Shown: positions 1 to 64,000 of the stretch, piece after piece | Layout of the letters: each line of letters starts with the position of its first letter | How positions within the stretch are numbered: the stretch's first letter is position 1 | IMG/VR virus record: IMGVR_UViG_2911013136_000002 | DNA: 64,000 nt | Reading direction: 5' to 3' (one strand) | Origin: an uncultured virus (IMG/VR IMGVR_UViG_2911013136_000002) | Lineage: Duplodnaviria > Heunggongvirae > Uroviricota > Caudoviricetes | Position numbers and translations under genes: made by a program | The notes under the pieces: generated by a model | What the model was told of the DNA's origin: nothing | What the model saw: the letters and a program-made list of their open reading frames with translations, nothing else | Databases searched by the model: none

Positions 1-1410
1 TTAATAGAATTCCACATCAGTAATTACAATGAGAGGTTTCCCTGTTTTGTATCGGTCTGGCCGTGTTGGAGGCTTCGGAATCGCTTTGAAATGAATCCTT
101 CTAATGAACCGTGAGATAAACTCTCTTTTTTCCTCTTGTGTAAGATGTTCGAATGTTGCGTTAAAAGCGAAAACGATGTTTTTTAATTGCTCTGGATCTA
201 CCTTTATCTCGTCCTTAAATTCGTCAAGTTTTTTCTTGAGTTGTTCATAAGCTTCCCTTGTTTCGCACATACGTTGTTCAAATTCCTCATCGCTGATTAA
301 ATCAGCAGCCCAAGCACGTTGATATTTTTCCCTTTTCCTTTCAATTTGCTTCAGCTGTTCAAGATAAAAAGCTTTCTCGTCTTTTTCCTCCTCAGGTGGT
401 TCTATAGGCTTGATCTCCACGTTTTTCATGTATTCCTTCAAAGCCTCTAAAAATCGCTGTTCACCAATTGTGAAAACCTTCTTACCTTCTTTCCAGCAAG
501 CTTGGCATCGGTAAACTGCACTTTGATATTCAGAGCCGTCTTTTCTTTTTCGGATATAGCGATTGACAGAAAGAGGGCGTCCGCAAGAAGGGCAGATAAG
601 AACTCCTTGGAAAAGGTACGTACTTTTCACATCTCTTCTGTGATGCACTGCTCGATCATCTAATATCTGTTGAAGTTTTAGAAACTCCTCTTTACTTATT
701 ATGCCTTCATGCGTATTTTCAAAAATTTTATCGTTCCATCTTGTTGCTCCATAGAGAGCAGGATTTCGTAAAATGCGTAAAACGGTATTCGCTCTCCATT
801 CTCGATCATTATTAACGAGATTTAAATAATTGGCAATCCGGTTTAATGACCATCCATTTTTAACTTTCTCGATCATGTCTAACACAACGATAGATTTTTC
901 ATTCTTTACTAACTTTGCATCTTTTGTCAAATCGAACCCGTAAGGGATGTTTCCGACACGTTCTCCCTCAGATACTTTTTGTTCTAACGCCATCTTAACC
1001 CGTTCTGAAAGGTTCTCTGATTCCCACTGCGCGAGTAGGGCGACAATACCCATAAACATTCTTCCATTTGCTGTTGTTGTGTCGTACATTTCTGTCGCAG
1101 ATTTGAATGCGCATCCATGATCCTGAAGAAATTTTAAAAGTTTGTGTAGGTCAATAACGGAACGCGTCAAGCGATCGAGTCGATAAACCAAGAGTGTTTT
1201 AATTTGTCCACCTTTAATGTGTTCCAGCAAAAGTTGTAATTTTGGTCGGTTTGTATCTCTTCCTGATATACCTTCTTCAATATAAAATCGGTAGTCTGTC
1301 CATCCTTGTGCTTTGCAATATGCTGTTAGTCGCTCTTTTTGTGCATCGATGGAATAACCTTCTAGCGCTTGTTCTTGTTTACTTACACGAATATAAATAC
1401 CTACAGTCAT
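1..1410 (-). CDS. Large serine recombinase (phage integrase)
   Basis: N-terminal YIRVS catalytic motif, VYRLDRLTR, recombinase domain, Zn ribbon CPSC...CQAC and a coiled coil. Confidence 0.95.
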   Translation of the reverse strand: MTVGIYIRVSKQEQALEGYSIDAQKERLTAYCKAQGWTDYRFYIEEGISGRDTNRPKLQLLLEHIKGGQIKTLLVYRLDRLTRSVIDLHKLLKFLQDHGCAFKSATEMYDTTTANGRMFMGIVALLAQWESENLSERVKMALEQKVSEGERVGNIPYGFDLTKDAKLVKNEKSIVVLDMIEKVKNGWSLNRIANYLNLVNNDREWRANTVLRILRNPALYGATRWNDKIFENTHEGIISKEEFLKLQQILDDRAVHHRRDVKSTYLFQGVLICPSCGRPLSVNRYIRKRKDGSEYQSAVYRCQACWKEGKKVFTIGEQRFLEALKEYMKNVEIKPIEPPEEEKDEKAFYLEQLKQIERKREKYQRAWAADLISDEEFEQRMCETREAYEQLKKKLDEFKDEIKVDPEQLKNIVFAFNATFEHLTQEEKREFISRFIRRIHFKAIPKPPTRPDRYKTGKPLIVITDVEFY

Positions 1411-1487
1411 GAACGCTCTCTCCTTTCTTTGTAAAAATAGGGCGAGAGGTAACTCACCCTTGAGATTAAATTTCTAGCGCTAGAAAT

Positions 1488-2147
1488 TTAATAAATTTTC
1501 ACAGCTTGTACAACTTTCCCGATAATCTTAACTTCGTCTTTCGTGATGTCATATATTTGTGGCTGGTAAGACGGATCGTTACTCATTGGAATAAGAGTGA
1601 TGATATTCTTGTTTATCGATACTTTTTTTACTGTGGCTTCATAGCCGTTTACTAACACAACGGCGATTGAACCGTTTTCCACTTCGTTGGTTCTCTCCAC
1701 AAGAACATAAGAACCATCTGGAAACTCTAAATTCATGCTGTTTCCTTTTACCCTTAAATAAAAATATTCCTTGTACTTATTAAGAAATGAAGAAAGGATT
1801 GGCATATATCCCTCGATATTTTGAGCAGCTAGTATAGGTTGTCCAGCAGCGATTGTTCCGACAATAGGAAGGTTTACAATGTTTGAGAAATCATTCTCTA
1901 CCACTTCATATATGTTTACTTCATTATCCTTTAATCCCAGAATTTCATCTAATGAAACATTAAAAAAATCGGCTATATAGCGAACTGAATCGATTCTTGG
2001 CTCTTCTCTATCATTTTCCCATTTAGAAATCATCCCTTTATTGAAATTTGTTCCATATTTTGTATTGAGAGCTTTTGCCAATCCTTCTTGTGTTAAATTC
2101 CTTGATTTTCTTAATGTTTTTAGTTTTTTACCAAACGAATACGCCAT
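1488..2147 (-). CDS. CI/LexA-like repressor (XRE HTH + S24 peptidase)
   Basis: HTH N-terminus; AAG cleavage site, GNSM catalytic Ser, TVKK Lys. RBS precedes the ATG at 2147. Confidence 0.92.
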   Translation of the reverse strand: MAYSFGKKLKTLRKSRNLTQEGLAKALNTKYGTNFNKGMISKWENDREEPRIDSVRYIADFFNVSLDEILGLKDNEVNIYEVVENDFSNIVNLPIVGTIAAGQPILAAQNIEGYMPILSSFLNKYKEYFYLRVKGNSMNLEFPDGSYVLVERTNEVENGSIAVVLVNGYEATVKKVSINKNIITLIPMSNDPSYQPQIYDITKDEVKIIGKVVQAVKIY

Positions 2148-2180
2148 TTTATTCACCTTCTTTCAATTATTTTTATGCAC

Positions 2181-2330
2181 CTTTCGATTATGTTTAGATA
2201 CATCTAAACAAATTATACCATATCGGTTTCGATACCGCCATATTTTTTATAAAAAATTTTTAATAAAGTAGTTGATTTCGAAACTCATAGATGATATATT
2301 TTAATCAGAGTTAAGTTTCGATTACGAAAC
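2181..2330. promoter_or_regulatory. Immunity region: divergent promoters and GTTTCG-N4-CGAAAC operators
   Basis: Palindrome gtttcgattacgaaac at 2315-2330, second copy at 2569-2584 in the cro 3' end. Rightward promoter ttgatt-N17-tatatt at 2272-2300. Confidence 0.65.
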
Positions 2331-2346
2331 AAGAGGAGGGAACAGC

Positions 2347-2601
2347 GTGGATGAAGTAAAAAGACGTCATGCTCCTTATACGAAGTTAAAGGCATACTTA
2401 AATGAAATTGGTTGGACACAAGCTGATTTGGCTAAATTACTCAATAAATCAAGATACGCGATTAATCAAAATTTAAACGGAACCGGGGGAGACTTTTCTT
2501 TGAGTGAGGTTCGCTTAATTTGCATGACTCTAGGTATTAGTGCAGACGAGTTTTTTATTGAACCTCAAGTTTCGAAAACGAAACAAGAAAACGCGTCATA
2601 A
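2347..2601 (+). CDS. Cro-like XRE HTH regulator
   Basis: TQADLAKLL HTH; divergent from CI; strong RBS. Confidence 0.85.
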   Translation: MDEVKRRHAPYTKLKAYLNEIGWTQADLAKLLNKSRYAINQNLNGTGGDFSLSEVRLICMTLGISADEFFIEPQVSKTKQENAS

Positions 2602-2622
2602 GTAACAGAGAGGAGAGGAGTA

Positions 2623-2811
2623 ATGATAGCAACTCAAAGCAATCGACCTGCTATTAGTAATGAAACCATGAAAGAAATGACGAAATTCTTCATGAAAATA
2701 TCCATTCCTCGCATTTTGGCTGCACTGGAACGCGGAGAGTTGGTTTTGGAAAACGGAAATCTGGTGCGAGCAAAGGAGGTGAACGAAAACGAAACTGCCC
2801 AGTGTGGATGA
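2623..2811 (+). CDS. Hypothetical early phage protein
   Basis: RBS gaggag; position in the early operon. Confidence 0.6.
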   Translation: MIATQSNRPAISNETMKEMTKFFMKISIPRILAALERGELVLENGNLVRAKEVNENETAQCG

Positions 2812-2900
2812 GTTCTATATTGACAAAATGAAATCTGAATTCGCCCTCTAAAGCTTCTTTTTAGAAAGAAACTTGGACAGGCATGGAGAGGAGAGAAGCG

Positions 2901-3659
2901 ATGAATCAATTACAGATTTTTAATCATCCGATGTTTGGGGATGTTCGGTTCGTCGAGATTAACAACAACCCGCACGCTGTTGGCAATGATGTTGCAAAAG
3001 TATTGGGGTATAGCCGACCACATGAAGCAATTTCAAACCACTGCAAGGGGGCGGTAACTTACCGCATCCTTACTAACGGCGGAGAACAAACGGTGAAAGT
3101 TATCCCAGAAAGAGATATATACCGATTAATAGTCAAAGCGGCCGATCAAAGCAAAAACCCAGAAATCAGACAGAAGGCTGAAGAATTTGAAAAGTGGATA
3201 TTTGAAGTAGTCCTTCCAACAATCAGAAAAACGGGCGGCTATGTTGCTAACGATGACTTGTTCATCCAAACCTACTTGCCTTTCGCTGATGAACAGACAC
3301 AAATGTTATTCCGCGGTATTCTTCAAACCGTCCGCAAGCAGAACGAACAGATAGCTGTCATGAAACCAAAAGCGGATTACTTTGACGCCTTGGTTGATCG
3401 GAATCTTTTGACGAATTTCCGGGACACTGCAAAAGAACTGAAAGTCAAGGAGCGGTTCTTCATCAATTGGCTTCTGCAAAACAAATTTGTTTATCGGGAT
3501 CAGAAAGGGAAACTCAACCCTTATGCGCCGTATGTGCCGGAATTATTTGAATTGAAGGAGTTTGCTCGAAACGGAAAAGCGGACGTTCAGACATTGATTA
3601 CGCCGAAAGGGAGAGAGACATTCCGGCTTCTGTTGCAAAAGGAGGGACTGGCATCATGA
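2901..3659 (+). CDS. Phage antirepressor (BRO-N + KilAC/ANT)
   Basis: FNHPMFGDVR...DVAKVLGY BRO-N motif, WIFEVVLPTIRKTGGY, KPKADYFD...ITPKG. Confidence 0.9.
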   Translation: MNQLQIFNHPMFGDVRFVEINNNPHAVGNDVAKVLGYSRPHEAISNHCKGAVTYRILTNGGEQTVKVIPERDIYRLIVKAADQSKNPEIRQKAEEFEKWIFEVVLPTIRKTGGYVANDDLFIQTYLPFADEQTQMLFRGILQTVRKQNEQIAVMKPKADYFDALVDRNLLTNFRDTAKELKVKERFFINWLLQNKFVYRDQKGKLNPYAPYVPELFELKEFARNGKADVQTLITPKGRETFRLLLQKEGLAS

Positions 3660-3934
3660 ACGTCCTCCCAGGTGATATGCAACGTGCTGCCAAACTGCTC
3701 GATTGCTGCGACTATTGCCTTGCCCGTGCTCGTGTGGCTCAGTTCGGGCGCGACTTGGACGAGGCGGAGAAATGGGTGAAGGAATTCCTTCGCTGTAAAC
3801 GCGATTGGGACGAGCTTATCAAACGGAAAGAGGAGCATGATCAATTAGTGCAGCTCGTCGAGATATTGAAGGAGCGCGGCGTGGATATTGCGGTCATTAG
3901 TTCCATCAAATTGAGAAAGGGGAATGAACAATGA
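3656..3934 (+). CDS. Hypothetical phage protein
   Basis: ATGA overlap with the upstream gene; RBS. Confidence 0.65.
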   Translation: MNVLPGDMQRAAKLLDCCDYCLARARVAQFGRDLDEAEKWVKEFLRCKRDWDELIKRKEEHDQLVQLVEILKERGVDIAVISSIKLRKGNEQ

Positions 3935-4131
3935 GTGTTTGTTTCACTGCAAGCCGACTAATGAAAGTTTCAGAGGTTCGTAGATGGTGCAAGGAAATGA
4001 GAGAAAATCCAGCTCTCCTTATGGCTACGGAGTTAAAAGCGAAAGAGGAACTTTACAAGCGCTTTTTACAAAAAGAAAAAACGGCCAGCACTTCCAACAC
4101 TAGCCGTCTAGCGATGCCTACCATGCAGTAA
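3931..4131 (+). CDS. Hypothetical phage protein (homologue of frameshifted gene 53068-53228)
   Basis: ASRLMK.SE.R motif shared with prophage 2. Confidence 0.7.
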   Translation: MSVCFTASRLMKVSEVRRWCKEMRENPALLMATELKAKEELYKRFLQKEKTASTSNTSRLAMPTMQ

Positions 4132-4164
4132 TTTCATTCTACCATATTCAAATCTTGATAACAA

Positions 4165-4262
4165 GACAGGCTAGTGCCTGTCGTCATGGCTGGGAGTAAA
4201 CAGGGTGCCCATCCTCACCTATCACGTTTACTCCTAGCTGTGACGATGTGCACTAGCACATC
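4165..4262 (+). ncRNA. Putative structured RNA element (long stem or two alternative hairpins)
   Basis: gctagtgc/gcactagc and gtcgtcatggctgggagtaa/ttactcctagctgtgacgat pair with only G-U wobbles. Covarying homologue at 53302-53398. Confidence 0.6.
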
Positions 4263-4326
4263 CATCACATTACTAATCCATACGCAAGGAGGCACATTAA
4301 ATATCTATGCGAAAGGTGGGAGAGAA

Positions 4327-4710
4327 GTGACACGGGAGGAGAAAAGACTCATCCGGTTGCAGATCGCCAGGCTCCTCGATCAGTGCCAGGGCTGCCAGTT
4401 TCGTTCAGCAACTAACGCCAGTATTCACGTTTGCTCTAGCTGCCCGATCGGACAGCGGATGCAGGAGCTGGGGAAGAAATTGGGTGGGCAGCCGAAAGTG
4501 GCAGAGAAAAAGCCAGCACAAAAGCAAAAGCAGAAAAAGAAAACACTTGTGATGCGGCGCTGGACGAAGGAGGAAGAGGAATTCATCCTCATGAACCAGC
4601 ACCATATGACAAAAATGCAGCTGGCTGAAAAGCTCGGTCGGACCTACTTTTCTGTTCGACAAAAGCTCACAAAACTCAATAGAAAAAGGGGGCGAATCCA
4701 TGCAAGTTGA
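4327..4710 (+). CDS. Zinc-finger + Myb-like HTH phage protein
   Basis: CxxC...CxxCPIG and RWTKEEE motifs; GTG start with RBS; homologue at 53511. Confidence 0.75.
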   Translation: MTREEKRLIRLQIARLLDQCQGCQFRSATNASIHVCSSCPIGQRMQELGKKLGGQPKVAEKKPAQKQKQKKKTLVMRRWTKEEEEFILMNQHHMTKMQLAEKLGRTYFSVRQKLTKLNRKRGRIHAS

Positions 4711-4891
4711 AAATTCGATGACTCGTCCGGTTCGGCTTAAAAGCCCTCATTGGGGAATTGACGCTTTCAACGACGAGATCCTTTACGGCGATGTCATCTA
4801 TGAGTTTCCAGACGGGGAGATCGTTCTTGAAGAAAACATTCATCAGTATCTCATTCAAGTGTTAGGCGCTACACGCAAAATCGCTGAATAA
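4700..4891 (+). CDS. YqaI-like phage protein
   Basis: VENxM...GID.F.DEI..GD motif; lies upstream of yqaJ. Confidence 0.6.
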   Translation: MQVENSMTRPVRLKSPHWGIDAFNDEILYGDVIYEFPDGEIVLEENIHQYLIQVLGATRKIAE

Positions 4892-4988
4892 AAAACGCCT
4901 CACTGGGGGGTGAGACGTTTCAGGGATGAAGGGGGCTTTCCCTTGAGGTAACTATCTTCATCATAAAGGAATCTCCACCAAAAATCAA

Positions 4989-5933
4989 ATGGAGGGGAGA
5001 AGCTTGGAAGCTGTTGTTCTCACAAACACAAGTGAAATGAACCATGAAGAATGGCTGCAGGCTCGTCGGAAAGGGATTGGTGGTTCGGATATTGCGGCAA
5101 TCGTGGGCCTAAACAAATATAAAAGTCCTATGCAAGTTTATCTTGATAAGATCGGTGAACTGCCGGAAGAAGAAGCCGGGGAAGCAGCATATTGGGGCAC
5201 GGTGCTTGAAGAAGTGGTGGCCAAAGAATTCAGCAAAAGAACGGGCCTGAAAGTGAAAAGAAGAAATGCCATCTTGCGACATAAAAAATATCCGTACTTC
5301 TTGGCAAATGTGGATCGGTTGATTGTAGGCCGGAAAGAAGGACTTGAATGCAAAACGGCCAGTGAATATTTGAAGGATCAATGGAATGAAGAAAGTGTTC
5401 CAGATGCTTATTTTGTCCAATGTCAATGGTATATGGCCATAACGGGCTTTCAGAAGTGGCACTTGGCCGTTTTAATCGGTGGAAACAAGTTCAGAATGTT
5501 TGAGATCGAACGGGATGATGAACTGATTGCCATTCTTGAACGGAAAGCCTATGAGTTTTGGAACAATCATGTGATCCCTAAAGTTCCTCCGGCCTTCGAT
5601 GGATCCCAAGCATCAAGTGATCTATTGGCCGCCATGTATCCTGAACACGTTGAAGAAAGCATTGATTTGCCGGGATACTTTGCCGAAAAGTTGAAAAGAC
5701 GGGATGAACTAAAGGCTATGATTGATGAATTGACGGAAGAAAAGAAGGCCATCGAAAACGAGATCAAAAGCTATATGGGTGAAAAGAAATATGGCTTCGT
5801 GGCTGGGCGGAAGATCACTTGGACGCGTTACACTGTTGAAAAATTCGATAAAGATGCCCTGAAAAGAGATCACCCTGATATCTATGCAAAGTACGTCACC
5901 GAAGGACGAAAATCGCAATTCGTGGTCAAATAG
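4989..5933 (+). CDS. YqaJ-like lambda-exonuclease family protein
   Basis: EWLQARRKGIGGSD, ANVDR, LECKT and QCQWYM motifs. Confidence 0.93.
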   Translation: MEGRSLEAVVLTNTSEMNHEEWLQARRKGIGGSDIAAIVGLNKYKSPMQVYLDKIGELPEEEAGEAAYWGTVLEEVVAKEFSKRTGLKVKRRNAILRHKKYPYFLANVDRLIVGRKEGLECKTASEYLKDQWNEESVPDAYFVQCQWYMAITGFQKWHLAVLIGGNKFRMFEIERDDELIAILERKAYEFWNNHVIPKVPPAFDGSQASSDLLAAMYPEHVEESIDLPGYFAEKLKRRDELKAMIDELTEEKKAIENEIKSYMGEKKYGFVAGRKITWTRYTVEKFDKDALKRDHPDIYAKYVTEGRKSQFVVK

Positions 5934-5944
5934 GGGGAATTGCT

Positions 5945-6121
5945 TTGGCAAAATGCAAAGGTTGCGGTGCTGAAATCGTTTGGGTAAAAACGCCGAATGG
6001 AAAAGCGATGCCGTGTGATCCTGAAAAGAAAGTGCTTGTTTCGGATGAAGGCGAAATTGTTTCGGGCAGGGTTCCACATTGGGCCACCTGCCCGGCTGCA
6101 AATCAATTTAAAAAACAGTAA
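5945..6121 (+). CDS. Small Zn-binding phage protein (not in ORF track)
   Basis: TTG start after ggggga; MAKCKGCGAEIVW...PHWATCP, 58 aa. Confidence 0.7.
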   Translation: MAKCKGCGAEIVWVKTPNGKAMPCDPEKKVLVSDEGEIVSGRVPHWATCPAANQFKKQ

Positions 6122-6138
6122 TGGAAAGGGGAAAAATC

Positions 6139-7047
6139 ATGGCAACTAAACAAGCGGATAAGTTGAAAACAGAAATTGCAAAGCAAGAACAAAAACAGCT
6201 TGCCCAACAAGGAGAAAACAAACCAAAAACCCTGATGGATCTGATGATGGAATACAAGCCACAATTTGAAATGGCGCTGCCAAAACACTTGAACGCTGAT
6301 CGCTTGATCCGTTTGGCTGTCACGGAATTTAGAAGAAATCCGGCACTTCGTGATTGCACACCTGAAAGTTTACTTGGTGCTGTGATGCAAGCAGCCCAAG
6401 TAGGCCTTGAACCTGATGCCTTTGGCTCTTGTTACTTGGTGCCGTTTAACAACAAGAAGAAAGGGCCGGACGGAAAAGAATATTGGGTGAAAGAAGTTCA
6501 GCTTGTTATTGGATATAAGGGCCTGATCGAATTGGTGAGAAGATCCGGCCAAGTGACAAGTATTGTGGCAAATGAAGTCTATGAAAATGATGAATTCGAG
6601 TTTGAATATGGCCTGAATGAAAAGCTTTACCACAAACCAAAGCTTGACGGGGAACGCGGAAACCTGAAATGCTTCTATGCTTATGCTCGTTTCAAAGATG
6701 GCGGTTATGCCTTCACGGTCATGAGTGTGGAACAAATCAATCAGATCCGAGATAAGTTCAGTAAGTCAAGAAACAAGAACGGTGAAATTTACGGCCCTTG
6801 GAAAGATCACTATGAATCTATGGCCAAGAAAACGGTCATCAAACAGCTTATCAAATATATGCCAATCAGCGTAGAAATTCAGAATCATATTGCAGCTGAT
6901 GAAACAGTTCATTCGAGTTTCAAGGAAGAACCAAAACGCGTTGAGTACATTGACGCAGAGGCATTTGAGGTTCCTGCAGAGGAAGAACAGCCGAAAGAAG
7001 AGGAAAAACCAATTGCTTTCGAACAGGAGAGCTTTGACATCGAATGA
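6139..7047 (+). CDS. recT: RecT single-strand annealing recombinase
   Basis: SLLGAVMQAAQVGLEP, QLVIGYKGLIEL, PWKDHYESMAKKTVIK. Confidence 0.93.
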   Translation: MATKQADKLKTEIAKQEQKQLAQQGENKPKTLMDLMMEYKPQFEMALPKHLNADRLIRLAVTEFRRNPALRDCTPESLLGAVMQAAQVGLEPDAFGSCYLVPFNNKKKGPDGKEYWVKEVQLVIGYKGLIELVRRSGQVTSIVANEVYENDEFEFEYGLNEKLYHKPKLDGERGNLKCFYAYARFKDGGYAFTVMSVEQINQIRDKFSKSRNKNGEIYGPWKDHYESMAKKTVIKQLIKYMPISVEIQNHIAADETVHSSFKEEPKRVEYIDAEAFEVPAEEEQPKEEEKPIAFEQESFDIE

Positions 7048-7205
7048 TGGAATACCGAATTGTTATCCCACATTGTTTCCGTTGGATGGCTGCTGGCAAC
7101 AAGAAACTCTACATCGAGTACATCAAGGGATATATCAAGCGCAGCCATCCCGGCTTGAAGCCGGTTCGTGTAGAAGGTCGATATGTGATTTGTGTAAAGA
7201 AATAG
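7047..7205 (+). CDS. Small hypothetical phage protein (not in ORF track)
   Basis: MEYRIVIPHCFRW..., 52 aa, translationally coupled to recT. Confidence 0.55.
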   Translation: MEYRIVIPHCFRWMAAGNKKLYIEYIKGYIKRSHPGLKPVRVEGRYVICVKK

Positions 7206-7223
7206 GAAAGCCGAGGTGATACG

Positions 7224-8126
7224 ATGCCCGAAAGTTTTTACTTCCCTGTTTATTCAGGTTTACTGACAGCGCAGCATAGAGAAAGGATTGGATCAGCAAT
7301 TTGGGAGTTTTTGTGGCTCATTTCTAAAGTCACAAAGGAAATAGAGGAAGAAGGTGAGACTTGGGGCATCGTACTCGGCGGCAAACCTGTGAAACTTGCA
7401 GAAATCGCTGCGGAACTTGGTGGAAGCGAACGGACCGTGAAAAGAAATATTGCTCGACTAAAAGATGAAGGTTACATCGAAACGGTTCGTGCTCCGTACG
7501 GTGAGATTTACAAAGTTAGGAAATCAAAGAAATTTATCCATAAAAACAGAAGTGCCAAAAATGGCACATCTCTCGATGAGAGAGAGGACAAAAATGGCCT
7601 ATCTCATGATGAGAGAAGTGCCAAATATGGCATTTCTGAACAAAGAGAAGTGCCATTTTTGTCCGAGAGAAGTGCCACATCTGGCCTATCTAATAAAGAT
7701 ATAAAAGATATAAAAGAAATAATTAATAAAAAAATTAATAAAGAGGATGATGAATATACTGTGGACAAAATTTTAGACCTTCTTCAAAAAAGCAAGATTT
7801 TGGAGAAAGAAGATATTACAGAATTTCTCCGTGAAGACATACAAGACGTTATCGATAATTTTGGCTTTACTAATCCAGAAGAAATGATTGTAGAAGCCAT
7901 TAAAGATGCAGCACGAGGAAACGGAAAGACATGGAAGTTTGTCTACAACAAATTGAACGCATGGAGAAAGCAGGGGATTAAAACCATTGAAGATTTGGAT
8001 AAGGGGGATACTAATGGCACGGTTCACAAGCATCGCAGAGGTGTTAGCCGATCTGCAAAAGAAGGCAAGTCTTATGAGCAAATCCTCCGAGAAGCCGAAG
8101 CAGCACGAAAAGCCTGGGGAGGATGA
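7224..8126 (+). CDS. Phage replication initiator (wHTH + DnaD/DnaB_2-like domain)
   Basis: HTH AEIAAELGGSERTVKR; C-terminal WKFVYNKLNAWRKQGIKT; internal iterons. Confidence 0.85.
   Translation: MPESFYFPVYSGLLTAQHRERIGSAIWEFLWLISKVTKEIEEEGETWGIVLGGKPVKLAEIAAELGGSERTVKRNIARLKDEGYIETVRAPYGEIYKVRKSKKFIHKNRSAKNGTSLDEREDKNGLSHDERSAKYGISEQREVPFLSERSATSGLSNKDIKDIKEIINKKINKEDDEYTVDKILDLLQKSKILEKEDITEFLREDIQDVIDNFGFTNPEEMIVEAIKDAARGNGKTWKFVYNKLNAWRKQGIKTIEDLDKGDTNGTVHKHRRGVSRSAKEGKSYEQILREAEAARKAWGG
7548..7745. repeat. Iterons and AT-rich tract, probable replication origin of prophage 1
   Basis: Repeated agaagtgcca and aaaaatggc..atct units followed by an A-rich run inside the initiator gene. Confidence 0.7.
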
Positions 8127-8910
8127 ATACGAATGTTCCCAATGTAAAGATACGGAATTCATTTTCTATAAGGATGAGGAAGGTTATGAATTTGCAAAGC
8201 CGTGTGAATGCCGGGAAAGAAAAGCATGGAAACGTCGGTTCAAGCAAGCGCTCATTCCGGATGAGTTTATCCATGCGAATTTTGAAAGTTTCAAGCGATC
8301 GACGCAGTATCAGCAAGATATGTATGATGCGACCATTAGCTACCTAAACGAATTCGCTGTTATCAAGCAAGAGGATGGCACAACAAAGAAAATTTTGTCT
8401 GACAAAAATTTGGGTTTCATTGCCAAAGTTGGCGAACAGCGCCTAAGAGAATTGCCAATCGAGGAACGGTCCGTTGTTAAACAACAACATAACAATTTTG
8501 GGATCGGGAAGACGCATTTGCAGATCGCTCTTGCAAAACGCCTTATCAAAGATGGATTCAATGTTCTAGTGGTTTCTGATGTTTCGTTCATGGACGAGCT
8601 CACTCAAGCTAAAAGGATGAACGATGAGGGAGAAACGCTCAATCGACTCCTGCAAGGTGCCATTGATGCAGATGTTTTAGTTTGGGATGACATAGGCAAG
8701 GCAAAATGGTCGGAAGCGAAAGAAGCGTTGTACTACCAAATTATCAACGAACGTTATCGGAAGCAAAGGCCAATCGTCTTTAATAGCAACGAAGATCGCG
8801 GAACGTTAAGCGAAAAAATCGGATATGCTGCAGCAAGTAGATTGATAGGACAATGTGGTCCATATCTCCACGAAGTTGAGGGGGAAGACTTCAGATTAAA
8901 GGGGGCGTAA
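8014..8910 (+). CDS. DnaC/IstB-like helicase loader ATPase
   Basis: CSQC...CEC Zn motif, Walker A GIGKTHL, Walker B VLVWDDIG. Confidence 0.88.
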   Translation: MARFTSIAEVLADLQKKASLMSKSSEKPKQHEKPGEDEYECSQCKDTEFIFYKDEEGYEFAKPCECRERKAWKRRFKQALIPDEFIHANFESFKRSTQYQQDMYDATISYLNEFAVIKQEDGTTKKILSDKNLGFIAKVGEQRLRELPIEERSVVKQQHNNFGIGKTHLQIALAKRLIKDGFNVLVVSDVSFMDELTQAKRMNDEGETLNRLLQGAIDADVLVWDDIGKAKWSEAKEALYYQIINERYRKQRPIVFNSNEDRGTLSEKIGYAAASRLIGQCGPYLHEVEGEDFRLKGA

Positions 8911-8915
8911 GAACA

Positions 8916-9104
8916 ATGACATGCGTGAAATGTAACGGGACGGGTCAGCTATACACAAAAGTAGCAAACGGCGCGTGCTTGGTGACGGCTTGCGATTGCG
9001 AACATGCCGAACGTGCCAGACACGAATTCGAGCAGGAAATGATCGAATTCAGAAGACGGCTTCGTGAAGCAAAAGAACGATTGAAAAAGGAGGTATGTTG
9101 CTGA
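8916..9104 (+). CDS. Small Zn-finger phage protein
   Basis: CVKCNGTG...CDC. Confidence 0.6.
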   Translation: MTCVKCNGTGQLYTKVANGACLVTACDCEHAERARHEFEQEMIEFRRRLREAKERLKKEVCC

Positions 9105-9271
9105 TGGGCATCCTCTATGAAAAGGTTCAATACACCCAGGAACTCAAACGTCAAATGATGATTCGTCAACTCATCGATATGGGAATCACAGAGGATGAAG
9201 GTAAATCTATTTACGACTTGGCCTACTACACGTTGCGATTTGTATTGGCAACCGAGAAAGCAAAACAATGA
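9104..9271 (+). CDS. FbpA-like small basic protein (not in ORF track)
   Basis: RBS ggaggt; MIRQLIDMGITEDEGKSIYDL motif. Confidence 0.55.
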   Translation: MGILYEKVQYTQELKRQMMIRQLIDMGITEDEGKSIYDLAYYTLRFVLATEKAKQ

Positions 9272-9391
9272 TGCCTATCTCTCTTCAAATTTCGACAAAT
9301 TTCGAGCATTTTTTGTGAGAATGTAAAATAATTATTGGAACGAGAAAAAAACGCTGCACAAGGCGAATATAGGCGTTTGATAGGTGGTGAG

Positions 9392-9568
9392 ATGACTGTG
9401 ATAGAAATATTAATCGTTTTAGTGGCGCTCACATTATTATCGATCATTGCGTTGATATTTTTTGGTGCAGTCATCATTTTTGAATCACTGCCTCCTCTAT
9501 TGAAATGGATATTCGGAATTGTTATCGTACTTGCAATGTTCTACGGATGGTACATGTTAAATAACTAA
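9392..9568 (+). CDS. Small two-TM membrane protein
   Basis: Two hydrophobic stretches; RBS aggtggtga. Confidence 0.55.
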   Translation: MTVIEILIVLVALTLLSIIALIFFGAVIIFESLPPLLKWIFGIVIVLAMFYGWYMLNN

Positions 9569-9584
9569 ATGAGGTGAAGACACA

Positions 9585-10031
9585 ATGATTAGCTTCACTG
9601 TCTATGGCGAGCCTGTCGCACAGGGCCGACCTCGAGCAACCATGATTGACGGTCATATCCGGATGTATGACCCGAAAAAATCGAGAAATTTCAAGGAATA
9701 CGTGAAATTAGTAGCTTCTGAACATCGTCCTGAAAAATTACTCGAGGGACCTATATCTCTTGTTGTTAAGGTGTACAAGCCTACCTTGAAAAGTTTCAGC
9801 AAAAAGAAAAAGGCATCGGCCGAAGCTGGTCAGCTGCGTCCGACAAGTAAACCGGATGTAGATAACTATGCGAAATCCATAAAGGATGCACTCAAAAACG
9901 TCATTTGGAAGGATGACAGCCAGGTGGTAGACTTACATATTTCCAAATGGTACAGCGAGACACCAAGGGTGGAAATCACTATTGTTCCACTAGAGGAGCA
10001 GCAACAAACTGCTCCCGAAAGGAGGGAATAA
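9585..10031 (+). CDS. rusA: RusA Holliday junction resolvase
   Basis: PVAQGRPR, KPDVDNYAKSIKDAL, WKDDSQVV. Confidence 0.92.
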   Translation: MISFTVYGEPVAQGRPRATMIDGHIRMYDPKKSRNFKEYVKLVASEHRPEKLLEGPISLVVKVYKPTLKSFSKKKKASAEAGQLRPTSKPDVDNYAKSIKDALKNVIWKDDSQVVDLHISKWYSETPRVEITIVPLEEQQQTAPERRE

Positions 10032-10379
10032 ATGAACCAGCTGACGATTTTCGATTTTGTTGAGGATGAGAAGGTCGATGATAAAACATTGAGAAGGATA
10101 CAGAGCGTTTTTCCCGGCTGGGAAGTGCTTGGATATATGAAAGACTGGGAATGGGGAACAAGCGACGATTACGCAGCGATCATTCGGTGTGACGACGTAT
10201 ACAAGTGGGTCCGTGTAGAGTTGTATCACGATGGCCGTTCCCACGCTGGATATACAGAGCGTACGGATTTTGAGCAGTATTGGTTCGATCTGTACGAGAA
10301 AAAGGGAAAACACTGGGTATGGCGATCGCTTGAGGATAGGGAGCGAGTGTTTGAGATTGCAAGGCAAAACATGAGATGA
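10032..10379 (+). CDS. Hypothetical phage protein
   Basis: RBS ggaggg; NQLTIFDF motif resembling a clamp-binding motif. Confidence 0.65.
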   Translation: MNQLTIFDFVEDEKVDDKTLRRIQSVFPGWEVLGYMKDWEWGTSDDYAAIIRCDDVYKWVRVELYHDGRSHAGYTERTDFEQYWFDLYEKKGKHWVWRSLEDRERVFEIARQNMR

Positions 10380-10396
10380 GCAGGATGACAGCCTTG

Positions 10397-10732
10397 TCAT
10401 TTATGAATAAAAACCCTAGTACCAATTGGAACTCTAGATGATAATTCTAGAACATCATGATTAAACATTCTAATACATCCATGTGAGACATTCTTACCGA
10501 TTGAAGCTGGGTTATTTGTTCCGTGTATACCATAATGAGGTCTTGACAATCCCATCCAAAGCACTCCAAATGGTCCGCCGGGATTACGTTGTTTATTGAT
10601 AATCGTGTATGTCCCGGAAGGTGTTGGTGTCAATATTTTTCCAACTGCAATTGGGTGAGCTTTTATAAGCCTATTTCCATCAAAAAGTTTTAATTGATGT
10701 TGTGATGTAGATACGTCAATCCATTTCACCAT
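10397..10732 (-). CDS. L,D-transpeptidase (YkuD family), moron
   Basis: PIAVGK..TPTP.G, YGIHGTN and SHGCIRM catalytic motifs. ATG at 10732 with RBS. Confidence 0.9.
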
Positions 10733-10756
10733 GAAGAACAACTCCATTTTTTTGAA

Positions 10757-10784
10757 TATTGTATGAAGTAACCCAGGCACTTGT
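10757..10784 (-). promoter_or_regulatory. Sigma-K-like promoter for the YkuD-family gene
   Basis: Minus strand ACA-N16-CATACAATA. Confidence 0.55.
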
Positions 10785-10955
10785 TAATTAATAGGAATTG
10801 ATTGAACAGTTAAAAAGAAAAGAAAGCAAAACTGCTTAATGAACAGTTCGTTTCGTCTGTGACACATATATTATTCATTAATGTGTAAATCGTCTTTTCC
10901 TTCTTAGTTATTATACAAAATGCCCCACTAAATAAAAGTAGGGCATTCGTGGGGA

Positions 10956-11150
10956 TTAACAGCAATGAGTAGGGTATCCAGGATCAACAACCACGTTTCT
11001 TGTAATAGGAGCAACAATATGTCTAGGAACATTGACGATATTGTGACGATTAATGTGTACAACTGGATGGATAAAAGGGACTACACGAGGAATGAAACAG
11101 TCTCGCACCGCAAATCTAGGTGGACATATAACTGGTCTAGGACAAAACAT
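10956..11150 (-). CDS. CotD-like small spore coat protein
   Basis: Cys/Pro/His/Val-rich (PVICPP...VVPFIHP...); strong RBS ggaggtga; terminator near 10921-10950. Confidence 0.6.
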   Translation of the reverse strand: MFCPRPVICPPRFAVRDCFIPRVVPFIHPVVHINRHNIVNVPRHIVAPITRNVVVDPGYPTHCC

Positions 11151-11262
11151 GGAAAATCACCTCCTATAAATGTTTATAAACATTAAATGTACTAGTGGGA
11201 CTTTTTGAAACGGACAGATATCACAAGGTATACAAAAAAGATAAATTGAGTTGTAAAAGAAG

Positions 11263-11784
11263 GTGAAAAACTTGTTGCAAGGAGTTTGCGTGGATACAGG
11301 CGTATCCACCGTTCTTGAGCAGGGAAAAAAGTATTTTCTCTTCTCAAACGGTCCCGATCATTATTACGTTTCAAAGCTTCCAAAGACAAGTGCCCATCAA
11401 GGATGTTTTCATAAATCATTATTTCAAATCGTTCAAGAAGACGAATGGCCACCGGAGCCAGCTGTGGACAATGTTCCGGTATTGGACAGTTCAAAAATCT
11501 ATGCGGCAAAGCTCATTTGGAGAAAACGAGGATACCAGCAGGTTAAGTTAGGAATGTATTATTTGCAGCTAGCAAGAACACATGCGTATGTGTTTCGTGA
11601 TCGGCAATTAGAAAAGTGCATCGGCTGCTTTCCGTTGCACTGGTTTGAGGACTTTAGAGAAGTGAATGCGGAAGAAAATGAAACAAACGAGGCCGTTTTT
11701 AAAACGGAAACGCTTGAAAGTGAAACAAAAGAGGAAATACCTGAAAACTTCGAGCAAATGAGTATCTTCGATTTTGTTGAGTGA
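11263..11784 (+). CDS. Hypothetical phage protein
   Basis: 173-aa ORF ending in EQMSIFDF. Confidence 0.7.
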   Translation: MKNLLQGVCVDTGVSTVLEQGKKYFLFSNGPDHYYVSKLPKTSAHQGCFHKSLFQIVQEDEWPPEPAVDNVPVLDSSKIYAAKLIWRKRGYQQVKLGMYYLQLARTHAYVFRDRQLEKCIGCFPLHWFEDFREVNAEENETNEAVFKTETLESETKEEIPENFEQMSIFDFVE

Positions 11785-12040
11785 GGAGGAGCGGAATGAT
11801 CTACATCTTGCGCCATCCAAAAACACATAAGGAAGTCAGAACGAAGCGAAAATGGAAAGTAAGACAGTACCAGTTGCAAGGATATAAGCTTGTGAATCAA
11901 TATGATCCGACGGCAACGCAGAATTGCAAATTATAAGCTCCGGACCTAAATAAAAAAGACCGGACTTCTCCCGGTCAAAAGAGAAAAGAATGAAGGTAAA
12001 ATATCGTTCCTCGACCATATTATACACGGGAGGGGTCCGA

Positions 12041-12502
12041 GTGGGCAAACGGTTTTATCAACTGTCTTTTTTGCGTGACACGGACGGAGAAAAAACAAAA
12101 GAAGCAGTAGAGGCAGCACTTGAAAAATATCGCATGTATATGTTGACGGTTCCGGACGAATTCCTGCCACGCGTGACGCAAACGTACTCTCTCGTGCCGC
12201 CAAGCAACACGAATGCTTTTCATTCATCTACAGAAAGCGCGGCAATCAAAAAAGTAGACTTCGAACGAGAACGCGATGAGTACATGGAGAGAATACGCCG
12301 CGCGGTGAATCGATTGAACAAGATGGAGCGGGAATTGATTATTAAGCGATATATGACATTGGAAGAGCCTTATGATTATGAGGTATACAATGAAATGGGA
12401 ATCAGTGAATCAAGGTTTTACCGTATCCGTGAGAAGGCGTTTTATAAATTGGCTTTTGCTTTACGGATTGAAGTTTACAAAGAAGAAGAGGCACCTGTTT
12501 AA
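12041..12502 (+). CDS. arpU: ArpU/RinA-family late transcriptional activator
   Basis: PRVTQTYSLVPPS, DYEVYNEMGISESRFYRIREKAFYKLAFAL; GTG start after an RBS. Confidence 0.9.
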   Translation: MGKRFYQLSFLRDTDGEKTKEAVEAALEKYRMYMLTVPDEFLPRVTQTYSLVPPSNTNAFHSSTESAAIKKVDFERERDEYMERIRRAVNRLNKMERELIIKRYMTLEEPYDYEVYNEMGISESRFYRIREKAFYKLAFALRIEVYKEEEAPV

Positions 12503-12670
12503 GGTGCTTCATTATTTATAACAATATATAGTATTGTTTTTAATTAAAAACACAAGATATGGTATTATATAAGATTTTTTATGTTTTTGCAATAGTTTAT
12601 TATTGATAAAATACCCAATTATTACTATTATTTATTTATAGAAGTAAGGAACGGGACAGGGGGGGATAAT

Positions 12671-13306
12671 ATGAATATTCTAGACGCTGCTAAATATTTC
12701 ATTGGGTTAAGTAAGCCAGGAACAAAATATGAAATAACCCCTAAGAAGTTACAAAAAATTCTTTTCTACGCGCAAGCTTGGTATTTGGTCAAAAAAAGAA
12801 AACCATTGTTTCCAAATAGTACGTTCCAAGCTTGGTCGCACGGACCTGTGAATTACTTAGTTTATGATTGGTACAGGGAGTATGGTTATCTACCAATAAC
12901 GGAAACAAATACAGAACAACTTTCTTTAGAAGATGGTGAGAAACAGCATCTAGACACCATTTGGGAAATTTACGGTTGTTATAATGCTGATCAATTGGAA
13001 GCTTTAACGCATGAAGAAGATCCATGGAAAAAGGCTAGAAAGGGTCTTCCAGATGATGCTCCTTCAAATGAAATAATAACAGTAGAATCGATGATTGTTT
13101 ATTACAGTGAGGTTTTGAAGAAAGTAAAAAATAATGAGTGGCACTGTATAACTGTTAATCCACAACCGAGATTAGAGTTATTGCTGGATAAAGAGGAGCC
13201 TACTGCTAACCCTTTGCTGAGATTTCTTGGTGCTTGGCAAGGGGATGATTTTGAAGAATGCCTAAAAGACGTGTATAAGAACAGAATAGAGGCTAAATTC
13301 AACTAA
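12671..13306 (+). CDS. Panacea (DUF4065/SocA-like) antitoxin with C-terminal extension
   Basis: ITPKKLQKILFYAQ, FQAWSHGPV, LEALTHEEDPW. Confidence 0.85.
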   Translation: MNILDAAKYFIGLSKPGTKYEITPKKLQKILFYAQAWYLVKKRKPLFPNSTFQAWSHGPVNYLVYDWYREYGYLPITETNTEQLSLEDGEKQHLDTIWEIYGCYNADQLEALTHEEDPWKKARKGLPDDAPSNEIITVESMIVYYSEVLKKVKNNEWHCITVNPQPRLELLLDKEEPTANPLLRFLGAWQGDDFEECLKDVYKNRIEAKFN

Positions 13307-13307
13307 G

Positions 13308-13793
13308 ATGTATTTGCTAGATACCAATCATTGCAGTAGGATCCTAGATAACGATCCAGTAATGGCTCAGAAACTAAGAGAAACAGATCATAAACACATT
13401 AAAACCTGCTTTATTGTCGAGTCAGAGCTATATTTTATGGCGTATAGGTCAGAGAAAACTACAGAAAATCTCTTTCAAGTTAGTGAGTTTCTCAGTAAAA
13501 TTGAAATTATAAGATGCGATCCAAGTGTTGCAAGATACTATGGTGAATTAAAAGCAAAAGTGTTAGAAAAATTCGGGCCAAAGGAAAAGAAGAAAAAAAG
13601 AAAATACACTCTAAAAGATGCGGGAATCAGCGAGAACGATCTTTGGATAGCATCAGTTGCACTTGCGCATAATTTAACTGTAATAAGTATAGACAGCGAT
13701 TTTCAAAGGATCAAAGAGGCGGAACCAAACCTAAAAGTTGAAAGCTGGTTGACTGAACCTGTTGTAATTGAAGAAGTTGAGGTTACTGGATAG
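13308..13793 (+). CDS. vapC: PIN-domain (VapC) toxin
   Basis: YLLDTN, ESEL, NDLWIAS and SIDSDF acidic PIN residues. Confidence 0.88.
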   Translation: MYLLDTNHCSRILDNDPVMAQKLRETDHKHIKTCFIVESELYFMAYRSEKTTENLFQVSEFLSKIEIIRCDPSVARYYGELKAKVLEKFGPKEKKKKRKYTLKDAGISENDLWIASVALAHNLTVISIDSDFQRIKEAEPNLKVESWLTEPVVIEEVEVTG

Positions 13794-13824
13794 ATCACGC
13801 CATCTTTTTGGCGTGTTTATTTTT

Positions 13825-13986
13825 TGACAGAAAACTGAAAGAAAAATGAAGGAAAAATGACGGAAAGATGACAGATTATTTTGTTTCGGACATGCTATGA
13901 TGATAACGTGAGATATTTTGAAGCAGGGTGAAACTTCCCAACAAAAGGCTTTTTTACCTAGCGTCACTCCGATCGGGGTGGCGTTT
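13825..13986 (+). promoter_or_regulatory. Late promoter A: 11-bp-period activator repeats, extended -10, downstream terminator hairpin
   Basis: tgacagaaaac/tgaaagaaaaa/tgaaggaaaaa/tgacggaaaga/tgacaga; tgctatgat; gcgtcactccgatcggggtggcgtttt at 13961. Confidence 0.65.
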
Positions 13987-14050
13987 TATTATGCTATCAA
14001 TAGGTATTCTAACAAAAACATGTGCTAAATCAGAAAGCGAGGTGACAGGC

Positions 14051-14221
14051 ATGGAACGATACGATGAAGAAGAAGAAAAAGCGAAAGAGGAATATGAGAA
14101 ACATAAATGCAAAACGTGTGTATGGGCAAAATGGCAAGCTTCTTTTATTGTTTCGTGCCTGTTTCCTCGGTGCGTGAAGGACAGTTCTCGATTCATGGTG
14201 GACAAGATATCCATGAGGTGA
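14051..14221 (+). CDS. Small Cys-rich protein (paralogue of 16010-16171)
   Basis: HKCKTCVWAKWQ...SCLFPRCV; RBS gaggtga. Confidence 0.65.
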   Translation: MERYDEEEEKAKEEYEKHKCKTCVWAKWQASFIVSCLFPRCVKDSSRFMVDKISMR

Positions 14222-14226
14222 GGAAA

Positions 14227-14378
14227 ATGTACAGCTACGAGCTCTACAATGAGATGGGAATGAGCGAGAGCAAATATTATCGCATAAAATCACGCGACTT
14301 TTATAAGCTTGCTTTTGCTCTCCGGATCGAGGTGTATAAACAATGAATTTTGTGCAGCCGATTCGTGATCCAGAGAGA
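14227..14378 (+). pseudogene. Relic: 3' end of a second arpU and first codons of the adjacent tyrosine recombinase
   Basis: KYYRIKSRDFYKLAFALRIEVYKQ* then MNFVQPIRDPE, nearly identical to 58918-59070. Confidence 0.85.
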
Positions 14379-14516
14379 ATATCTCCATTCGGTTATCTCA
14401 TTCTCCGAATATTAAATCGTCTGATTTTGATAATATAAACTCTTAGCCTATAACTAATTTATGATTCTGCTCATATATTGAAATATCTTAATAAAGTGGA
14501 AAGTAGGTGAAATATA

Positions 14517-15752
14517 TTGTCAGAACATAAGAAAAGAACAAATATGAAACAGGTGAGGGTGACATGTAGTTGTACCAATATGCAAATCGTGAAAGTGCAT
14601 AGACCTCTGCCAGCAGACATTGCGTTAGCTGCTGTGAATGCCGCAACAACTGTTCCGGAAATGAGAGCCGCCATCGAAAATCCTCTGCTTGGATTGGATC
14701 TTACAGAATATAACGCGTTATCAGAAGCAGCTAAAAATGATGTTGCTCAGCAATTGCTCGATAATCGGCCTGCTTTAGGTTATCCTTCCGTTGCTAGTGT
14801 CCAAGCTGCTCTTGACCAAGCCGTAAATCAAGTTGTCGGTTTAGCTGCTGTGAATGCCGCAACAACTGTTCCGGAAATGAGAGCTGCCATCGAAAATCCT
14901 TTGCTTGGATTGGATCTTACAGAATATAACACATTATCAGAAACAGCTAAAAACGATGTTGCCCAGCAATTGCTTGATAATCGGCCTGCTTTAGGTTACC
15001 CTTCCGTTGCTAGTGTCCAAGCTGCTCTTGATCAAGCCGTAAATCAGGTCGTTGATTTGGATAATATTTATGTTCAAGCTGGTGCTGTTGGTGGAAATGG
15101 TAGTAGAGCAAATCCTTTTGGAACCATTCCTCAAGGAATTGCCGCGGTGAATCCAGGTGGAACTGTTCATATTCTAAGTGGAACGTATCCAATTACATCA
15201 CAAATTGTCGTCAATAAGGCTGGAATTACTTTAAAAGGAGAACCAGGTACCCTTCTATTCTTACAAGCAGACATTATTGCAATGCTAATTACTGCGCCGA
15301 ATACGACAATCGATGGTTTAACAATGACAAGCGATATTCCTTATCAAAAAGAATTTATCCAAATTGGCGGGAATAACACGACGATCATCAATAATACCAT
15401 TTACGGACCACCTCAACCATTGCCTATGAGCAGCTGGGTTGTTAACAGAGCCGTTGTATCTCAAGGAGGCCTTGCTATTTCGGTGATGAATAATACTTTC
15501 CATTCTTTAAGGACAGGAATGTATATTAATCCGAATGTGACAGGTCCTATTAACAATAATGTGGTTTACAATACAAAAGGAGGATTTTTAGTAGACCGTG
15601 CATTCACAACCTTCTTAGGAAACTCATGGGGAACCCCACCGAATGAATTTGATATTGTTTTGCTTGCAGGTACAACATTTGGTCCTCCATATGACAATCT
15701 TGCTCTATTAAGTGCACTTAATAATAATGCAACTATCTCGGATCAACGATAA
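14517..15752 (+). CDS. Moron protein with a tandem helical repeat and a right-handed beta-helix (pectin-lyase-like) domain
   Basis: IYVQAGAVGGNGSRANPFGTIPQGI...ILSGTY beta-helix cap; NNTI/NNTF/NNVV ladders. Confidence 0.75.
   Translation: MSEHKKRTNMKQVRVTCSCTNMQIVKVHRPLPADIALAAVNAATTVPEMRAAIENPLLGLDLTEYNALSEAAKNDVAQQLLDNRPALGYPSVASVQAALDQAVNQVVGLAAVNAATTVPEMRAAIENPLLGLDLTEYNTLSETAKNDVAQQLLDNRPALGYPSVASVQAALDQAVNQVVDLDNIYVQAGAVGGNGSRANPFGTIPQGIAAVNPGGTVHILSGTYPITSQIVVNKAGITLKGEPGTLLFLQADIIAMLITAPNTTIDGLTMTSDIPYQKEFIQIGGNNTTIINNTIYGPPQPLPMSSWVVNRAVVSQGGLAISVMNNTFHSLRTGMYINPNVTGPINNNVVYNTKGGFLVDRAFTTFLGNSWGTPPNEFDIVLLAGTTFGPPYDNLALLSALNNNATISDQR
14625..15053 (+). repeat. 216-bp (72-aa) tandem duplication
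   Basis: Copies start at 14625 and 14841 (LAAVNAATTVPEMRAAIENP...QAVNQVV). Confidence 0.95.
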
Positions 15753-15794
15753 AAGAAAGAAACTAGAAATCCATTGTTAAAGGCAAGGGACGAA

Positions 15795-15926
15795 TAGCAG
15801 ATTTGTGGCAGAAAAAAGGCAGATTTTTGGCAGAAAGATGACAGATTATTTTGCTTCGGACATGATATGATGATAGCGTGAGATATTTTGAAGCAGGGCG
15901 TCACTCCGATCGGGGTGGCGTTTTTT
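15795..15926 (+). promoter_or_regulatory. Late promoter B, prophage-2 type (ggcaga repeats), with terminator hairpin
   Basis: tggcagaaaaaaggcagatttttggcagaaagatgacagattattttgct, almost identical to 61308-61357. Confidence 0.7.
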
Positions 15927-16009
15927 ATTTGCAGTGAATTTAAAAACGCAAAACAGGAAACAATAAGCTCATGTAATGGAAGCTACCACGAGAGCATGAA
16001 GTGAGGTTT

Positions 16010-16171
16010 ATGGTTATGTATCCATACAGCGACAAAGAAAAAGCCCAACGTGCCTACGAACGCCATAAGTGCAAAAACTGCATATGGGCGAAGTGGCAAG
16101 TGCCATATCTTGTTTCCTGTCCATTTGTGCGGTGTGTACGAATGTCGGAATTTGACGAAAAAGCGATGTAG
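16010..16171 (+). CDS. Small Cys-rich protein (not in ORF track)
   Basis: YERHKCKNCIWAKWQVPYLVSCPFVRCV; paralogue of 14051. Confidence 0.65.
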   Translation: MVMYPYSDKEKAQRAYERHKCKNCIWAKWQVPYLVSCPFVRCVRMSEFDEKAM

Positions 16172-16222
16172 GAAAACCTCTCCTTTTGTCGTATTGAGTA
16201 GGACGAAAGGAGTGGTTTATGA

Positions 16223-16684
16223 ATGGAGTTAAATAAAGAAAACCAAGATATTGAAGAGTACCTAAAGAAAAATGATGAAATTATAAAAGCGTTACAGGAC
16301 GAAAATTATACGTTAATGGAAAAACAGTATGATCTATTTTTAAAAAAGTTAAAAGAGTTAGATCCCTTTATTCAATATATCAAGAGCAAAGGGATTTATT
16401 TTTCACATCCTGAAATTGATCTTTTAACTGTACGCGGTCCTATTATCGGATATGATGATAATGAATACTATGTATATTCTTTGGAAGAAGGAAAAGTAAA
16501 GGTTATTACCAAATACTCGTTGAATGACAAAGAAGATATGAGTATATACACATTTATTTCTAATTATGATTTTGAAAAAATAATGCTCTCCTTGGAGCAT
16601 ATCAAACAGATTCCAAAATTGTATGCAGATCAGCTAAAACGCACGGTAGAACAGAGAAAGAAATGGGTAGAACAATTTAGCTAA
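16223..16684 (+). CDS. AT-rich hypothetical moron
   Basis: Own sigma-H-like promoter and RBS; terminator at 16689-16710. Confidence 0.7.
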   Translation: MELNKENQDIEEYLKKNDEIIKALQDENYTLMEKQYDLFLKKLKELDPFIQYIKSKGIYFSHPEIDLLTVRGPIIGYDDNEYYVYSLEEGKVKVITKYSLNDKEDMSIYTFISNYDFEKIMLSLEHIKQIPKLYADQLKRTVEQRKKWVEQFS

Positions 16685-16730
16685 GCAAAGCATCCTTCGG
16701 GGTGCTTTTTATTTGTGAGGTGAAGGGCCA

Positions 16731-17036
16731 ATGTCCAACGTTAAATGCGATTACTGCCAGAATGAATTGGAAGTCAATCTGCAAACAAGAATCATTGAAC
16801 GTGATATTCAGTTGGCTTATTTTATTTGTCCTAACTGCAAACATGAATATCATTCGTTCTACACTAATGTAAAGATTAGGGCAAGGCAGGACAGGATAAA
16901 TGAGTTATGGGCTAAAGCGAGAACAACTCCGAATGAGTATAAGGTAAAACAAATCGTTCGTCGCATAGATGAATTAGTCCAGCGGAACAAACAAGAAATG
17001 AATCAATTACGGGAACGTTATGAAGCATCCAATTAG
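16731..17036 (+). CDS. Zn-ribbon phage protein
   Basis: CDYC...CPNC; RBS gaggtga. Confidence 0.7.
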   Translation: MSNVKCDYCQNELEVNLQTRIIERDIQLAYFICPNCKHEYHSFYTNVKIRARQDRINELWAKARTTPNEYKVKQIVRRIDELVQRNKQEMNQLRERYEASN

Positions 17037-17100
17037 GGTGCTTTTTTATTTGGAGGGATAACATGGTTTACGAAAATTCTAGTGAAGGAGATGTATATGA

Positions 17101-17502
17101 ATGAAAGATAAACTGCTCGTAATTGAATTAGATGAGTACGGAAGTGTGCCACGTGTGTTTTATAAAGGGGAGGAAATCACTAAAAAAGTAAGGGTATCGT
17201 TCGATTGGCGTACGAAAGACGAAAAACATCTTGGACTGCCTAATATTGAAATTGAGTATGGAGATTATGAAAATGGTTCACCGGTTTGCAAGGCAATTAA
17301 GCTAAGCAATCCATTTAAAGAATCTGAACAAGACGTGATTAATTATGTCTGCGGCTGTGGCCTATCACAAGCCAAAGACTTTACATGTTTAGGAATTCCA
17401 TCAGGTTGTGGCCGGAGAACGCTTATTCAAAGATTCAAAACAAAGCTGAAGCATTTGTTTAAGCTGAATTCAAATGATTCCATATGGTGTAGAAGACGAT
17501 GA
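17101..17502 (+). CDS. Hypothetical phage protein
   Basis: VPRVFYKGEEITKKVRVSFDWRT; RBS. Confidence 0.65.
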   Translation: MKDKLLVIELDEYGSVPRVFYKGEEITKKVRVSFDWRTKDEKHLGLPNIEIEYGDYENGSPVCKAIKLSNPFKESEQDVINYVCGCGLSQAKDFTCLGIPSGCGRRTLIQRFKTKLKHLFKLNSNDSIWCRRR

Positions 17503-17843
17503 ATCAACAGCAATATTACGACAAGTACAAACGCAATAAAGAAGCAAAGAAATTCTACAACAGTGCAGCCTGGCGTAAATGCAGAGAATATGTCCTCAAG
17601 CGGGACAACTACTTGTGTCAGCGGTGTTTGAGGAAAGGAATCCTTCGAGCGGCTGATGTAGTTCACCATAAAGAACATCTCCAAGACAATCCGGCGAAAG
17701 CATTGAACCCGGAAAACTTGGAGAGTCTTTGCAATGCCTGTCACAATGAGGAGCATCCAGAGAAAGGAAAGAAGGCAAAAGAGGAAAAGAAGCCAAGGAA
17801 AGTAAGGGTTATCAAGTCAGAAGCCAACCCGTTGATAACCTAG
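17499..17843 (+). CDS. Terminase-associated HNH endonuclease
   Basis: RDNYLCQRC, VHH, NLESLCNACHNEEH. Confidence 0.92.
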   Translation: MNQQQYYDKYKRNKEAKKFYNSAAWRKCREYVLKRDNYLCQRCLRKGILRAADVVHHKEHLQDNPAKALNPENLESLCNACHNEEHPEKGKKAKEEKKPRKVRVIKSEANPLIT

Positions 17844-17945
17844 GGGGTATCCCCCCTACCCCAAAAAGTGGGGGCAGGAGGTCGCCAGACCGGCCGCGGC
17901 CCTTCGTTTCGCGCGCGGATGAATTCCATACGCGAGGGGGGTATA
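17844..17945. other. Probable cos region
   Basis: GC-rich intergenic segment between HNH and terS, the usual position in HK97-like cos phages. Confidence 0.5.
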
Positions 17946-17969
17946 AAACAAGGAGGGGGAGGTGGTGAG

Positions 17970-18335
17970 ATGGACAAAGAAACCATTAAACCGAAGAAGA
18001 TCATCAAGAATAAAGAGGCGAAGAATTTGTTCCAGATTCTCATCCAGGAACTAGAGAAGGAGAACAACCTCAACGACCGGACCCTCATGATCGTGGATAA
18101 CATCGTTCTCTTGGAACAACTCAAGCAGGAGCATATGAAGGACATCAAGAAACGCGGTGTTATGGAACTCTTCAAAAACGGCTCTCAGGAAATGTTCCGG
18201 GAGAACAAGTCGGTTGACAAGATCCTGAAGATCGTTGAGCAGCAGCGGAAGCTTCAAGCTGAACTGAAATTAACACCAGCCTCCGAGAAGAAAGTCGCGG
18301 AGGTGGTGGAAGTGGATGATTTTGAAAGATTCTAA
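17970..18335 (+). CDS. terS: Terminase small subunit (P27-like)
   Basis: DIKKRGV...NGSQ...LQAELKLTPAS; overlaps terL. Confidence 0.8.
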   Translation: MDKETIKPKKIIKNKEAKNLFQILIQELEKENNLNDRTLMIVDNIVLLEQLKQEHMKDIKKRGVMELFKNGSQEMFRENKSVDKILKIVEQQRKLQAELKLTPASEKKVAEVVEVDDFERF

Positions 18336-20031
18336 TGTCATATTGACGAAACCATCAGAAAAACTGTTAACCACTTGGTACGCGGAACAAGTGGTTAAAG
18401 GAAAGATTATTGCAAGTAAAAAAGTAAAGTTAGCTTGTAAACGACATCTAAATGATTTAAAGCGACAAGGCACAAAAGATTTTCCTTGGATATTTGACGA
18501 AGAAAAAGGGCATCGCCCGATTAAATTCATTGAAACATTTTGTCGTCCGTCAAAAGGAAATTTTCAAAGCTTGGTTGCACAAGTATGGCAGCATTTTATT
18601 ATTGGTTCTTTGTACGGTTGGATACACAAAGATACAGGTCTTCGTCGTTTTAAAGAAGGTCTTGTGTTTGTTGGGCGAAAAAACGGAAAATCAACAATAG
18701 TGTCCGGATTAGCGAATTACGGATGTTCGAAAGATGGAGAAAAAGGTGCTGACGTCTATCTTTTGGCCAACAGTATGAAGCAAGCAAGGGTAATTTTTGA
18801 TGAATGTCAGAAAATGATTAAGGCATCTCATTTATTGTCCAAACATTTCCGTGTGCTTCGAGATGCTATTCACTATGATAAGACCTTCTCCAAAATAGAA
18901 CCACAGGCGTCCGATAGCGAGAAATTAGACGGTTTGAATGCACATCTTGCTATCTTCGATGAAATTCATGAGTACAAAGACTATAAACTGATCAACGTGA
19001 TAAAAAACTCAACTGGAGCGCGCAGGCAACCGTTAATACTTTATATCACAACGGCTGGGTATCAGTTCGATGGACCATTGGTTGATTATTACAGCAAAGC
19101 AGCGGATGTGCTCGATGGCGTCATTGAAGATGAGCGCTCTTTTTATTTTATTGCAGAGGTTGATGAAGGCGATGATATTGAAGATCCGAAAAATTGGATT
19201 AAAGCGAATCCGAACATTGGAGTTACTCTTGACTTGGATACGCTTATCGAAGAATGGAACGCTCGAAAGCACATTCCAGCCGAGCGAAACGACTTCATTA
19301 CGAAACGGTTAAACGTCTTTGTGAAGTCAGATGAACAATCATTTTTGGATTATGAGGTTATTAAACGGAATAATAAGACGATAGACATCGAGAAACTAGT
19401 GGGGATGTCTTGCATCGGCGGTTTTGACCTTTCTCAAACAGAGGACTTCACGAGTGCGTGTCTTGAATTTTGGTTGGATACAAGGGAGATTTTTGTTTTA
19501 TCTCATTCGTGGATTCCGAGAAAAAAGGTAATTGCCGATAACGAAAAAATTCCATACCACGAGTGGGAGAAAGAAGGGCTTTTAACAATTTGCGAAGGCG
19601 ATTATGTGGAATATGAAAAAGTTTTGAATTGGTTTATAGAGCAATCCAAAAGATTTTGCATCGAATTGATTACTTATGACCCTGCAAATGCTTTCCGTTT
19701 AGTGAAAGACCTTGAAAATTACGGGTTTAAAACAGAAGTGGTAAGGCAAGGTGCCATCACATTAAGTCCAGCGTTGAAAGATGTAAAGGAATTATTTTTA
19801 GATGGAAAAGTAATCTTCAACAATAACAGACTTTTCCGTTGGTATATCAATAATGTGAAGCTGGTAGAAGATCGAAACGGCAATTGGCTGCCGACAAAGC
19901 AGAATAGATACCGTAAAATTGATGGGTTTATGGCTTTTTTAAACGCTCATACAGAAGTCATGAAAAGAATGACTGCGTCTAAAGGTGATGGAAATATTAG
20001 TGTAATTACGATGAGCGACTTGCTTAAGTGA
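18316..20031 (+). CDS. terL: Terminase large subunit
   Basis: GRKNGKS Walker A, IFDEIH, ITTAG, GFDLS, KIDG. Confidence 0.96.
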   Translation: MILKDSNVILTKPSEKLLTTWYAEQVVKGKIIASKKVKLACKRHLNDLKRQGTKDFPWIFDEEKGHRPIKFIETFCRPSKGNFQSLVAQVWQHFIIGSLYGWIHKDTGLRRFKEGLVFVGRKNGKSTIVSGLANYGCSKDGEKGADVYLLANSMKQARVIFDECQKMIKASHLLSKHFRVLRDAIHYDKTFSKIEPQASDSEKLDGLNAHLAIFDEIHEYKDYKLINVIKNSTGARRQPLILYITTAGYQFDGPLVDYYSKAADVLDGVIEDERSFYFIAEVDEGDDIEDPKNWIKANPNIGVTLDLDTLIEEWNARKHIPAERNDFITKRLNVFVKSDEQSFLDYEVIKRNNKTIDIEKLVGMSCIGGFDLSQTEDFTSACLEFWLDTREIFVLSHSWIPRKKVIADNEKIPYHEWEKEGLLTICEGDYVEYEKVLNWFIEQSKRFCIELITYDPANAFRLVKDLENYGFKTEVVRQGAITLSPALKDVKELFLDGKVIFNNNRLFRWYINNVKLVEDRNGNWLPTKQNRYRKIDGFMAFLNAHTEVMKRMTASKGDGNISVITMSDLLK

Positions 20032-20052
20032 GCCTAGAAAGGTGGTGATATT

Positions 20053-21267
20053 TTGCGATGGGTGATAAGGATTAAAAATGCAATCAGAGGGGCAATTACT
20101 GGCTGGAAAGGCGATAGATTTGACTTTTCCAATTGGTTTGGCCGTATATTTTGGGGAATTGACAACTCCACTTTGGCCACAAATGAGACGATTTTTAGTG
20201 TAATTACTAGGTTGTCTAACAGCTTGGCTATGTTGCCGTTAAAGCTATATAAAAATTATGATTTAGCCGTCAATCAGGCGGCCGATGTTCTCATTAACTC
20301 TCCAAATCCGAATATGACGTCGTTTGAGTTTATTAGATTGTTAGAAACTGTAAGGAATCAAACTGGAAATTCCTATGCGCTAATTGGACGTGATATTCGA
20401 GGGCAGGTAGAGCGGCTTACACCGTTGGATCCGGCTTATGTAGAGCCTGTAATTGAAACGGAAAACGGTGAATTATGGTATCAAGTGATTGGAAACAACG
20501 GTACCTATTATTTTCACAACTTGGATATACTCCATTTTAAGCACATTATTGGGGCTGGGGGACTGAAAGGAATTAATCCTATAAAAGTTCTAACGAATAC
20601 AAATGATTTTGACAAAGCAGTTCGCGAGTTTAGCTTAAAGGAAATGCAGAGTGCTCCGAATTCGTTTATTTTAAAGTATGGAGCAAATGTGGATGAAAAG
20701 AAGCGGCAACAAGTGATTGAGGATTTTAAGAGATTTTATCGAGATAATGGCGGGATTTTGTTCCAAGAACCGGGCGTGGAAATCGATCCGATTGAAAGAA
20801 AATTTATTGCAGCTGATATTTTTACGTCAGAGCGAATTACTCGTTCACGGGTAGCGAATGTGTTCAACATTCCAGTTCACATGCTGAATGACAGTGAGGG
20901 ACAAAGCTACTCCAGCATGGAACAGATGATGAGGGAGTTTGTTCAGCTTACATTAATGCCCATTGTACGTCAATATGAGCAGGAATTTAATCGAAAATTG
21001 CTTACACCAGCCGAAAGACAGGCTGGTTTTTATTTTAAATTCAACGTAAATGCTTTGTTGAGAGGCGATACGGCTACGCAATCGGATTACTACACCAAGG
21101 CAATTCGTTCCGGTTGGATGAAGCCGAACGAGGTACGACAGCTTGAGGATTTACCGCCGGAACCAGAAGGTAACAAATTGTGGATTAGTGGTGACTTGTA
21201 TCCGATGAGCATGGATCCATCACAACGAAAGGGGGTGAACACGGGTGGGAACGCAACAAAAAACTAA
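20053..21267 (+). CDS. HK97-family portal protein
   Basis: PNPNMTSFEF, ILHFKH, ANVFNIP, LLRGD, NEVRQLEDLPP. Confidence 0.95.
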   Translation: MRWVIRIKNAIRGAITGWKGDRFDFSNWFGRIFWGIDNSTLATNETIFSVITRLSNSLAMLPLKLYKNYDLAVNQAADVLINSPNPNMTSFEFIRLLETVRNQTGNSYALIGRDIRGQVERLTPLDPAYVEPVIETENGELWYQVIGNNGTYYFHNLDILHFKHIIGAGGLKGINPIKVLTNTNDFDKAVREFSLKEMQSAPNSFILKYGANVDEKKRQQVIEDFKRFYRDNGGILFQEPGVEIDPIERKFIAADIFTSERITRSRVANVFNIPVHMLNDSEGQSYSSMEQMMREFVQLTLMPIVRQYEQEFNRKLLTPAERQAGFYFKFNVNALLRGDTATQSDYYTKAIRSGWMKPNEVRQLEDLPPEPEGNKLWISGDLYPMSMDPSQRKGVNTGGNATKN

Positions 21268-22012
21268 GTTTTGGGAGATAAAAATGTCTGCTGATGGTTC
21301 AAATTCGGCAGATATTTTTATTTATGGCGACATTGTTAGTTATCAATGGGATGAAACAGATACGTCTGCCGCAAGTTTTAAAAAGGACCTAGATGCGGTG
21401 GGCGATGTAGACACCATTAATCTTTATATCAACAGTCCTGGTGGGAATGTGTTTGAAGGAGTCGCTATTCATAACATGCTTAAGCGGCATAAAGCAAAAA
21501 TCAATGTTTATGTCGATGCTTTAGCGGCATCGATTGCGAGTGTCATTGCGATGGCTGGTGACACCATCCATATGCCAAAAAATGCGATGCTAATGATTCA
21601 TAATCCGTGGACTTGGACATACGGAAATGCGGCAGAATTGCGAAAAGTAGCGGATGATTTAGACCGTATCGGCAATTCCGTCAAACAAACATACCTACAA
21701 AAAGCCGGGGACAAGCTCACAGAAGAAAGATTACAGGAAATGCTTGATGCTGAGACATGGCTCTCAGCAGATGAAGCGTATGAACATGGCTTATGTGATG
21801 TCGTATTAGAGGCTAGTCAAATTGCCGCATCTATCAGCGATGAGCTGTTCTCACAATACAAAAACGTTCCTAAACAGCTGAAAAATCAGGGAAAAAACCA
21901 ACAAAAAACAGTCATTTCAGCCGAAGAAATGGCGATTCGTAAACGAATTGCGGAAGAGTCGAAGGCAAATTTAGCTTATATCAATACCATTTTAGGAGGA
22001 ATGATGAGATGA
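21245..22012 (+). CDS. ClpP-type head maturation protease
   Basis: INSPGG, AASIASVI, MIHNP, ETWLSADEA. Confidence 0.93.
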   Translation: MGTQQKTKFWEIKMSADGSNSADIFIYGDIVSYQWDETDTSAASFKKDLDAVGDVDTINLYINSPGGNVFEGVAIHNMLKRHKAKINVYVDALAASIASVIAMAGDTIHMPKNAMLMIHNPWTWTYGNAAELRKVADDLDRIGNSVKQTYLQKAGDKLTEERLQEMLDAETWLSADEAYEHGLCDVVLEASQIAASISDELFSQYKNVPKQLKNQGKNQQKTVISAEEMAIRKRIAEESKANLAYINTILGGMMR

Positions 22013-23142
22013 AAACACTTTATGAATTAAAGCAAAACTTGGCTACGATTGGTCAACAGCTTCAAAAAGTTGAAAATCAGTTAGCGGAAAAAGCGATTGA
22101 TCCGAATGCTACAATGGAAGAAATTCAAGCGTTGCAAAAATCCCGTGACGACTTAAAAATGCGTTTTGATGTTATTAAACAGCAACATGATGCGTTAGAA
22201 GCGGAACAAAAAGCAAAATTTGAAGCAAACAATGACTTAAAATCGATTTCTGATCCAAAAGAACGTACCATTAAAGCTAAAGCTGAATTGATTCGTGCTA
22301 CGATGCAAGGAAAATCAGTTTCAGCTGATGTACGCGCAGCGCTTGGTGATCGCAACTCCACCGGCGGTGAAAAATTCTTGCCAAAAACTCTTTCTACAGA
22401 AATTTTGACGGAACCATTTGTGAAAAATCCGTTGCGTGAACTTTCGACTGTAACGCAGATTACAAACCTGGAAATTCCGAAATTGGATTTTTCTTTAGAT
22501 GATGACGACTTCATTAATGATACTGAAACAGCGAAAGAATTAGAACAAACAGGGGATGTTGTCACGTTCGGACGTTATAAATTCAAGGTTTTTGCCGGAA
22601 TTTCGGAGACTGTTCTCAATGGTTCAGATGCAAATCTTGTGTCGTATGTAGAGCGTGCACTTCAATCTGGCGTGGCTGCAAAAGAGAAAAAAGTCGCATT
22701 TGCGACAACTCCGAAAGCTGGAGAAGAACACATGTCTTTCTATGCTTCCGGCATCAAGGAAGTAACTGGAGAAAATTTATACAAAGCTATTAAGAACGCG
22801 ATTGCGGATTTACATGAAGATTATCGTGAAAATGCGAAAATTGTGGTGCGTTATCAAGACTATGCGGATATTATCGAAACCCTTGCGAACGGAAACGCGA
22901 CGCTTTATACAGCGCAACCGGAACAAATTCTTGGTAAACCGGTCGTGTTCTGTGATTCTGCCGTTTATCCAATTGTTGGTGATTTCTCATACTCCCACTT
23001 CAACTATGATTTAGCAGCACTATATGAGCGGGACAAAGATGTGAAAACCGGTATTGAACAGTTCGTTGTAACGGCTTGGTTTGACCATCAAATCAAGCTA
23101 AAATCCGCCTTCCGTATTGCAAAAGTGGCTCCTCAAGCTTAA
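22009..23142 (+). CDS. Major capsid protein (HK97 fold)
   Basis: Coiled-coil delta domain, ILGKPV, VGDFS, AFRIAKV. Confidence 0.93.
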   Translation: MKTLYELKQNLATIGQQLQKVENQLAEKAIDPNATMEEIQALQKSRDDLKMRFDVIKQQHDALEAEQKAKFEANNDLKSISDPKERTIKAKAELIRATMQGKSVSADVRAALGDRNSTGGEKFLPKTLSTEILTEPFVKNPLRELSTVTQITNLEIPKLDFSLDDDDFINDTETAKELEQTGDVVTFGRYKFKVFAGISETVLNGSDANLVSYVERALQSGVAAKEKKVAFATTPKAGEEHMSFYASGIKEVTGENLYKAIKNAIADLHEDYRENAKIVVRYQDYADIIETLANGNATLYTAQPEQILGKPVVFCDSAVYPIVGDFSYSHFNYDLAALYERDKDVKTGIEQFVVTAWFDHQIKLKSAFRIAKVAPQA

Positions 23143-23160
23143 TAGATTGAGGGGTTAGCG

Positions 23161-23436
23161 ATGTCAAATCTCTCGTTAGATGAATTGAAAAATTATCTCC
23201 GTATCGATGGGAGTGAGGATGATTCGATCCTCACTCTTCTTATTGATGGCGCAAAAGAATATTTGAATAATGCAGGCGTTCCTGAATCGGACAGCGCTCT
23301 TTATAAGTTGGCCGTCATGTTGTATGTGGCGCTTCATTATGAAAATCGCGATCCGAGCGCGAAAATGGACAAGTTGAATTTTGCTTTTGAGAGCATTGTA
23401 TTGCAGTTGAAGGATTATGGAGGTGACACATCATGA
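23161..23436 (+). CDS. Head-tail connector (gp6-like)
   Basis: LDELKNYLRID...HYENR. Confidence 0.88.
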   Translation: MSNLSLDELKNYLRIDGSEDDSILTLLIDGAKEYLNNAGVPESDSALYKLAVMLYVALHYENRDPSAKMDKLNFAFESIVLQLKDYGGDTS

Positions 23437-23639
23437 AACAGTACCCTGTTGTAAATGATTTTATCGATAGGTTTACAAAAGAGTATTATCCAAAAGGTTC
23501 GATGTATTTCACGAACGATGTAGAGCGTGCGGAAGAGTTGCAAAGCAAGGGATTTCTTGGCGAAGAAATAAAACAGTCCACAAATAAAAGAGAAAAAGGT
23601 AAGGGTAAGAGCGCCGATGAAAATCGCAAAACTGAATAA
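23433..23639 (+). CDS. Hypothetical head-associated protein
   Basis: Coupled ORF; ERAEELQSKGFL. Confidence 0.6.
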   Translation: MKQYPVVNDFIDRFTKEYYPKGSMYFTNDVERAEELQSKGFLGEEIKQSTNKREKGKGKSADENRKTE

Positions 23640-23955
23640 GCGCATCATTTTCCAGAGGAAAGTTCAATATCAGGATGGTGAAGGCAATTGGGTAGAGGGT
23701 GACTGGGAAGATGCTTTTACCGTCTGGGGATCCATTGACGGCGTTGGGAGTATGAGAAATCCAGAAGTTATGATTGCTGGTGCTATCGGCGTTAAGGCAC
23801 CTAGAAAGATCACTATTCGAACAAATAAGCAGTTGAAGCGTGATATGCGAGCTGTATGCGATAGTCGTATTTTTGAAGTACTTGATTTTGATTATGCGAA
23901 AAATTCAAAGGCATACTTTGAGATAATTTGCAATGAGGTTGGTATCAATGGCTAA
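23617..23955 (+). CDS. Head closure protein
   Basis: LNKRIIFQ...TVW; position in the head-tail module. Confidence 0.82.
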   Translation: MKIAKLNKRIIFQRKVQYQDGEGNWVEGDWEDAFTVWGSIDGVGSMRNPEVMIAGAIGVKAPRKITIRTNKQLKRDMRAVCDSRIFEVLDFDYAKNSKAYFEIICNEVGING

Positions 23956-24334
23956 CTTTGAATTTGATGGAATCGATGAATTGGAGCAGTTTTTTGAGAA
24001 ACTTGCTGATGACATAGACAAGGTAGATAATCAGGCGCTGAAAGTGGGCGGAGAAATCATCGCCAAGCATCAGCGTGAAAACGTCAATCGTAGCGGCAAA
24101 GACCAACCTCATATCCAAGATAATATCACCGTCTCCAGACCAAAAGAAACCAACGAAGGGAAATTCGTGACTATTGGTCCGAATAAAAAAGTGGATTGGC
24201 GCGCGAAATTCCTTGAGTATGGAACGTCCAAAATGCCTCCGTATCCCTTCATAGAGAAGGGCGCTGATGAAGGTGAAGCAGAGGCTTTGGATGCAATGGA
24301 AAAGGTGTATATGGATATGATTGATAGGGCTTAA
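23948..24334 (+). CDS. HK97 gp10-family tail-component protein
   Basis: FLEYGTSKMPPYPF. Confidence 0.88.
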   Translation: MANFEFDGIDELEQFFEKLADDIDKVDNQALKVGGEIIAKHQRENVNRSGKDQPHIQDNITVSRPKETNEGKFVTIGPNKKVDWRAKFLEYGTSKMPPYPFIEKGADEGEAEALDAMEKVYMDMIDRA

Positions 24335-24347
24335 AGGGGGTATCCCC

Positions 24348-24716
24348 ATGAGTTTTGACGCAAAATCAGAATTATTAGCGGGTCTAAAGGCGAATCAAGC
24401 CTTAGTTTCACTTTGCACAGGAGGATTCCACAATCGAAAAGCGAAAGATGTCAACGCTTTTCCAAGAATTGTTTATTACGAAATTAATAATACTGACGAT
24501 TCGTTTGCAGATAACCAAGCAATCACGTCAGAAGTACGATTTCAGATCAGCATTTTTACAAACGAATCAACCGTCTCAAAAGAAACACCGATTGCAAAAG
24601 AAGTCGATAAGGTGATGAAGTCTCTAGGATATTCGAGATACAGTTCAGTTGATCTGTATGAAGAAGATGTAAGTGTGTACCATAAAGCGATGCGATACCA
24701 AAAAATTTTTAGATAG
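24348..24716 (+). CDS. Tail terminator / completion protein
   Basis: FPRIVYYE...FQISIF; position. Confidence 0.75.
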   Translation: MSFDAKSELLAGLKANQALVSLCTGGFHNRKAKDVNAFPRIVYYEINNTDDSFADNQAITSEVRFQISIFTNESTVSKETPIAKEVDKVMKSLGYSRYSSVDLYEEDVSVYHKAMRYQKIFR

Positions 24717-24727
24717 GAGTGTTGAAC

Positions 24728-25306
24728 ATGGGTAAAATTATTAGCGGTCTTGATATGTTTCATATTGCTGAATTAATCAGGGACGATGCGACTGGGGTTC
24801 AATATGCGACTCCAGAAGCCGTACCAGGTGCGGTGAGTATCAAAGTAGATCCAAAGACGGAGAGTGAAACCGTGTATGCCGACAACAGTGCTTATGCGGT
24901 ATTAAATACTATTGGGGACATCGATGTGGAAATGGAAGCCACAGACCTTCCACTTGACATTCAGCAGAAGCTCTTCGGTCATACAGTTGAGAACGGTGTC
25001 CAGTTTGCCAGCATCCATGATGAAACGATGGAGCTAGCTCTTGGATTCCGAGCGAAAGTATCAACCGGTGGATATCGCTATTACTGGCTTTTAAAAGGAA
25101 AGCCGGAGTTGTTGCCGATTGAGGGTAAAACGGAAGAAGGAAAGCCATCACCGCAAACGGCAAAACTGAAATTGAAGTTCATGCCACTTCAGTATAATGG
25201 TCGTTGGAAAGCACAAGCGGAAGATGGAACTGAATTTACACAAGGTAACAAATGGTTTGATCAAGTCGTGTATGAAGGTTCTGTATTAAATCAAACAGGA
25301 GCGTAA
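24728..25306 (+). CDS. Major tail protein (phi13-like)
   Basis: YADN, ALGFRAK, YYWLLKGK. Confidence 0.9.
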   Translation: MGKIISGLDMFHIAELIRDDATGVQYATPEAVPGAVSIKVDPKTESETVYADNSAYAVLNTIGDIDVEMEATDLPLDIQQKLFGHTVENGVQFASIHDETMELALGFRAKVSTGGYRYYWLLKGKPELLPIEGKTEEGKPSPQTAKLKLKFMPLQYNGRWKAQAEDGTEFTQGNKWFDQVVYEGSVLNQTGA

Positions 25307-25359
25307 GAGGGAGATGCAAATCATCTCTCTCTTTTTTAATTCTTTTTATTTGAAGGAGG

Positions 25360-25868
25360 ATGGAACAAATGCAATCATTATCAATCACCTTGAGAATAGA
25401 TGGAAAAAACAAACGTTTTGTAACGCCAGCCTTTATCTCCGGGAAACTGTTCAGACAAGCGTCTGAGATTGCGGAAGAAATCGAATCTGGAGATAGTAAA
25501 AAATTTGATTTCGATAAATATTTCCAATTTGTTTGCGATGCCTTTGGGAATCAATTCGACGTCAACCAACTAGAAGAAGGTTTGGACTCAAGATTGGTCA
25601 TTAAAACAATCTTTGCGGTCGTGAACTATGTCATTGGCAACATTGAACAAGCTAGTGCTCTGTTAGTACAAGATGAAGAAAGCAAAGAAGTAAAAAACTA
25701 ACTCTGCGTGAAGCTGTTCTCGACATGTATAACGCACTGTTGGAGATCGGCTTCACACAAAACCAAATCGACGATATGGATATTGTTTATCATTTACAAC
25801 TTTTAGCGCGCAGAAAACAGGAAGTGAAAAAAGATGAAGTGGTTTACATTGACCAAGTGCTTGGCTAG
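25360..25868 (+). CDS. Tail assembly chaperone G (25360-25701) with -1 frameshift extension GT
   Basis: Slippery A AAA AAC at 25692-25698 just before the stop; the -1 frame stays open to TAG at 25868. Confidence 0.8.
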
Positions 25869-25881
25869 GGGGTGAGATGGG

Positions 25882-28800
25882 ATGGCAAAAGATATACGGG
25901 TAAGGTTGTATTCAAACTCAAAAGAGTTTAACAGTGAAATGAGCGCTCTTGCCAAGCAAATGAAGGTAGTAAAATCTGAATTTGCGGCAACTCGGACGAG
26001 TGTGGAAGTTTGGGGCGACGCTCTCAAACAGTCAGAGGCTAAAATTCAGTATTTAACGAAACAAATTGAGCTCCAAAAACAAAAAGTCGATCAGTTAAAA
26101 AAGGCATACGAAGACGCAGCTACAAAAAAAGGACAGGACGCCACTGAGACTCAAAATTTAGCAAAGCGGTTAAACTACGCTACCGCCGAGCTAAACAAAA
26201 TGCAAAACGAGCTAACACAGACTAATCAAAAGCTCAATGAGTTCAAAGAAAATCAGAGCATCAAGCAGTTTGAGAACGATATAAAATCCCTGTCTTTAGC
26301 TATGCAGAAGGTTGATGCAGAATTTAAAGTGGCGTCCAGTGCTGCTGAAAATTTCGGGAATGATTTGAAGCAAGCTGGGTTGCAAATTCAGTCTCTCAAT
26401 CAAAAGATTGAGTTGCAACAACAAGTAGTGAGCCGGCTGGAAGATGAATATAGAAGAGTTGCACAAGCCAAAGGACAAGACGCCAATGAAACAAAGCAAC
26501 TGGCTATTCGATTAGATGAGGCGAAAGCTGAGCTGAATGCTCTACAGAATGAGCTCACGCAGACCACCCAAAAGCTCAACCAGATGGAAAGGGAAGTGGC
26601 CAAACAGAGCACTGTTTGGGGAAAATTCACTTCCAACATGGACACCATCGGCAACAAAATGCAGCATATTGGTGGTTCTGTTGCTATTACTGCTGGCGCC
26701 GGCTTTGCAACCTTGTCGTTTGCCATGAAAGATGCTGTTTCTGTTGGAATGGAATTTGGCAAACAGGTGAGCCGAGTAGGAGCGATCAGCGATGCTACTG
26801 CCGAGCAGATTCAGCAGTTGAAGGACCAAGCTTTGGATCTTGGGGCTAAAACAACAAAATCAGCCACCGAAGTGGCGCAAGCCCAAGAGCAATTAGCAGC
26901 ATCTGGTTTCAAAGTCAATGAAATCATTGCTGCTATGCCTGGTGTAATTGCTGCAGCCGAGGCAAGCGGAGAAGATATGGCCACTGTTTCTGAAATTATG
27001 GCCGCCGCCATCCGAGGATTCGGGCTAGAAGCCTCCAAATCAGCTCATATCGCAGATGTATTCGCGATGGCCGCAAACCGTTCTAATGCATCCATTTTAG
27101 ACATGGGCTATTCCTTCAAATACGCTGCGCCTATCGCAAAACAGCTAGGAATGTCTGTCGAAGAACTGGCAGCAGCAACCGTGGTTATGCGAGATCGGGG
27201 AATGGCGGCTGAACAGATCGGTACATCGTTACGTATGGGACTGACACGTTTAATTGCACCAACAGATGAAGCGGCTGGTGTAATGAAACAATTAGGCATC
27301 AACATCAAAGATGCTGAGGGCAAAATGCTTCCTTTAGACCAAGTAATTAGGGTACTAAGGGATTCTACAAAAAACCTCACTCAAGAACAGAAAATGAATG
27401 CTTTCCAAACCATATTCGGTACGGAAGCAATGACGGGCTTCTTAAACTTGGTTGATGCAGGGCCACAACAAATTGCAGAGTTAACACAAGCCTTAAGAGA
27501 ATCTGACGGAGCCTCCCAAAAAGCAGCTGCCACAATGAAAGATAACCTAGCCGGTGCTGTAGACAATATGAATGGTGCACTTGAAACGGCAAAAATAAAG
27601 TTAACAGAAGCACTCACACCGGCACTTGAGGGAGCGGTCAATTCTGTTACCAAGCTTATTGAAAAATGGAATTCCCTTGACTCTGGTACCCAAGAAGTAA
27701 TTGCTAAAACAGGAGCGCTCGGTGTGGCCATAATGGGAGTTGTTGGAGTCGTTGGAACCTTGACTGCAGCTGTTGGAGCACTGATGGCATTTTCTGGTCC
27801 AATCGGTCTTGCTATTGTGGGAGTGACGGCAGCTCTGGGAGCTTTGGGACTTGGACTTTTTGCTGCACATGAAAAGACAGAACAGTTGCGGAAGAAACAA
27901 GAAGAGGCCGAAAGACAGGCTATTCGTTATGGAGAGGGCCTAAGCGCCGGAACAAAAAAAGCTGTCCAAGGCTATACCGATCTTTATGAAGGCGCAAAAT
28001 TAAAAATGGTTGAGCTTCAAACAATGTCCGGTGAGAAAGCGAGAGCAACTTCCAAAGAGGTTGTTGACGCATTTTCAAAAATGGCGGATCAAGTCATTGC
28101 GGCTCTGCAAACACAAAAGACGAAATTAATCAATGCGATTAATGATGTTTATGGCATTGCCGGTGATGCAGGTAAAAAAAGAGCGGAACAAGTGGGTAAT
28201 GATATTATTAAGAAATTTGATAAGGATATTGCAGAATACAAAAAGGCACTAGATACCTTAAAAGAAGCTCATGAGAAATACAACAATGATCTTTCCAGAA
28301 TGCCGGCTGATTTTGCAAAAAGATATCAAGAAGCGCTCAAAGTGATGGAGGGTGGAGTAAGAGAATTTGCTCAGTCCCAAAAAGAACTGCAAGCTATTCA
28401 AAAATCTATTACTGATAAGCAAGGAAAGATTCTTTTTGATGAAGCAGAAGGATATGTAAAGCGTATCAATGAGACTTATAAAAAATCTGTTGAAGCAGCT
28501 AATAAATATTATTCTGATAAACAGAAACTTTTTGAACAAGCTCTTGCCCAAGGCAGAATGGAGCTAAAAGATTACAACGAATTGATGGCAGGAGTAGAGG
28601 CGCAAACAAACCAGATGCTATCTCAAGCAGCCCAAGAGCGCGAAAAGGCATTATCCAACCTGGCATCTCACCTTGATCAGCGTGGCAAACTCATCGACAT
28701 TGCAACCGGGAAAATCTTTGAACGGCAAAAGAAATTTTTAACGGACATGAACGGTTTTATCGTTCAAGTAGAAGAGTCAGACGAAGAGTATATTGAGCGT

Positions 28801-31467
28801 TGGAAAGCCCATACGGAAGAAGTTCTCAAGAAAACAGCTGATTTCTCAGAAAAAACGAAATCTCAATATCAGAAAGACCTTGCTGCGTTTCTACAGTCAA
28901 TGGGTATGACCAGACAGCAAGCTGTAAAAACGGCCGAACAAATGGTCAATGAAACGCTTGCTGAAATGAAAAAAGGAAACAAAGAAGCAGAAAAAGCAGG
29001 TAAAGATAAAGGAGATTCACATAAAAAAGGCATAGAAAGTACAGTTGATGACAATAAAAAAGCTGGCGAGAAGGTTTCAAAGAACACCGATGAAGGTTTA
29101 TCACAAAACAAACCAAATGCTCAGAAACACGGCAAGGATAAGGGCGACAACCACAGAAAAGGTGTAGAAAGCATAGCTGGGGCGAATAAAAGCGCAGGGG
29201 CAAAAGTATCTAAATCAACTGATGAAGGATTGTCGCAAGGTAAAGGCGACGCACAAAAGCATGGTACAGATAAAGGTACAAAACACGGACAGGGATTAAA
29301 ATCAACCGAAGGTAGTAATAAATCTATCGCAAGTGCCATAAGCTCATTTGTTTCCAAAATACTTGGAAGTACAACAGACGGCGGTGGCGGAAAGAAAGCA
29401 GGATCGACTTTTGCAAGTGGGTTGTCTTCACAAAAAGGAAATGCTCAATCCGCCGGTAGCAGTGTGTCAAGTGCAGCGGAGAAGGGCCTCAAGAGCCATG
29501 ATGGAAGAGATGCTGGTGAGGGATTTGTTTCCGGATTTATAAATGCGATCTTATCAAAAAATGGAAGCGTTTGGAGTGTAGCGTGGAATCTTGGAAAAAC
29601 TGCGCTTTCGGCGTTGAAAAAAGCCATCGATTCACATTCACCGTCAAAGGAAACTGAAAAAGAAGGAAAGAACTTTACTGAAGGATTTGCTATCGGAGTG
29701 ACAAAACAGTCTAGATCTGCTACAAATGCTGCCAAAAAGATGGCGAACGCAACAATACAAGAGTTAATGCAGACCACGCGACAAATGTCAGACGTACTTG
29801 TACCTGATTACAGAAAAGCCATTCAAATCAGCGATTGGCAGCGAAGAGAAATGACCAAGATTGCAAAACTTGGTGCTGCTGAACGTGTACAAGCAGTGGA
29901 AAGTTGGATTTCCAAGCAACGTGAACTTGAAAACATTATTGCTAAAGACGAAGTTGCTATTTGGGACTACGTGTTAAAGAATTTTAAATTAAACGCAGAG
30001 GAACGCAAACGAGTTTCTCTTAAACTGCGTGATGCCAAGAGGGCAGTCGATCAAGAGATTTTTGAAAGTGAGAAAAAGTGGATTGAGGAACGGAAACGCC
30101 TCAATCAGTTGTCGTTGCTGGAAGAACTTCGCGCGTGGGAGCAAGTGGCACAACGATGGGCGGAAGGCAGCCAAAAACGTGCGGAGGCAGAGGAGAATAT
30201 TTATCGCATCAAAAAAGAAATCAACGATAAGCTCTTAAAAGCGAACAACGAATATGCCCAACAAGTAAAAGAAATAAATGAACGACTATACCAAGACGAG
30301 TTGAAAGCTCGTGAAGAATACGAAACAAAAGTAAAAGAGATCAACAACCGTCTCGCAGAAGAAGAAAGAAAACTGACGGAAGAATACGAGAAAGCCGTTG
30401 AAAATCGCACGAAATCGTTGTATAGCTTCGCAGGGTTGTTTGATGAATTCAAACGGAAAAACGACGTAACCGGCCAAGGTCTGCTAAAAAATCTTTCTGA
30501 CCAAGTCAATGCGTTCAAAGATTGGCAAGCCAATATCGCTTCTCTTGCAGCAAGAGGAATTGATGAAGGATTGCTGCAAGAATTGAAGGATATGGGTCCT
30601 AAAGCCGTTGACGAGATATCCGCGTTGAACTCTCTTTCTGATGAAGAGTTGCAGCAATACGTTCAGTTGTGGCGCGAGAAAAATGCTCTTGCGAAGACTC
30701 AAGCGATCAGTGAACTTGAGGGCATGCGTCAGCAAACACAAGCGAAAATTCAACAGCTACGCTATACTGCGAGCATTGAGCTTGAGCAAGTGAAAATAGA
30801 ATACAATAACAAAATAGCCGAGTTACGCGCGCAGGCAAATGCACAGTTAGAACAACATAAAAATGAATGGATTATTAAAATTAAAGAAATCAGCGAGGGA
30901 ACGAAGAACGAACTTAACCTTATGACAGCAAGCATGGCTGACATAGGGAAAAACACCGTACAAGGGCTCATCGATGGGTTGAATTCGATGATTGGACCTT
31001 TACAGCAAAAAGCGAGAGAAATCGCCAATATCGTCGAGAGTACGATGAAAACCACGCTCAAAATTAAGTCGCCTTCGCAAAGAATGAGGGACGAAGTAGG
31101 GCGCTGGATTCCTGCTGGTATCATAGAGGGTATGATACAAAATATTGGAAGCGTTGCATCGGCTGCAAAACAATTGGCGCTTGCTGCTATGCCCGATTTT
31201 TCGTCTGTTGCTTCTACGATCAGTAATGCTGCTGAAGCAATACGAATAAATAGTGGTACTTTAACAGTTAAAAACATAGTTCAAACACCTAAATTAGAAG
31301 AGAAATTAGAAAAATTATTATCATTTCTCGAGAAAAATTCAAACAACAATGTCTCCAGACATGGAAACGTCCATATCGATGTCACGATCCCAGTAAACGA
31401 TTTACTGCAGATTCAAACAGTGGTCGACTTTTTCAACCGTCTCGGAATGAAAGTTAGACAGGCGTAA
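25882..31467 (+). CDS. Tail tape measure protein
   Basis: 1861 aa, coiled-coil and Ala/Gly-rich, TP901-type core, SHSPS and IKSPS motifs. Confidence 0.95.
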   Translation: MAKDIRVRLYSNSKEFNSEMSALAKQMKVVKSEFAATRTSVEVWGDALKQSEAKIQYLTKQIELQKQKVDQLKKAYEDAATKKGQDATETQNLAKRLNYATAELNKMQNELTQTNQKLNEFKENQSIKQFENDIKSLSLAMQKVDAEFKVASSAAENFGNDLKQAGLQIQSLNQKIELQQQVVSRLEDEYRRVAQAKGQDANETKQLAIRLDEAKAELNALQNELTQTTQKLNQMEREVAKQSTVWGKFTSNMDTIGNKMQHIGGSVAITAGAGFATLSFAMKDAVSVGMEFGKQVSRVGAISDATAEQIQQLKDQALDLGAKTTKSATEVAQAQEQLAASGFKVNEIIAAMPGVIAAAEASGEDMATVSEIMAAAIRGFGLEASKSAHIADVFAMAANRSNASILDMGYSFKYAAPIAKQLGMSVEELAAATVVMRDRGMAAEQIGTSLRMGLTRLIAPTDEAAGVMKQLGINIKDAEGKMLPLDQVIRVLRDSTKNLTQEQKMNAFQTIFGTEAMTGFLNLVDAGPQQIAELTQALRESDGASQKAAATMKDNLAGAVDNMNGALETAKIKLTEALTPALEGAVNSVTKLIEKWNSLDSGTQEVIAKTGALGVAIMGVVGVVGTLTAAVGALMAFSGPIGLAIVGVTAALGALGLGLFAAHEKTEQLRKKQEEAERQAIRYGEGLSAGTKKAVQGYTDLYEGAKLKMVELQTMSGEKARATSKEVVDAFSKMADQVIAALQTQKTKLINAINDVYGIAGDAGKKRAEQVGNDIIKKFDKDIAEYKKALDTLKEAHEKYNNDLSRMPADFAKRYQEALKVMEGGVREFAQSQKELQAIQKSITDKQGKILFDEAEGYVKRINETYKKSVEAANKYYSDKQKLFEQALAQGRMELKDYNELMAGVEAQTNQMLSQAAQEREKALSNLASHLDQRGKLIDIATGKIFERQKKFLTDMNGFIVQVEESDEEYIERWKAHTEEVLKKTADFSEKTKSQYQKDLAAFLQSMGMTRQQAVKTAEQMVNETLAEMKKGNKEAEKAGKDKGDSHKKGIESTVDDNKKAGEKVSKNTDEGLSQNKPNAQKHGKDKGDNHRKGVESIAGANKSAGAKVSKSTDEGLSQGKGDAQKHGTDKGTKHGQGLKSTEGSNKSIASAISSFVSKILGSTTDGGGGKKAGSTFASGLSSQKGNAQSAGSSVSSAAEKGLKSHDGRDAGEGFVSGFINAILSKNGSVWSVAWNLGKTALSALKKAIDSHSPSKETEKEGKNFTEGFAIGVTKQSRSATNAAKKMANATIQELMQTTRQMSDVLVPDYRKAIQISDWQRREMTKIAKLGAAERVQAVESWISKQRELENIIAKDEVAIWDYVLKNFKLNAEERKRVSLKLRDAKRAVDQEIFESEKKWIEERKRLNQLSLLEELRAWEQVAQRWAEGSQKRAEAEENIYRIKKEINDKLLKANNEYAQQVKEINERLYQDELKAREEYETKVKEINNRLAEEERKLTEEYEKAVENRTKSLYSFAGLFDEFKRKNDVTGQGLLKNLSDQVNAFKDWQANIASLAARGIDEGLLQELKDMGPKAVDEISALNSLSDEELQQYVQLWREKNALAKTQAISELEGMRQQTQAKIQQLRYTASIELEQVKIEYNNKIAELRAQANAQLEQHKNEWIIKIKEISEGTKNELNLMTASMADIGKNTVQGLIDGLNSMIGPLQQKAREIANIVESTMKTTLKIKSPSQRMRDEVGRWIPAGIIEGMIQNIGSVASAAKQLALAAMPDFSSVASTISNAAEAIRINSGTLTVKNIVQTPKLEEKLEKLLSFLEKNSNNNVSRHGNVHIDVTIPVNDLLQIQTVVDFFNRLGMKVRQA

Positions 31468-31483
31468 GGAGGGAGGTGTATTT

Positions 31484-34297
31484 ATGCCAACTCAAAATTT
31501 CAGAGTCGGGGAAATGCTGAATAAGCGCACCCGGAACTCAAAAACATGGATAAACTTCGATGGTTCATATACAACAGAGATTTATCCATACGATATTCAC
31601 TACCAAGATGAAAATGGCAATTGGCACAACATTAACACTGACTTGTACGATGAAGCTGACCTTGACCAAATCGACTTTCCTGTTGCAAAAGAAGGCGCGG
31701 ATGTGTTCCGTGTCATGAAAGACGCGGCGCAACGAATGAAAAAGAAAAACATTCTTGACCGTGATATGACGGACTATCAGGGATTGAAGGTGCCATTTGA
31801 CTGTCGGATTCCAAAAAACTTTAAACGGGGGTATACGATCGGGAAAGGGTCGACCAAGCTGCGATTCATCCCGGTCGGAGCCAGCCCGGCGAAAGGTTAT
31901 CTGGAGGAAGGAAAGAAGAACTGTGTTCACTATCAAGACGCATGGAATGACACGGATGTTTGTCTTGAAGTTATGCCGAACGGTGTAAAAGAGACGATCA
32001 TTCTAAAGAGTGACCGTGCGCCTTTTTCTTTTTCATTTGAGGTGGATGGCCCGTTAGAGGATGATTTGACAGCCGGAAATTTAAAACTACAACCCGCATG
32101 GTTACAAGATGCTAACGGGGAAAAGAGAGATGTATCGCAAACGGTAAGGCGTGAAGGGGATAAAACGTTCGTTGATTTAGAAGCCGATGTTACGGGGCTA
32201 ACCTACCCGATTGAGATTGACCCTACCGTAACAGCATCCTCTGCCGGTGCAGAAGCGTATATCAGTTCAAACAATCCTAATGGTCGGACTTATAATAGTG
32301 GTTCCGCTATGTCTGGTTATGATTACACCGGAACTGAATCGAGGGCATATTTCCGTTACGATACGTCAAGCATCCCATCTGACGCAATAATTACTAATTC
32401 AAGTTTTTCTATTACTTACACATCACAATATGAAGGTTCTGGAGCAGTGCATGAAGTTCACTATTTAGGTTCTGGTGTAGACCCTAGTACTGTTACATGG
32501 AATAATATGGCGTCATCTTACAATAATAAAGTTGGTTCTTTTTCGTCTGCAGGCACATCAGCTAATACTAGAATAACCATACCATTAACTTTACCGTCAA
32601 AAGTTGGTTCTTATACGGCTATTGGCGTAAAGAGAAGTGCAGTTCCAGCTCAATACCCTAAATATATATTTATATTAGGTTATTCTGGAGTTTCGACTAG
32701 TGACTATCCAACATTGACAATTACATATAACAGACTCCCAACCGCCCCAACCGTCACAAGCCCAAACGGCGGGGAAACGTGGAACGCGCAGCACACAATT
32801 ACTTGGAATCCGTCAACTGACGCAGAGACGGCACAAGGATCTTTACGGTATCAAATTCAACTCACAACTGACAACAGACAAACTTGGAAAGACATCGTTC
32901 CTTTAACACCACCGGGCGCAACATCATTTGAGTATGATTTTACCAACGAACCGGAAACTTCACTTGCAAAAATCCGAATCCGTGCTTATGACGGCACATC
33001 ATACGGCCCGTGGGATGAGAGCGATGGTGTCTTCACGATACAGCATAACGTTGCGCCGACTGTGCCAACGAATCTTTCACCAAGTGGAGGAACACCGAAA
33101 GACCGTGGTTCCGTGATTCGTCTATCTTGGCAACACAACGATGCAAACGGTGATCCGCAAGCACAATTCGATTTACAATGGCGGAAACAAGGGGATACAA
33201 CGTGGAATGATGTTAGCCAAGTAACGACGAATCAGTATTGGGACGCTCCAGCTGGTACATTCCCGAAAGGAACAATCGAATGGCGTGTAAGAACATATGA
33301 CCAAGCATGGTTATCAAGCCCGTATTCTGACATCCAAGCCTTTTTTGCAGGAGACAAGCCAGCGAATCCAACGATTATTGACCCTGCTAATGGTGCAATC
33401 GTTCCTGTTGCGAATCCAACTGTTCAATGGAGTTCTGTTGGGCAAACTGCTTATCATGTGAAGGTGTTGGACGGCAACGACAATTTATTGTGGGAACTTC
33501 AAGCAAACAGTACGAACAAAGCTCAAACGGTACTGTACGATTTGCAAAATAACACTGACTACAAAATTCAAGTGGCGATTAAAAATGCGGACAATTTGTG
33601 GTCGGATTTTGTAACGTCAAACATTCATGTTTCCTACACGCCGCCAGCAGTACCGATTGTTACAACTACAAAAGGAGAAGGGATTATTATTGTTTCGATT
33701 GATAACCCGACACCAACCGGAACGGAGCCGAATGTGTCTTACAACGACTTATATCGCCGGAAACAAGGCGAAACAACGTGGACACGAATCGCAACTAACA
33801 TACCGGCGGATGCTTCTTTTATCGATTACACTCCTGCATCTGGACAAGTTTATGAATACTTTGTGCGTGCATGGGGCGACAACGGAACATATTCAGATAG
33901 CTCTGTGGTGAGCAAATCCATTTCATTGACTGGTGTATGGCTTCACGAAGCGGACAATCCTTTAGAAACACTGCACCAATTCAAACTCGTGAGTGATCGC
34001 AGCGAAAACTGGCAACCTACTGCGGCAATGATGCAATTTGCTGGTCGCAGGCTTCCAATCGCTGAATACGACGATACAGAGCAACGTTCTGTCAGCGTGA
34101 AGATAACCGTATTGAAAAATAGTGATGATCGAGAAGCTATTGAAAGGTTGATTCGTTCAAAAAATACACTTTGCTACCGTGATGCTAGAGGTAGAAAAAT
34201 GTTCTGTCATGCATTCCAATTGCCGGTCGATGATGAGACATATGGAAACACTGTCAGCCTCACGTTTGAAGAAGTATCGTACACGGAGGAAGTATAG
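31484..34297 (+). CDS. Multidomain distal tail/adsorption protein (WapA-like N-terminus, DNRLRE-like, Fn3-like repeats, Dit-like C-terminus)
   Basis: Follows the TMP; KRTRNSKT...DGSYTTEIY...IHYQD, YPIEIDPT, SRAYFRYD, SPNGGETW, LCYRDARGRK. Confidence 0.7.
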   Translation: MPTQNFRVGEMLNKRTRNSKTWINFDGSYTTEIYPYDIHYQDENGNWHNINTDLYDEADLDQIDFPVAKEGADVFRVMKDAAQRMKKKNILDRDMTDYQGLKVPFDCRIPKNFKRGYTIGKGSTKLRFIPVGASPAKGYLEEGKKNCVHYQDAWNDTDVCLEVMPNGVKETIILKSDRAPFSFSFEVDGPLEDDLTAGNLKLQPAWLQDANGEKRDVSQTVRREGDKTFVDLEADVTGLTYPIEIDPTVTASSAGAEAYISSNNPNGRTYNSGSAMSGYDYTGTESRAYFRYDTSSIPSDAIITNSSFSITYTSQYEGSGAVHEVHYLGSGVDPSTVTWNNMASSYNNKVGSFSSAGTSANTRITIPLTLPSKVGSYTAIGVKRSAVPAQYPKYIFILGYSGVSTSDYPTLTITYNRLPTAPTVTSPNGGETWNAQHTITWNPSTDAETAQGSLRYQIQLTTDNRQTWKDIVPLTPPGATSFEYDFTNEPETSLAKIRIRAYDGTSYGPWDESDGVFTIQHNVAPTVPTNLSPSGGTPKDRGSVIRLSWQHNDANGDPQAQFDLQWRKQGDTTWNDVSQVTTNQYWDAPAGTFPKGTIEWRVRTYDQAWLSSPYSDIQAFFAGDKPANPTIIDPANGAIVPVANPTVQWSSVGQTAYHVKVLDGNDNLLWELQANSTNKAQTVLYDLQNNTDYKIQVAIKNADNLWSDFVTSNIHVSYTPPAVPIVTTTKGEGIIIVSIDNPTPTGTEPNVSYNDLYRRKQGETTWTRIATNIPADASFIDYTPASGQVYEYFVRAWGDNGTYSDSSVVSKSISLTGVWLHEADNPLETLHQFKLVSDRSENWQPTAAMMQFAGRRLPIAEYDDTEQRSVSVKITVLKNSDDREAIERLIRSKNTLCYRDARGRKMFCHAFQLPVDDETYGNTVSLTFEEVSYTEEV

Positions 34298-34299
34298 AC

Positions 34300-35409
34300 A
34301 TGTTGTCGTTAGCCAACTATCCTTATTCACGGCAGGAAATCATCGATGCGTTGCATGGAAAATACGGTCAAAGGCATTTCAAGTTTCGGTATGATTTGCT
34401 AGATATGAATGACAACAAAATCGGAGAATTGGATTCAGTTGTAGATGGGGAAGTCAGTATGGCTTCCCTTGATTCAATTAAACGGACAGCAAGGTTCAAG
34501 ATAAAAGACAAAGGTGACATCAATTGGCTAACTGACCGTATTCAGCCTTTTGCTCTTTTGAGAATGAGAGACGGGAAATATATCGAGTTTCCACTCGGTA
34601 TTTTTCTTTTGTCGAGTCCAACGAGGAAGGACGAAAACAAATCGGTGTATCGTGATGTAGAAGCATACGACGGTTTACTGATTTTGCGAGATGACAAGTT
34701 TGACACTCGCTATACGATTCCAGCAGGCACGAACTATCGGCAAGCGGTCATCGATATTCTTGCGAGTGCTGGCATAACAAAGCATAATATCGAGCAAACA
34801 GACAAGGTGCTACCTGTCGATGTGGAATTTGAGCCAGGAAAGGAAAAATTAAAAGCAATCAATGAGCTACTAACGGCCATCAACTATACACCTCTCCATG
34901 TCGATGTGTATGGATACTTCACTAGCATGACATATCGTAGTCCTTCCATCCGCACGGCGGAATACACATACAAGGATGACGAATTATCTATAATTTATGC
35001 TGGTATGGAAGAGGAATTGGACCTTTTCAATGTACCAAACAAATGGGTAGTCATATGCTCGAACGCGGAGCAGTCACTGATGTCATCGTACACTAACAGC
35101 AACCCGAACAGTCCGACAAGTACCGTAAATCGAGGTCGCACGATCGTTGACTATCGGGAAGTGACAGACATTGCCGATCAGCAATCTTTGGATGCTTATG
35201 TCCAGCGCATTGCTTTTGAAGCGTCGCAAGTATATGGAAAACTGACGTTTGAAACGGCGCTAAATCCGTTGCATGACTACATGGACGTATTGGAGGTTGA
35301 CTATTCGCCTCTCGGTATCAAAGGCAAGTATGTTGAAACCGGATGGACAATGCCACTCAAAGCAGGTGCTCGAATGAAGCACGAAGTCCGCAAGGTGGTG
35401 TCTATATGA
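34300..35409 (+). CDS. Tail hub/baseplate protein
   Basis: IKRTARF, PLGIF, SPTSTVNRGRTI; position. Confidence 0.7.
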   Translation: MLSLANYPYSRQEIIDALHGKYGQRHFKFRYDLLDMNDNKIGELDSVVDGEVSMASLDSIKRTARFKIKDKGDINWLTDRIQPFALLRMRDGKYIEFPLGIFLLSSPTRKDENKSVYRDVEAYDGLLILRDDKFDTRYTIPAGTNYRQAVIDILASAGITKHNIEQTDKVLPVDVEFEPGKEKLKAINELLTAINYTPLHVDVYGYFTSMTYRSPSIRTAEYTYKDDELSIIYAGMEEELDLFNVPNKWVVICSNAEQSLMSSYTNSNPNSPTSTVNRGRTIVDYREVTDIADQQSLDAYVQRIAFEASQVYGKLTFETALNPLHDYMDVLEVDYSPLGIKGKYVETGWTMPLKAGARMKHEVRKVVSI

Positions 35410-35633
35410 TAGACCACGAGTTTTTTATTTCTGCATTCATGAACCCAAAACAAGAGAAAATCATTCAATTCGCGAGAGTGGATCCGAATTACACAAGTGG
35501 TCGCCCTCGTTTGATTTTTGACGGGGAAAGTACGGTGTCCGGCAAGGCGTATCCGTATTTGTCGTCGTATACACCTCAACCGAATGACAGAGTGATGGTA
35601 GTCAAAGGTGTTGTTGTAGGGAAAATTGTCTAG
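35406..35633 (+). CDS. Small tail protein
   Basis: PRLIFDGE...YPYLSSYTPQPNDRV. Confidence 0.65.
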   Translation: MIDHEFFISAFMNPKQEKIIQFARVDPNYTSGRPRLIFDGESTVSGKAYPYLSSYTPQPNDRVMVVKGVVVGKIV

Positions 35634-35647
35634 AAAGGTGTGATTCG

Positions 35648-35866
35648 ATGGAACAACGTGTTGCAAAACTAGAAGCAGATGTGACGATGCTTCGTGATGA
35701 CATGGTCGACGTTAAAACTCGTTTAGCGGTGGCGGAATCAAACATTAAAGACATGCGTGAAGATATTTCAGCGATCAAAAGCAACACAACATGGATTTTG
35801 CGTTTAATTATCGGCGGTATTGTAGGAGCGTTACTCACTTTTATCATTCAAGGAGGCGTTCAATGA
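35648..35866 (+). CDS. XhlA-family lysis protein
   Basis: Coiled coil followed by TTWILRLIIGGIV TM segment. Confidence 0.8.
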   Translation: MEQRVAKLEADVTMLRDDMVDVKTRLAVAESNIKDMREDISAIKSNTTWILRLIIGGIVGALLTFIIQGGVQ

Positions 35867-36120
35867 TGGAAACTATTCTTTCGATTGAATTTACGGCATA
35901 TGTAGCGTTTGCTTTCCTGCTTTATGCGATTCGCCAAGCGTCCAACCTTCCTAACCGTTATATCCCGATTGTTGCAGCTGTACTTGGCGTTGCTTTCTCC
36001 ATTTTAGAGAGCAGCGCTTTTTCTTTTGATGTGCTAATTAACGGTTTGCGATATGCCTTATATGGCATCGGTACGGTAGCGACAATCAAATATGCATTAG
36101 AGAAAGGGGAGGATAGATAA
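35863..36120 (+). CDS. Holin
   Basis: Three hydrophobic segments, NRYIPIV; precedes the amidase. Confidence 0.75.
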   Translation: MMETILSIEFTAYVAFAFLLYAIRQASNLPNRYIPIVAAVLGVAFSILESSAFSFDVLINGLRYALYGIGTVATIKYALEKGEDR

Positions 36121-36815
36121 TGGTACGTATCGTTCTTGACGCTGGACATGGTGGTCACGATCCTGGCGCAGTGGCTAACGGCTTGAGGGAGAAAGACCTT
36201 ACACTTGCGATCGTGAAGCACATCGGGCGTATGCTCGCCGAATACGAAGGGGTGGAATTACATTACACCCGTACCGATGACCGATTCATAGAATTATGTG
36301 AACGTGCAGAGATCGCGAACAAATTGAAAGCGGATTTCTTTATTTCCGTCCATATCAACGCCGGTGGCGGAACCGGATTCGAAAGTTATGTATATAACGG
36401 TGGTGTCAGCGCGGCAACGATTGCTTATCAAAATGTGATTCATCAAGAAATCATGAAGGCGATTGGCGGAGTGCAAGACCGTGGCAAAAAACGCGCGGAC
36501 TATGCGGTACTACGTGAAACGCATATGCCGGCTATCTTGACGGAAAACTTGTTCATCGACAATAAAAATGACGCAGCAAAATTGAAATCCGAACAGTTCA
36601 TGCTTCAAATTGCATATGGTCATGTGGTTGGTCTTGAGAAAGCATTAGGATTAAAAAAGAAAGAGAATATAACAGTTCAACAACAAGTAAACCAACCGTC
36701 AAATAGAGGGCTGTTTAAAGTCCAAATTGGAGCCTTCTCATCAGAAGACAACGCCAAACGATTAGCGAGAGAAGCTAAGAGGAAAGGCTTTAATGTTTAT
36801 ATCGTTAAAGAATAG
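36120..36815 (+). CDS. Endolysin, N-acetylmuramoyl-L-alanine amidase (Amidase_3 + SPOR)
   Basis: LDAGHGGHDPGA, SVHINAGGG, ILTEN, FKVQIGAF. Confidence 0.95.
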   Translation: MVRIVLDAGHGGHDPGAVANGLREKDLTLAIVKHIGRMLAEYEGVELHYTRTDDRFIELCERAEIANKLKADFFISVHINAGGGTGFESYVYNGGVSAATIAYQNVIHQEIMKAIGGVQDRGKKRADYAVLRETHMPAILTENLFIDNKNDAAKLKSEQFMLQIAYGHVVGLEKALGLKKKENITVQQQVNQPSNRGLFKVQIGAFSSEDNAKRLAREAKRKGFNVYIVKE

Positions 36816-36941
36816 AGAGCCTACTCAACATTACAGAGTAGGCTTTTTTGTAATTTTTTTAAACTAAAAATAGCCCCTTTTCTTTAAAAAATGTATAAGT
36901 TATTTTAATATTTGAAGAAAAATGGATAAGAGGGGGATTTT

Positions 36942-37838
36942 ATGGGTACAAAGAAAATTAACTTTGATTATTTTAAAGTATATGGACGTTGGTTTGAAAG
37001 AAATGAAAATGTTGAAAGGGAAGGATTATTTGACCTTAGTCCTATATTAGAACAGGCAGAAAATATTGAAATACCTGATCGAACATATTCATTTTATAAT
37101 GATAGTGCTAGACTTCAAAATTTAGGTAAGAGAGGGGATTTATGGGCCCTACATTTTGTTCGAATGAGAAAAGATGATTCTGTTTCAATAACAACTGAAG
37201 ATGGTGATTTAGATTTTCTGGAATTAGAAGAAGGTCAATATTTAGGTGAAGAAGTTTCGGCGCTTTACGATCCTAGTAACCAAGTAATAATGATTCAAAG
37301 GAACCGATACAGCTTGTCACCATCAGGAATTGCTCATTATTTTAACCAAGCATATAATGAGCCAGGACTACATATATTTCTGAAACCAATTGTTAGTCCG
37401 GAAGCGCTTGACCGAATTGATAGCGATGATCTATTTAGAGGAATAGAAATAAGTATTGCAGATTTTAAAAATGCTACAGATGATGTGAAAAAAACTTTAA
37501 CAGGACTAACCCGAAACATTGAAGAAACACCAGACCCAGTGAATGTTAAGATTATTTTAAGCTTAGATAGAAAGTCTAAAAAAAGTAGTAGTATAAAAGG
37601 AATCTATGATTTATTAAATAAATTTTCAAAAGATGAGAATGTAAAAAAGATGGAAATTAGAAAAAAAGATGATGAGGAATCTCCAGTTGAAAAATTTGAT
37701 TTAATCGAGGATCGTTTAGGAGACCATGCCTACTTTAAAATAGACAGAGAAAACCCTTTGGAACATGATAAGTTAATAAACAAAATGATTGAATTATATC
37801 GAGGCCGCAAGGAATATATAGACCAAATAACCATTTAA
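36942..37838 (+). CDS. AT-rich moron protein (possibly DUF6731-like)
   Basis: 298 aa; YLGEEVSALYD...MIQRNRYSLSPSG. Family assignment is from memory. Confidence 0.6.
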   Translation: MGTKKINFDYFKVYGRWFERNENVEREGLFDLSPILEQAENIEIPDRTYSFYNDSARLQNLGKRGDLWALHFVRMRKDDSVSITTEDGDLDFLELEEGQYLGEEVSALYDPSNQVIMIQRNRYSLSPSGIAHYFNQAYNEPGLHIFLKPIVSPEALDRIDSDDLFRGIEISIADFKNATDDVKKTLTGLTRNIEETPDPVNVKIILSLDRKSKKSSSIKGIYDLLNKFSKDENVKKMEIRKKDDEESPVEKFDLIEDRLGDHAYFKIDRENPLEHDKLINKMIELYRGRKEYIDQITI

Positions 37839-37854
37839 TAAAGGTCGTGATAAA

Positions 37855-38379
37855 ATGAGGATTTTCGAGAGGATTTATCCAATTGGAATTTCAATTATAT
37901 TTGCCATTATTATTTATAATCAACATATTACATTTAATATCATCCCGAAAATTGAACCAGTACTTAATTCTGTTGTAACTGTAAGCTCAATTGTAATCGG
38001 CTTTTTAGCAGCAATGGTGTCGATTCTAATTGCTATCACTAATAGCAAAGTGATGAAACGTATTAGAGAAGGTAAAGCTGAACATTTATTAACATGTTAT
38101 ATTCGAGAAGCAATTATTTCTGGAATATTATTAGCTTTAGGTTCGACAATCGCATATTTATTTGTAGATTACGATGGTAAGAAAGCAGATCTAATATTTT
38201 CAGTTTGGTTTTTTATGGTTATTCATTTTTTACTCTCATCATTCAGAATATTAAATATAATGCTGAATATTCTTTCCACGATTCCTAAAGAATATAAAGA
38301 ACATGAAAAAAAAGATTCAAAGATGGTTTATACACCAAAAAAAGAAAATGCTTTTAAAAAAGATAACACCACTTCTTGA
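37855..38379 (+). CDS. Multi-TM membrane protein, partner of 36942
   Basis: About 4 hydrophobic helices; SIVIGFLAAMVSIL. Confidence 0.75.
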   Translation: MRIFERIYPIGISIIFAIIIYNQHITFNIIPKIEPVLNSVVTVSSIVIGFLAAMVSILIAITNSKVMKRIREGKAEHLLTCYIREAIISGILLALGSTIAYLFVDYDGKKADLIFSVWFFMVIHFLLSSFRILNIMLNILSTIPKEYKEHEKKDSKMVYTPKKENAFKKDNTTS

Positions 38380-38539
38380 AAATTACCCAAACCTACTAGT
38401 GAGCCCTTTTATTTCAGATTCATCAGCGGTGTACAAGGAATAGGATGTTCTAAACAACTGCCTATCTTAGTTGGTAGGCTCTTTTTTATGCAATCCACAT
38501 TGGAATTATACCCTGCCTTCTGGCAGGGCTTTTTTATTT

Positions 38540-39158
38540 GGCTCTGTTAAAGATAATGTTGATATTTGAACCTTTCCGATGTGTAGTGCTTATTTAACTA
38601 ACGGTCGGAAAGTTGAACATTGTTTAATATTGTCGTAATATTCAGATTATAATTAACCATAACAGTATTTAAACTTCAGGGGGATTTATATGCCTTTAAA
38701 AGTAGGAGATATAATTACGTTTGAACGGACTTTTACAGTAAGGGATGTTGAATTATTTACAGAGATTTCAGGCGATAAAGGGATTCACCATATTACTCCA
38801 GATGAACAGGGGAGACTTGTAGTTCAAGGATTACTAACGGCGACTCTGCCAACAAAAGTAGGTGGAGATTATAACGTACTGGCTCGTACGATGAATTTTG
38901 AGTTTTTAAGACCTGTATTTACGGGGGATACAATAATTTGTGAAGTGAAAATTGAAAAATACGAAAGGCAAGAAAATAATAGAACAGCTATTATTGCATC
39001 CTTTTTATGTAAAAATCAGAATGAAAAAGTAGTATTAAAAGGCAATTTTTCAGGTGTAATACTTTAAATTCTAACTGGAGCGTTAGAATGGGAAACCCTT
39101 AGAATATTGGGTTTCCCTAAATTATATCTGATTATCAACATTAAAATTTAACAGAGCG
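38540..39158. mobile_element. Inverted-repeat-bounded cassette carrying the hotdog gene
   Basis: gctctgttaaagataatgttgat at 38541 and atcaacattaaaatttaacagagc ending 39157; ttttattt on both flanks. Confidence 0.55.
38690..39067 (+). CDS. MaoC/hotdog-fold dehydratase-like protein
   Basis: FTEISGDKGIHH, VVQGLL, FLRPVFTGD. Confidence 0.85.
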   Translation: MPLKVGDIITFERTFTVRDVELFTEISGDKGIHHITPDEQGRLVVQGLLTATLPTKVGGDYNVLARTMNFEFLRPVFTGDTIICEVKIEKYERQENNRTAIIASFLCKNQNEKVVLKGNFSGVIL

Positions 39159-39199
39159 TTTTATTTTTTTGTGGAAATATTTATCATGGAGGTGACTAT

Positions 39200-39420
39200 G
39201 TGTTCGAAATCGTTGGCAGATTGCGTTGTCCCATTTGTTCGGAGGCGGTTCAGCCAGACGAAAAAGTGTTTCTCGACATTATCAACACTGTGTCATTCAT
39301 CAGAAATGTTACTACAAATCTCCGCGACGTAAACTCCCAATCAAAGATGAAGGTCCATTTCAGAAAATGCTTCTAAAATATCCCTTTTTCAACAAGGACG
39401 ATGAAGATGATTCCATATGA
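39200..39420 (+). pseudogene. Frameshifted small Zn-binding phage gene
   Basis: VFEIVGRLRCPICSE...INT continues as VIHQKCYY in another frame (extra tg near 39290). Confidence 0.55.
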
Positions 39421-39444
39421 AAAGCCCTTCTCATCGAGAGGGGC

Positions 39445-39921
39445 TTAAATACCTAACAATTGTTTTTTCTTCGCTTCAAATTCTTCTTCTGTTAAAATTC
39501 CTGCCTCTTTTAATTCGGCTAATTTTTTAATTTCATCAGCTGCACTTAATGATGATTTTGCTTCAGATTTTTTCCCAACGTTTTCTTTAACATGCTCAAT
39601 AAATTTATCTACTTCCCCTTGATTAATCCACTTCATCTTGACCTTATTTCCTGAAGCGAAAAATGAGATAGAACGCCCTAACATGCCTTTACTAATCTCA
39701 AACGAGCTAATATTAGCATAGGGGAATACTTCCAAATCGTAACCAAACATCTTTTTACCATAAAACAAAATACGGCGATCTGTTGCCAGAAATACTCCAT
39801 TTCTGAGAGTATCTTTTCCCATGATTTTTGTCTCATAAGCACCTAAAACACTCGCGACAATAGGTTCATTTGGCTCCAAATATTGAGACGCTTCTTTAAC
39901 CAACTTATCAATTTTCGCCAT
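39445..39921 (-). CDS. Bacterial PH domain + SHOCT protein
   Basis: GVFLATDRRILFY; ADEIKKLAELKEAGILTEEEFEAKKKQLL. Confidence 0.88.
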   Translation of the reverse strand: MAKIDKLVKEASQYLEPNEPIVASVLGAYETKIMGKDTLRNGVFLATDRRILFYGKKMFGYDLEVFPYANISSFEISKGMLGRSISFFASGNKVKMKWINQGEVDKFIEHVKENVGKKSEAKSSLSAADEIKKLAELKEAGILTEEEFEAKKKQLLGI

Positions 39922-40120
39922 TTTCGTGTTCCTCCTCAATTAATTCTTCCATTGTAACTCCTAAAAGCTTGGACAGTTGATATGCCTTAATCAAATCTGG
40001 CTGCGTTTTATTATTTACCCAGCTTGAAAAGGTCTGTATAGACACACCGCACTGTTTAGCAAGTGCTTTATGTTTTAGTCCTTTTTCCGCAGCCCAATAG
40101 GCAATTCTGTTCCGATACAT
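39908..40120 (-). CDS. XRE HTH regulator
   Basis: LAKQCGVSIQTFSSWVNNKTQP; sigma-H-like promoter upstream (AGGAATT-N14-GAAT). Confidence 0.85.
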   Translation of the reverse strand: MYRNRIAYWAAEKGLKHKALAKQCGVSIQTFSSWVNNKTQPDLIKAYQLSKLLGVTMEELIEEEHENGEN

Positions 40121-40350
40121 ATGTATTCACCTACTTAAGTATTACCCATTCGACAAGAATGGACAAATTCCTGTTCAAGAATTCTGGAATAAAAATTAAA
40201 GAAAATTAGAAGGACAAGATATATTGGACAATCTCTCCCGAATACTCTTTACCATACCAAACAGAATTCCACGTAGCATACCTGAATTCCTTCAAATCAG
40301 CCAATCATGCAAGATTTCAGAGAAAAAGGGAATGAGGGGAGGAACGTCAG

Positions 40351-40734
40351 TTGGAACATGAAGGGGGATTGCGGAGCATCTTCCAGGCTTACGCTGAATA
40401 TCGAAAACGACATCGGAAAATGAACGAGTTTGAATATCTTGATCGCACACCATACTTGCATAGTTCAGACTATCTTCGTGAATTGTATCGCGGCGCGGAC
40501 ACGAAGGAGAAGAAACAGAAGCTATTCGACTACATCCAGCGTTTTGAAGTGAATGATAAAGAGTTCAAAGGATATTATTCGCTTTATGAACGGATCGGCA
40601 GGGAGCTGGGGCACATCGAGGATGACAAAGAAGAATACATTCAGATTCCCAAGTCATTGATCGCGGAGTACGCAAGACAGATGATGGATGACGAGGATTT
40701 TGTGAAATACAACATGAGGAGGCAGCGAAAATGA
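40351..40734 (+). CDS. Hypothetical protein, first ORF of the FtsK module
   Basis: RBS ggagg; coupled to the next ORF. Confidence 0.55.
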   Translation: MEHEGGLRSIFQAYAEYRKRHRKMNEFEYLDRTPYLHSSDYLRELYRGADTKEKKQKLFDYIQRFEVNDKEFKGYYSLYERIGRELGHIEDDKEEYIQIPKSLIAEYARQMMDDEDFVKYNMRRQRK

Positions 40735-40901
40735 TCGAAGTGATCGGCGGAGGGCTTGTTCTGATCGGAATAGCTTACGCGGAGAACAAAGGATGGGTAG
40801 ACAAGGAAAGCGTGTCTTTCGTGCTCAATGTGGGAATGCAAGCGGGAATATGCGCGAGCTTGTTCTACTTCTTACACAAGTTGTCTATTTTGTTCTTGTG
40901 A
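40731..40901 (+). CDS. Small two-TM protein (not in ORF track)
   Basis: MIEVIGGGLVLIGIAYAE...LFYFLHKLSILFL, 56 aa; ATGA overlap. Confidence 0.6.
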   Translation: MIEVIGGGLVLIGIAYAENKGWVDKESVSFVLNVGMQAGICASLFYFLHKLSILFL

Positions 40902-40998
40902 CATGTTCCCGCGCATATTCCCCTGCAGACGGAGAGTGGGTCCATTTGAAACCCTATTACCATGCGTATGAACGAGCTTTCGGGAATATTCCCGATGA

Positions 40999-42201
40999 TT
41001 GGGATATTATCTCTTTTTTCTGGAGGTGTTTTTCTTGTTCGAATTGTTAGCGATCCCTGTCCTTGCTGGTTCAGCAGCAATCTTGTCCGGAGTTAAGAAC
41101 AAGCAGAAAGAGAAACGAGTAATTGATACCGTATTTCGTAATTTGAAAGTCGGAGCGGTCGAGGGGAAGGAGTTTGTCTATCCGAAACTTGTTGCAACAG
41201 AACAAAAGGACTACTGTGTGCGTTATGTGTATCGCGTACCGTTAGGGCTACCTAAAAAAGCGTTGGAACCAGTCGAAGAAATACTTGCTGCCACTCTAGA
41301 TCGCCCAGTTGAAGTCACGTTCAAGAAGTGGTTATGCATCGACATTTTCAACAACGACATTCCGGCAAAAGTGCCGTATAGCGAAGCTCCAGACATGAAA
41401 GGCTGGGTTGTGCCACTTGGCTGCAATGAGAAAGGTTGGCACTTCCACGACTTCGACAAAACTCCGCATTGTACCATAGCGGGAACCACACGATTCGGAA
41501 AAACAGTCATGCTAAAAAACATGATGACCTACCTCATCGAGCATCACCCAGAAGATGTAGAATTCCTCATACTCGACATGAAAGGTGGTCTAGAATTTGG
41601 TCGATATCGAAACCTCAAACAAGTCATCGAAGTGTCCAGCAATCCATTCGAAGCCTTTGAAGCACTGCGCATTGTCCAAACATTCATGGAGCAGCGCATG
41701 AGGGAGTTTTGCCAAAATGGATGGTCTAACATTGTTGATACACCGATCAAGAAGCGATTGTTCGTCATTGTTGACGAAGGAGCGCAGCTCGCGCCAGACA
41801 AATTCATGATAAAAGAACAAAGAGATATGCTTGCCGCATGTCAACATATTCTTGGAGAAGTTGCACGTATCAGCGGCGCTCTTGGACTCCGACTCATCTT
41901 CTGTACACAATATCCTACTAGCGACACGTTACCTCGGCAGATCAAACAAAATGCAGACCTCAAAATCACCTATCGGCTTCCTGCTGGCTACGCATCGATG
42001 GTTGCAATCGACGACTACGGAGCAGAAGAGCTTCCATCGGATATTCCAGGCCGCGCAATCGTGAAAACGCATGAATTACGCATTGTACAAACACCTTTTA
42101 TTTCCGATGACGAAATGATGAAAAGGCTGGGGGTGTACCGCGTTGCTAAAGTTAGAAAAACTCAGCGAACGGCAAATGAAGATACTATATGCTTTGAATA
42201 A
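40999..42201 (+). CDS. FtsK/SpoIIIE-family ATPase
   Basis: GTTRFGKT Walker A, LDMKGGLEF, VIVDEGAQL, CTQYP; N-terminal TM. True start may be slightly downstream. Confidence 0.9.
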   Translation: MGYYLFFLEVFFLFELLAIPVLAGSAAILSGVKNKQKEKRVIDTVFRNLKVGAVEGKEFVYPKLVATEQKDYCVRYVYRVPLGLPKKALEPVEEILAATLDRPVEVTFKKWLCIDIFNNDIPAKVPYSEAPDMKGWVVPLGCNEKGWHFHDFDKTPHCTIAGTTRFGKTVMLKNMMTYLIEHHPEDVEFLILDMKGGLEFGRYRNLKQVIEVSSNPFEAFEALRIVQTFMEQRMREFCQNGWSNIVDTPIKKRLFVIVDEGAQLAPDKFMIKEQRDMLAACQHILGEVARISGALGLRLIFCTQYPTSDTLPRQIKQNADLKITYRLPAGYASMVAIDDYGAEELPSDIPGRAIVKTHELRIVQTPFISDDEMMKRLGVYRVAKVRKTQRTANEDTICFE

Positions 42202-42751
42202 CCTAGGTGCATTAAGCCGTTCGCAAGTTCAATATATGTTCGACCTGGGAAGCAAACGTAATGCGAATCGGGTGCTGCAGTCCATACGCGATTACGTGAA
42301 CCGCAAAGCGTTAAAAGAATATGTATATTACTTAAACAAAAAAGGCGCAGAAATGATAGGTGGCCAAGTGATTGTGACAGGAAACAGCCCACTGCAGCAT
42401 ATTGTCATGCGCAACGACATCTATATCTTCTACCACTATCCGCAGGACTGGAAGCCGGAAGCGAAAACAAGGTGGAAAGAAGGTGGCAAGGAATACAGCG
42501 TTGTATCTGACGCGCGGTTCACGTATCATGGGCAGATATACTTCTTGGAAGTCGATATTCAGCAAAAGATGGCTGAGAACAAACGGAAAGTCGAGAAGTA
42601 CGCGTATTTGTTCCGATTCATACAATGCCAGCAGATCGGGGAACCAATTTTGCTGTGGTACACAGTATCTCAAGAGCGGAAAAAACGCCTAGAGAAATGG
42701 TGTAGGCAACATGAAATTCCGCATGAGGTGTTGTGTAAGCAGGATTTTTGA
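42143..42751 (+). CDS. Replication-relaxation family protein
   Basis: wHTH, HIVMRND, SDARF, FLEVD. Confidence 0.82.
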   Translation: MLKLEKLSERQMKILYALNNLGALSRSQVQYMFDLGSKRNANRVLQSIRDYVNRKALKEYVYYLNKKGAEMIGGQVIVTGNSPLQHIVMRNDIYIFYHYPQDWKPEAKTRWKEGGKEYSVVSDARFTYHGQIYFLEVDIQQKMAENKRKVEKYAYLFRFIQCQQIGEPILLWYTVSQERKKRLEKWCRQHEIPHEVLCKQDF

Positions 42752-42934
42752 GGAGAATAAAAAGCAGAGGCAATCTTATTAAGACCTAAATTTAAAAAGC
42801 TAAAAAAAATAAAGGAGAGCACATATTAGTCATGTATAATATGTGTTCTCCTTTTATAAAGCCGAGTTAGTTGAAAAAGGATCATTTGAGTAAAAGAAAA
42901 CTCTACCCAAATATTGATAAATTTTATTAGTTAG

Positions 42935-44068
42935 TTAGGAATTAGATTTCGAAAAAAACCATTTCATCATTGAGGGAGTAACAATCGTTGTAACCAGAAT
43001 CACAACAACGATGACAGCAAACATATCTTGCGTTAGCAGTTTAGATTCTAAACCAATAGTTGCAATAATTAGTGCTACTTCCCCCCTGGACACCATTGCT
43101 GAACCTATTCCCAGTGAGCTATTCCAATTGAATCCAGCCAACTTTGCTCCAACAGATGCACCAATTAATTTTGTTAGTATAGCTATAATACTTAATAAAA
43201 CAATTAGACCTAAATTTTGAGTAATACCAGAAAATTGGGCAGTGACACCAATAGAAGTAAAGAATACAGGAACAAAGATAGAATAACTAATTGTTTCAAC
43301 CTTCTCAAATATCTCATGTTTGAAGTTTGTTACACTGATAGCCACACCTGCTATATATGCTCCGATTATTGCCGCGACACCTGTGTATTCTGCTAGGTAT
43401 GCATAAACAAAACAGATAATTAGAGCAGACGAAATTACAGTTTCTGTTACTTTTAATGATGAAAACTTATTCAAAAACCAAGGAACTACTTTCCAACCAA
43501 CCAAAATGGCTCCTGCGAAAAATAATATTTTTTTTAAAATAACCGTGGTTAAATTAACATCTCTACCAACAAAACTCATTAAGAATGCCAAAGCAATAAT
43601 TCCTACCACATCATCGATAACAGCTGCTCCTAAGATAGCGGCTCCTTCGCGGCTATTTAATTGATCCATCTCTTTAAGTGCCTGAACAGAAATACTTACA
43701 CTGGTAGCCGAAAGCAATAGCCCTAAAAACAAGGATTGCATCGTGGTAAGATTCAACATTATTCCGACAAAGTAGCCCAAAACAACTGGTACGATAATGC
43801 CACCAAAACCTACGAAAGTGGAGGCTTTCCCAGTTTGTTTAAATTCATTAATATCTGTTTCCAACCCAGCAATAAACATCAGCAAAATAACACCGATTTG
43901 ACTTAATTCTGCCAAGGTTTCTGTCTCGTTCACTAATCCTAAAACCGATGGTCCTAGTACAATTCCAATCAGGAGTTTACCAAGAACTGAAGGCTGTCCC
44001 AATCTAACACTTAGGCTCCCAGCTATTTTGGCAGCAACTAAAATGATGGCTAACTGAAGTATTAACAC
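42935..44068 (-). CDS. Cation:proton antiporter (CPA2, NapA/GerN-like)
   Basis: GQPSVLG, FIAGLETD, ATSVSI, AVIDD, SRGEVAL. Confidence 0.92.
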   Translation of the reverse strand: MLILQLAIILVAAKIAGSLSVRLGQPSVLGKLLIGIVLGPSVLGLVNETETLAELSQIGVILLMFIAGLETDINEFKQTGKASTFVGFGGIIVPVVLGYFVGIMLNLTTMQSLFLGLLLSATSVSISVQALKEMDQLNSREGAAILGAAVIDDVVGIIALAFLMSFVGRDVNLTTVILKKILFFAGAILVGWKVVPWFLNKFSSLKVTETVISSALIICFVYAYLAEYTGVAAIIGAYIAGVAISVTNFKHEIFEKVETISYSIFVPVFFTSIGVTAQFSGITQNLGLIVLLSIIAILTKLIGASVGAKLAGFNWNSSLGIGSAMVSRGEVALIIATIGLESKLLTQDMFAVIVVVILVTTIVTPSMMKWFFSKSNS

Positions 44069-44112
44069 CTAAAAATCCCCACCTTTCATTAATATTATTT
44101 ATGATTTTCTTC

Positions 44113-44230
44113 AAATAAAAAGAGCCTGTCACTAAGGGACATAGTTATCCCTTGGTGACAGACTCCTCCTCAAATACAATATTATTAACAATTTTATTGA
44201 AATTATATCGTACTTTAGATAAGATTTCAA
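44113..44230 (-). promoter_or_regulatory. Sigma-A promoter and leader terminator of the antiporter
   Basis: TTGAAA-N17-TATAAT (44230-44202); 18-bp hairpin 44122-44165 plus a U tract before the RBS. Confidence 0.7.
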
Positions 44231-44567
44231 TATTCATTACTTTTCCGCTGTATGAACTAAACTATCCTTTCCTTCTCAGCTAAAAAAGATTATTGCATAT
44301 TCATATCCGGCAATTTGTTTCACCGGAACGAAAAGAAAAGCTGGGTGCTTGGTGCAGGGAGTATGTTGTTAAATATGAAGTGTTATGCAAGTAATAGTGA
44401 GTAAAAAAGAAGGTGGAGTAAGATTCCCACCTTCTTAACCTCTAATGCAAAATCGAAAATAATTTTGCACGGATTTTGCACGATATAAAAGGAAATATCC
44501 ATTTATCCATTGAAATATCAATCGTTTTTGACACATGGTTATTATCCTGCCGAGGGGGGTGGCTTGA

Positions 44568-44807
44568 TTGAGCAAAGTATGGTGGTCCATGCAGGATCTC
44601 AAAGAGCGTACTGGATACAGCGAGGACTGGTTGAAAGAAAATATCCTTCTTCATCCTCGCTACCGACAAATGCTTGATTTAGAAAACGGCGGTTTTGTGT
44701 ACTACCCTGAGAAGAAGGGTGAACGCTGGTGCTTCATCGCTTCGCGGATGGAAGAATTCCTGGAAAAGTATTTTCGCGACATATTCATGAAAAAGAACAC
44801 AAAATAA
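44568..44807 (+). CDS. DUF771-like excisionase-type HTH protein
   Basis: WWSMQDLKERTGYSEDWLKENILLHP...GGFVYYP...W. Confidence 0.75.
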   Translation: MSKVWWSMQDLKERTGYSEDWLKENILLHPRYRQMLDLENGGFVYYPEKKGERWCFIASRMEEFLEKYFRDIFMKKNTK

Positions 44808-45011
44808 AATTACGTGACGTCGTGGAAAATGAAGATCCTCGAAAGGTGTGCTCAACTTCGGTCAGACCTCCGTGGTCTAAAAATCAACACTCAAATTTAA
44901 CAGAGAGTTTGTTAAAATAAAGAAGGCCGGACTCATACTCCGGCCTTCTTTATTACCCATTAATCATGCGATTTATAAAGTAGTTGTAGAAATTGTATTT
45001 ATGTTACTCTA

Positions 45012-45221
45012 CCTACCGGATCGGGAAAAACGACGACTTTATATGCTTTGCTGCGGATTTGTCAGGAAAAGTGGCATCGCAATGTCATCACCTTGGAAGA
45101 TCCGGTCGAAAAGCGGATTGACAATCTATTGCAAGTGCAGATTAACGAAAAAGCGGGAATTACGTATGCGGTTGGCTTGAAAGCCGCGTTGCGCCATGAT
45201 CCGGATGTGATTATGGTATGA
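45012..45221 (+). pseudogene. comGA: Internal fragment of competence pilus ATPase gene comGA, between the two prophages
   Basis: PTGSGKTTTLYALL...NVITLEDPVE...QVQINEKAGITYAVGLKAALRHDPDVIMV*: Walker A, Asp box and the start of Walker B of the PulE/ComGA family. Confidence 0.92.
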
Positions 45222-45282
45222 ATTGCAGAAATGTTGATTTATCAATGATTTTATGGCTATTGCATATCTATTTACCCACATT

Positions 45283-46419
45283 TTACCCACCAAACGATGA
45301 ATCTAAATATTTCTCTAATTTCAATACGGCTTCGTCCTCTTGTTTGCGGGAGACATGCAAATAAACGTCAGCAGTCATGTTTATTTTAGTGTGTCCAAGC
45401 CGGTCGCTGACTGTTTTGATATCCACTCCACTTTCCAATAGCATAACCGCGTGGGTGTGGCGGAGTGCGTGCGGACCGAATTTATTAAGATTTGCTTTTT
45501 CAGCCATATTCTCTAAAATTGAATTTATTTTCCACTCATGATACGGAACGCTGTACCGATCAACCAACACATAATTGTTAAACTGGTATCTTCCGAACTG
45601 TAATTTGTTTTTTGCTTGCCACAATTGAAATTTTTTTAATTCTTTCGTGAGCTTATTGTCCATAGAAATCACTCGGTTACTTTTCTTCGTTTTTGGTGGG
45701 AAGGTTCCGAGGTGGTTTCTATTTTTGTTTATGGCCATTAATTTATTGTCAAAATCTATGTCATCCCACGTAAGAGCTAATAACTCGCCTTTTCGTAACC
45801 CCGTACGCAGCAAAATAAAAACAGCCATGTATTCGTCAAATTCGAATGTTTTTGCCACCATCAAAAGTTTTTGTACTTCTTCTTTGGTAAGGAATTTTAT
45901 TTTCTCTTCCTCATTGCCTTTGGAAATAGAGATGCCTTGAAATTTATTCCGATCGATGATTCCATGCTCCACTGCTTTGTTTATGATCGTCATAAACAGT
46001 CCATGTATGCCTTTTACGGTACTTTCTTTTAATGTTTCTAACTCTTTATTGATAAACGCTTGGTACTGCGCTCTCGTTAGTTTTTGTAACTTGTAGTTAC
46101 CTAACGCAGGGATGATATGATTATACAATCGTGTTTTTCGTGTCTTGCGTGTGGTTTCTCGCCACTGTCCCTCATACAGTTCTAAATACTGTTCAATCCA
46201 ATCCTTTACGGTAATGTCGCTGTTTTTTACTACGTCGACATCACCAACGAACAATTTCTTCTCCACTTCCGCAGCAGCTAATTCTGCTTCTTTTTTTGAA
46301 GCAAAACCGCGTTTCGATTTTTCTTTTATTTTCCCCGTTACCGGATCCGTGTACTTTATACGATATTCATACATGTACTTTTTGGAGTTTTTGTTTTTGT
46401 ACTTTCTGATACTAGCCAT
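45283..46419 (-). CDS. Tyrosine integrase
   Basis: N-terminal arm-binding domain (KRGFASKKEA), TGLRKGE, HALRHTHA, RLGH, VYLH. Confidence 0.95.
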   Translation of the reverse strand: MASIRKYKNKNSKKYMYEYRIKYTDPVTGKIKEKSKRGFASKKEAELAAAEVEKKLFVGDVDVVKNSDITVKDWIEQYLELYEGQWRETTRKTRKTRLYNHIIPALGNYKLQKLTRAQYQAFINKELETLKESTVKGIHGLFMTIINKAVEHGIIDRNKFQGISISKGNEEEKIKFLTKEEVQKLLMVAKTFEFDEYMAVFILLRTGLRKGELLALTWDDIDFDNKLMAINKNRNHLGTFPPKTKKSNRVISMDNKLTKELKKFQLWQAKNKLQFGRYQFNNYVLVDRYSVPYHEWKINSILENMAEKANLNKFGPHALRHTHAVMLLESGVDIKTVSDRLGHTKINMTADVYLHVSRKQEDEAVLKLEKYLDSSFGG

Positions 46420-46517
46420 GATCATCCCCTCCAACGAATAAATTAAATTTTTGATACCAAAATTTCTTATTCATCTCCTCTCTAAACATTACAACGTTGC
46501 GATTATATAGGTTGATG

Positions 46518-47003
46518 TTACAAATATTTCATGTGTTGGACGCGGTTTTTTATTTGCTCTAATCGCTCCTCGCATAACTCTGGGGTTACCTTGAACATAT
46601 TGGCCATATGCTCAATTATGTGTGGCTCGTCCCAGTCAATGAACTTCAACATGTGAAAGGGAATAGCAGCATATTTCGTAAAATGATTTGCATCCCGTTC
46701 CTGTAGCTCACGAAAAGCCTCTGGCATCATGCTCTGGACTCCGACATGACGGAGAATGTGACATAGCTCATGGAAGAAGGCTTCTCGCTTTTCCTCTTTC
46801 GATAGTCGTGAGTCGACGACAATACAGCGAAAGCGGCCCACAACTTGATGTGTTGATGGAAAAGGTTTTTCACGCAAGAAAATGTTCATCGTTTGAGCAA
46901 TAAACGATGGATCGATTTGATAAGGATAAAAAATGTTTAGTCGTGTATAAAACTTGGTCACCCAGTCTTCCAACGCGGTCGTGTAGTAGCGGCGTAGCTC
47001 CAT
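46518..47003 (-). CDS. ImmA/IrrE-family metalloprotease (anti-repressor)
   Basis: FFHELCHILRH, QERDAN. Confidence 0.88.
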   Translation of the reverse strand: MELRRYYTTALEDWVTKFYTRLNIFYPYQIDPSFIAQTMNIFLREKPFPSTHQVVGRFRCIVVDSRLSKEEKREAFFHELCHILRHVGVQSMMPEAFRELQERDANHFTKYAAIPFHMLKFIDWDEPHIIEHMANMFKVTPELCEERLEQIKNRVQHMKYL

Positions 47004-47024
47004 AATTGTCCCCCTCCTAAGGAT

Positions 47025-47053
47025 ATTATAGGAACAAATGTTTGGTTTAGCAA
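47025..47053 (-). promoter_or_regulatory. immA promoter with a LexA (SOS) box in the spacer
   Basis: TTGCTA-N17-TATAAT; ggaacaaatgtttg at 47031-47044 resembles GAAC-N4-GTTC. Confidence 0.65.
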
Positions 47054-47294
47054 TAAAAAGAAAAAATCCTCTTAGTTGGAAGAGCTTTAATTTTTGTTAC
47101 GACAAATATGATAATGGGGGACGTTTTGCACTTGACCTATTTACTTACAGAAAACCGTGATAAATCAAGTTCCATTTTAGGGGGGAGTGTTGGTATGGTT
47201 TTTCGTGAAATTTAAGTAAGTATTGTTTGGAGTAACAAAAATATATATGTGATTAAATTAAAAAAAGAGCCTGCTAACGGGCTCTTAGAAAAAA

Positions 47295-47669
47295 TTATTC
47301 AATGTAACAAAACGACTGAGGTGGATGAAAGTTTGTAAATAATTCTACTGGAGAAAGGGGTTTTTCGTATTTTTTAGTTTCACGTATTTTAATTGCATAG
47401 CCTCTTTCTTTGTTTTGGAAATAAGATTTAAAACGTTCGTAGCTTATTCCAGAAGCTTGATGAGTTTTGTTCCATAAGTCCTCAATTGACTCATTTAAAA
47501 TGCAATCAATTTTAAGCTCACCAACAATTTTCCCAACCGGTTTGGTACTATAGACAACAATAGTATCGATATCTGTTTTTTTGAAGATATTTTTGCGATA
47601 TTCATATTTTTTTTCTCCACTGAAAATCTTATCGACGAACTCTGGTTTGATTGATAATAAAACTTTCAT
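47295..47669 (-). CDS. ASCH-domain protein
   Basis: LLSIKPEFVDKIFSGEKKYEYRK...PPQSFCY. Confidence 0.88.
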   Translation of the reverse strand: MKVLLSIKPEFVDKIFSGEKKYEYRKNIFKKTDIDTIVVYSTKPVGKIVGELKIDCILNESIEDLWNKTHQASGISYERFKSYFQNKERGYAIKIRETKKYEKPLSPVELFTNFHPPQSFCYIE

Positions 47670-48705
47670 TGACACCACCTAATTTAACAATTCTTTCGAA
47701 CTGTTGTTCTGTAAGCCTCATTATACCCCAATAAGCTTTTCTGTCAAGTCCACATAGTTCAATTAAATCTTTGCGAATTAGTCTTTTACTCAATGCCAAA
47801 TTGTAAGTCATTTTTAACACATATAGCTTTTTCTCATTGAAAAAGCTTGTTAACTCATTTTGATTAAAAACACTGTATTTCGAACAGTACTCTAAGAAAT
47901 CATCTAAAGAATCAAAATCATTTTTAGTTTTTAATTCTTTTAAAACGCATATTGAAGTCGCTACTGATCTATATTCTGCACGTTTTGGTATATCTGTGGT
48001 TCTATAGATGACAATTGGATCACCTGGTTTGATATCTAATACACCATCCATCAAACAAATATAGACTTTCTCTATACTATTGGTATGTGAAATATCTTTT
48101 ATCAAATCATAGCCGGATTCATTATGTAAAATCGAATCAGGGAAGAGCCTTGTATGATACTTAGGATAGATACTAAGTAAATAAGGAGTGGTATTACCAA
48201 TCGATACTAATGGATAATCTTTTAAAATATCGCCGGTGAACTTGTTTAAATCTTTTAACATTACTGACTCTGTGCCGTTACTAGTTGTTTTCCAACCAAC
48301 ATGTTCAAAACCGTACTTCTTTAGCAATTCTATAAGAGATTTGTGTTTTTCAAAAACAGTTACATATAATTCTTTTATATCATTAACAACAGCGTGATCT
48401 AGAGCTTTTTTAATAAATCGTTCTCCTAATCTTGTTCCATGTGGATTGATTTTTAGAGTGCCAATTTTAATACGTTTGTTTTTTGGAAGTGGGGGAGTAA
48501 TGTCTGTTAAAGCTTCATCCTCTATTTTTAAGTATAGAAACGCTTGAATCCCATTTTCGTCTTCATAGTAATAAGCTTTGTCATTGGCTTTTTTTCTGAA
48601 CCATTCTTCAAATTCTTTATAATCTTCTTTAAGTGAGTCGAAGAATGGATCAGATAGATTAATGTTTTTGAAAAAATCATATTTAAAGAAATCGCTTTTA
48701 CCCAT
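47629..48705 (-). CDS. GNAT acetyltransferase fused to an ASCH/PUA-like domain
   Basis: KIGTLKINPHGTRLGERFI...LLKKYGF; C-terminal LLSIYPKYH...PGDPIVIYRT. Confidence 0.75.
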   Translation of the reverse strand: MGKSDFFKYDFFKNINLSDPFFDSLKEDYKEFEEWFRKKANDKAYYYEDENGIQAFLYLKIEDEALTDITPPLPKNKRIKIGTLKINPHGTRLGERFIKKALDHAVVNDIKELYVTVFEKHKSLIELLKKYGFEHVGWKTTSNGTESVMLKDLNKFTGDILKDYPLVSIGNTTPYLLSIYPKYHTRLFPDSILHNESGYDLIKDISHTNSIEKVYICLMDGVLDIKPGDPIVIYRTTDIPKRAEYRSVATSICVLKELKTKNDFDSLDDFLEYCSKYSVFNQNELTSFFNEKKLYVLKMTYNLALSKRLIRKDLIELCGLDRKAYWGIMRLTEQQFERIVKLGGVNESFIINQTRVRR

Positions 48706-48724
48706 GTAATTTATCCCCCTTCTA

Positions 48725-49267
48725 TTAATCTATTTTTTGAATACTAAACAAATTATCAAGATAATTATGTATTGATTCATCTGGATTATTTACATCATAA
48801 ACAAAATAAGGCACTGATAATTTCTGACTAACGAATTTGGAATAATTTAACTCTATATTTTGCATCTTTTGAAGCAGTAAGATGTCATATTTTACTTTAT
48901 CTCTCTGAATAAGACGAGAATAGATTCTTTCGGGATCATCTTTTAAAACAATAATGGCTTGTGGTGAAATATCTAAAAATGTATCAAATGGAATTTGAGT
49001 TACATCTTTTTCTGGTGTTAATAAGCAAAAATGTCCATCTAAGAAAAATGGCTTATCATTGAAAGTGATAGTGTTCAACGCATTAATTAGAATATTTTGA
49101 TTGGATTGAACATCTTCAACTTCTTTTTTATCGAATTGTTGTTTCTTGAATTCTGAAATTAAAGAACTACAAGAAAAATGTTCTGTATTGTATTTTTGTT
49201 TTAACTGATTACAAAAATAACTTTTGCCTACGCCGTGTATTCCACCGACAAAAATAATCTTTCGCAC
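48725..49267 (-). CDS. P-loop nucleotide (NMP) kinase-like protein
   Basis: IFVGGIHGVGKS, FLDGHF, IYSRLIQRD lid motif. Confidence 0.8.
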   Translation of the reverse strand: MRKIIFVGGIHGVGKSYFCNQLKQKYNTEHFSCSSLISEFKKQQFDKKEVEDVQSNQNILINALNTITFNDKPFFLDGHFCLLTPEKDVTQIPFDTFLDISPQAIIVLKDDPERIYSRLIQRDKVKYDILLLQKMQNIELNYSKFVSQKLSVPYFVYDVNNPDESIHNYLDNLFSIQKID

Positions 49268-49539
49268 AAAAATCTCCCCTTATTAAGAGTGTGCAAAGTT
49301 ATTTCATATTCTGTGATTTTATTCTTCGAGCGCTGCTGAGGTTTAAATAATTTGTTTTATTTCCCTTAAGCAGTATTCGATTGATCCTCAATACTATCCC
49401 TCCCATAAAATAATAAAGGCATCTAAAATAAACAAATGCGCCTGTTTATCTTAGATGCCTTATCCTAGATGCATTAATCTTTTTTATTTTTCTCTTTCAG
49501 AAGTAATGATTATTACTTTAATAAAGGTCCTCTTGACAT

Positions 49540-50898
49540 CTATCTTTCACATGCATAACCATCTTTGTCTCTATCCATCTTTGGCTGATAAGCTGGATGG
49601 CTCGATGGAACTCCGTTTGGATAAACTTTTCTCAGTTCTGTACAGTTTGCAAAATACTCATTTCCTCCACTAGATGCAGGTGTGCTGGTATTGTTTGTAT
49701 TACTGTTCGAATCGCTATTTGAACTGCGACTTGAGCTACTATGATTTGAGCTACTATTTGAACTGCTGCTTTTAGCTGATGATGACGATGATGAAGCAGT
49801 GCTGCTGTTAGATTGTTTTGGATCTAAATCGCCCTTTGTGGTTCCATATTCACCGTATGCCCACAATCCTTTATTTGCCTCGCGTGCTTCACGAGCGAAC
49901 TTTCTGAAGTAATCAGCATATTTTACATCAGGCGGGTACGTAGATGGTTCTGCGTATCCGTTTAAGACAAGATCGGCATTAAACATTTTAGAGCGAATTT
50001 CTTTTTCACTCATATCATCATTCGGAACTTGCAGCCAAACGATTCTCAATAACCGGCCATATCTGTCGGTTTCAGAAACATCTTTTTGCAGCCAAACTGT
50101 TTTTCCAGCTAGTTTCGAAGATGTATAGTTACTTGCTTCTTTTCCATATTGTTCATGTCTAGTTGTTGATTCTGGCGTATTCACACCGATGAGACGAACC
50201 TTTCTTCCGTCGGTAAGTTCGAAAGTGTCACCATCGACGATTCTCGCAACAGTTACAGCTTCTAAACGAAATTTTTTCGCAAGGTTTTCTTGTTGTTTCT
50301 TAGCAGCTTCTTGCTTTTCTTGTTCTTCTTTTTGCGCTTTTTGTTTTTCTTCATCATTATTTACAGATGCAGTAGCTGCCGGTACAACTTTGCTATCATT
50401 GTTTTTATTTTCTTCACTAGCTTCTTTACTGGTTTCTTGTTTACTAACGGTTTTTTCAGATTTTGCTGTTTCTATTTGAGGTTGAGGCGAGATCAATAAA
50501 AAGATAATAGATAATACCAACGAAGCAGCTGTAATACCGGAGAATCTTTTCCACATTACATTTTTCCGGATAAGCATAACTATTGTCGTAATTAAGAAGT
50601 ATACGAATGAACAAAGTAATAAACTGGCTAGAGTATAGAGTGGTTCCTTAAAAGAGAACCAAAACAGTGCAAGGAAAAATCCATTCACTATAGCAAAAAC
50701 AGGCCAATACAGTGTAAGGTTGTATTTTGTTCTTGCAAATGAAAAATAAAATCCAGCAATAACAGCAACAAGTCCTAATACTCCTAGGATGTTCAGAACA
50801 GTCCATTTCAAGATTTGATAAATGACAGAAATAATAATAATCAACAACAGTAATGAACCAATCGTACCTTTACTCTTATTCCTTGCCAATTTCTTCAC
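49540..50898 (-). CDS. Membrane-anchored thermonuclease (SNase) with Excalibur domain
   Basis: About 5 TM segments; IVDGDT, VRLIGVNTPE, DRYGRLL; C-terminal NCTELR...DRDKDGYACE. Confidence 0.92.
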   Translation of the reverse strand: MKKLARNKSKGTIGSLLLLIIIISVIYQILKWTVLNILGVLGLVAVIAGFYFSFARTKYNLTLYWPVFAIVNGFFLALFWFSFKEPLYTLASLLLCSFVYFLITTIVMLIRKNVMWKRFSGITAASLVLSIIFLLISPQPQIETAKSEKTVSKQETSKEASEENKNNDSKVVPAATASVNNDEEKQKAQKEEQEKQEAAKKQQENLAKKFRLEAVTVARIVDGDTFELTDGRKVRLIGVNTPESTTRHEQYGKEASNYTSSKLAGKTVWLQKDVSETDRYGRLLRIVWLQVPNDDMSEKEIRSKMFNADLVLNGYAEPSTYPPDVKYADYFRKFAREAREANKGLWAYGEYGTTKGDLDPKQSNSSTASSSSSSAKSSSSNSSSNHSSSSRSSNSDSNSNTNNTSTPASSGGNEYFANCTELRKVYPNGVPSSHPAYQPKMDRDKDGYACER

Positions 50899-51128
50899 CT
50901 TCTTCCGAGTATTATATATCTAGTAAAATCTAACTACAAAAATAGTAAAAAAATTTATTATAATATTCAAGATAAATTTACGTTTTGTTTAAATAAAAAG
51001 ATAAAAAGACACCGAAGACTTAATATTTAGCCCTCGGTGTTTTCATCAACAATTGCTGCATTAATTTAGTTTTTGTTTTCTGGTCATATCCCATTTTTTC
51101 TATAAAAAATAAAGACACCAGAACTAAA

Positions 51129-51572
51129 TCAATCTTCGGTGTCTTCACTTGCTGCTTTATTCTTTTCTTTTGCCTTATGAACAACCCACTCGAAGTGTTT
51201 TATGATCTCCTCAATCTCTTCCTCCGATAGGCTTTTCCACTTCTCGATATCGAAGAAGCCCATTTGTTCAATGCCGTATTTTTTGATGAGCTGATTAATT
51301 TTTGCAAGCGTATTTAATTCCTCTGGAATATCATCCGTTTCTGGCGGATTTGGATTATCCGTGCGACCGAGGAGGTAGTCAGCACTAACTTCGAATAAAT
51401 CGGCTAATTTATTTACCGTGTCTAATTGAGGTTGTTTAGTGCCCCGTTCATACGCTGTATATGTTGTTCGTGCTACCCCAACAAGGTCGGCGACATATTC
51501 TTGAGTCCACTTTGGGTTTTCTTGTTTTTTCTTCTCGCGTAAATGTTTTAACCTTTCTCCAAAGGTTTTCAT
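51129..51572 (-). CDS. ImmR-like XRE repressor
   Basis: FGERLKHLR...TQEYVADLVGV...YERG...DYLLGRT. Confidence 0.9.
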   Translation of the reverse strand: MKTFGERLKHLREKKKQENPKWTQEYVADLVGVARTTYTAYERGTKQPQLDTVNKLADLFEVSADYLLGRTDNPNPPETDDIPEELNTLAKINQLIKKYGIEQMGFFDIEKWKSLSEEEIEEIIKHFEWVVHKAKEKNKAASEDTED

Positions 51573-51613
51573 ACTATCACCACAATCTACCTAATTATAC
51601 TAATTATTATAAA

Positions 51614-51726
51614 GTTACCTACAGAAACTTTAAAGCGGAATTAAAAAATGTTCCTAAAAGGATAAAAAAGTGTTGACGTGTTACTATAAGGGACATATAA
51701 TAAAAACAAAAGTTACTAAAAGGAAC
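51614..51726. promoter_or_regulatory. Prophage 2 operators GTTMC-N5-GGAAC and rightward promoter
   Basis: Copies at 51614, 51650, 51680, 51712 and 51936; TTGACG-N17-TATAAT at 51673-51701. Confidence 0.7.
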
Positions 51727-51744
51727 AAAAGGTGGTGAAATTAA

Positions 51745-51973
51745 TTGAGAATATGGCTTAAAGATTTACGTGAAAGAAAAGGGATGACTTCAAAGTCAAG
51801 TTGCTGAAAACTGTGAAATCTCAAGAAGTTATTACACTCATATTGAAAATGGGACAAAAACACCAACTGTTAAGGTTGCTAAGAAGATTGCTTCAGTTCT
51901 CGATTTTAGCTGGACAATTTTTTTTAAAGATGAATGTTCCTTTAAGGAACGTGATGGAACAGCATCAGCCTAA
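51745..51973 (+). pseudogene. Frameshifted cro-like HTH gene
   Basis: MRIWLKDLRERKGMT, an extra T near 51790, then QSQVAENCEISRSYYTHIENGTKTP. Confidence 0.8.
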
Positions 51974-52012
51974 GGAGGCTAACAGAGATATTTGTTAGGC
52001 AGGTGAAACACC

Positions 52013-52282
52013 ATGTTGACCGTACAATTGGATGAGAAGCAGATAGAAAAACTGTTCCTAGACGAACTCAAAAAACGGCTCGATCAGTTAGAACATCGCC
52101 ACACATTTTGGGATATGAAAGAGCTCTGTCGCCAAACATGCATGAGCGAGAACAACATAAAGGAAAAATTCTTTTATGATCCGCGTTTCCCAAAGTACAA
52201 AATCGGCGGTAAATGGTATTTCCCAGCAAAAGAATGTGAGGAGTTTTTAATTGCATGGATTAAAGAGCAACCGACTGCTTAA
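52013..52282 (+). CDS. Excisionase-like HTH protein
   Basis: FWDMKELCRQT...FPKYKIGGKWYF. Confidence 0.7.
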   Translation: MLTVQLDEKQIEKLFLDELKKRLDQLEHRHTFWDMKELCRQTCMSENNIKEKFFYDPRFPKYKIGGKWYFPAKECEEFLIAWIKEQPTA

Positions 52283-52349
52283 GTAAGCTTCTCTATCCAT
52301 AGCATATCATGCAAATTTGTAAAGATTGGTAGAAAGGAGACAAGTGAAG

Positions 52350-52871
52350 ATGAAATGTGGTAGAGCCGCCGACGCGGTCAAAGCCGCACGGAAAGCGGCG
52401 AAAATGACTCAGCAGCAGCTATCCTTTGAAATCTATGAATCTCGCGAATCTGTGTCGCATCAAGAAAACGGCCGATACAGGGTGCAGCCGAATATCTCGA
52501 AATACTTTGCAGAAAAGCATAACAATCCGTGGGTTGCACTCGAGGCAGCGGCAGAATACACCGGATGGGGACCTGTGAAACTGGATGGAGAAATGGTCGA
52601 TCTCCATCGGGCGAGTGTAGCGATGAAAACGCGTGAAGAACTCACCGAAGCACTTGAAGCGATCGAAAGCGTTTGTGTCGCCAATCATCCTCGATCCATA
52701 CGAGAGTTTGACAAACAGCGTCTCGAGGAAGCTGTCTTACAGGCAATCGATGCCATTGTCGCACTCACTCAATACGTTGCTGTCATTTGCATCGAATACG
52801 GCTTTTCTTGGTTCAAGATGTGGCAAAAGCATCGTGCGAAACTTCAAGCGAAAGGATTCATCCGAAAATGA
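52350..52871 (+). CDS. XRE HTH phage protein
   Basis: ARKAAKMTQQQL...SHQENGR. Confidence 0.78.
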   Translation: MKCGRAADAVKAARKAAKMTQQQLSFEIYESRESVSHQENGRYRVQPNISKYFAEKHNNPWVALEAAAEYTGWGPVKLDGEMVDLHRASVAMKTREELTEALEAIESVCVANHPRSIREFDKQRLEEAVLQAIDAIVALTQYVAVICIEYGFSWFKMWQKHRAKLQAKGFIRK

Positions 52872-52888
52872 AGAAAGGGGAAAGCAAA

Positions 52889-53228
52889 ATGATGAAACTG
52901 CCAAATTTAGCGGAGATGACGGATATTGAAGCGATTCATTAGTACACCAGCGAGTTTTTGCGACTCTCGTGTGAAAGGCAGCTGAATAGTGAATACGGCA
53001 AAGCGCTTTTAGAGTGGAAAAAACAATTAAATGCACGCCTGGAGAAGTCGAAAAAGGAGTGGTGGTAATGTACGCAGTACTTTCGGCAAGCCGTCTATGA
53101 AAGCATCGGAAATTCGGAAAATCTGTGCGGAACTACGAAGCAATCCAACACTGTTGACGGCGTTAGAGTTAGCAGCGAAAGAAAAACTTTATCAGCAATT
53201 CGTACTAAAAGAAAAAGCAGTAAGCTGA
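52889..53228 (+). pseudogene. Two damaged small genes: 52889-53068 (internal TAG) and 53068-53228 (1-bp deletion)
   Basis: IEAIH*YTSEF; ASRL/MKASE out of frame relative to homologue 3931-4131. Confidence 0.6.
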
Positions 53229-53301
53229 TCGCTCACTGCCATTGTTAAAACCAGCCCGAAATTTAAGTTCATTGTATCATCATTTGCAGAACAAGGCAAG
53301 T

Positions 53302-53398
53302 TCGGCAAGCTAATGCTTGTCGACGGCAGTGCAAGCCGGCGGGTGTGTCCCCAGCCTGCCAGCATGCTTGCACTCCGGTCGATGTGCATTAGCACATT
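53302..53398 (+). ncRNA. Putative structured RNA, homologue of 4165-4262
   Basis: gctaatgc/gcattagc and agtgcaagc/gcttgcact stems. Confidence 0.6.
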
Positions 53399-53510
53399 TG
53401 ATCCAGATTCGAAAGGAGGAATCAAACATAGCGAGACAACACATTTCTGTACATGTAGACATGTAGGAACTAGACTATGCATCCGCAATATAGTGAGAGG
53501 ATGGTAACAA

Positions 53511-53858
53511 GTGACCAGGGAGGAGAAAAAACAGATTCGCTTGCAAATTACTAAGCTGCTGGATACGCATTGTTCTTCATGCAGAGAGCGTAATGAAAGC
53601 AGAAACAGCTTATGTCTAACGACTTGTCCCATCGGCAAGCAAATGCGTCAGTTGTCATCCATGCTAGAGCAGGACCATATTTCAGAAGGAACAAAGAGAA
53701 CAGGAAAATGGACCAACGAAGAAGAGCTTTACTTATGGCACCATCAACACATTTTGACGATTAATCAGCTGGCAGAAGAATTGAATCGAGATAAGAAATC
53801 TATCTACAACAAGCTTTGGCGGTTGAAAAAGAAAGGCGGTATCCAACACGTTAGCTAG
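53511..53858 (+). CDS. Zinc-finger + Myb-like HTH phage protein
   Basis: TREEKKQIRLQI, CSSC...CLTTCPIG, WTNEEE. Confidence 0.75.
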   Translation: MTREEKKQIRLQITKLLDTHCSSCRERNESRNSLCLTTCPIGKQMRQLSSMLEQDHISEGTKRTGKWTNEEELYLWHHQHILTINQLAEELNRDKKSIYNKLWRLKKKGGIQHVS

Positions 53859-54137
53859 AAAGGAGGTTAATATTGAAGCACCCATTACAATGTATGCTTC
53901 ATGAAAAAATATGCTATTTGAGGTGGAATTCGCAACAAAAGAAAATGGCCATTTCCAAACGATTCACACAGCACTTGTATATGCCTTGAGTGTTTCTGAG
54001 TGCCGTCAAATTGCCTTGGAAATAGCCGATCAGCTTGGAAACAGTGATATACAGTTTTTCATTTCGGAATTTATTAACTAACTTCGATAATGCCACAATA
54101 GATAGCGTTTTTCAAGGGAAGGGGGGTTCAAAATTAT

Positions 54138-55103
54138 ATGTCAACAAGACTTCTTTTAGATGAAAAGCCGTTGGTTATATTGCCTTCGTTGGCAGCGGAA
54201 ATCGGATTGAACGAAGCAATCATATTGCAGCAACTACATTACTGGCTACAGGAAAGTACTAACATACATGACGGCTACAAATGGGTCTATAACACATACG
54301 AAGAATGGCGAGAACAGTTTCCTTTTTGGTCCATCAGCACGATTCGCCGTATTATCACGAAGTTGGAAGAAAAGGGGCTTATTATTGTCGGTAATTTTAA
54401 TAAGTCCAAAATCGATAAAACAAAATGGTATCGCATTGATTATGAGAAGCTTACTCAGCTTGAACAGAGGACTGCTCAATATGACGCCTCGACTGTTCAA
54501 AATGAGCAGTCGACTGACGAAATCGACAGTCCATCTGTTCAAAATGAGCAGTCCATCTGCTCAAATTGGACAGACGATCTGCTCAATTTGAACAGACCAA
54601 TACCAGAGATTACTACAGAGAATACTACAGAGATAAATAAAGAAGTAGTAGTAGAAACATCCGCGCGCGAATCAATAAATCCATTTGTCTTTTTTGAACA
54701 AAATGGTTTTGGAGTGATTGGCAGTTACATAGGTGAGAAAATTGCAAACTGGATTGCCGACACATCGGAGGAATTGGTCTTAGAAGCTATGAAAATAGCA
54801 GTTGAAAATGGCGTGAAAACATGGAAATACGTCGAATCCATTTTGCGTGACTGGTCCGAAAAGGGATATCGAACAGTCGAACAAGTTCGCGCTGCGCAAA
54901 TGGCTTTCAAAGAACAGCAAGCAAAAAAACGAAATGGCTCTAACGGATCTAAAAAGCCAATGCGAACGGAAATGATTCCAGATTGGCTGAATACCGACTA
55001 TTCGCAATACGAAAACAACAAAGAGTCTGATGATCCAGAAGAGTTAGAGCGAAAGCGGCGTGAGTTGGAAGAACGACTGAAAAAATACCACGATAGCGAA
55101 TAG
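54138..55103 (+). CDS. Phage replication initiator (wHTH + DnaD domain)
   Basis: IGLNEAIILQQLHYW; WKYVESILRDWSEKG; iterons ctg(t/c)tcaa.. at about 54470-54598. Confidence 0.9.
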   Translation: MSTRLLLDEKPLVILPSLAAEIGLNEAIILQQLHYWLQESTNIHDGYKWVYNTYEEWREQFPFWSISTIRRIITKLEEKGLIIVGNFNKSKIDKTKWYRIDYEKLTQLEQRTAQYDASTVQNEQSTDEIDSPSVQNEQSICSNWTDDLLNLNRPIPEITTENTTEINKEVVVETSARESINPFVFFEQNGFGVIGSYIGEKIANWIADTSEELVLEAMKIAVENGVKTWKYVESILRDWSEKGYRTVEQVRAAQMAFKEQQAKKRNGSNGSKKPMRTEMIPDWLNTDYSQYENNKESDDPEELERKRRELEERLKKYHDSE

Positions 55104-55313
55104 GTGAACGATATGGGATACCCATTTTGGATTCGCCTGGAATACCGGAATGATGTCGGAACGATTATTGGCTTTACCGGCAACATCCGTTCCGAAACTG
55201 ATTTGCCTGATATCTTGGAGAGATACGGGATTACAAAATCGAACCTCGTCACGGTGTGCATAAACAGAAAAGCGTACCCTGCATCAAGGTTAGATCGATT
55301 CTTTTCCACCTAA
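55104..55313 (+). CDS. Hypothetical phage protein
   Basis: ORF in operon position after the initiator. Confidence 0.55.
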   Translation: MNDMGYPFWIRLEYRNDVGTIIGFTGNIRSETDLPDILERYGITKSNLVTVCINRKAYPASRLDRFFST

Positions 55314-55328
55314 TAAGCGGAAGGAGGA

Positions 55329-55529
55329 ATGACCTTGGGATTGCTGCTGAAGCATGTATTGATTCAGCGTCTGCGTCGGAAAGGTGTTTTTCTAGCAGCG
55401 GATGGAAGGGCATTTTCTAAACTGACGCTGGAAGAAATTCAGCGGGAATACGAACGTGTAGAAGGGGAGGGGCACGATGGATTGGTCCAAGGCGACGCTC
55501 AAGCAACTAGTGACCATTCTACGCTATGA
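55329..55529 (+). CDS. FbpA-like small protein
   Basis: LIQRLRRKGVF..DGR..SKLTLEEI; RBS ggagg. Confidence 0.55.
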   Translation: MTLGLLLKHVLIQRLRRKGVFLAADGRAFSKLTLEEIQREYERVEGEGHDGLVQGDAQATSDHSTL

Positions 55530-55813
55530 AGATTGCCCTGCTTGCTACAAGCAGCTGGCACGCAATGAAATCAAACGTCGATTGGAGGAGATTGCATGAG
55601 TCGTAAATCATTACACGGTCCAGTCACGATTAGTTATCTGACACTGGAGGAATTGGAAGCTTACCGAAAACGTCCTCGTCCAAAATATTACGACCATGAC
55701 AATCGCCGGTCGATTGATTGGCGCTGGCCGAAAAATCGAAAGCGGACGAAATAAAAAAGCCGGGATTTCTCCCGACCGCCCACCACAATTATACCATATG
55801 TGGAGGGGTTCCG

Positions 55814-56020
55814 GTGAAAAGAGCACAAGAGTTGCAGATTGATATAAATAACATGACCGTTTCGCATCCTGTTGTTCCAGGAAAGGTGCTTGTTCTTGTT
55901 ATCGATGGAGTTCAAGGGAAGGCGAAAGTAGCGGAAGCAGTAGAACATGGCTTTACGATCATTGAAACGGCAAAAGGGAAAACTGCCCGAATCAAATATG
56001 AGGAAAGCGAGTTGTTTTGA
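55814..56020 (+). CDS. XtrA/YqaO-like phage protein
   Basis: VLVIDGVQGKAK...HGFTIIETAKGK. Confidence 0.65.
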   Translation: MKRAQELQIDINNMTVSHPVVPGKVLVLVIDGVQGKAKVAEAVEHGFTIIETAKGKTARIKYEESELF

Positions 56021-56284
56021 GGTGAAAATTCTCGTTCACGTTTACGAATGTCAGAAATGTGATGTTTTATTCGCTGTTTCGCAAAGTTTTGAAGAACATC
56101 ACTTTCTGCAATGTCCTGTTTGCAAGACGGACAAAGCACTTTGCGAAGTGTCATCCGGAGAGTTACGCATACAAGCAAAAGCACAGCAGTTCGTGGTTCC
56201 AGAAGGGCAAACAGATATTTTTGAGTTTTTGGAGTAGTGAAGGAAACACAAGAGTAATTTTGTTGCCAAGAGGGGGGTGGAAAC

Positions 56285-56671
56285 GTGAAGCAACTTTCGA
56301 TTTTTGACTTTCTTGAAAACCAGGAGCATGAACAGCAAGAAGGTTTTTTCTATACAAAAGGGGCAATGTACGCAAAAGTCAGTAGGGACAAAGTGAAAGC
56401 GGTCCCTGTTGAACTTGGTGACGGTATTCTTTATCCTGGCGACTTCGTGAAACAACTAGGTGAAAAAGCCCGAACATCTTTTAGAATGCAGAAAGGCTAC
56501 TATCTTCGTTATTGTGGAAAGTACGATAGAGCTCTTTTTTTTAGCGTCAACGATTTTGTGAGCGACTATTATTATGCGTTTTACTATATCGACCAGAACA
56601 CATTGCTTATTTGCTCTGATGCGGGTGCTAAAGATATACACGTTGAGAGACTTGTGAAGGAAACAAAATAG
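56285..56671 (+). CDS. Hypothetical phage protein
   Basis: RBS; KQLSIFDF N-terminus. Confidence 0.6.
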   Translation: MKQLSIFDFLENQEHEQQEGFFYTKGAMYAKVSRDKVKAVPVELGDGILYPGDFVKQLGEKARTSFRMQKGYYLRYCGKYDRALFFSVNDFVSDYYYAFYYIDQNTLLICSDAGAKDIHVERLVKETK

Positions 56672-56717
56672 CAAGTGAGTTTCAAAAAAGCACTTCTTTC
56701 TATAAAGCAGCGCGTAA

Positions 56718-57077
56718 TTACCTAAATAAATTATTTAAAGCTGGAATTAATTTGTTAAAGTAAGGCTTGATTATGAAATCCTTAGCGCCTATTTGCAGAG
56801 CATCAATAATAAAGCTTTTTTGTCCCATCGATGAACAAATTACTACTTTTGCTTTTGGATCAAATTTTAAAATATTTTTTAAAGCATCTAATCCGTTCAT
56901 AATAGGCATCGTTAAGTCAAGTATAACAATGTCAGGTGTTTTTTCTTTGTAAAGAGATACAGCACTACTACCATCAGATGCCTCAGCGACAACTTGGTAA
57001 TCATTATCGGTTAGGAGATTCTTTAATAAATTTCTCATAGACATTGAATTGTCAGCAATTAATGCAGTTTTAAGCAT
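56718..57077 (-). CDS. Single-domain CheY-like response regulator (moron)
   Basis: LIADNS, PDIVILDLTMPIMNG, CSSMGQ, GAKDFIIKP. Confidence 0.9.
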   Translation of the reverse strand: MLKTALIADNSMSMRNLLKNLLTDNDYQVVAEASDGSSAVSLYKEKTPDIVILDLTMPIMNGLDALKNILKFDPKAKVVICSSMGQKSFIIDALQIGAKDFIIKPYFNKLIPALNNLFR

Positions 57078-57501
57078 TTAAATCACCTTTCGCTAAACAT
57101 GCTGTGACAATAGCTAAAAATGCATAAATGATTGGGATAAGGAGAAAAAAGGAGCATTCCTTCTGCATAGGCTTTAGGATCATTCGAACAATGTTTAATT
57201 AGTTCCGAAATCGTTTCAAACTTAGTCACATCATTTATCTCGTAAAAAACTTAGAAAAATGAATAATAACAAGGTGATTAAAAAAGGCCTTAATTCAATA
57301 AAATAGTGGAGTGCATCACTCATCGATGATATCTCCTTGTGATATATAAACATTTTTATGTATATATTTACATTATTTGTATCGACATTATTTTGTATAA
57401 TTTGAGTTTTTTTGTTTAATATTTAAAAAATATTTACAAAAACTTTATCGATTAGTGTAAATAAAAGTCGAAAAATGTAAATTCAGAGGTGAAGGATTCT
57501 T

Positions 57502-58237
57502 ATGAATCAGCTACAACAAATATTTACTTATAGCGGTAACCAGGTGCGTACGATTATAAAAGATGGGGAAGTTTGGTTTGTTGCTAAGGATGTTTGCGAA
57601 ATTCTTGATATTTCTGACGCGCGAAAAAGCAGTTCAGAGGCTTGATGAGGATGAGCGGAGTTTAATTCCGGTCACCGATTCGTTGGGAAGAAAACAAGAA
57701 ACATTCATTGTGAATGAGCCTGGTTTATACACGCTCATTTTAGGAAGTCGCAAATCAGAGGCTAAACAGTTTAAGCGCTGGATCACCCATGAAGTCATTC
57801 CAACGATTAGGAAGACAGGTGGCTATGTAGCAAACGAAGACATGTTTATTGAAACGTATCTCAAACATGCGGACGAGCAGACGAAGTTGTTATTTCGCAC
57901 AACACTAGAAACAGTAAGGAAACAAAACGAACAAATTGCGGCGATGAAGCCCAAGGCAGACTACTTTGATGCGCTTGTCGATCGGCGTTTGCTCACTAAT
58001 TTTCGGGATACGGCCAAGGAGTTAAAGATCAAACCAAAGGCTTTTATCGATTGGCTGTTGGCGAAAAAGTATATTTACCGCGATCAAAGAGGAAAATTAA
58101 AGCCTTATGCTCAATATGTTCCATCCTTGTTCGAGTTGAAGGAATGGGAACGAAATGGACGAGCCGATGTACAAACCCTTGTCACGCCAAAGGGAAGAGA
58201 AACGTTTAGAATATTGCTGCAAAAGACAGCAGTCTAA
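57502..58237 (+). pseudogene. Frameshifted BRO/ANT antirepressor
   Basis: MNQLQQIFTY...WFVAKDVCEIL in one frame, an extra A near 57625, remainder in the 57563 ORF frame. Confidence 0.85.
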
Positions 58238-58364
58238 TTGTTCATTTTCGGTATTTTGATATAATGGAAATAGAACCAAATATGTCCAAGACCGAGAGCG
58301 TGAGGACACTGATTGTGCAGAGTAGCATGGCTATCTCTGTATGATTGGTGTCCTCTTTTCTTTT
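58238..58364 (+). ncRNA. Promoter plus short structured leader/sRNA ending in a terminator
   Basis: ttgttc-N16-tataat; about 25-bp hairpin 58302-58355 with G-U pairs, followed by a U tract. Confidence 0.55.
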
Positions 58365-58392
58365 GCAGCAAACATGGTGGGAGGAATGTGTC

Positions 58393-58584
58393 ATGGGAAC
58401 CATCCAGCAGCAATTACAAAAATGGATGAAAGCAAACAAGATGCTCCGAACAGACAAGCATAAGAAAGAACCTAAACCAAAACGCTCCAAAGAACGATTA
58501 ACTGAGCGGGAACTAAAAGAACTGATGGGTGTTAATCGCCCTATTTATCGTCGTGCCAAAGGTGGCGCTTTTCGTCAGTGTTAA
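58393..58584 (+). CDS. Small basic phage protein
   Basis: LKELMGVNRPIYRRAKGGAFRQ; RBS ggagg. Confidence 0.65.
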   Translation: MGTIQQQLQKWMKANKMLRTDKHKKEPKPKRSKERLTERELKELMGVNRPIYRRAKGGAFRQC

Positions 58585-58608
58585 TCATTCATTTCGGAGG
58601 TTGAGAAG

Positions 58609-59037
58609 ATGGATAAGCCATTAGATGAAATTGATCGCAAAGCGACGAAAAAAGCGGTTGAAGCGGCATTAGAAAAGTATCGTATGTTTTTATTTACATT
58701 GAGCTTAGATCAGTTGCCACGGGTTACCCAGCAGTATTCGCTCGTTCCTCCTTCCAATACAAACAAATTCCATTCCTCAACCGAAGAAATGGCTATAAGA
58801 AATGCTGATTATGAACGGGAACGCGATGAATATGTTAAACGGGTGACTGCGGCAATCAATCGCTTAAGTAAATGGGAACGGGCGATTATCATCCGGCGGT
58901 ATATATCAGAAGATGATATGTACGATTACGAAATTTACAATGATCTTGGTATGAGTGAGCGAAAGTATTATCGCATCAAGTCACGGGCATTCTACAAGCT
59001 GGCCTTTGCCCTCCGGATCGAGGTGTATAAACAATGA
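58609..59037 (+). CDS. arpU: ArpU/RinA-family late activator
   Basis: PRVTQQYSLVPPS; KYYRIKSRAFYKLAFAL. Confidence 0.9.
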   Translation: MDKPLDEIDRKATKKAVEAALEKYRMFLFTLSLDQLPRVTQQYSLVPPSNTNKFHSSTEEMAIRNADYERERDEYVKRVTAAINRLSKWERAIIIRRYISEDDMYDYEIYNDLGMSERKYYRIKSRAFYKLAFALRIEVYKQ

Positions 59038-59576
59038 ACTTTGTGCAGCCGATTCGCGATCCGGAGAAGATTGAAGCGATTAAGCAATTTTTGAAAGAAC
59101 GGAACGAGCGAAATTATATATTGTTTTTAATTGGAATCAATACAGGGCTTCGCATTTCCGACATTTTAAAATTGAAAGTCAGCGATGTAAAAGGCACACA
59201 TATCAGCATTCGTGAAAAGAAAACCGGCAAACAGAAACGGATCCGTATTACTTCTTCACCGAAGCGGGAGTTGAATTGGTACATTGAATGAAAAGAAGAT
59301 GACGAATATTTAATCAAAAGCCGCAATGGACATAATAAGCCAATAGGCCGGAGCATGGCATACAAAATATTGCGGAAGGTTGCTGAGCGATTTCATTTGG
59401 ACGAGATCGGAACACATACGCTTCGCAAAACATTTGGTTATCACTTTTACCAACAAACGAAAGATGTGGCCATGTTGCAGGAAATCTTTAATCATTCGTC
59501 ACCAGTGATTACATTAAAGTATATTGGTGTCAACCAAGATTCGATGGACCGAGCTATGACGAAATTTAAAATTTAA
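59034..59576 (+). pseudogene. Small tyrosine recombinase with an in-frame TGA
   Basis: NTGLRISD, HTLRKTFGY, NHSS and KYIG in one frame; TGA at 59289-59291. Confidence 0.88.
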
Positions 59577-59629
59577 AAGACCGAATAAATCGGTCTTTTT
59601 TTGTCTGTCTTGTTTAGCTATCACGAAAG

Positions 59630-60154
59630 TCAATTATTTATTTTCTTTTTGGGAATTGTTAAGCTCTTCCAGTTATCAGATTTAAGTTGTTTCGCGATAT
59701 AAACTATTTGCCCAATATGATAAGAATAATGATACATTTGTCTTTCAATAGCTTCGATAACCGTATGAGGTTCACTTCGAATATAAATGATCTGAAGGAG
59801 ATGTTCTTCTTTAATCGTGTCTAAAGCTTTTAAGAATACATCCCAACCTTTATTCCAAACTTCGTATAACTCCTCACGACTTGAAATGGTATTTTCAAAT
59901 TCTCCATCCCTATCTCTATATGTTTTTTCACCATCTGAATGAAAAAAATCTGTCCACCGTGAAACCATATTTCCACTCATATGCTTAACAATTACTGCTA
60001 TACTGTTGGAGTTATCATTAGGTGACCAAAATAAGTCTGGGTCATCAAGTTGTTCAAATGCCTTTTCTGCTGTATTTTTCATACTTTCAAATCGTGTTTT
60101 AACAATTCTTAGATATTCCGAAGCTACAGATTGATTATTGGACATAGTAACCAT
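59630..60154 (-). CDS. DinB/DUF1572-family protein
   Basis: NSIAVIVKHMSGN, RDRDGEF, HYSYHIGQIV. Confidence 0.85.
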   Translation of the reverse strand: MVTMSNNQSVASEYLRIVKTRFESMKNTAEKAFEQLDDPDLFWSPNDNSNSIAVIVKHMSGNMVSRWTDFFHSDGEKTYRDRDGEFENTISSREELYEVWNKGWDVFLKALDTIKEEHLLQIIYIRSEPHTVIEAIERQMYHYSYHIGQIVYIAKQLKSDNWKSLTIPKKKINN

Positions 60155-60290
60155 CCCCTTTAAAAGATTTTTGTGTAAAAATGCTTTATATCTATACTTC
60201 TTTTTTAACAATGTGATTTCCTTGTACATCTAAAATTGGTTAGCTAAGAAGAAAATCAACTATATTTTTTAACATATATCTTTCTTTACT

Positions 60291-60404
60291 AATTACACAT
60301 AAAATATGAAGTGTGTAATTCATTTTTGTATATGGGGAAAATGCAGGAATATCAAGGGATTCGGCGAATTACCCAATTACACAAAATAGAAGATATGGGT
60401 AATT
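60291..60404. repeat. Two 30-bp inverted-repeat sites, putative recombinase targets
   Basis: aattacacat-N10-gtgtgtaatt at 60291 and aattacacaa-N10-atgggtaatt at 60375. Confidence 0.6.
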
Positions 60405-60436
60405 AAATTTTTAGAGATCAATACAAAGGGAGTGAA

Positions 60437-61288
60437 ATGATGAAGAAACATTTGGTTACATTAGATAACATAGAACTGGATGCAGCTTATTACAAAATAA
60501 ACGATTATATTTCGTTGGAAAAATATCCAAATCATGAGACGAGAACAATAATGGTTACTAACGACGATGTTGGAAATAGGTTTGAATCGAGCGGGTTATT
60601 ATTCTATACAGCACTACGTTTGGCTTTACCAGAAGTAAATGTTAGGGTTGCAAGATGCAGCTTATCTTGTGACGATAGCTTGTATGAAGTGTTAAAATTT
60701 TTTAATACAGTGCTCCTTAATTTTCACGCAGTAAAAGATGACAATTTTAAGGTTTATGAAACACATGCAGTATTAACATTAGAGAAGATAGAACGACTAA
60801 AGCGTATTCATGAAATAGCGATAGAAGTTAATAGGAAAAGAATCGAAGAAAGAAAGGCAGGGAACTTTGAACATACTAGATGGAGATACGCGTACGATCA
60901 GTACATAAGCGCATGCTCGAATCCATTGTTAGAAAGCAGTATTATGCATCTTATCACTGGATTAGAGTCATTACTTGTTAAAGGAGATACCTCTTTATCA
61001 CATAAGTTATCCCTTCACGCAAGTTTATTGCTAAAAAATGATATTAATGAGCGAAAAGAAATATATAACTTTTTAAAAAATATTTACAATGTTAGAAGTA
61101 AGGCGGTACACGGAGAAATTAAGGAATTGGTTAAATTATTGTCTAAACCAGATATATATGACAAGTATTTTAAACTAAAAACAATTTTTGTGGAAATTCT
61201 GTTAAAAACATATGGACTAGATGAAGAATGCATTTTTAGTCGTTTAGATGAAATCGTGTTTATGGCTCCTTCTTTTGATAAGGTGTAA
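60437..61288 (+). CDS. HEPN (Apea-like) domain protein
   Basis: LITGLESLL...IYNVRSKAVHG, an RxxxxH motif. Confidence 0.8.
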   Translation: MMKKHLVTLDNIELDAAYYKINDYISLEKYPNHETRTIMVTNDDVGNRFESSGLLFYTALRLALPEVNVRVARCSLSCDDSLYEVLKFFNTVLLNFHAVKDDNFKVYETHAVLTLEKIERLKRIHEIAIEVNRKRIEERKAGNFEHTRWRYAYDQYISACSNPLLESSIMHLITGLESLLVKGDTSLSHKLSLHASLLLKNDINERKEIYNFLKNIYNVRSKAVHGEIKELVKLLSKPDIYDKYFKLKTIFVEILLKTYGLDEECIFSRLDEIVFMAPSFDKV

Positions 61289-61307
61289 GAAGAATTTAAA
61301 TAAAAAG

Positions 61308-61430
61308 TGGCAGAAAAACGGCAGATTTTTGGCAGAAAGATAACAGATTATTTTGCTTTGGACGTGTTATGATTGTATCGTGGATATTTTATTTGAAGCA
61401 GGGCGTCACTCCGATCGGGGTGGCGTTTTT
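61308..61430 (+). promoter_or_regulatory. Late promoter of prophage 2 with terminator hairpin
   Basis: ggcaga 11-bp repeats, tgttatgat, gcgtcactccgatcggggtggcgttttt. Confidence 0.7.
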
Positions 61431-61484
61431 GTTTTATGATTATGAAAGAACTGGTCTCCTCGACCAGTTCCTGTAGTTAACAAG

Positions 61485-61691
61485 TTATAATCGTTTGTAT
61501 TGGTAAACATCTTTGATGAAATAAGCATGAAACCTCCCTTTTGAAGGAGCTGACATAAGATTTCGGTAAACATGTTCTGGCACGTTGTAATAATCATAAG
61601 TGCCGTCATGGAATTCAATTCTTAACGTTTGTGATACCGGATCGTATCCAACAGCTCTTAAATTTGATGAAACTACAGGATGCATAATCAT
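61485..61691 (-). CDS. KTSC-domain protein
   Basis: SSNLRAVGYD...LMSAPSKGRF. Confidence 0.9.
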   Translation of the reverse strand: MIMHPVVSSNLRAVGYDPVSQTLRIEFHDGTYDYYNVPEHVYRNLMSAPSKGRFHAYFIKDVYQYKRL

Positions 61692-62029
61692 GACATTTCA
61701 CCTCCTTATTTTTACAAATTTATTCAAAAAGGAAGTGAATTCCTTCTTTTGAGTCGAAAGAAATAGTAAAAAAGGATTAATTGCACTGTTTATGATTGAA
61801 CCATTGGAAAAGCTCCGTACATAAAATAGGGAGGTGAAATGATGTTAGGAATTGATTTGAGTCCTATTTATGAAATTGCCAGCTCAGTAGTAAAAGGGCT
61901 ACTACCTGTTGTTGTTGCAGCGATTTTAGTTAAAAAATCGCTGTATTGAATGTCGATAATTGACGAATAAATTTTGTAGGAAAATTCCTCCTTTTGTCGA
62001 ATAGAGTAGGCGGGAGGGGAGAGGATGAT

Positions 62030-62251
62030 ATGAGTAGATCATATTTGTTAAGCAAAATTAGAGAAGCCAGTTCAGATGAGGGAATTTTTGAGTTGGAATT
62101 TAAAACAAGAAACAATTATGAAACACAAGACATTATACAAACTGCAAAATGGTTAGAAAGCGAAATGTATATTCGATTAAAGGAATATAAAGCACAAAAG
62201 GCGGACGATGGTGAATTAGTATTTCTTTCGGGGAAAATTTTAGAATTGTAA
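62030..62251 (+). CDS. Hypothetical moron
   Basis: Sigma-H-like promoter and RBS. Confidence 0.55.
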   Translation: MSRSYLLSKIREASSDEGIFELEFKTRNNYETQDIIQTAKWLESEMYIRLKEYKAQKADDGELVFLSGKILEL

Positions 62252-62518
62252 TGGCATCTTTTTGCCGATATGAGCAAGCGGAAGGAGAGGGGATAGATGA
62301 GTTATCAAAACCAATTGGAAAAAGCTATTGAAAGAATGAGCGAAGGAGAAATGAGACAAACTTTATATGATATTTGTCTAATAATTAACAGAGGAAACGA
62401 AGGGGAAAAGGCAAATATGTTAGAAGATATTATCGAAACTGTGCGTGAACGAATTCTAAAAGATATGTAAATTAGAGCATCCGAATAATCGGGTGCTTTT
62501 TTATTTGGAGGGAAAACA

Positions 62519-62809
62519 ATGATTCCAAGCAAAGTCAAAATGGCCGGCGTGACGTATGAAGTGAGGGGAGAAGAAGGACTTGCAAGCGATCATGAATTAT
62601 TTGGATAAGTACTATATCGAAGTGGAATAATTCGTTTAGAAAAGACGCTAAGCAAGGACAGAAAAGAACAAGTATTTATTCATGAACTCCTACACGCTAT
62701 CTTTTATGAAGCTGGATATGAGGAACATGATGAAGAAGTGGTGCGGAGAGTAGCCAATGTGTTGTATCAAGTGTTAAAGGACAATCAGTTGAATTTTGAT
62801 GAAATCTAG
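62519..62809 (+). pseudogene. HExxH phage protein with an internal stop
   Basis: MIPSKVK...ELFG*VLY...FIHELLHAI; TAA at 62606-62608. Confidence 0.7.
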
Positions 62810-62862
62810 CAGGGGAATTTCACCTTTTGTCGAATTGATTTTCGATGAAAGGTGGGGTTTGG

Positions 62863-63363
62863 ATGGATGATAATTTTAAAAAAATATCACAATCACAAGA
62901 ACGTATTAAAGAAATGTTTAAGGATTTAAACTTGAGCGAACGATTAAAATTTACTTACCCGGAATCACTAAATTATCGAATCAGCGATCAATTTAATGCA
63001 ACGGTAAATCATATGAAGGAGATACAACAACAGATCGCAGAACAAAAGGCGCGTGAAAAACAAGAAGAACTCGAGTACAGAAAAGCTGTATTAAACGCCT
63101 TACAAGGAATAGAAAAAAATACGGCGTTTCTTTCAGAAGTTACGCTTTTATTACAAAAGAATATTGAAAAGCAAGATGAACTATTTCAATTGCTCGTAGA
63201 AATAATGGAAATAATGAAGTCAAGGACAAATGAAGAAGCAGAAAGTAAATATAGAAAAGTCATGAGGAAAATTGGTGAATTTGCAGGGGATATCGGGACC
63301 ATTCAAACTTTATATGGAATAGGGCAAGCTGTGTTTAATGCATTTCAATCTTTGCAAAAATAG
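62863..63363 (+). CDS. Coiled-coil hypothetical moron
   Basis: Own promoter and RBS hairpin; terminator at 63362-63384. Confidence 0.7.
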   Translation: MDDNFKKISQSQERIKEMFKDLNLSERLKFTYPESLNYRISDQFNATVNHMKEIQQQIAEQKAREKQEELEYRKAVLNALQGIEKNTAFLSEVTLLLQKNIEKQDELFQLLVEIMEIMKSRTNEEAESKYRKVMRKIGEFAGDIGTIQTLYGIGQAVFNAFQSLQK

Positions 63364-63400
63364 CATCCTTCGGGGTGCTTTTTTATTTGGAGTTGATTGT

Positions 63401-63712
63401 ATGAAAACAGAAGAGATTGTCCATCTAATCAGAACCAATAATCTCATGAAATTTTACAAATCTAAAGAGTGGAAGGAACTACGATTGCAAGCGTTAGAGC
63501 GTGATCATTACGAATGTCAGTCTTGTAAACGGAAGGGTAAATATAGTCGAGCTCAAAATGTTCATCATAAAAAAGAGGTAAAGACGCATCCAGAGCTTGC
63601 TTTAAATCTTGATAACGTTGAATCCATTTGTATTAGATGTCATAACGAAGAACACAAAAGGTTAGATAAATACATCAAGAAGAAAAAGTTTGTGAATGAG
63701 GAACGATGGTAA
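63401..63712 (+). CDS. Terminase-associated HNH endonuclease
   Basis: RDHYECQSC, VHH, CIRCHNEEH. Confidence 0.9.
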   Translation: MKTEEIVHLIRTNNLMKFYKSKEWKELRLQALERDHYECQSCKRKGKYSRAQNVHHKKEVKTHPELALNLDNVESICIRCHNEEHKRLDKYIKKKKFVNEERW

Positions 63713-63825
63713 ATGCAAATACCCCCCGGTCAAAAAATTTCGCCCTTTTTGGGGGAGTTGTTCAACGGGAGGGGGCCAAGAGGAAAAAAATTTTTTGCGA
63801 AATCTCACGCGAGGGGAGGGGGGTA

Positions 63826-64000
63826 TGATGGCCAAATTAAGCAGGAAAAAACAGGATGAACTCATCCAAAGAGAAGTTGACCGCCTCAATGCAGTGTTCG
63901 ATGAGCTGCCGGATCGCGAAAAAGAGGTGGCAAAAGGGCTAATTGAAAGGGTCGCTTTCATGACGATCCAGCTGGAGATTTTGGAAGATGAGATCAAATC
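63826..64000 (+). CDS. terS: Terminase small subunit, partial
   Basis: MMAKLSRKKQ...AKGLIERVAFMTIQLEILEDEIK, after the HNH/cos region. Confidence 0.7.

Follow-up and report, generated by a model that had tools for sequence, protein, structure and literature searches.

A covarying, apparently bistable RNA hairpin coupled to a predicted antisense sRNA gene in the early operons of temperate Bacillales phages

Comparison of two prophages with their relatives supports the view that the rightward early-operon mRNA of temperate phages of the Bacillales contains a structure that is functional and strand-specific. The structure is a covarying rod hairpin that appears able to refold into a second form, and it is accompanied by a small, predicted antisense RNA gene. 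Judged from its sequence, we regard the element as a new RNA family and as a new variation on the RNA control of phage early operons, one coupled to a predicted antisense sRNA gene, with a function that we infer.

Both copies come from a single stretch of 64,000 nt (hereafter the window), in which the two prophages are of the Geobacillus type and have early regions that run rightward. Each early region begins with a CI-like repressor and a Cro-like gene and continues through an antirepressor, small ORFs, YqaJ/RecT recombination genes and DnaD/DnaC-like replication genes, and in each prophage the element is contained in a spacer of 195-280 nt between a gene of phrog_14590 and a gene of phrog_3910. 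The original prediction had placed a paired element ahead of a Zn-finger gene in both prophages, and the sequences match that description, with the element and its neighbors located as follows:

4165..4262, plus strand: structured RNA element, copy 1 (prophage 1), 98 nt, which folds as Form A or Form B (see below)
4165..4182, plus strand: hp1 of copy 1, GACAGGC-UAGU-GCCUGUC, whose loop and 3' half also serve in the lower rod stem
4183..4244, plus strand: central hairpin of copy 1, common to Forms A and B, with pairing kept and sequence free
4208..4215, plus strand: C-rich apical loop of copy 1, CCCAUCCU
4245..4262, plus strand: hp2 of copy 1, GAUGUGC-ACUA-GCACAUC, whose loop is complementary to that of hp1
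3931..4131, plus strand: upstream small gene of copy 1 (phrog_14590), whose last codons run into the sRNA terminator
4327..4710, plus strand: downstream Zn-finger/HTH regulator gene of copy 1 (phrog_3910)
53304..53398, plus strand: structured RNA element, copy 2 (prophage 2), 95 nt, scored at 68.7 bits by the covariance model R1
53304-53321, plus strand: hp1 of copy 2
53345-53353, plus strand: apical loop of copy 2, GUGUCCCCA
53381-53398, plus strand: hp2 of copy 2
53031..53228, plus strand: upstream small gene of copy 2 (phrog_14590)
53511..53858, plus strand: downstream Zn-finger/HTH regulator gene of copy 2 (Pfam zf-C2HCIx2C, phrog_3910)

Covariation and strand specificity of the rod

Folded on the plus strand, copy 1 reaches -59.2 kcal/mol (z -8.69) and copy 2 reaches -54.0 kcal/mol (z -4.11), and for neither copy was any of 200 dinucleotide shuffles as good; the minus-strand folds were weaker, with z values of -5.75 and -2.80, respectively. 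The central sequence of copy 2 differs from that of copy 1, and its hp1/hp2 loops read TAAT/ATTA.

Relatives were gathered by protein-anchored search, by pattern search (3 and then 48 genomes), and with the covariance model R1, built from 13 copies. From a plain MAFFT alignment of 13 copies RNAalifold predicted a single rod of 28 pairs, in which 98.1% of the rod cells are paired and 16 of the 28 pairs have changed on both sides in compensation; column shuffles gave 6.8 ± 1.7. None of 500 shuffles reached this figure, and slid controls, in which partners were moved by 1-3 columns, gave at most 5. Within the central hairpin of the MAFFT alignment, 13 of 17 pairs carry compensatory changes. The corresponding values for 35 distinct copies aligned to the model were 96.9% of cells paired, 24 of 28 pairs compensated (184 cells), and a covariation score of 0.633 versus 0.253 (0 of 500), with slid controls at or below 0.117. 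Since this larger alignment was fitted to the covariance model, and so leans towards structure, the 13-copy MAFFT result is the cleaner test of covariation. Both alignments support a strongly covarying 28-pair rod hairpin, with controls far below the observed counts, and thereby bear out the covarying helix of the original prediction. The accompanying claim that all mismatches in the prophage 1 stem are G-U needs a small correction: 6 of the 36 rod pairs in this copy are indeed G·U, but there is also one C/U 1x1 mismatch.

The conservation is markedly asymmetric between strands. R1 scores copy 1 at 85.4 bits on the plus strand and 34.8 on the minus strand, and its plus-strand scores are in general approximately three times those on the minus strand at the same sites (e.g. 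99.9 versus 33.8 and 102.4 versus 27.2 bits). The non-Watson-Crick positions of hp1 in the 35 copies consist of 21 G·U and 0 A·C, and those of hp2 of 13 G·U and 0 A·C, while all 7 bp of hp1 are present in 33 of 35 copies when the plus strand is read and in 15 of 35 when the minus strand is. At every locus that has homologous flanking genes, the element is oriented along their sense strand. The strand-asymmetric model scores, the G·U positions without A·C and the gene-sense orientation point to selection acting on the early-operon transcript rather than on duplex DNA.

Two competing folds

The element can adopt, by prediction, either Form A, composed of hp1, the central hairpin and hp2, or Form B, a single rod of 28-36 bp. 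The two forms have the central stem in common and compete for GCCUGUC and GAUGUGC. The rod-specific lower stem covaries in its own right, at pairs 13-96, 14-95 and 15-94 of the 13-copy MAFFT alignment and at more pairs in the 35-copy alignment, and its loop-loop pairing occurs in the variants TAGT/ACTA, TAAT/ATTA, TCAT/ATGA, TGGT/ACCA and CTAGC/GTTAG. As for hp1 and hp2, changes in the 13-copy set are exclusively one-sided and always to G·U, and the wider set contains the compensatory variants GGCAAGC/GCTTGCC, GATAGGC/GCCTATC, GATGCG/CGCATC, GATGGG/CCCATC and GATGGA/TCCATC. A tandem U·G/G·U in the rod is kept as wobble (U·G in all 35 copies, G·U in 32 with A-U in the remaining 3), which is expected if each of these bases must also pair in hp1 or hp2.

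Constrained folding of the 35 copies gave an energy difference (Form B minus Form A) of -0.8 ± 4.4 kcal/mol at 37 °C and -1.5 ± 3.1 at 60 °C, Form B being favored in 18 of 35 and 20 of 35 copies, respectively. The hp1/hp2 fold is thus both conserved and nearly isoenergetic with the rod, so that nearest-neighbor energies and comparative data support a bistable element with two mutually exclusive folds. On the same grounds, together with the compensatory variants, the two-hairpin alternative with complementary loops that had originally been proposed stands. Within the element hp2 appears to be the weaker part, a full 6-bp hp2 being present in 22 of 35 copies and absent from 4. The latter are predicted to be rod-only, and have the Shine-Dalgarno sequence AAAGGAGG directly after the rod.

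Two such folds invite the reading that the element is a conformational switch or timer acting in cis. Form A would arise first, during transcription, and its conversion to Form B, either slow or driven by a protein, by temperature or by another RNA, would alter downstream translation, decay or transcription. Consistent with this scheme, the two conserved folds have nearly the same energy in each of the 35 copies, a distance of 6-20 nt usually separates the element from the Shine-Dalgarno sequence of the gene that follows, and the three helices of Form A abut without linkers, such that the two forms could interconvert by branch migration. The mutually exclusive folds looked for in a riboswitch are therefore present, but we found no riboswitch-type binding pocket with an expression platform, the conserved unpaired bases comprising only a C run and a short AUCA bulge. 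Moreover, neither Form A nor Form B contains a U tract, forms a terminator or sequesters the Shine-Dalgarno sequence, the four copies without hp2 would be confined to the rod, and the neighboring sRNA has no co-evolved complementarity to the element (see below). With these points weighed, we judge a switch to be unlikely. Processive antitermination was also considered and rejected, as no plus-strand terminator-like site of note was found between the element and approximately 12.5 kb.

The leftward promoter, its predicted sRNA and the distribution of the module

The leftward promoter that was said to abut each copy is readily recognized, with an extended -10 and coordinates of 4164-4136 and 53299-53271, and the extended -10 is found at the same position in nearly all relatives. 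Overlooked at the time was a conserved intrinsic terminator on the minus strand, approximately 25 nt downstream of this promoter. A leftward promoter followed by a conserved terminator probably drives a separate antisense sRNA of approximately 60 nt, the ends of which are predicted from these two signals:

4136..4164, minus strand: leftward promoter P_as of copy 1, with -35 TTGTTA at 4164-4159, a spacer of 17 and an extended -10 TGnTAGAAT ending at 4136
4070..4128, minus strand: predicted antisense sRNA of copy 1, ~59 nt, with terminator stem 4109-4079 and then a U run
53271..53299, minus strand: leftward promoter P_as of copy 2, TTGCCT-17-TGnTACAAT
53207..53263, minus strand: predicted antisense sRNA of copy 2, ~57 nt, with terminator stem 53240-53216 and then a U run

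The copy 1 terminator is among the best-scoring terminator-like sites within 1400-20000. By an automatic rule, the combination of extended -10, hairpin and U run is present in 30 of 36 distinct upstream regions; the other 6, inspected by eye, mostly have an interrupted U run or reach a contig end. Predicted sRNA lengths range from 35 to 66 nt across loci. The sRNA overlaps the 3' end of the upstream gene, stem 4109-4079 lying inside 3931-4131 and stem 53240-53216 spanning the end of 53031-53228, and unrelated upstream ORFs share the ending K-K/E-T/A-A-S because they read into the sRNA terminator. In the 4 public sequencing runs examined, out of 9 listed, contigs of relatives extend only over 3835-4093, with the upstream gene and no part of the element; the runs found contain at most 0.05 of the sampled words.

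A likely analogue of the predicted leftward sRNA exists in Bacillus subtilis. According to the accessible text of its description, ncr1160 is a 70-nt RNA of the skin prophage transcribed opposite the yqa early genes, and with 920 cDNAs it was the most abundant predicted sRNA of that study, although it is uncharacterized (PMC2965217). It differs in position, lying between yqaI and yqaJ rather than upstream of yqaI. The supplement to a B. subtilis RNase III study, which used a phage-cured strain, contains no occurrence of yqaG-K (PMC11780869).

Direct pairing of the sRNA with the element was rejected as a general feature, since cognate pairs were no better than non-cognate ones (-30.06 versus -30.14 kcal/mol, 30 pairs); a GGGCUGG/CCAGCCC match between sRNA and element occurs only in one group of loci (L050-L055).

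Approximately 40 copies of the element were found among the phages and prophages of Bacillales, Geobacillus-type genomes included, all of them in prophage early regions, with one copy per phage and always at the same early-operon position. For a related locus, R1 matched 17 of 48 genomes of the same family and 12 of 151 that were sampled across the order, counts that include genomes used to build the model. It also matched two sequenced phages, phiOH2 and Bacillus phage 1 (BV1), in each case within a gap in the annotation. When viral contigs were searched with a loose pattern, R1 recognized true copies at 5 of 80 loci among the matches listed, and within the window it matched the two copies only. 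The genes on either side vary: a phrog_14590-like gene lies upstream at 21 of 37 loci, the Zn-finger gene is present at 13 of 37, and two YqaI-like families are present at 12 of 37 and 8 of 37. As no flanking gene family is universal, the conserved unit is the RNA module of approximately 200 nt itself, and these comparisons support the view that the sRNA gene and the hairpin travel together as one such module. Some relatives have a further structured stretch after the element, in which ARAGORN found 0 genes and Rfam 0 matches.

Parageobacillus phage NIIg3.2 is instructive, as it has kept the sRNA gene and carries GACAGGC-ACTA-GCACATC in place of the element, a precise loss from the loop of hp1 to the loop of hp2. 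With up to 2 mismatches allowed, 48 family genomes yielded no further empty junction, and we read the NIIg3.2 junction as a one-off deletion of the hairpin rather than as the empty site of a mobile element. The rod is thus dispensable for a propagating phage. A miniature mobile inverted-repeat element was rejected on the basis of the 0 of 48 empty junctions, the single copy per phage and the restriction to prophage early regions.

The same junction bears on whether the element acts as DNA, with hp1 and hp2 serving as operators for a dimeric protein at the leftward promoter, or the whole forming a cruciform, a single-stranded DNA signal or a mobile palindromic insert. Apart from the precise 'empty site', such a role would be in keeping with hp1 abutting or overlapping the -35 of the leftward promoter and with element ends that resemble imperfect terminal inverted repeats. 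We nevertheless hold it to be highly improbable. The wobble positions without A·C and the roughly threefold plus-strand scores described above make for a strong strand asymmetry, the sequence of the central stem varies freely while its pairs are kept, unlike a protein-binding site, and neither the absence of other empty junctions nor the constant position of one copy per phage is what a DNA-level element would lead one to expect.

Possible roles and relation to known systems

Our tentative preference is for the module as an mRNA processing and stability insulator that would uncouple the 'decision' genes before it from the regulator, recombination and replication genes after it, although this falls short of an even chance. 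An endonuclease, most obviously RNase III, would cut the transcript in the rod, in the sRNA:mRNA duplex immediately upstream, or in both. Following the cut the flanks would refold, with hp1 closing off the upstream fragment at its 3' end, against 3' exonucleases, and hp2 closing off the downstream fragment at its 5' end, against RNase J1; in copies without hp2, a ribosome bound at the adjacent Shine-Dalgarno sequence might take over 5'-end protection. The element presents a near-continuous duplex between cistrons of one operon, with 28 conserved pairs (36 in copy 1) and hence the approximately two helical turns looked for in an RNase III site. In the accessible text of a study of B. subtilis RNase III, mapped duplexes span 10-36 bp, with U-G wobble enriched in the distal box (PMC11780869). 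The same source describes how cleavage products with a hairpin at their 5' end are stabilized against RNase J1, the stabilizing hairpin of cggR-gapA being an example (PMC11780869). The 28-36 bp found here fall within the mapped range, and as a long, imperfect intercistronic duplex in an early operon the element resembles the RNase III sites of phages. It is this fit, as far as these accessible portions go, to RNase III substrates and to 5' hairpin protection that leads us to favor a processing insulator, a model that would also give a reason for keeping both folds and for an sRNA target 5' of the rod. Counted against it are the absence of the rod from NIIg3.2 and an hp2 that is complete in only 22 of 35 copies.

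The insulator model neither needs nor explains the C-rich apical loop, which implies a possible further partner, be it a G-rich RNA such as a Shine-Dalgarno sequence or a protein. A CCCC run occurs apically in 31 of 35 copies and CCC in all 35, whereas composition-matched shuffles had CCCC in 12.3 of 35 on average and never in more than 20. C makes up 42% of the apical region and 24% of the remaining element, and GGGG is never present at the apex. The loops pair with a consensus Shine-Dalgarno sequence at approximately -6 to -13 kcal/mol. From the accessible text of one report, a class of Firmicute sRNAs is recognized by an unpaired motif, UCCC or C-rich, with which its members bind Shine-Dalgarno sequences (PMC2790875), and the unpaired C-rich motif looked for in this RsaE class is thus found in 31 of 35 copies.

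This likeness keeps alive, within the limits of that text, the reading that cuts in the early mRNA free the central hairpin, which then acts in trans, its C-rich loop blocking translation at Shine-Dalgarno regions of host or phage. It would then act like the RsaE/RNAIII-type sRNAs, yet be made by processing, as P1 C4 and P4 CI are, and not from its own promoter. No plus-strand promoter or terminator was found flanking either copy, so that any free element RNA must come from processing; in this respect the element differs from RsaE/RoxS and the RNAIII hairpins, which it resembles in the unpaired C-rich loop motif (PMC2790875, accessible text). Evidence for a target was less forthcoming. The loops did not co-vary with the cognate downstream Shine-Dalgarno sequences, cognate pairing being -9.4 versus -10.5 kcal/mol for non-cognate pairing (permutation p 0.9996) across 31 loci, that is, 34 key-distinct loci less 3 for which no Shine-Dalgarno sequence was found. 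Nor did a scan for loop targets on both strands of the window give one common to both prophages, aside from the trivial self-antisense match. An excised trans-acting hairpin is accordingly unlikely in our estimation.

More elaborate, and in our opinion quite unlikely, is a self-resealing cassette in which the rod is excised, the flanks snap into protective hairpins and the freed C-rich hairpin acts in trans, with the covarying loop pairs forming an 'address' for each phage. Were this so, an address specific to each phage would keep co-resident prophages, such as the two in the window, insulated from each other.

The element lacks a counterpart in the resources that we consulted. A comparison with Rfam using Infernal, as put forward with the original prediction, returned 0 matches at the gathering score in the whole window (cmscan, all 4227 families, Rfam 15), a set that takes in C4 antisense RNA, type I antitoxin RNAs, EAR/epsC and riboswitches. 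At E<=10 the region 3950-4350 gave 5 matches to miRNA or sRNA families, all at chance level and led by one of 18.5 bits where the threshold is 49, and at E<=0.1 five related loci gave 0 matches. No description of the element was found in the literature searched, as screened from search results.

Several known systems nevertheless share parts of its anatomy. The lambda OOP RNA is a short leftward antisense RNA that starts at a promoter inside a rightward early operon, stops at an intrinsic terminator and covers the 3' end of the early gene upstream. The predicted sRNA of 35-66 nt resembles OOP in anatomy, having by prediction an opposite-strand promoter in the early operon, a short transcript, an intrinsic terminator and an overlap with the 3' end of a gene. 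It differs from OOP in having no sequence or Rfam relation to it, in host clade and in overlapping a gene that is not of one family; to our knowledge OOP also has no adjoining bistable hairpin in the sense mRNA. Hairpins that are processed by RNase III in polycistronic early phage mRNAs include the R sites of T7 and that of Bacillus phage SP82 with its 5' stabilizer. The insulator model would likewise leave hairpins protecting the product ends, although cleavage is in our case a prediction. We know of no RNase III site described with competing conserved flanking hairpins, a conserved C-rich loop and a coupled antisense RNA gene.

The immunity RNAs C4 of P1/P7 and CI of P4 share the coding strand of their operon, from whose transcript they are processed, and their loops are specificity determinants that differ between phages. 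In the element, too, the complementary loops differ between the two prophages (TAGT/ACTA versus TAAT/ATTA), but they lie inside the element itself, and downstream of it no target site complementary to them was found, unlike in C4 and CI. Of the original interpretation, then, a covarying plus-strand RNA, two mutually exclusive conserved folds and an adjoining leftward promoter have held, whereas the suggested kinship with P1 C4 or P4 CI has not, with neither an Rfam match nor a co-evolving loop target in its favor. In hok/sok and the type I toxin-antitoxin systems of Bacillus a bistable mRNA is combined with a small antisense RNA, which in Bacillus overlaps the 3' end. Loci of the present kind share with them a small, strongly promoted antisense RNA over an mRNA 3' end as well as alternative mRNA folds. 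A type I toxin-antitoxin system was rejected, as the overlapped ORFs are hydrophilic, 54-88 aa in length and of several unrelated families, and are not small hydrophobic peptides. The element is hence not a demonstrable member of the OOP, RNase III site, C4/CI or hok/sok groups.

Gene control in temperate phages of the Bacillus type is understood mainly through repressors and arbitrium peptides. To the best of our knowledge, control of their early operons at the RNA level is almost unexplored, and we are aware of few cases outside riboswitches and attenuators in which two competing folds are backed by comparative evidence. A possible use of the module would be as a compact mRNA insulator or stabilizer part for thermophilic Bacillaceae. 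As a defined unit of 200 nt, it should let experimenters probe the separate fates of the 'decision' and replication genes, and it may also offer a handle on the roles of the abundant uncharacterized prophage sRNAs seen in B. subtilis transcriptomes.

Antisense RNA terminator and protein C-termini

Across the window and 37 related loci, upstream ORFs belonging to unrelated families were found to share the C-terminus ...K-K/E-T/A-A-S(-A). The final codons of these ORFs are the complement of the terminator and U run of the predicted antisense RNA, so that the RNA gene would dictate the protein C-termini. In the window the overlaps are:

4079-4131: upstream-ORF end over the antisense RNA terminator
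53216-53228: upstream-ORF end over the antisense RNA terminator

Prophage 1 also carries two terminator-like hairpins with a nearly identical stem (AGCGTCACTCCGATCGGGGTGGCGTT), which look like a repeated terminator module with copies ~1.9 kb apart:

13960-13985, plus strand: terminator-like hairpin
15895-15924, plus strand: terminator-like hairpin

Sequences 3' of the element

Three kinds of sequence were seen 3' of the element:

Window 4307-4330: 7-codon mini-ORF (MRKVGEK), 5' of the Zn-finger gene
L039:1603-1700 (element's strand), and the L050-L055 group: ~360-nt stretch from element to Zn-finger gene
L043:1598-1700, also in L056 and L048: ~105-nt structured stretch directly 3' of the element

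The Zn-finger gene starts at a GTG that overlaps the TGA stop of the mini-ORF. The motif CTATGCGAAAGGAGG recurs 5' of differing downstream genes in four relatives (L069, L040, L041 and L065) and may be a conserved translation-initiation leader. The ~360-nt stretch starts with a common motif, ..CCGAGCG.GAGCG.GCGACGATC..GAAAG.GGAGCCGCGCC, and holds no obvious gene.

The ~105-nt stretch is enclosed by a 10-bp stem (CGTAAGGCGA...TCGCCTTACG). One sequence within it resembles the D-arm of a tRNA (GGCGGAATAGGTAGACGC), and one hairpin resembles a T-arm (CAAGGTGCAAATCCTTG). At L043:1598-1700 ARAGORN found no tRNA, there was no Rfam match, and the fold z-score was only -1.24.

A natural rod deletion and leftward sRNAs

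Parageobacillus phage NIIg3.2 (OP341623.1) has lost the rod, the single long hairpin fold of the element:

L001:1716-1735: precise rod deletion

What remains is GACAGGC-ACTA-GCACATC, and the leftward sRNA gene is intact, making NIIg3.2 a natural rod mutant ready for experimental use.

Table 2 of PMC2965217 lists two abundant, uncharacterised sRNAs in the skin prophage of B. subtilis, ncr1160 (70 nt, yqaJ/yqaI) and ncr1159 (50 nt, yqaO/yqaN). Both are placed opposite to the yqa early genes, which suggests that phages of this group generally carry leftward sRNAs within their early operons.

Follow-up and report, generated by a model that had tools for sequence, protein, structure and literature searches.

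Genomic evidence that natural transformation and integrated mobile elements are in conflict comes mainly from prophages located in competence genes. In Staphylococcus pseudintermedius ST71, a prophage of ~44 kb named SpST71A lies within the comGA reading frame. Loss of natural competence has been proposed as its effect, and a lineage carries the insertion recurrently (Brooks et al. 2020, PMC7029219). A comGA prophage in S. pseudintermedius is also found in PMC8297860, and an insertion in the comG locus has been published for Macrococcus (PMC6008420). In a 2025 review, comGA is listed for S. pseudintermedius only, at least in the accessible text around its Table 2 (PMC12378983). Pneumococcal prophages sit in comYC, ssbB and other sites, and a 'chromosomal curing' conflict has been described for them; their integrases target transformation genes, and the gain proposed for the prophage is escape from transformation-driven deletion (PMC12637031 and PMC12378983).

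Prophages and other elements that interrupt a gene may also give it back. In Listeria monocytogenes, the comK prophage (phi10403S/A118) lies inside a gene of the competence pathway, and its precise excision, experimentally shown to occur without lysis, restores the gene and serves the host (PMC7397523). In Bacillus subtilis, SPbeta in spsM and skin in sigK are cases in which a serine-integrase prophage splits a gene that excision rebuilds, the excision being programmed developmentally in the mother cell and the gene being a sporulation gene (PMC4191935). Heterocyst-forming cyanobacteria carry several DNA elements inside single nif genes, so that one gene exists in several parts, each element has its own recombinase and all of them must excise (PMC11249958, PMC4874684).

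Here we describe a 64,000-nt stretch of viral DNA (IMG/VR record IMGVR_UViG_2911013136_000002; hereafter the window) in which a segment of comGA lies between two prophages. Two temperate phages have probably integrated, independently of each other, into the single comGA of a Parageobacillus caldoxylosilyticus-like strain, and keep competence off. The locus resembles that of SpST71A in that comGA is split by a prophage, competence loss is proposed and the insertion recurs. It differs in that SpST71A is one prophage leaving two pieces in another host family, whereas the present gene holds two prophages whose integrases are unrelated, with att sites defined at Walker A and Walker B, and relatives use a third site, the His box. 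As in the Listeria case, a host reading frame is interrupted that excision would restore, the middle piece being collinear and gap-free, but two excisions would be needed. Unlike SPbeta and skin, the split gene is a competence gene and no developmental control is visible. Unlike the pneumococcal prophages, the target is the comGA ATPase and the hosts are thermophilic and mesophilic Bacillaceae. The cyanobacterial nif elements are mostly degenerate, non-phage elements of terminally differentiated cells, whereas the two elements described here are full-looking temperate phages.

What is new here is the stacked pair and the use of three motif sites, as a single prophage in comGA and the idea of a curing conflict had been published before. 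No two elements stacked in one gene are described in the accessible parts of PMC12637031 or PMC12378983. Literature searches outside subscription journals likewise turned up neither a comGA insertion in Geobacillus, Parageobacillus or another member of the Bacillaceae, nor a comGA with two prophages, nor the three motif sites.

Results

The comGA middle piece

The features of the locus are collected in Table 1. A preliminary description of this DNA had noted a 69-aa ComGA segment that starts in Walker A and stops in Walker B, and this was confirmed. Translation of 45012-45218 yields a 69-aa product, PTGSGKT...DPDVIMV, followed by a stop. The product matches the Pfam T2SSE profile (E 7e-26, profile positions 150-217 of 370), and its best NCBIfam match is the ComGA equivalog NF041000 (E 2.5e-31, positions 136-204 of 267), which outranks GspE, PilB and PilT. 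Its score of 108.7 bits falls under the full-length cut-off of 300 only because the piece is 69 aa long.

Table 1. Features of the window that bear on the split comGA gene; positions are those of the window.
Feature	Position	Strand	Remarks
Prophage 1	1..45017		~45 kb, complete-looking; Pfam scan
Large serine recombinase (integrase) of prophage 1, 469 aa	1..1410	-	Stop codon = bases 1-3
S24/HTH repressor, prophage 1	1488-2156		Pfam
FtsK-like plus Replic_Relax module, prophage 1	40999-42751		Pfam
CPA2 antiporter, prophage 1	42935-44068		Pfam
DUF771 gene, prophage 1	44568-44804		Pfam
Perfect 16-nt hairpin, terminator-like	44916..44954	+	Inverted repeat I5, 100% complementary
attR of prophage 1	44993..45019	+	Half-site, spacer and GG
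comGA middle piece	45011..45217	+	Residues ~145-213 of 354, Walker A to Walker B
Tyrosine att core CCGGATGTGATTATGGT, within attL of prophage 2	45201..45217	+	17 bp; encodes PDVIMV of Walker B
P' arm of prophage 2	45218..45290	+	Two direct arm-type repeats TTTACCCAC, 45271-45279 and 45282-45290
Tyrosine integrase of prophage 2, 383 aa	45283..46434	-	Arm-binding domain
Prophage 2, left 18.8 kb, running on past the window	45218..64000		Pfam and PADLOC

At the nucleotide level, the middle piece was aligned with the intact comGA of a metagenome locus (L096), which itself scores 339 bits against NF041000 and heads an operon in the order comGA-GB-GC-GD-GE-GF, the downstream genes being equivalog matches too; at the locus described here, such genes would lie on the far side of prophage 2. 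Across 45011-45217, 203 of 207 bases are identical (98%) with no gap, and all four differences are synonymous. The likeness ends sharply on both sides: on the left, homology to comGA is certain from 45015 on, and on the right the last homologous base is 45217.

The nearest protein in a large database is a 213-aa 'hypothetical protein' (P0001) of P. caldoxylosilyticus B4119, with 99% identity to the piece, and intact ComGA proteins of 354 aa rank after it with 93-96%. In the alignment, P0001 comprises the whole N-terminus and the window's piece as one contiguous protein, and it ends at the same point, in DPDVIML. A search of genome contigs with the 69-aa piece gave a best identity of 72% among the matches listed, and a search of viral contigs with ComGA gave no match. 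With full-length ComGA as the query, no fragment more than 90% identical was found among short ComGA proteins as a possible N- or C-terminal partner piece. Relatives in the family sample carry a single comGA, together with pilB and pilT. The undecayed state of the middle piece fits a recent insertion, and equally fits continued selection via occasional reassembly.

The left junction

The sequence around the left end of the piece has the parts of a serine attR. The 16-nt half-site of the phage, TTGTATTTATGTTACT (44993-45008), comes first; a spacer of 9 nt that imitates comGA follows (45009-45017), and after it the dinucleotide GG (45018-45019), which is the likely crossover. The base T45014, within the spacer, occurs in the window alone; all five close intact comGA genes have G at this position, and the T therefore fits a spacer that is phage-derived and imitates the host sequence.

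The interpretation of this junction draws on one genome (G330). Of 401 genomes searched within the order, it encodes the integrase closest to the serine integrase of the window (67% identity; a homologue in an IMG/VR provirus, L191, reaches 93%). The attR of G330 has a half-site identical to the window's at 16 of 16 positions and the same 9-nt spacing to GG, and its attL has an inverted copy of the half-site (12/16) that ends 3 nt before the integrase stop. The integrase stop lies 25 bp from a comGA piece encoding residues 1-148, in convergent orientation, and the remaining comGA (residues 139-344) is on a different contig. The match in half-site and spacing ties the leftmost integrase of the window to a junction 45 kb away. 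The layout of integrase and comGA in G330 is the topology expected for the window, whose attL is predicted to lie ~25-30 bp to the left of base 1.

The preliminary description had also placed attL just left of base 1, and this position fits the 25 bp seen in G330. The argument offered for it, a 9/11 inverted match between 44991-45001 and bases 1-11, was a different matter: the match is real but carries no weight as evidence for a split attP. Four matches of this type were counted between the 60-nt ends, where shuffled sequences gave 0.67 (p about 0.055), and bases 1-11 are the conserved EFY-stop end of the serine integrase gene.

In the family sample there is no close homologue of the window's serine integrase, and four other homologues that were checked (45-49% identity) belong to genomes with an intact comGA. 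Provirus records of IMG/VR with related integrases (L191-L193, L200, L202) give no attL, since they are trimmed at the integrase stop and carry no comGA. The stretch 44792-45069, which spans the right junction of prophage 1, was covered by Logan contigs in none of the four sequencing runs compared.

The window itself begins exactly at the integrase stop codon, as IMG/VR provirus records do. The missing 5' piece of comGA is therefore probably a consequence of where the record was cut.

The right junction

The right end of the piece coincides with the core of a tyrosine att site. In a second genome (G255), attL and attR carry one and the same 17-bp sequence homologous to this core. An integrase with 92% identity to that of the window comes directly after the comGA 5' piece (residues 1-214) in this genome, and the 3' piece of comGA is on a separate contig. 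The unintegrated form, attP, is present on a viral metagenome contig (L201, integrase 90% identical) as an arm, the core and an arm of the window's type, the first of these arms being 82% identical to the attR arm of G255.

An arm repeat in two copies had been reported earlier at this junction, and it proved to be real. The window holds exactly two copies of TTTACCCAC, in the P' arm alone, and the pair is kept in the attL of G255 and in the attP of L201, with two to three more copies on the other arm. In the L201 attP, one arm has three repeats of the form TTT(T/C)ACCCAC and the opposite arm has two. The arrangement is that of a lambda-type att system, with a common core in attL and attR of G255 and an attP in L201 with two repeat-bearing arms; the window shows the attL half of it.

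The same junction between comGA and integrase was recovered in Logan contigs from an isolate (X5, on a 152-kb contig) and from a soil metagenome (X3). Among sequencing runs, the highest share of the window's sampled words was 0.32. Two further contigs, which could represent attP or other contexts, were given no weight, because contigs cannot prove this: a 5.4-kb contig (X10) that starts at 45202, the edge of the core, and a 309-b contig (X1) in which 236 unlike letters are joined to 45202-45274.

The two prophages

The preliminary description placed a serine-integrase phage to the left of the comGA piece and a tyrosine-integrase phage to its right, and the Pfam scan bears this out. The serine integrase has, within a single protein in the range of ~450-500 aa, the catalytic domain, recombinase domain and zinc ribbon of large serine recombinases (Resolvase PF00239, 1.1e-41; Recombinase PF07508, 8.5e-17; Zn_ribbon_recom PF13408, 3.5e-6). 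In addition to the genes in Table 1, Pfam matches in prophage 1 include an antirepressor, YqaJ/RecT, replication, terminase, portal, capsid, tape measure and amidase genes. The I5 hairpin lies just within the right end of this prophage.

The FtsK-like/Replic_Relax module is also the final module before attR in two comGA-inserted elements of other genomes, G241 (73%) and G255 (80%), the first being of the serine type and the second of the tyrosine type. This common end module indicates that the three are mosaic relatives that differ in their integration modules. A separate third element at 39-45 kb, made up of FtsK, Replic_Relax and DUF771, was considered and rejected, since the module also ends the G241 and G255 prophages. 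The right end of prophage 1 had no counterpart at the DNA level in a phage collection, and an exact 22-nt query from this end gave no match in viral contigs. Among cultured phages, none has an integrase more than 60% identical to either the serine or the tyrosine type of the window; that of Aeribacillus phage AP45 is 48% identical, and this phage is without the FtsK/Replic_Relax end module. No Rfam family was found in the window.

The integrase of prophage 2 has the domains of the lambda type: arm-binding (PF14657, Arm-DNA-bind_4), core-binding (PF14659/PF22022, Phage_int_SAM_3) and catalytic (Phage_integrase PF00589, 5.4e-31). It is 92% identical to the G255 integrase that adjoins a truncated comGA, and homologues in IMG/VR contigs are 90-93% identical. 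The visible part of prophage 2 encodes an ImmA-like M78 peptidase, HTH regulators, a DnaD-like replication gene, an antirepressor, DinB-like and HEPN genes and, near the window's end, an HNH gene, as well as a cargo island with ASCH/PDC-M11, kinase-like and nuclease genes (Pfam and PADLOC). A related provirus record, rated 100% complete, is 39.6 kb long, and the right end of prophage 2 is therefore expected ~21 kb past the window.

The two prophages have some regulatory features in common. Their antirepressors (2883-3659 and 57563-58237) are 64% identical and they share an intergenic element of ~140 nt; their repressors are unrelated outside the HTH. The immunity genes of both are of the SOS type, prophage 1 encoding an S24 repressor and prophage 2 an ImmA-like peptidase, and both carry lytic modules (Pfam).

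Recurrent insertion at three positions of comGA

The family sample comprised 48 species of the family to which the closest relatives belong; full-length comGA was found in 45 of them and a split comGA in 3, one of the latter being G255. In the other two (G241 and G256), the comGA piece breaks off within the His box next to an integrase of a third type, a serine integrase 39-40% identical to the window's, and these His-box insertions show a 12-bp shared sequence and inverted flanking half-sites.

Truncated ComGA proteins were then sought with the first 144 residues as query among proteins of 79-252 aa, which gave 43 matches at E <= 1e-30, of which 19 were fetched. Sixteen of the 19 end right after 'FTGPT', one after 'DPDVIMV' and two in the His box. 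The 16 'FTGPT' proteins have 0-16 unrelated residues after the motif and come from many Bacillaceae, mostly from long contigs. Repeated targeting is thus seen at Walker A in G330 and these 16 proteins, at Walker B in G255, P0001 and P0274, and at the His box in G241, G256, P0032 and P0258.

As truncated ComGA proteins of many Bacillaceae end at these motifs, comGA is a gene in which elements land again and again, at Walker A, at Walker B or at the His box. The earlier claim that two unrelated integrases target the Walker A and Walker B motifs of one gene gains support from the finding that both lineages have hit the same comGA positions elsewhere. These comparisons support the view that both junctions are genuine att sites of comGA-targeting integrase lineages.

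Discussion

Disruption of comGA is known to prevent formation of the competence pilus, and site-specific recombination by serine and tyrosine integrases is conservative. With this in mind, we propose the following course of events. The serine integrase of prophage 1 would use the Walker A codons (G-P-T-G) as attB, with the likely crossover at GG 45018-19. The tyrosine integrase of prophage 2, of the lambda type and with arm sites, would use a 17-bp core that corresponds to the Walker B codons (P-D-V-I-M-V). Each would recombine a phage site imitating a conserved stretch of comGA, and the gene would end up in three parts, the 5' and 3' pieces presumably lying at the far ends of the two prophages. 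As comGA heads the comG operon, the insertion of either prophage would both remove the pilus ATPase and cut comGB-GF off from the promoter, and the competence pilus would not be built. With an insertion in the first gene of the operon, the lysogen is most likely unable to transform.

With conservative recombination on both sides and a gap-free middle piece that has stayed in register, precise excision of the two prophages would rebuild comGA in frame. S24-type repressors and ImmA-like peptidases belong to classes known to answer DNA damage. Given the lytic modules and the SOS-type immunity genes in both prophages, excision would be expected only with phage induction, and not as a host-controlled switch. 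Co-induction of the two is possible, as judged from the common antirepressor type and the common intergenic element.

Two considerations may account for the choice of target. The comparisons made here show phages targeting the best-conserved stretches of a gene that is itself widely conserved. In addition, a prophage may gain by blocking a transformation process that could cure it, a selective advantage that published work leads us to infer. A stable shut-off that protects the prophages from curing, which the preliminary description had offered as its alternative, is in our opinion a better reading of the locus than an AND switch for competence.

One may nevertheless imagine a regulated switch that needs two keys, a form of active lysogeny. 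In stationary phase, during sporulation, under stress or in some other defined state, the two prophages would excise precisely and non-lethally, comGA would be rebuilt and competence turned on, and the prophages would later re-integrate or be lost. The full-length integrases of both prophages, the conservative nature of both att systems and the undecayed, in-register middle piece agree with such a scheme; the similar antirepressors (64% identity) and the common ~140-nt element could couple induction, and tyrosine-type attP DNA exists in the viral contig L201. There are precedents, too, in comK of Listeria (PMC7397523), SPbeta in spsM (PMC4191935) and the multi-element nif of Calothrix (PMC11249958). 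However, both prophages have kept lytic genes and SOS-type immunity, their repressors are unrelated beyond the HTH, and no recombination directionality factor or host-controlled promoter was identified, the DUF771 gene being at most a candidate for such a factor. Moreover, single insertions at the same sites across many taxa need no switch. We regard regulated excision as improbable.

A second possibility is that the middle piece is a dead relic of older events, the gene being beyond rebuilding because its 5' or 3' piece has been lost or rearranged, or because of defects in one prophage or in both. The window does not reach the outer comGA flanks or the right two-thirds of prophage 2, and in prophage 1 an additional 2.2 kb of cargo (antiporter and DUF771) stands between the usual end module and attR, which would be in line with decay of this kind. 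Yet the piece differs from an intact gene by synonymous changes only (98% identity), the att junctions are exact, with conserved half-site, core and arm repeats, and both integrases and every visible module are intact. This makes a relic unlikely, to about the same degree as the regulated switch.

A broader model can be put forward with no greater confidence. According to it, comGA is a landing pad with three positions for at least three integrase lineages (two serine, one tyrosine) that mosaic relatives of one phage group carry and that have converged on the gene, and the stacked pair forms a transformation gate that takes two keys, both held by the phages. With an antirepressor family and a regulatory element of the late region in common, the two prophages might be excised by a single induction signal, and survivors or cured cells might regain competence. 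As a whole, this combination of claims is improbable.

Least probable is an artefact, whether a mis-join in assembly or prophage prediction or a scrap of comGA left in a composite phage after imprecise excision: although the window starts at the integrase stop like IMG/VR provirus records, which hints at trimming at a gene boundary, neither a mis-join nor imprecise excision would stop exactly at a half-site shared with G330 and at a core shared with G255 and L201, and the right junction is independently present in other data sets (X5, X3).

The reading that we prefer, two independent insertions that keep competence off, extends the evidence for conflict between transformation and integrated elements in two ways. 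Three integrases of related phages each seem to copy a different conserved ATPase motif of comGA, in thermophilic as well as mesophilic Bacillaceae; such convergence argues that comGA was selected as a target and was not hit by accident. In addition, a single gene can hold two stacked elements, and reversion then becomes doubly unlikely. On the practical side, comGA insertions may explain why some biotechnological strains of Parageobacillus and Geobacillus resist natural transformation. The locus and its relatives also provide two new integrase/att-site pairs from thermophiles, with examples of attB, attP, attL and attR, as candidate tools.

Insertions in comGA

In two other species (genomes G241 and G256), the codons of the comGA His box (TGHL) carry a third type of integrase, at loci L187 and L188 in the first and L189 and L190 in the second. 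This enzyme is also a serine integrase, with 39-40% identity to the serine integrase of the window. A 12-bp sequence is common to attL and attR of these His-box insertions, and 10-nt inverted half-sites lie on either side of it.

Similar foreign C-terminal tails (..HVI, ..NVI, ..SVI, ..NVS) were seen on ComGA proteins truncated at Walker A from different genera (P0242, P0253, P0259, P0255 and P0264). The likeness of these tails across genera suggests that they represent one widespread phage att arm, other than that of the lineage in the window.

Shared elements and cargo of the two prophages

Features of the two prophages
Feature	Position	Strand	Location	E value
CPA2 cation:proton antiporter gene	42935-44068	(-)	prophage 1, past the module that usually comes last and before attR
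~140-nt intergenic element	13840-13993, 15810-15930		prophage 1
~140-nt intergenic element	61312-61435		prophage 2
Bro-N/KilAC antirepressor	2883-3659		prophage 1
Bro-N/KilAC antirepressor	57563-58237		prophage 2
PDC-M11A/PDC-M11B candidate defence pair	47295-48705	(-)	prophage 2	4.5e-152 and 3.1e-51
DUF6731 gene and neighbouring 174-aa gene	36942-38376		directly after prophage 1 lysis gene	3e-68 (DUF6731)

The intergenic element, which combines promoter-like sequence with a GC-rich hairpin and lies upstream of late genes, had no match in Rfam. The antirepressors of the two prophages share 64% identity over 191 residues, whereas apart from the HTH the repressors show no relationship to each other. 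Induction of one prophage by the other is possible.

A ~92% similar copy of the antiporter occurs on a 1.6-kb contig of another isolate (X10), with flanks unlike those in the window, and the gene is therefore also present in another context. The PDC-M11A/PDC-M11B pair is part of a cargo island of prophage 2, within 47066 to about 51000, and has as neighbours an SNase/Excalibur nuclease and a gene of kinase-like type. The point at which related prophages from two isolates part from the window sequence is exactly 47065/47066. The 174-aa gene, which has a weak match to PDC-M67B, may form another cargo or defence pair with the DUF6731 gene.

Finally, the ORF at 14517-15752, which has beta-helix-like matches, contains a 216-nt tandem duplication (14625-15056) with copies 94% identical.

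Follow-up and report, generated by a model that had tools for sequence, protein, structure and literature searches.

In a 64,000-nucleotide stretch of DNA from an uncultured virus of the Caudoviricetes (IMG/VR record IMGVR_UViG_2911013136_000002; hereafter the window), three adjoining genes encode a P-loop kinase, a GNAT acetyltransferase fused to a PUA-like barrel, and an ASCH protein. To judge from its sequence, this trio is a member of the already catalogued (PIN-)GNAT-EVE + ASCH family, which appears in PADLOC as the candidate PDC-M11, and it is probably a candidate toxin-antitoxin (TA)-type module for abortive infection or superinfection exclusion, expressed from the lysogeny region and furnished with an accessory kinase. 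The genes and signals concerned, with their flanks, are as follows.

45283-46434, flank: integrase
46518-47003, flank: Peptidase_M78 gene, ImmA-like
47265..47286, minus strand: terminator-like hairpin with T-run, immediately 3' of the ASCH stop codon
47295..47678, minus strand: gene 3, ASCH protein, 127 aa as the open reading frame; candidate antitoxin, GevA-like, PDC-M11B
47629..48705, minus strand: gene 2, GNAT with PUA-like (EVE/ASCH-superfamily) barrel, 358 aa; candidate toxin, GevT-like, PDC-M11A
47720..47747, minus strand: sigma-70-type consensus (TTGACA, 16 nt, TATAAT; 12/12), inside the 3' end of gene 2
48725..49267, minus strand: gene 1, P-loop kinase of NMP-kinase fold (AAA_17), 180 aa; Pfam AAA_17, E 3.9e-18
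49416..49461, minus strand: terminator-like hairpin, 20 bp, 3' of the upstream SNase gene
49540-50898: SNase/Excalibur membrane nuclease, a fourth cargo gene between the trio and immR
51129-51572, flank: HTH_3 repressor gene, ImmR-like

The three minus-strand open reading frames at 47295-49267 are all co-oriented, and the GC content is 0.28-0.32 across approximately 47000-49500 compared with 0.38-0.48 on either flank. Reading frames, composition (28-32% GC) and flanks therefore all agree with the original prediction of an intact, AT-rich, co-oriented operon between immA and immR, which had, however, overlooked the SNase/Excalibur gene. The hairpin at 49416..49461 sets that gene apart from the three-gene unit, while the hairpin at 47265..47286, with a stem of 7 bp including four GC pairs and followed by TTTTTTTAATTT, marks the 3' end of the unit, so that kinase, GNAT and ASCH genes together look like one transcription unit. 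The kinase gene has a GTG start preceded by AAGGGGAG; its stop codon lies 19 nt from the GNAT start, and the 358-aa gene in turn overlaps the ASCH gene, at its own 3' end, by 41-50 nt. All three proteins align end to end with their homologues in family alignments A1 (GNAT-EVE), A2 (kinase) and A3 (ASCH), from which the genes are judged intact; and HMM matches with E values down to 4.5e-152 exclude a chance origin of the trio. The accompanying claim that many neighbouring phage genes are damaged held, in a part-check of the neighbours, for one of them: at 45048-45221, next to the integrase gene, a type II/IV secretion ATPase is reduced to a fragment of 57 aa. The closest phage DNA matches of the window are to phages of Geobacillus, Aeribacillus and Anoxybacillus, and the host therefore looks like a thermophilic member of the Bacillaceae, and not B. 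subtilis.

The 358-aa protein comprises a GNAT domain (approximately residues 1-152) and a PUA-like barrel (approximately residues 175-345). It matches the PADLOC PDC-M11A model PDLC04419 with E 4.5e-152 and over the full length, residues 5-352 aligning with profile positions 10-357 of 357, and it matches PHROG 6345 with E 7.9e-145. The Pfam model Acetyltransf_1 scores 20.2 bits, slightly below its cutoff of 20.7, and a profile of the protein finds PaiA (1tiq) in the PDB with E 6.2e-5. When the AF2 model (pLDDT 85.5) was compared with known structures by Foldseek, the N-terminal half retrieved GNATs, namely PaiA and Naa10/50, and the C-terminal half retrieved ZmASCH (TMt 0.74) and the McrB N-terminal domain (6p0f). 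The nearest GNAT structures are PaiA and the N-terminal acetyltransferases, and chains described as GNAT toxins are absent among the Foldseek matches listed. The C-terminal domain of such fusions has been classed as EVE (Bell et al. 2020, PMC7641849), although neither an EVE nor an ASCH model in Pfam matches the barrel. The domain calls of the original prediction accordingly stand at fold level for all three proteins, but calling the fused barrel ASCH finds no counterpart in Pfam. Sequence comparison does not show shared descent of this barrel and the ASCH partner (hhalign probability 4.4%, E 0.0094), the two being alike only in fold. Alignment A1 contains 65 invariant columns, and the acetyl-CoA loop HGTRLGERF is invariant or almost so; the clustering of invariant residues in this loop and in the barrel indicates that both domains are under selection.

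The true start of the ASCH gene is likely to be the ATG at 47669, which would give a protein of 124 aa beginning MKVLLSIKPEF. The protein matches Pfam ASCH (E 2.3e-6) and the PADLOC PDC-M11B model PDLC04425 (E 3.1e-51), and it is homologous across its full length to ZmASCH of Zymomonas mobilis (5GUS/5GUQ; E 5e-14 as a single sequence, 3.3e-21 with profile A3). The counterparts of the ZmASCH cleft residues Arg32, Tyr47, Tyr90, Gln127 and Ser128 are invariant in alignment A3, whereas Lys53 of ZmASCH faces Gly, with a Lys one position on. Mg-dependent cleavage of ssRNA in vitro has been reported for ZmASCH, in whose cleft the same authors did not find acidic catalytic residues (Kim et al. 2017, PMC5615036). 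The suggestion that the ASCH protein is an eraser resembling YqfB fared badly. A search of all PDB sequences with profile A3 returned, at E ≤ 10, the ZmASCH entries and two weak unrelated hits (E 0.016 and 0.84); YqfB (PDB 1TE7) was absent. In what we take to be a motif of the GxKxxExR type, this ASCH family has Glu where YqfB has Thr. As similarity to YqfB is not detectable, the eraser idea is left without direct support.

The perfect (12/12) sigma-70-type consensus lies approximately 50 nt upstream of the ASCH start, from where it could serve the ASCH gene as a promoter of its own. This copy alone has it: an internal promoter as a feature of the family was rejected, since the best match elsewhere is 10/12, in 2 of 85 related loci, and a control window in mid-gene does equally well.

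Family alignment A2 reveals the invariant kinase motifs GGIHGVGK(S/T), LDGH, RD and E139. The AF2 model of the kinase (pLDDT 91.9) is matched by Foldseek to archaeal adenylate kinases (TMq 0.76, E 1.9e-10), and profile matches are to AK1/AK5 at 2e-8 and to UMP/CMP kinase at 2e-6. The protein nevertheless falls below every NCBIfam equivalog cutoff, its top score being 26.4 bits against the 155 set for adenylate kinase PRK04040; for dTMP kinase it scores 20.3 against a cutoff of 83. With the housekeeping NMP kinases (adk, cmk, tmk) it has only the fold in common.

The linkage of the three genes was assessed in two overlapping sets of loci, comprising the 80 best of 186 candidates and the 80 best of 432, so that the fractions given here are biased towards close relatives. 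The GNAT-EVE loci were collected with alignment A1 as query. Among the matches listed, the ASCH gene adjoins the GNAT-EVE gene in 86/86 loci, usually overlapping its 3' end. The kinase is found in 24 of these 86, at varying positions and on either strand, and is missing from the other 62; a kinase-like match in locus L002 (E 6e-4, 2 kb away and on the opposite strand) was left out of the count. Seen from the kinase, the association is much tighter: within the best 80 kinase-centred loci a GNAT gene is present in 77 and an ASCH gene in 76. The GNAT-EVE HMM matches in 60 of the 80; 17 further loci house other GNATs (12 T5orf172-GNAT-PUA, four stand-alone GNAT, one GNAT-ASCH fusion), and in three the kinase is alone. 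These loci are spread over Bacillota, Cyanobacteria, Proteobacteria, Bacteroidota and one archaeon, with gene order shuffled but adjacency kept. The predicted co-occurrence of the three genes in other genomes is thus observed from both directions, and the AAA_17 kinase is, in this best-80 set, nearly exclusive to cassettes of the GNAT-EVE/ASCH type, so that any mechanism must assign it a role. Many members of the family bear N-terminal PIN or T5orf172 nuclease domains. The idea that ASCH and kinase also serve alternative toxins, such as the product of an HNH gene in locus L100, was discarded: the locus also contains a truncated T5orf172-GNAT gene, and the HNH gene therefore looks like an insertion.

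The family is widespread. One search returned 3316 relatives of the 358-aa protein, and tblastn located homologues in 16 phage records, from phages of Escherichia, Salmonella, Lactobacillus, Lacticaseibacillus and Enterococcus and from one archaeal virus. Of 5426 complete E. coli genomes, 275 carry one and the same allele of the pair (≥99% identity), full length in every case. In SopEPhi the pair lies between gpA/DinI-like genes and the portal gene Q; in Lj965 the cassette is placed just before terS, as it is in 4/17 Bacillota loci examined. (The gene next after ASCH in Lj965, Ljo_0306, proved not to belong to the kinase family.) The Bacillus locus L108 has the same layout of HTH, M78 and integrase genes as the window. 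Elsewhere the neighbours are Tn7-like or defence genes, and many copies lie outside prophages: the cassette lives in phage moron hotspots and in defence islands alike. In a Tn-seq study the ASCH gene Dda3937_01763 of a Dickeya prophage is listed as essential; the C1 repressor gene Dda3937_01765, likewise essential, is only two locus tags away. This would be expected of an antitoxin, provided that the gene beside the ASCH gene encodes a GNAT-EVE protein.

The original prediction did not recognise the trio as a characterised system. Computationally the arrangement has in fact been described, as "(PIN)-GNAT-EVE + ASCH, often + AAA_17" operons, by Bell, Wolf and Koonin (2020, BMC Biol 18:159, PMC7641849). 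These authors, who credit the operons to Iyer et al. 2013, state that an ASCH gene is almost always part of GNAT-EVE operons and that a gene for an AAA_17 ATPase often is, the latter frequency being given only qualitatively. They predict the operons to be TA systems, and report them to be common in prophages. As regards experiment the statement stands, in that no experimental paper on PDC-M11, on GevT/GevA or on the function of GNAT-EVE + ASCH was found in the literature searched, where the only mentions of PDC-M11 are in lists of predicted systems. The trio has the same three proteins in the same adjacency as the operons of Bell et al. and PDC-M11, both PADLOC models match at full length, and its residence in a prophage is as reported for the PIN-less form. 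The trio is distinguished by its location in the lysogeny module of a Bacillota prophage, whereas Bell et al. stress those of beta- and gamma-proteobacteria, and by possessing both the optional kinase and its own putative consensus promoter ahead of the ASCH gene. There is no essential difference between it and the published operons.

Another close comparison is with Escherichia phage PhiR47_2 (PV340567.1), whose record annotates a GevT toxin and GevA antitoxin pair directly downstream of cI. The large protein of the trio is 48.9% identical to GevT over 97% of its length, and in both cases the large gene is followed by an overlapping ASCH gene beside a repressor, but the PhiR47_2/E. coli pair (locus L001) lacks the kinase that the trio has. 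No paper behind the names GevT and GevA was found in the literature searched; they are database annotation, in which our guess is that 'Gev' stands for GNAT-EVE. The labels 'toxin' and 'antitoxin' rest on this GenBank annotation, and PDC-M11 is a candidate only.

The known GNAT toxins of AtaT/AtaR, TacT/TacA and KacT/KacA are stand-alone proteins of approximately 170 aa, each with an upstream antitoxin of the RHH/DUF1778 type. Both they and the trio would pair a growth-arresting GNAT, here a proposed one, with an adjoining small neutralising protein. In the trio, however, GNAT and PUA-like barrel form a single protein of 358 aa, whose partner is an ASCH protein encoded downstream; the ORF listing contains no RHH gene within the three-gene unit. 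That the cassette lacks the small stand-alone toxin and the RHH antitoxin of the known GNAT systems is a point against reading it as a TA module.

The earlier suggestion of an anti-phage or TA system agrees with the PDC-M11 candidacy, with the GevT/GevA annotation and with the phage-hotspot and defence-island contexts. In the mechanism we favour, the 358-aa protein would be the toxin: its PUA-like domain would dock it on a nucleic acid, most likely an RNA such as tRNA, and the GNAT domain would then acetylate this target or a group attached to it, with the result that growth stops. By analogy, Bell et al. have proposed aminoacyl-tRNA as a possible target of GNAT-EVE proteins (PMC7641849). The overlapping, presumably translationally coupled, ZmASCH-like protein would keep the toxin harmless in uninfected lysogens, either by binding the putative toxin or through an action of its own on the RNA that the toxin targets. 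We envisage the NMP-kinase-like protein as a dedicated but dispensable accessory, which may use a phosphorylation or nucleotide step to tune how the toxin is triggered or neutralised.

A different chemistry lay at the heart of the original prediction, that of a writer, a reader or eraser and a nucleotide kinase for the acetylation of bases or nucleotides. On this reading the GNAT-PUA protein would acetylate a base, for example at N4 of cytosine, whether in a free nucleotide or in DNA or RNA; the mark would be removed or read by the ASCH protein, and the kinase would phosphorylate the nucleotide substrate or product. DarTG pairs a nucleic-acid-modifying toxin with an antitoxin enzyme that reverses the modification; the proposed logic is alike, though there is no homology, and the outcome could be either the marking of self and non-self or a toxic nucleotide. 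We consider this unlikely, and the writer/eraser/kinase chemistry is pure inference. In its favour are the NMP-kinase fold of the kinase and its profile matches to UMP/CMP kinases, and the association, in locus L152, of a kinase and a GNAT-ASCH fusion with a dCTP-deaminase-like gene, but that link is found at one locus only. DNA base acetylation was proposed by Iyer et al. 2013, as related by Bell et al. (PMC7641849); PUA-like, EVE and YTH domains are described as binding modified bases; and YqfB, itself an ASCH protein, hydrolyses N4-acylcytosines according to a review. Against this, the ASCH profile retrieves from the PDB the reported ssRNA nuclease ZmASCH and no YqfB, and, since the kinase is missing from 62 of the 86 GNAT-EVE loci among the matches listed, the core chemistry cannot need it. 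The N-terminal PIN and T5orf172 domains of many members also point to cleavage of RNA or DNA rather than reversible marking. A fully elaborated version, which we regard as more doubtful still, is a three-enzyme circuit for the acetylation of nucleotides or RNA. On sensing of phage infection, the GNAT-PUA protein would acetylate tRNA, rRNA or a cytosine nucleotide, with N4-acetylcytosine as one possible mark; the ZmASCH-like protein would strip off the mark or cleave the marked molecule; and the switch would be gated by a nucleotide that the dedicated NMP-kinase-like enzyme either makes or destroys. If true, this would amount to a reversible, DarTG-like immunity based on acetylation, in which a bacterial ASCH/PUA writer-eraser pair would for the first time have a biological role.

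That the cassette instead serves the phage, the GNAT-EVE protein modifying host or phage nucleic acid as counter-defence or lysogenic conversion and so shielding the phage, for example from restriction, seems improbable. Bell et al. have suggested that GNAT-EVE proteins without PIN may protect phages against host RM (PMC7641849), and the position just before terS, outside the lysogeny module, in Lj965 and the other Bacillota loci mentioned above would suit such a role. In the window and in PhiR47_2, however, the genes lie beside the repressor gene and in its orientation; outside prophages, too, there are many copies, located in Tn7-like elements and near defence genes; PADLOC lists the family as a defence candidate; and the PhiR47_2 record names the pair toxin and antitoxin. 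Scarcely credible is the view that the genes are unrelated cargo, an ordinary nucleotide kinase beside a GNAT fusion and an ASCH protein acquired as independent morons. The frequent lack of the kinase among the listed GNAT-EVE loci and the housekeeping adenylate kinases that are its closest structures might be cited for it. But the kinase, at 26 bits against 155, is far below every NCBIfam kinase equivalog cutoff, and the co-occurrence counts already contradict the idea: ASCH beside GNAT-EVE in every listed locus, and GNAT and ASCH genes within a few kb of the kinase in nearly all of the best 80.

The TA-type reading is the one on which we place most weight. Located on the repressor side of a temperate phage's cargo region, and complete with the optional kinase, the trio provides a clean Bacillota example of a widespread family for which the literature searched still gives a candidate function only. 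If the TA reading is true, the targeting domain of the GNAT toxin would be a new one, and its antitoxin would be of a new kind.

Three minus-strand genes, encoding a P-loop kinase (gene 1), a GNAT-EVE protein (gene 2) and an ASCH protein (gene 3), lie in the window between the genes for an ImmR-like repressor and an ImmA-like protease. The ORF listing puts all three exactly where the original prediction had drawn a three-gene operon. That operon was confirmed, with the addition that the cargo region comprises four genes in two units. The cassette is real, intact and well-delimited.

Features of the cassette and its surroundings (flank genes from the Pfam scan)
45283-46434: tyrosine integrase, flank gene
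46518-47003: Peptidase_M78 protein, ImmA-like, flank gene
47286-47265, minus: GC-rich hairpin with T-run, 3' of the ASCH gene
47295-47678, minus: gene 3, ASCH, ORF of 127 aa (124 aa from ATG 47669)
47629-48705, minus: gene 2, GNAT-EVE, ORF of 358 aa, ATG start
48725-49267, minus: gene 1, kinase, ORF of 180 aa, GTG start
49461-49416, minus: 20-bp hairpin, 3' of the upstream nuclease gene
49540-50898, minus: membrane SNase/Excalibur nuclease, flank gene
51129-51572: HTH_3 repressor, ImmR-like, flank gene

With hairpins at both ends, genes 1-3 look like one transcription unit, and GC content across about 47000-49500 is 0.28-0.32, against 0.38-0.48 on both flanks. In the window sequence a Shine-Dalgarno-like AAGGGGAG precedes the gene 1 GTG, and the 19-nt spacer between genes 1 and 2 holds AGAAGGGGGA ahead of the gene 2 ATG. 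The 5' part of the gene 3 ORF overlaps the 3' end of gene 2; because 33 of 34 aligned ASCH family members have a MKVLLSIKPEF-type start, the true start of gene 3 is probably ATG 47669 (124 aa) and not GTG 47678. A perfect TTGACA-16-TATAAT inside the GNAT-EVE 3' end, about 50 nt upstream of the ASCH start, could by analogy with some toxin-first toxin-antitoxin loci yield a separate ASCH transcript. A counterpart was sought in 85 related loci and is not conserved there, so the element may reflect chance or local adaptation.

The remaining cargo gene separates the cassette from immR, has its own terminator and encodes a membrane-anchored SNase (thermonuclease) of 452 aa with a long Ser/Asn-rich linker and a C-terminal Excalibur domain. 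PADLOC model C3a212 (SNc+LTD) hits this protein with E 5.7e-26, and both Aeribacillus phage AP45 and Anoxybacillus phage A403 carry DNA about 80% identical to this region. Directly adjoining the integrase gene is a truncated type II/IV secretion ATPase of 57 aa (45048-45221, plus; T2SSE profile positions 169-217 of 370), which suggests that the prophage is inserted in, or beside the remains of, a ComGA/PilB-like gene. Just past it lies a gene for a 79-aa DUF771 protein (44568-44807, plus). Between the integrase and the left-hand phage structural block (about 14500-39000), FtsK/SpoIIIE-family and Replic_Relax genes (40999-42751, plus) resemble what is left of a small integrative or conjugative element, so that two or three mobile elements may adjoin one another in the window. 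A 283-aa ORF of the prophage early region (60437-61288, plus) has a weak Apea-like HEPN match (E 3.1e-5) and could be a further RNase-type defence or toxin gene.

Gene 2 scores 20.2 bits against Pfam GNAT, slightly under the 20.7 cutoff, and matches PADLOC candidate model PDC-M11A (E 4.5e-152) and PHROG 6345 (E 7.9e-145). Its structural model (pLDDT 85.5) comprises a GNAT domain (about residues 1-152), matched by Foldseek to PaiA and Naa10/Naa50, and a barrel (about residues 175-345), matched to the Zymomonas mobilis ASCH protein ZmASCH (TMt 0.74) and also to the N-terminal domain with which Thermococcus McrB binds modified bases. The "GNAT-ASCH fusion" originally predicted is correct at superfamily level; Bell et al. 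2020 (PMC7641849) class this type of barrel as EVE. Sequence comparison indicates that the acetyl-CoA loop and the barrel are both under selection. Gene 3 matches Pfam ASCH (E 2.3e-6) and PDC-M11B (E 3.1e-51), and is homologous over its full length to ZmASCH (PDB 5GUS/5GUQ; 5e-14 with the single sequence, 3.3e-21 with the family profile), whose cleft residues Arg32, Tyr47, Tyr90, Gln127 and Ser128 correspond to the invariant R25, Y40, Y83, Q118 and S119 of the family. Gene 1 matches AAA_17 in Pfam (E 3.9e-18), with a weak dNK match, and its AF2 model (pLDDT 91.9) superposes on archaeal adenylate kinases (Foldseek TMq 0.76, E 1.9e-10). The family profile matches AK1/AK5 (2e-8) and UMP/CMP kinases (2e-6); against the NCBIfam kinase equivalog models gene 1 stays far short of all cutoffs (26 bits vs 155). 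Residues invariant across the family alignment form the Walker A motif GGIHGVGK(S/T), an LDGH motif and a lid-region RD pair; E139 is also invariant.

The original prediction had not recognised the system, yet its family is catalogued both in PADLOC, where the GNAT-EVE/ASCH pair is phage defence candidate PDC-M11, and by Bell, Wolf and Koonin (2020; PMC7641849). The authors describe GNAT with a C-terminal EVE, often with an N-terminal PIN, the PIN-less form being common in prophages; they place an ASCH protein in "almost all" of the operons and an AAA_17 ATPase "often", state that none of these modules had been characterised, and predict toxin-antitoxin systems. Both the first description and the suggestion of DNA base acetylation they attribute to Iyer et al. 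2013. In the literature searched, PDC-M11 appears solely in listings of predicted systems. A tblastn search of 50,697 phage records found gene 2 homologues in 16: eight Escherichia phages (48.9% identity), and others including Salmonella SopEPhi, Lactobacillus Lj965, Lacticaseibacillus P7.1, an Enterococcus phage, a Helicobacter-associated contig and Methanothermobacter psiM100. In the PhiR47_2 record the pair lies directly 3' of cI and is annotated "GevT toxin" and "GevA antitoxin"; the literature searched yielded neither a published source for these names nor an experimental study of the family. The window cassette is a further member of a known, computationally catalogued, experimentally uncharacterised family.

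Linkage was assessed in both directions (loci of both sets carry L-numbers), using best-scoring subsets that have about a dozen genomic regions in common. An alignment of 25 GNAT-EVE homologues brought up 186 genomic loci, of which the best 80, with three from a single-protein search and three phage records, made a set of 86, scanned with HMMs built for the cassette proteins. Among these 86 (80 being the best of 186), an ASCH gene is adjacent in all 86, nearly always overlapping the GNAT-EVE 3' end, with which it is translationally coupled; the kinase is present in 24, 19 of them Bacillota by record title, and absent from 62. A weak kinase-like match in L002 (E 6e-4) was left out of this count. 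The position of the kinase gene varies: it is upstream in some loci, as in the window, and 3' of ASCH in others; in L044 it separates the pair, and in L072, L076, L080, L082 and L085 it is on the opposite strand.

Conversely, among the best 80 of 432 loci found with a kinase alignment, 59 match both the GNAT-EVE and ASCH HMMs, in one the GNAT-EVE gene runs into the contig end, 17 have ASCH without a GNAT-EVE match, and three have neither. According to Pfam and PADLOC scans, each of these 17 encodes a GNAT protein of another kind: in 12 it is a T5orf172-GNAT-PUA fusion, about 505 aa long (split in L099; truncated in L100, with an HNH gene alongside), in four a stand-alone GNAT (165-181 aa), and in one a GNAT-ASCH fusion adjoining a dCTP-deaminase-like gene. 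A GNAT gene is therefore present in 77 and an ASCH gene in 76 of these 80, and the three-gene grouping originally predicted is found elsewhere. The cassette can do without the kinase; the kinase is almost never without the cassette. Counts of this kind, from best-scoring subsets, exclude the view that the genes are coincidental neighbours.

The T5orf172 (GIY-YIG-like) variant (L090-L094, L101, L102, L103, L105, L106; mostly cyanobacteria) continues with a longer ASCH of about 171 aa, weakly matching DUF3850 in L090 and L100, where scanned, and with the same kinase; it is missed by the GNAT-EVE HMM and weakly matched by the PDC-M11A models. In a Planctomycetota MAG (L152:4531-6695, minus) a 329-aa GNAT-ASCH fusion with a PDC-M11B-type ASCH adjoins the kinase and a dCTP-deaminase-like (DCD) gene, a single locus that hints at a cytosine-nucleotide link.

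The relatives occupy phage-hotspot and defence-island contexts. One Bacillus locus (L108) shares the window layout of HTH, cassette, M78 and integrase; in SopEPhi the pair lies between gpA/DinI-like genes and portal gene Q; in Lj965 (L088) four tRNA genes come before it and terS after it, and four of 17 Bacillota loci examined (L008, L010, L050, L065) also have it just 5' of terS. Further loci are part of Tn7-like elements or have GmrSD, AbiEii-like, MNT/HepT, RES, McrB-like or SNF2-PLD genes as neighbours. The E. coli allele occurs at at least 99% identity in 275 of 5426 complete genomes, full length and chromosomal in every case. The Lj965 tRNA genes (Ser, Glu, Tyr and Phe; 3319-3894), immediately 5' of the pair, would be of interest if the acetyltransferase target is tRNA. 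Three-gene cassettes beside TnsA and RES-domain genes in Paenibacillus chartarius, P. validus, P. haidiansis and Cohnella thermotolerans (L067, L068, L069, L079; also L139-L141, L143) look like recent horizontal spread on a Tn7-like element, since their HMM scores are identical or near-identical across species and TnsA is nearby.

The original prediction had also proposed that the cassette writes and erases acetyl groups, by analogy with the E. coli ASCH protein YqfB, which hydrolyses N4-acetylcytidine. The analogy is weak: the ASCH family profile did not match YqfB among PDB entries even at E<=10, so this reading loses its main prop, and the kinase is not core to the chemistry, being absent from 62 of the 86 GNAT-EVE loci (80 the best of 186). 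We consider the writer/eraser reading unlikely. Counter-defence, raised by Bell et al. (PMC7641849), seems less likely again. The general suggestion of a defence or toxin-antitoxin system stands, as does the anatomy of the three genes. In the Pectobacteriaceae Tn-seq data reported for Dickeya (PMC13566846), the prophage ASCH gene Dda3937_01763 is essential, as is the C1 repressor gene two locus tags away. An antitoxin gene would behave in this way, and a GNAT-EVE product of the intervening gene would make this direct evidence. We lean, with some reserve, towards a toxin-antitoxin system in which the GNAT-PUA protein would be a toxin, a nucleic-acid-directed acetyltransferase, neutralised by the ZmASCH-like protein, with the kinase modulating the pair; such a cassette would shield lysogens through abortive infection or exclusion.
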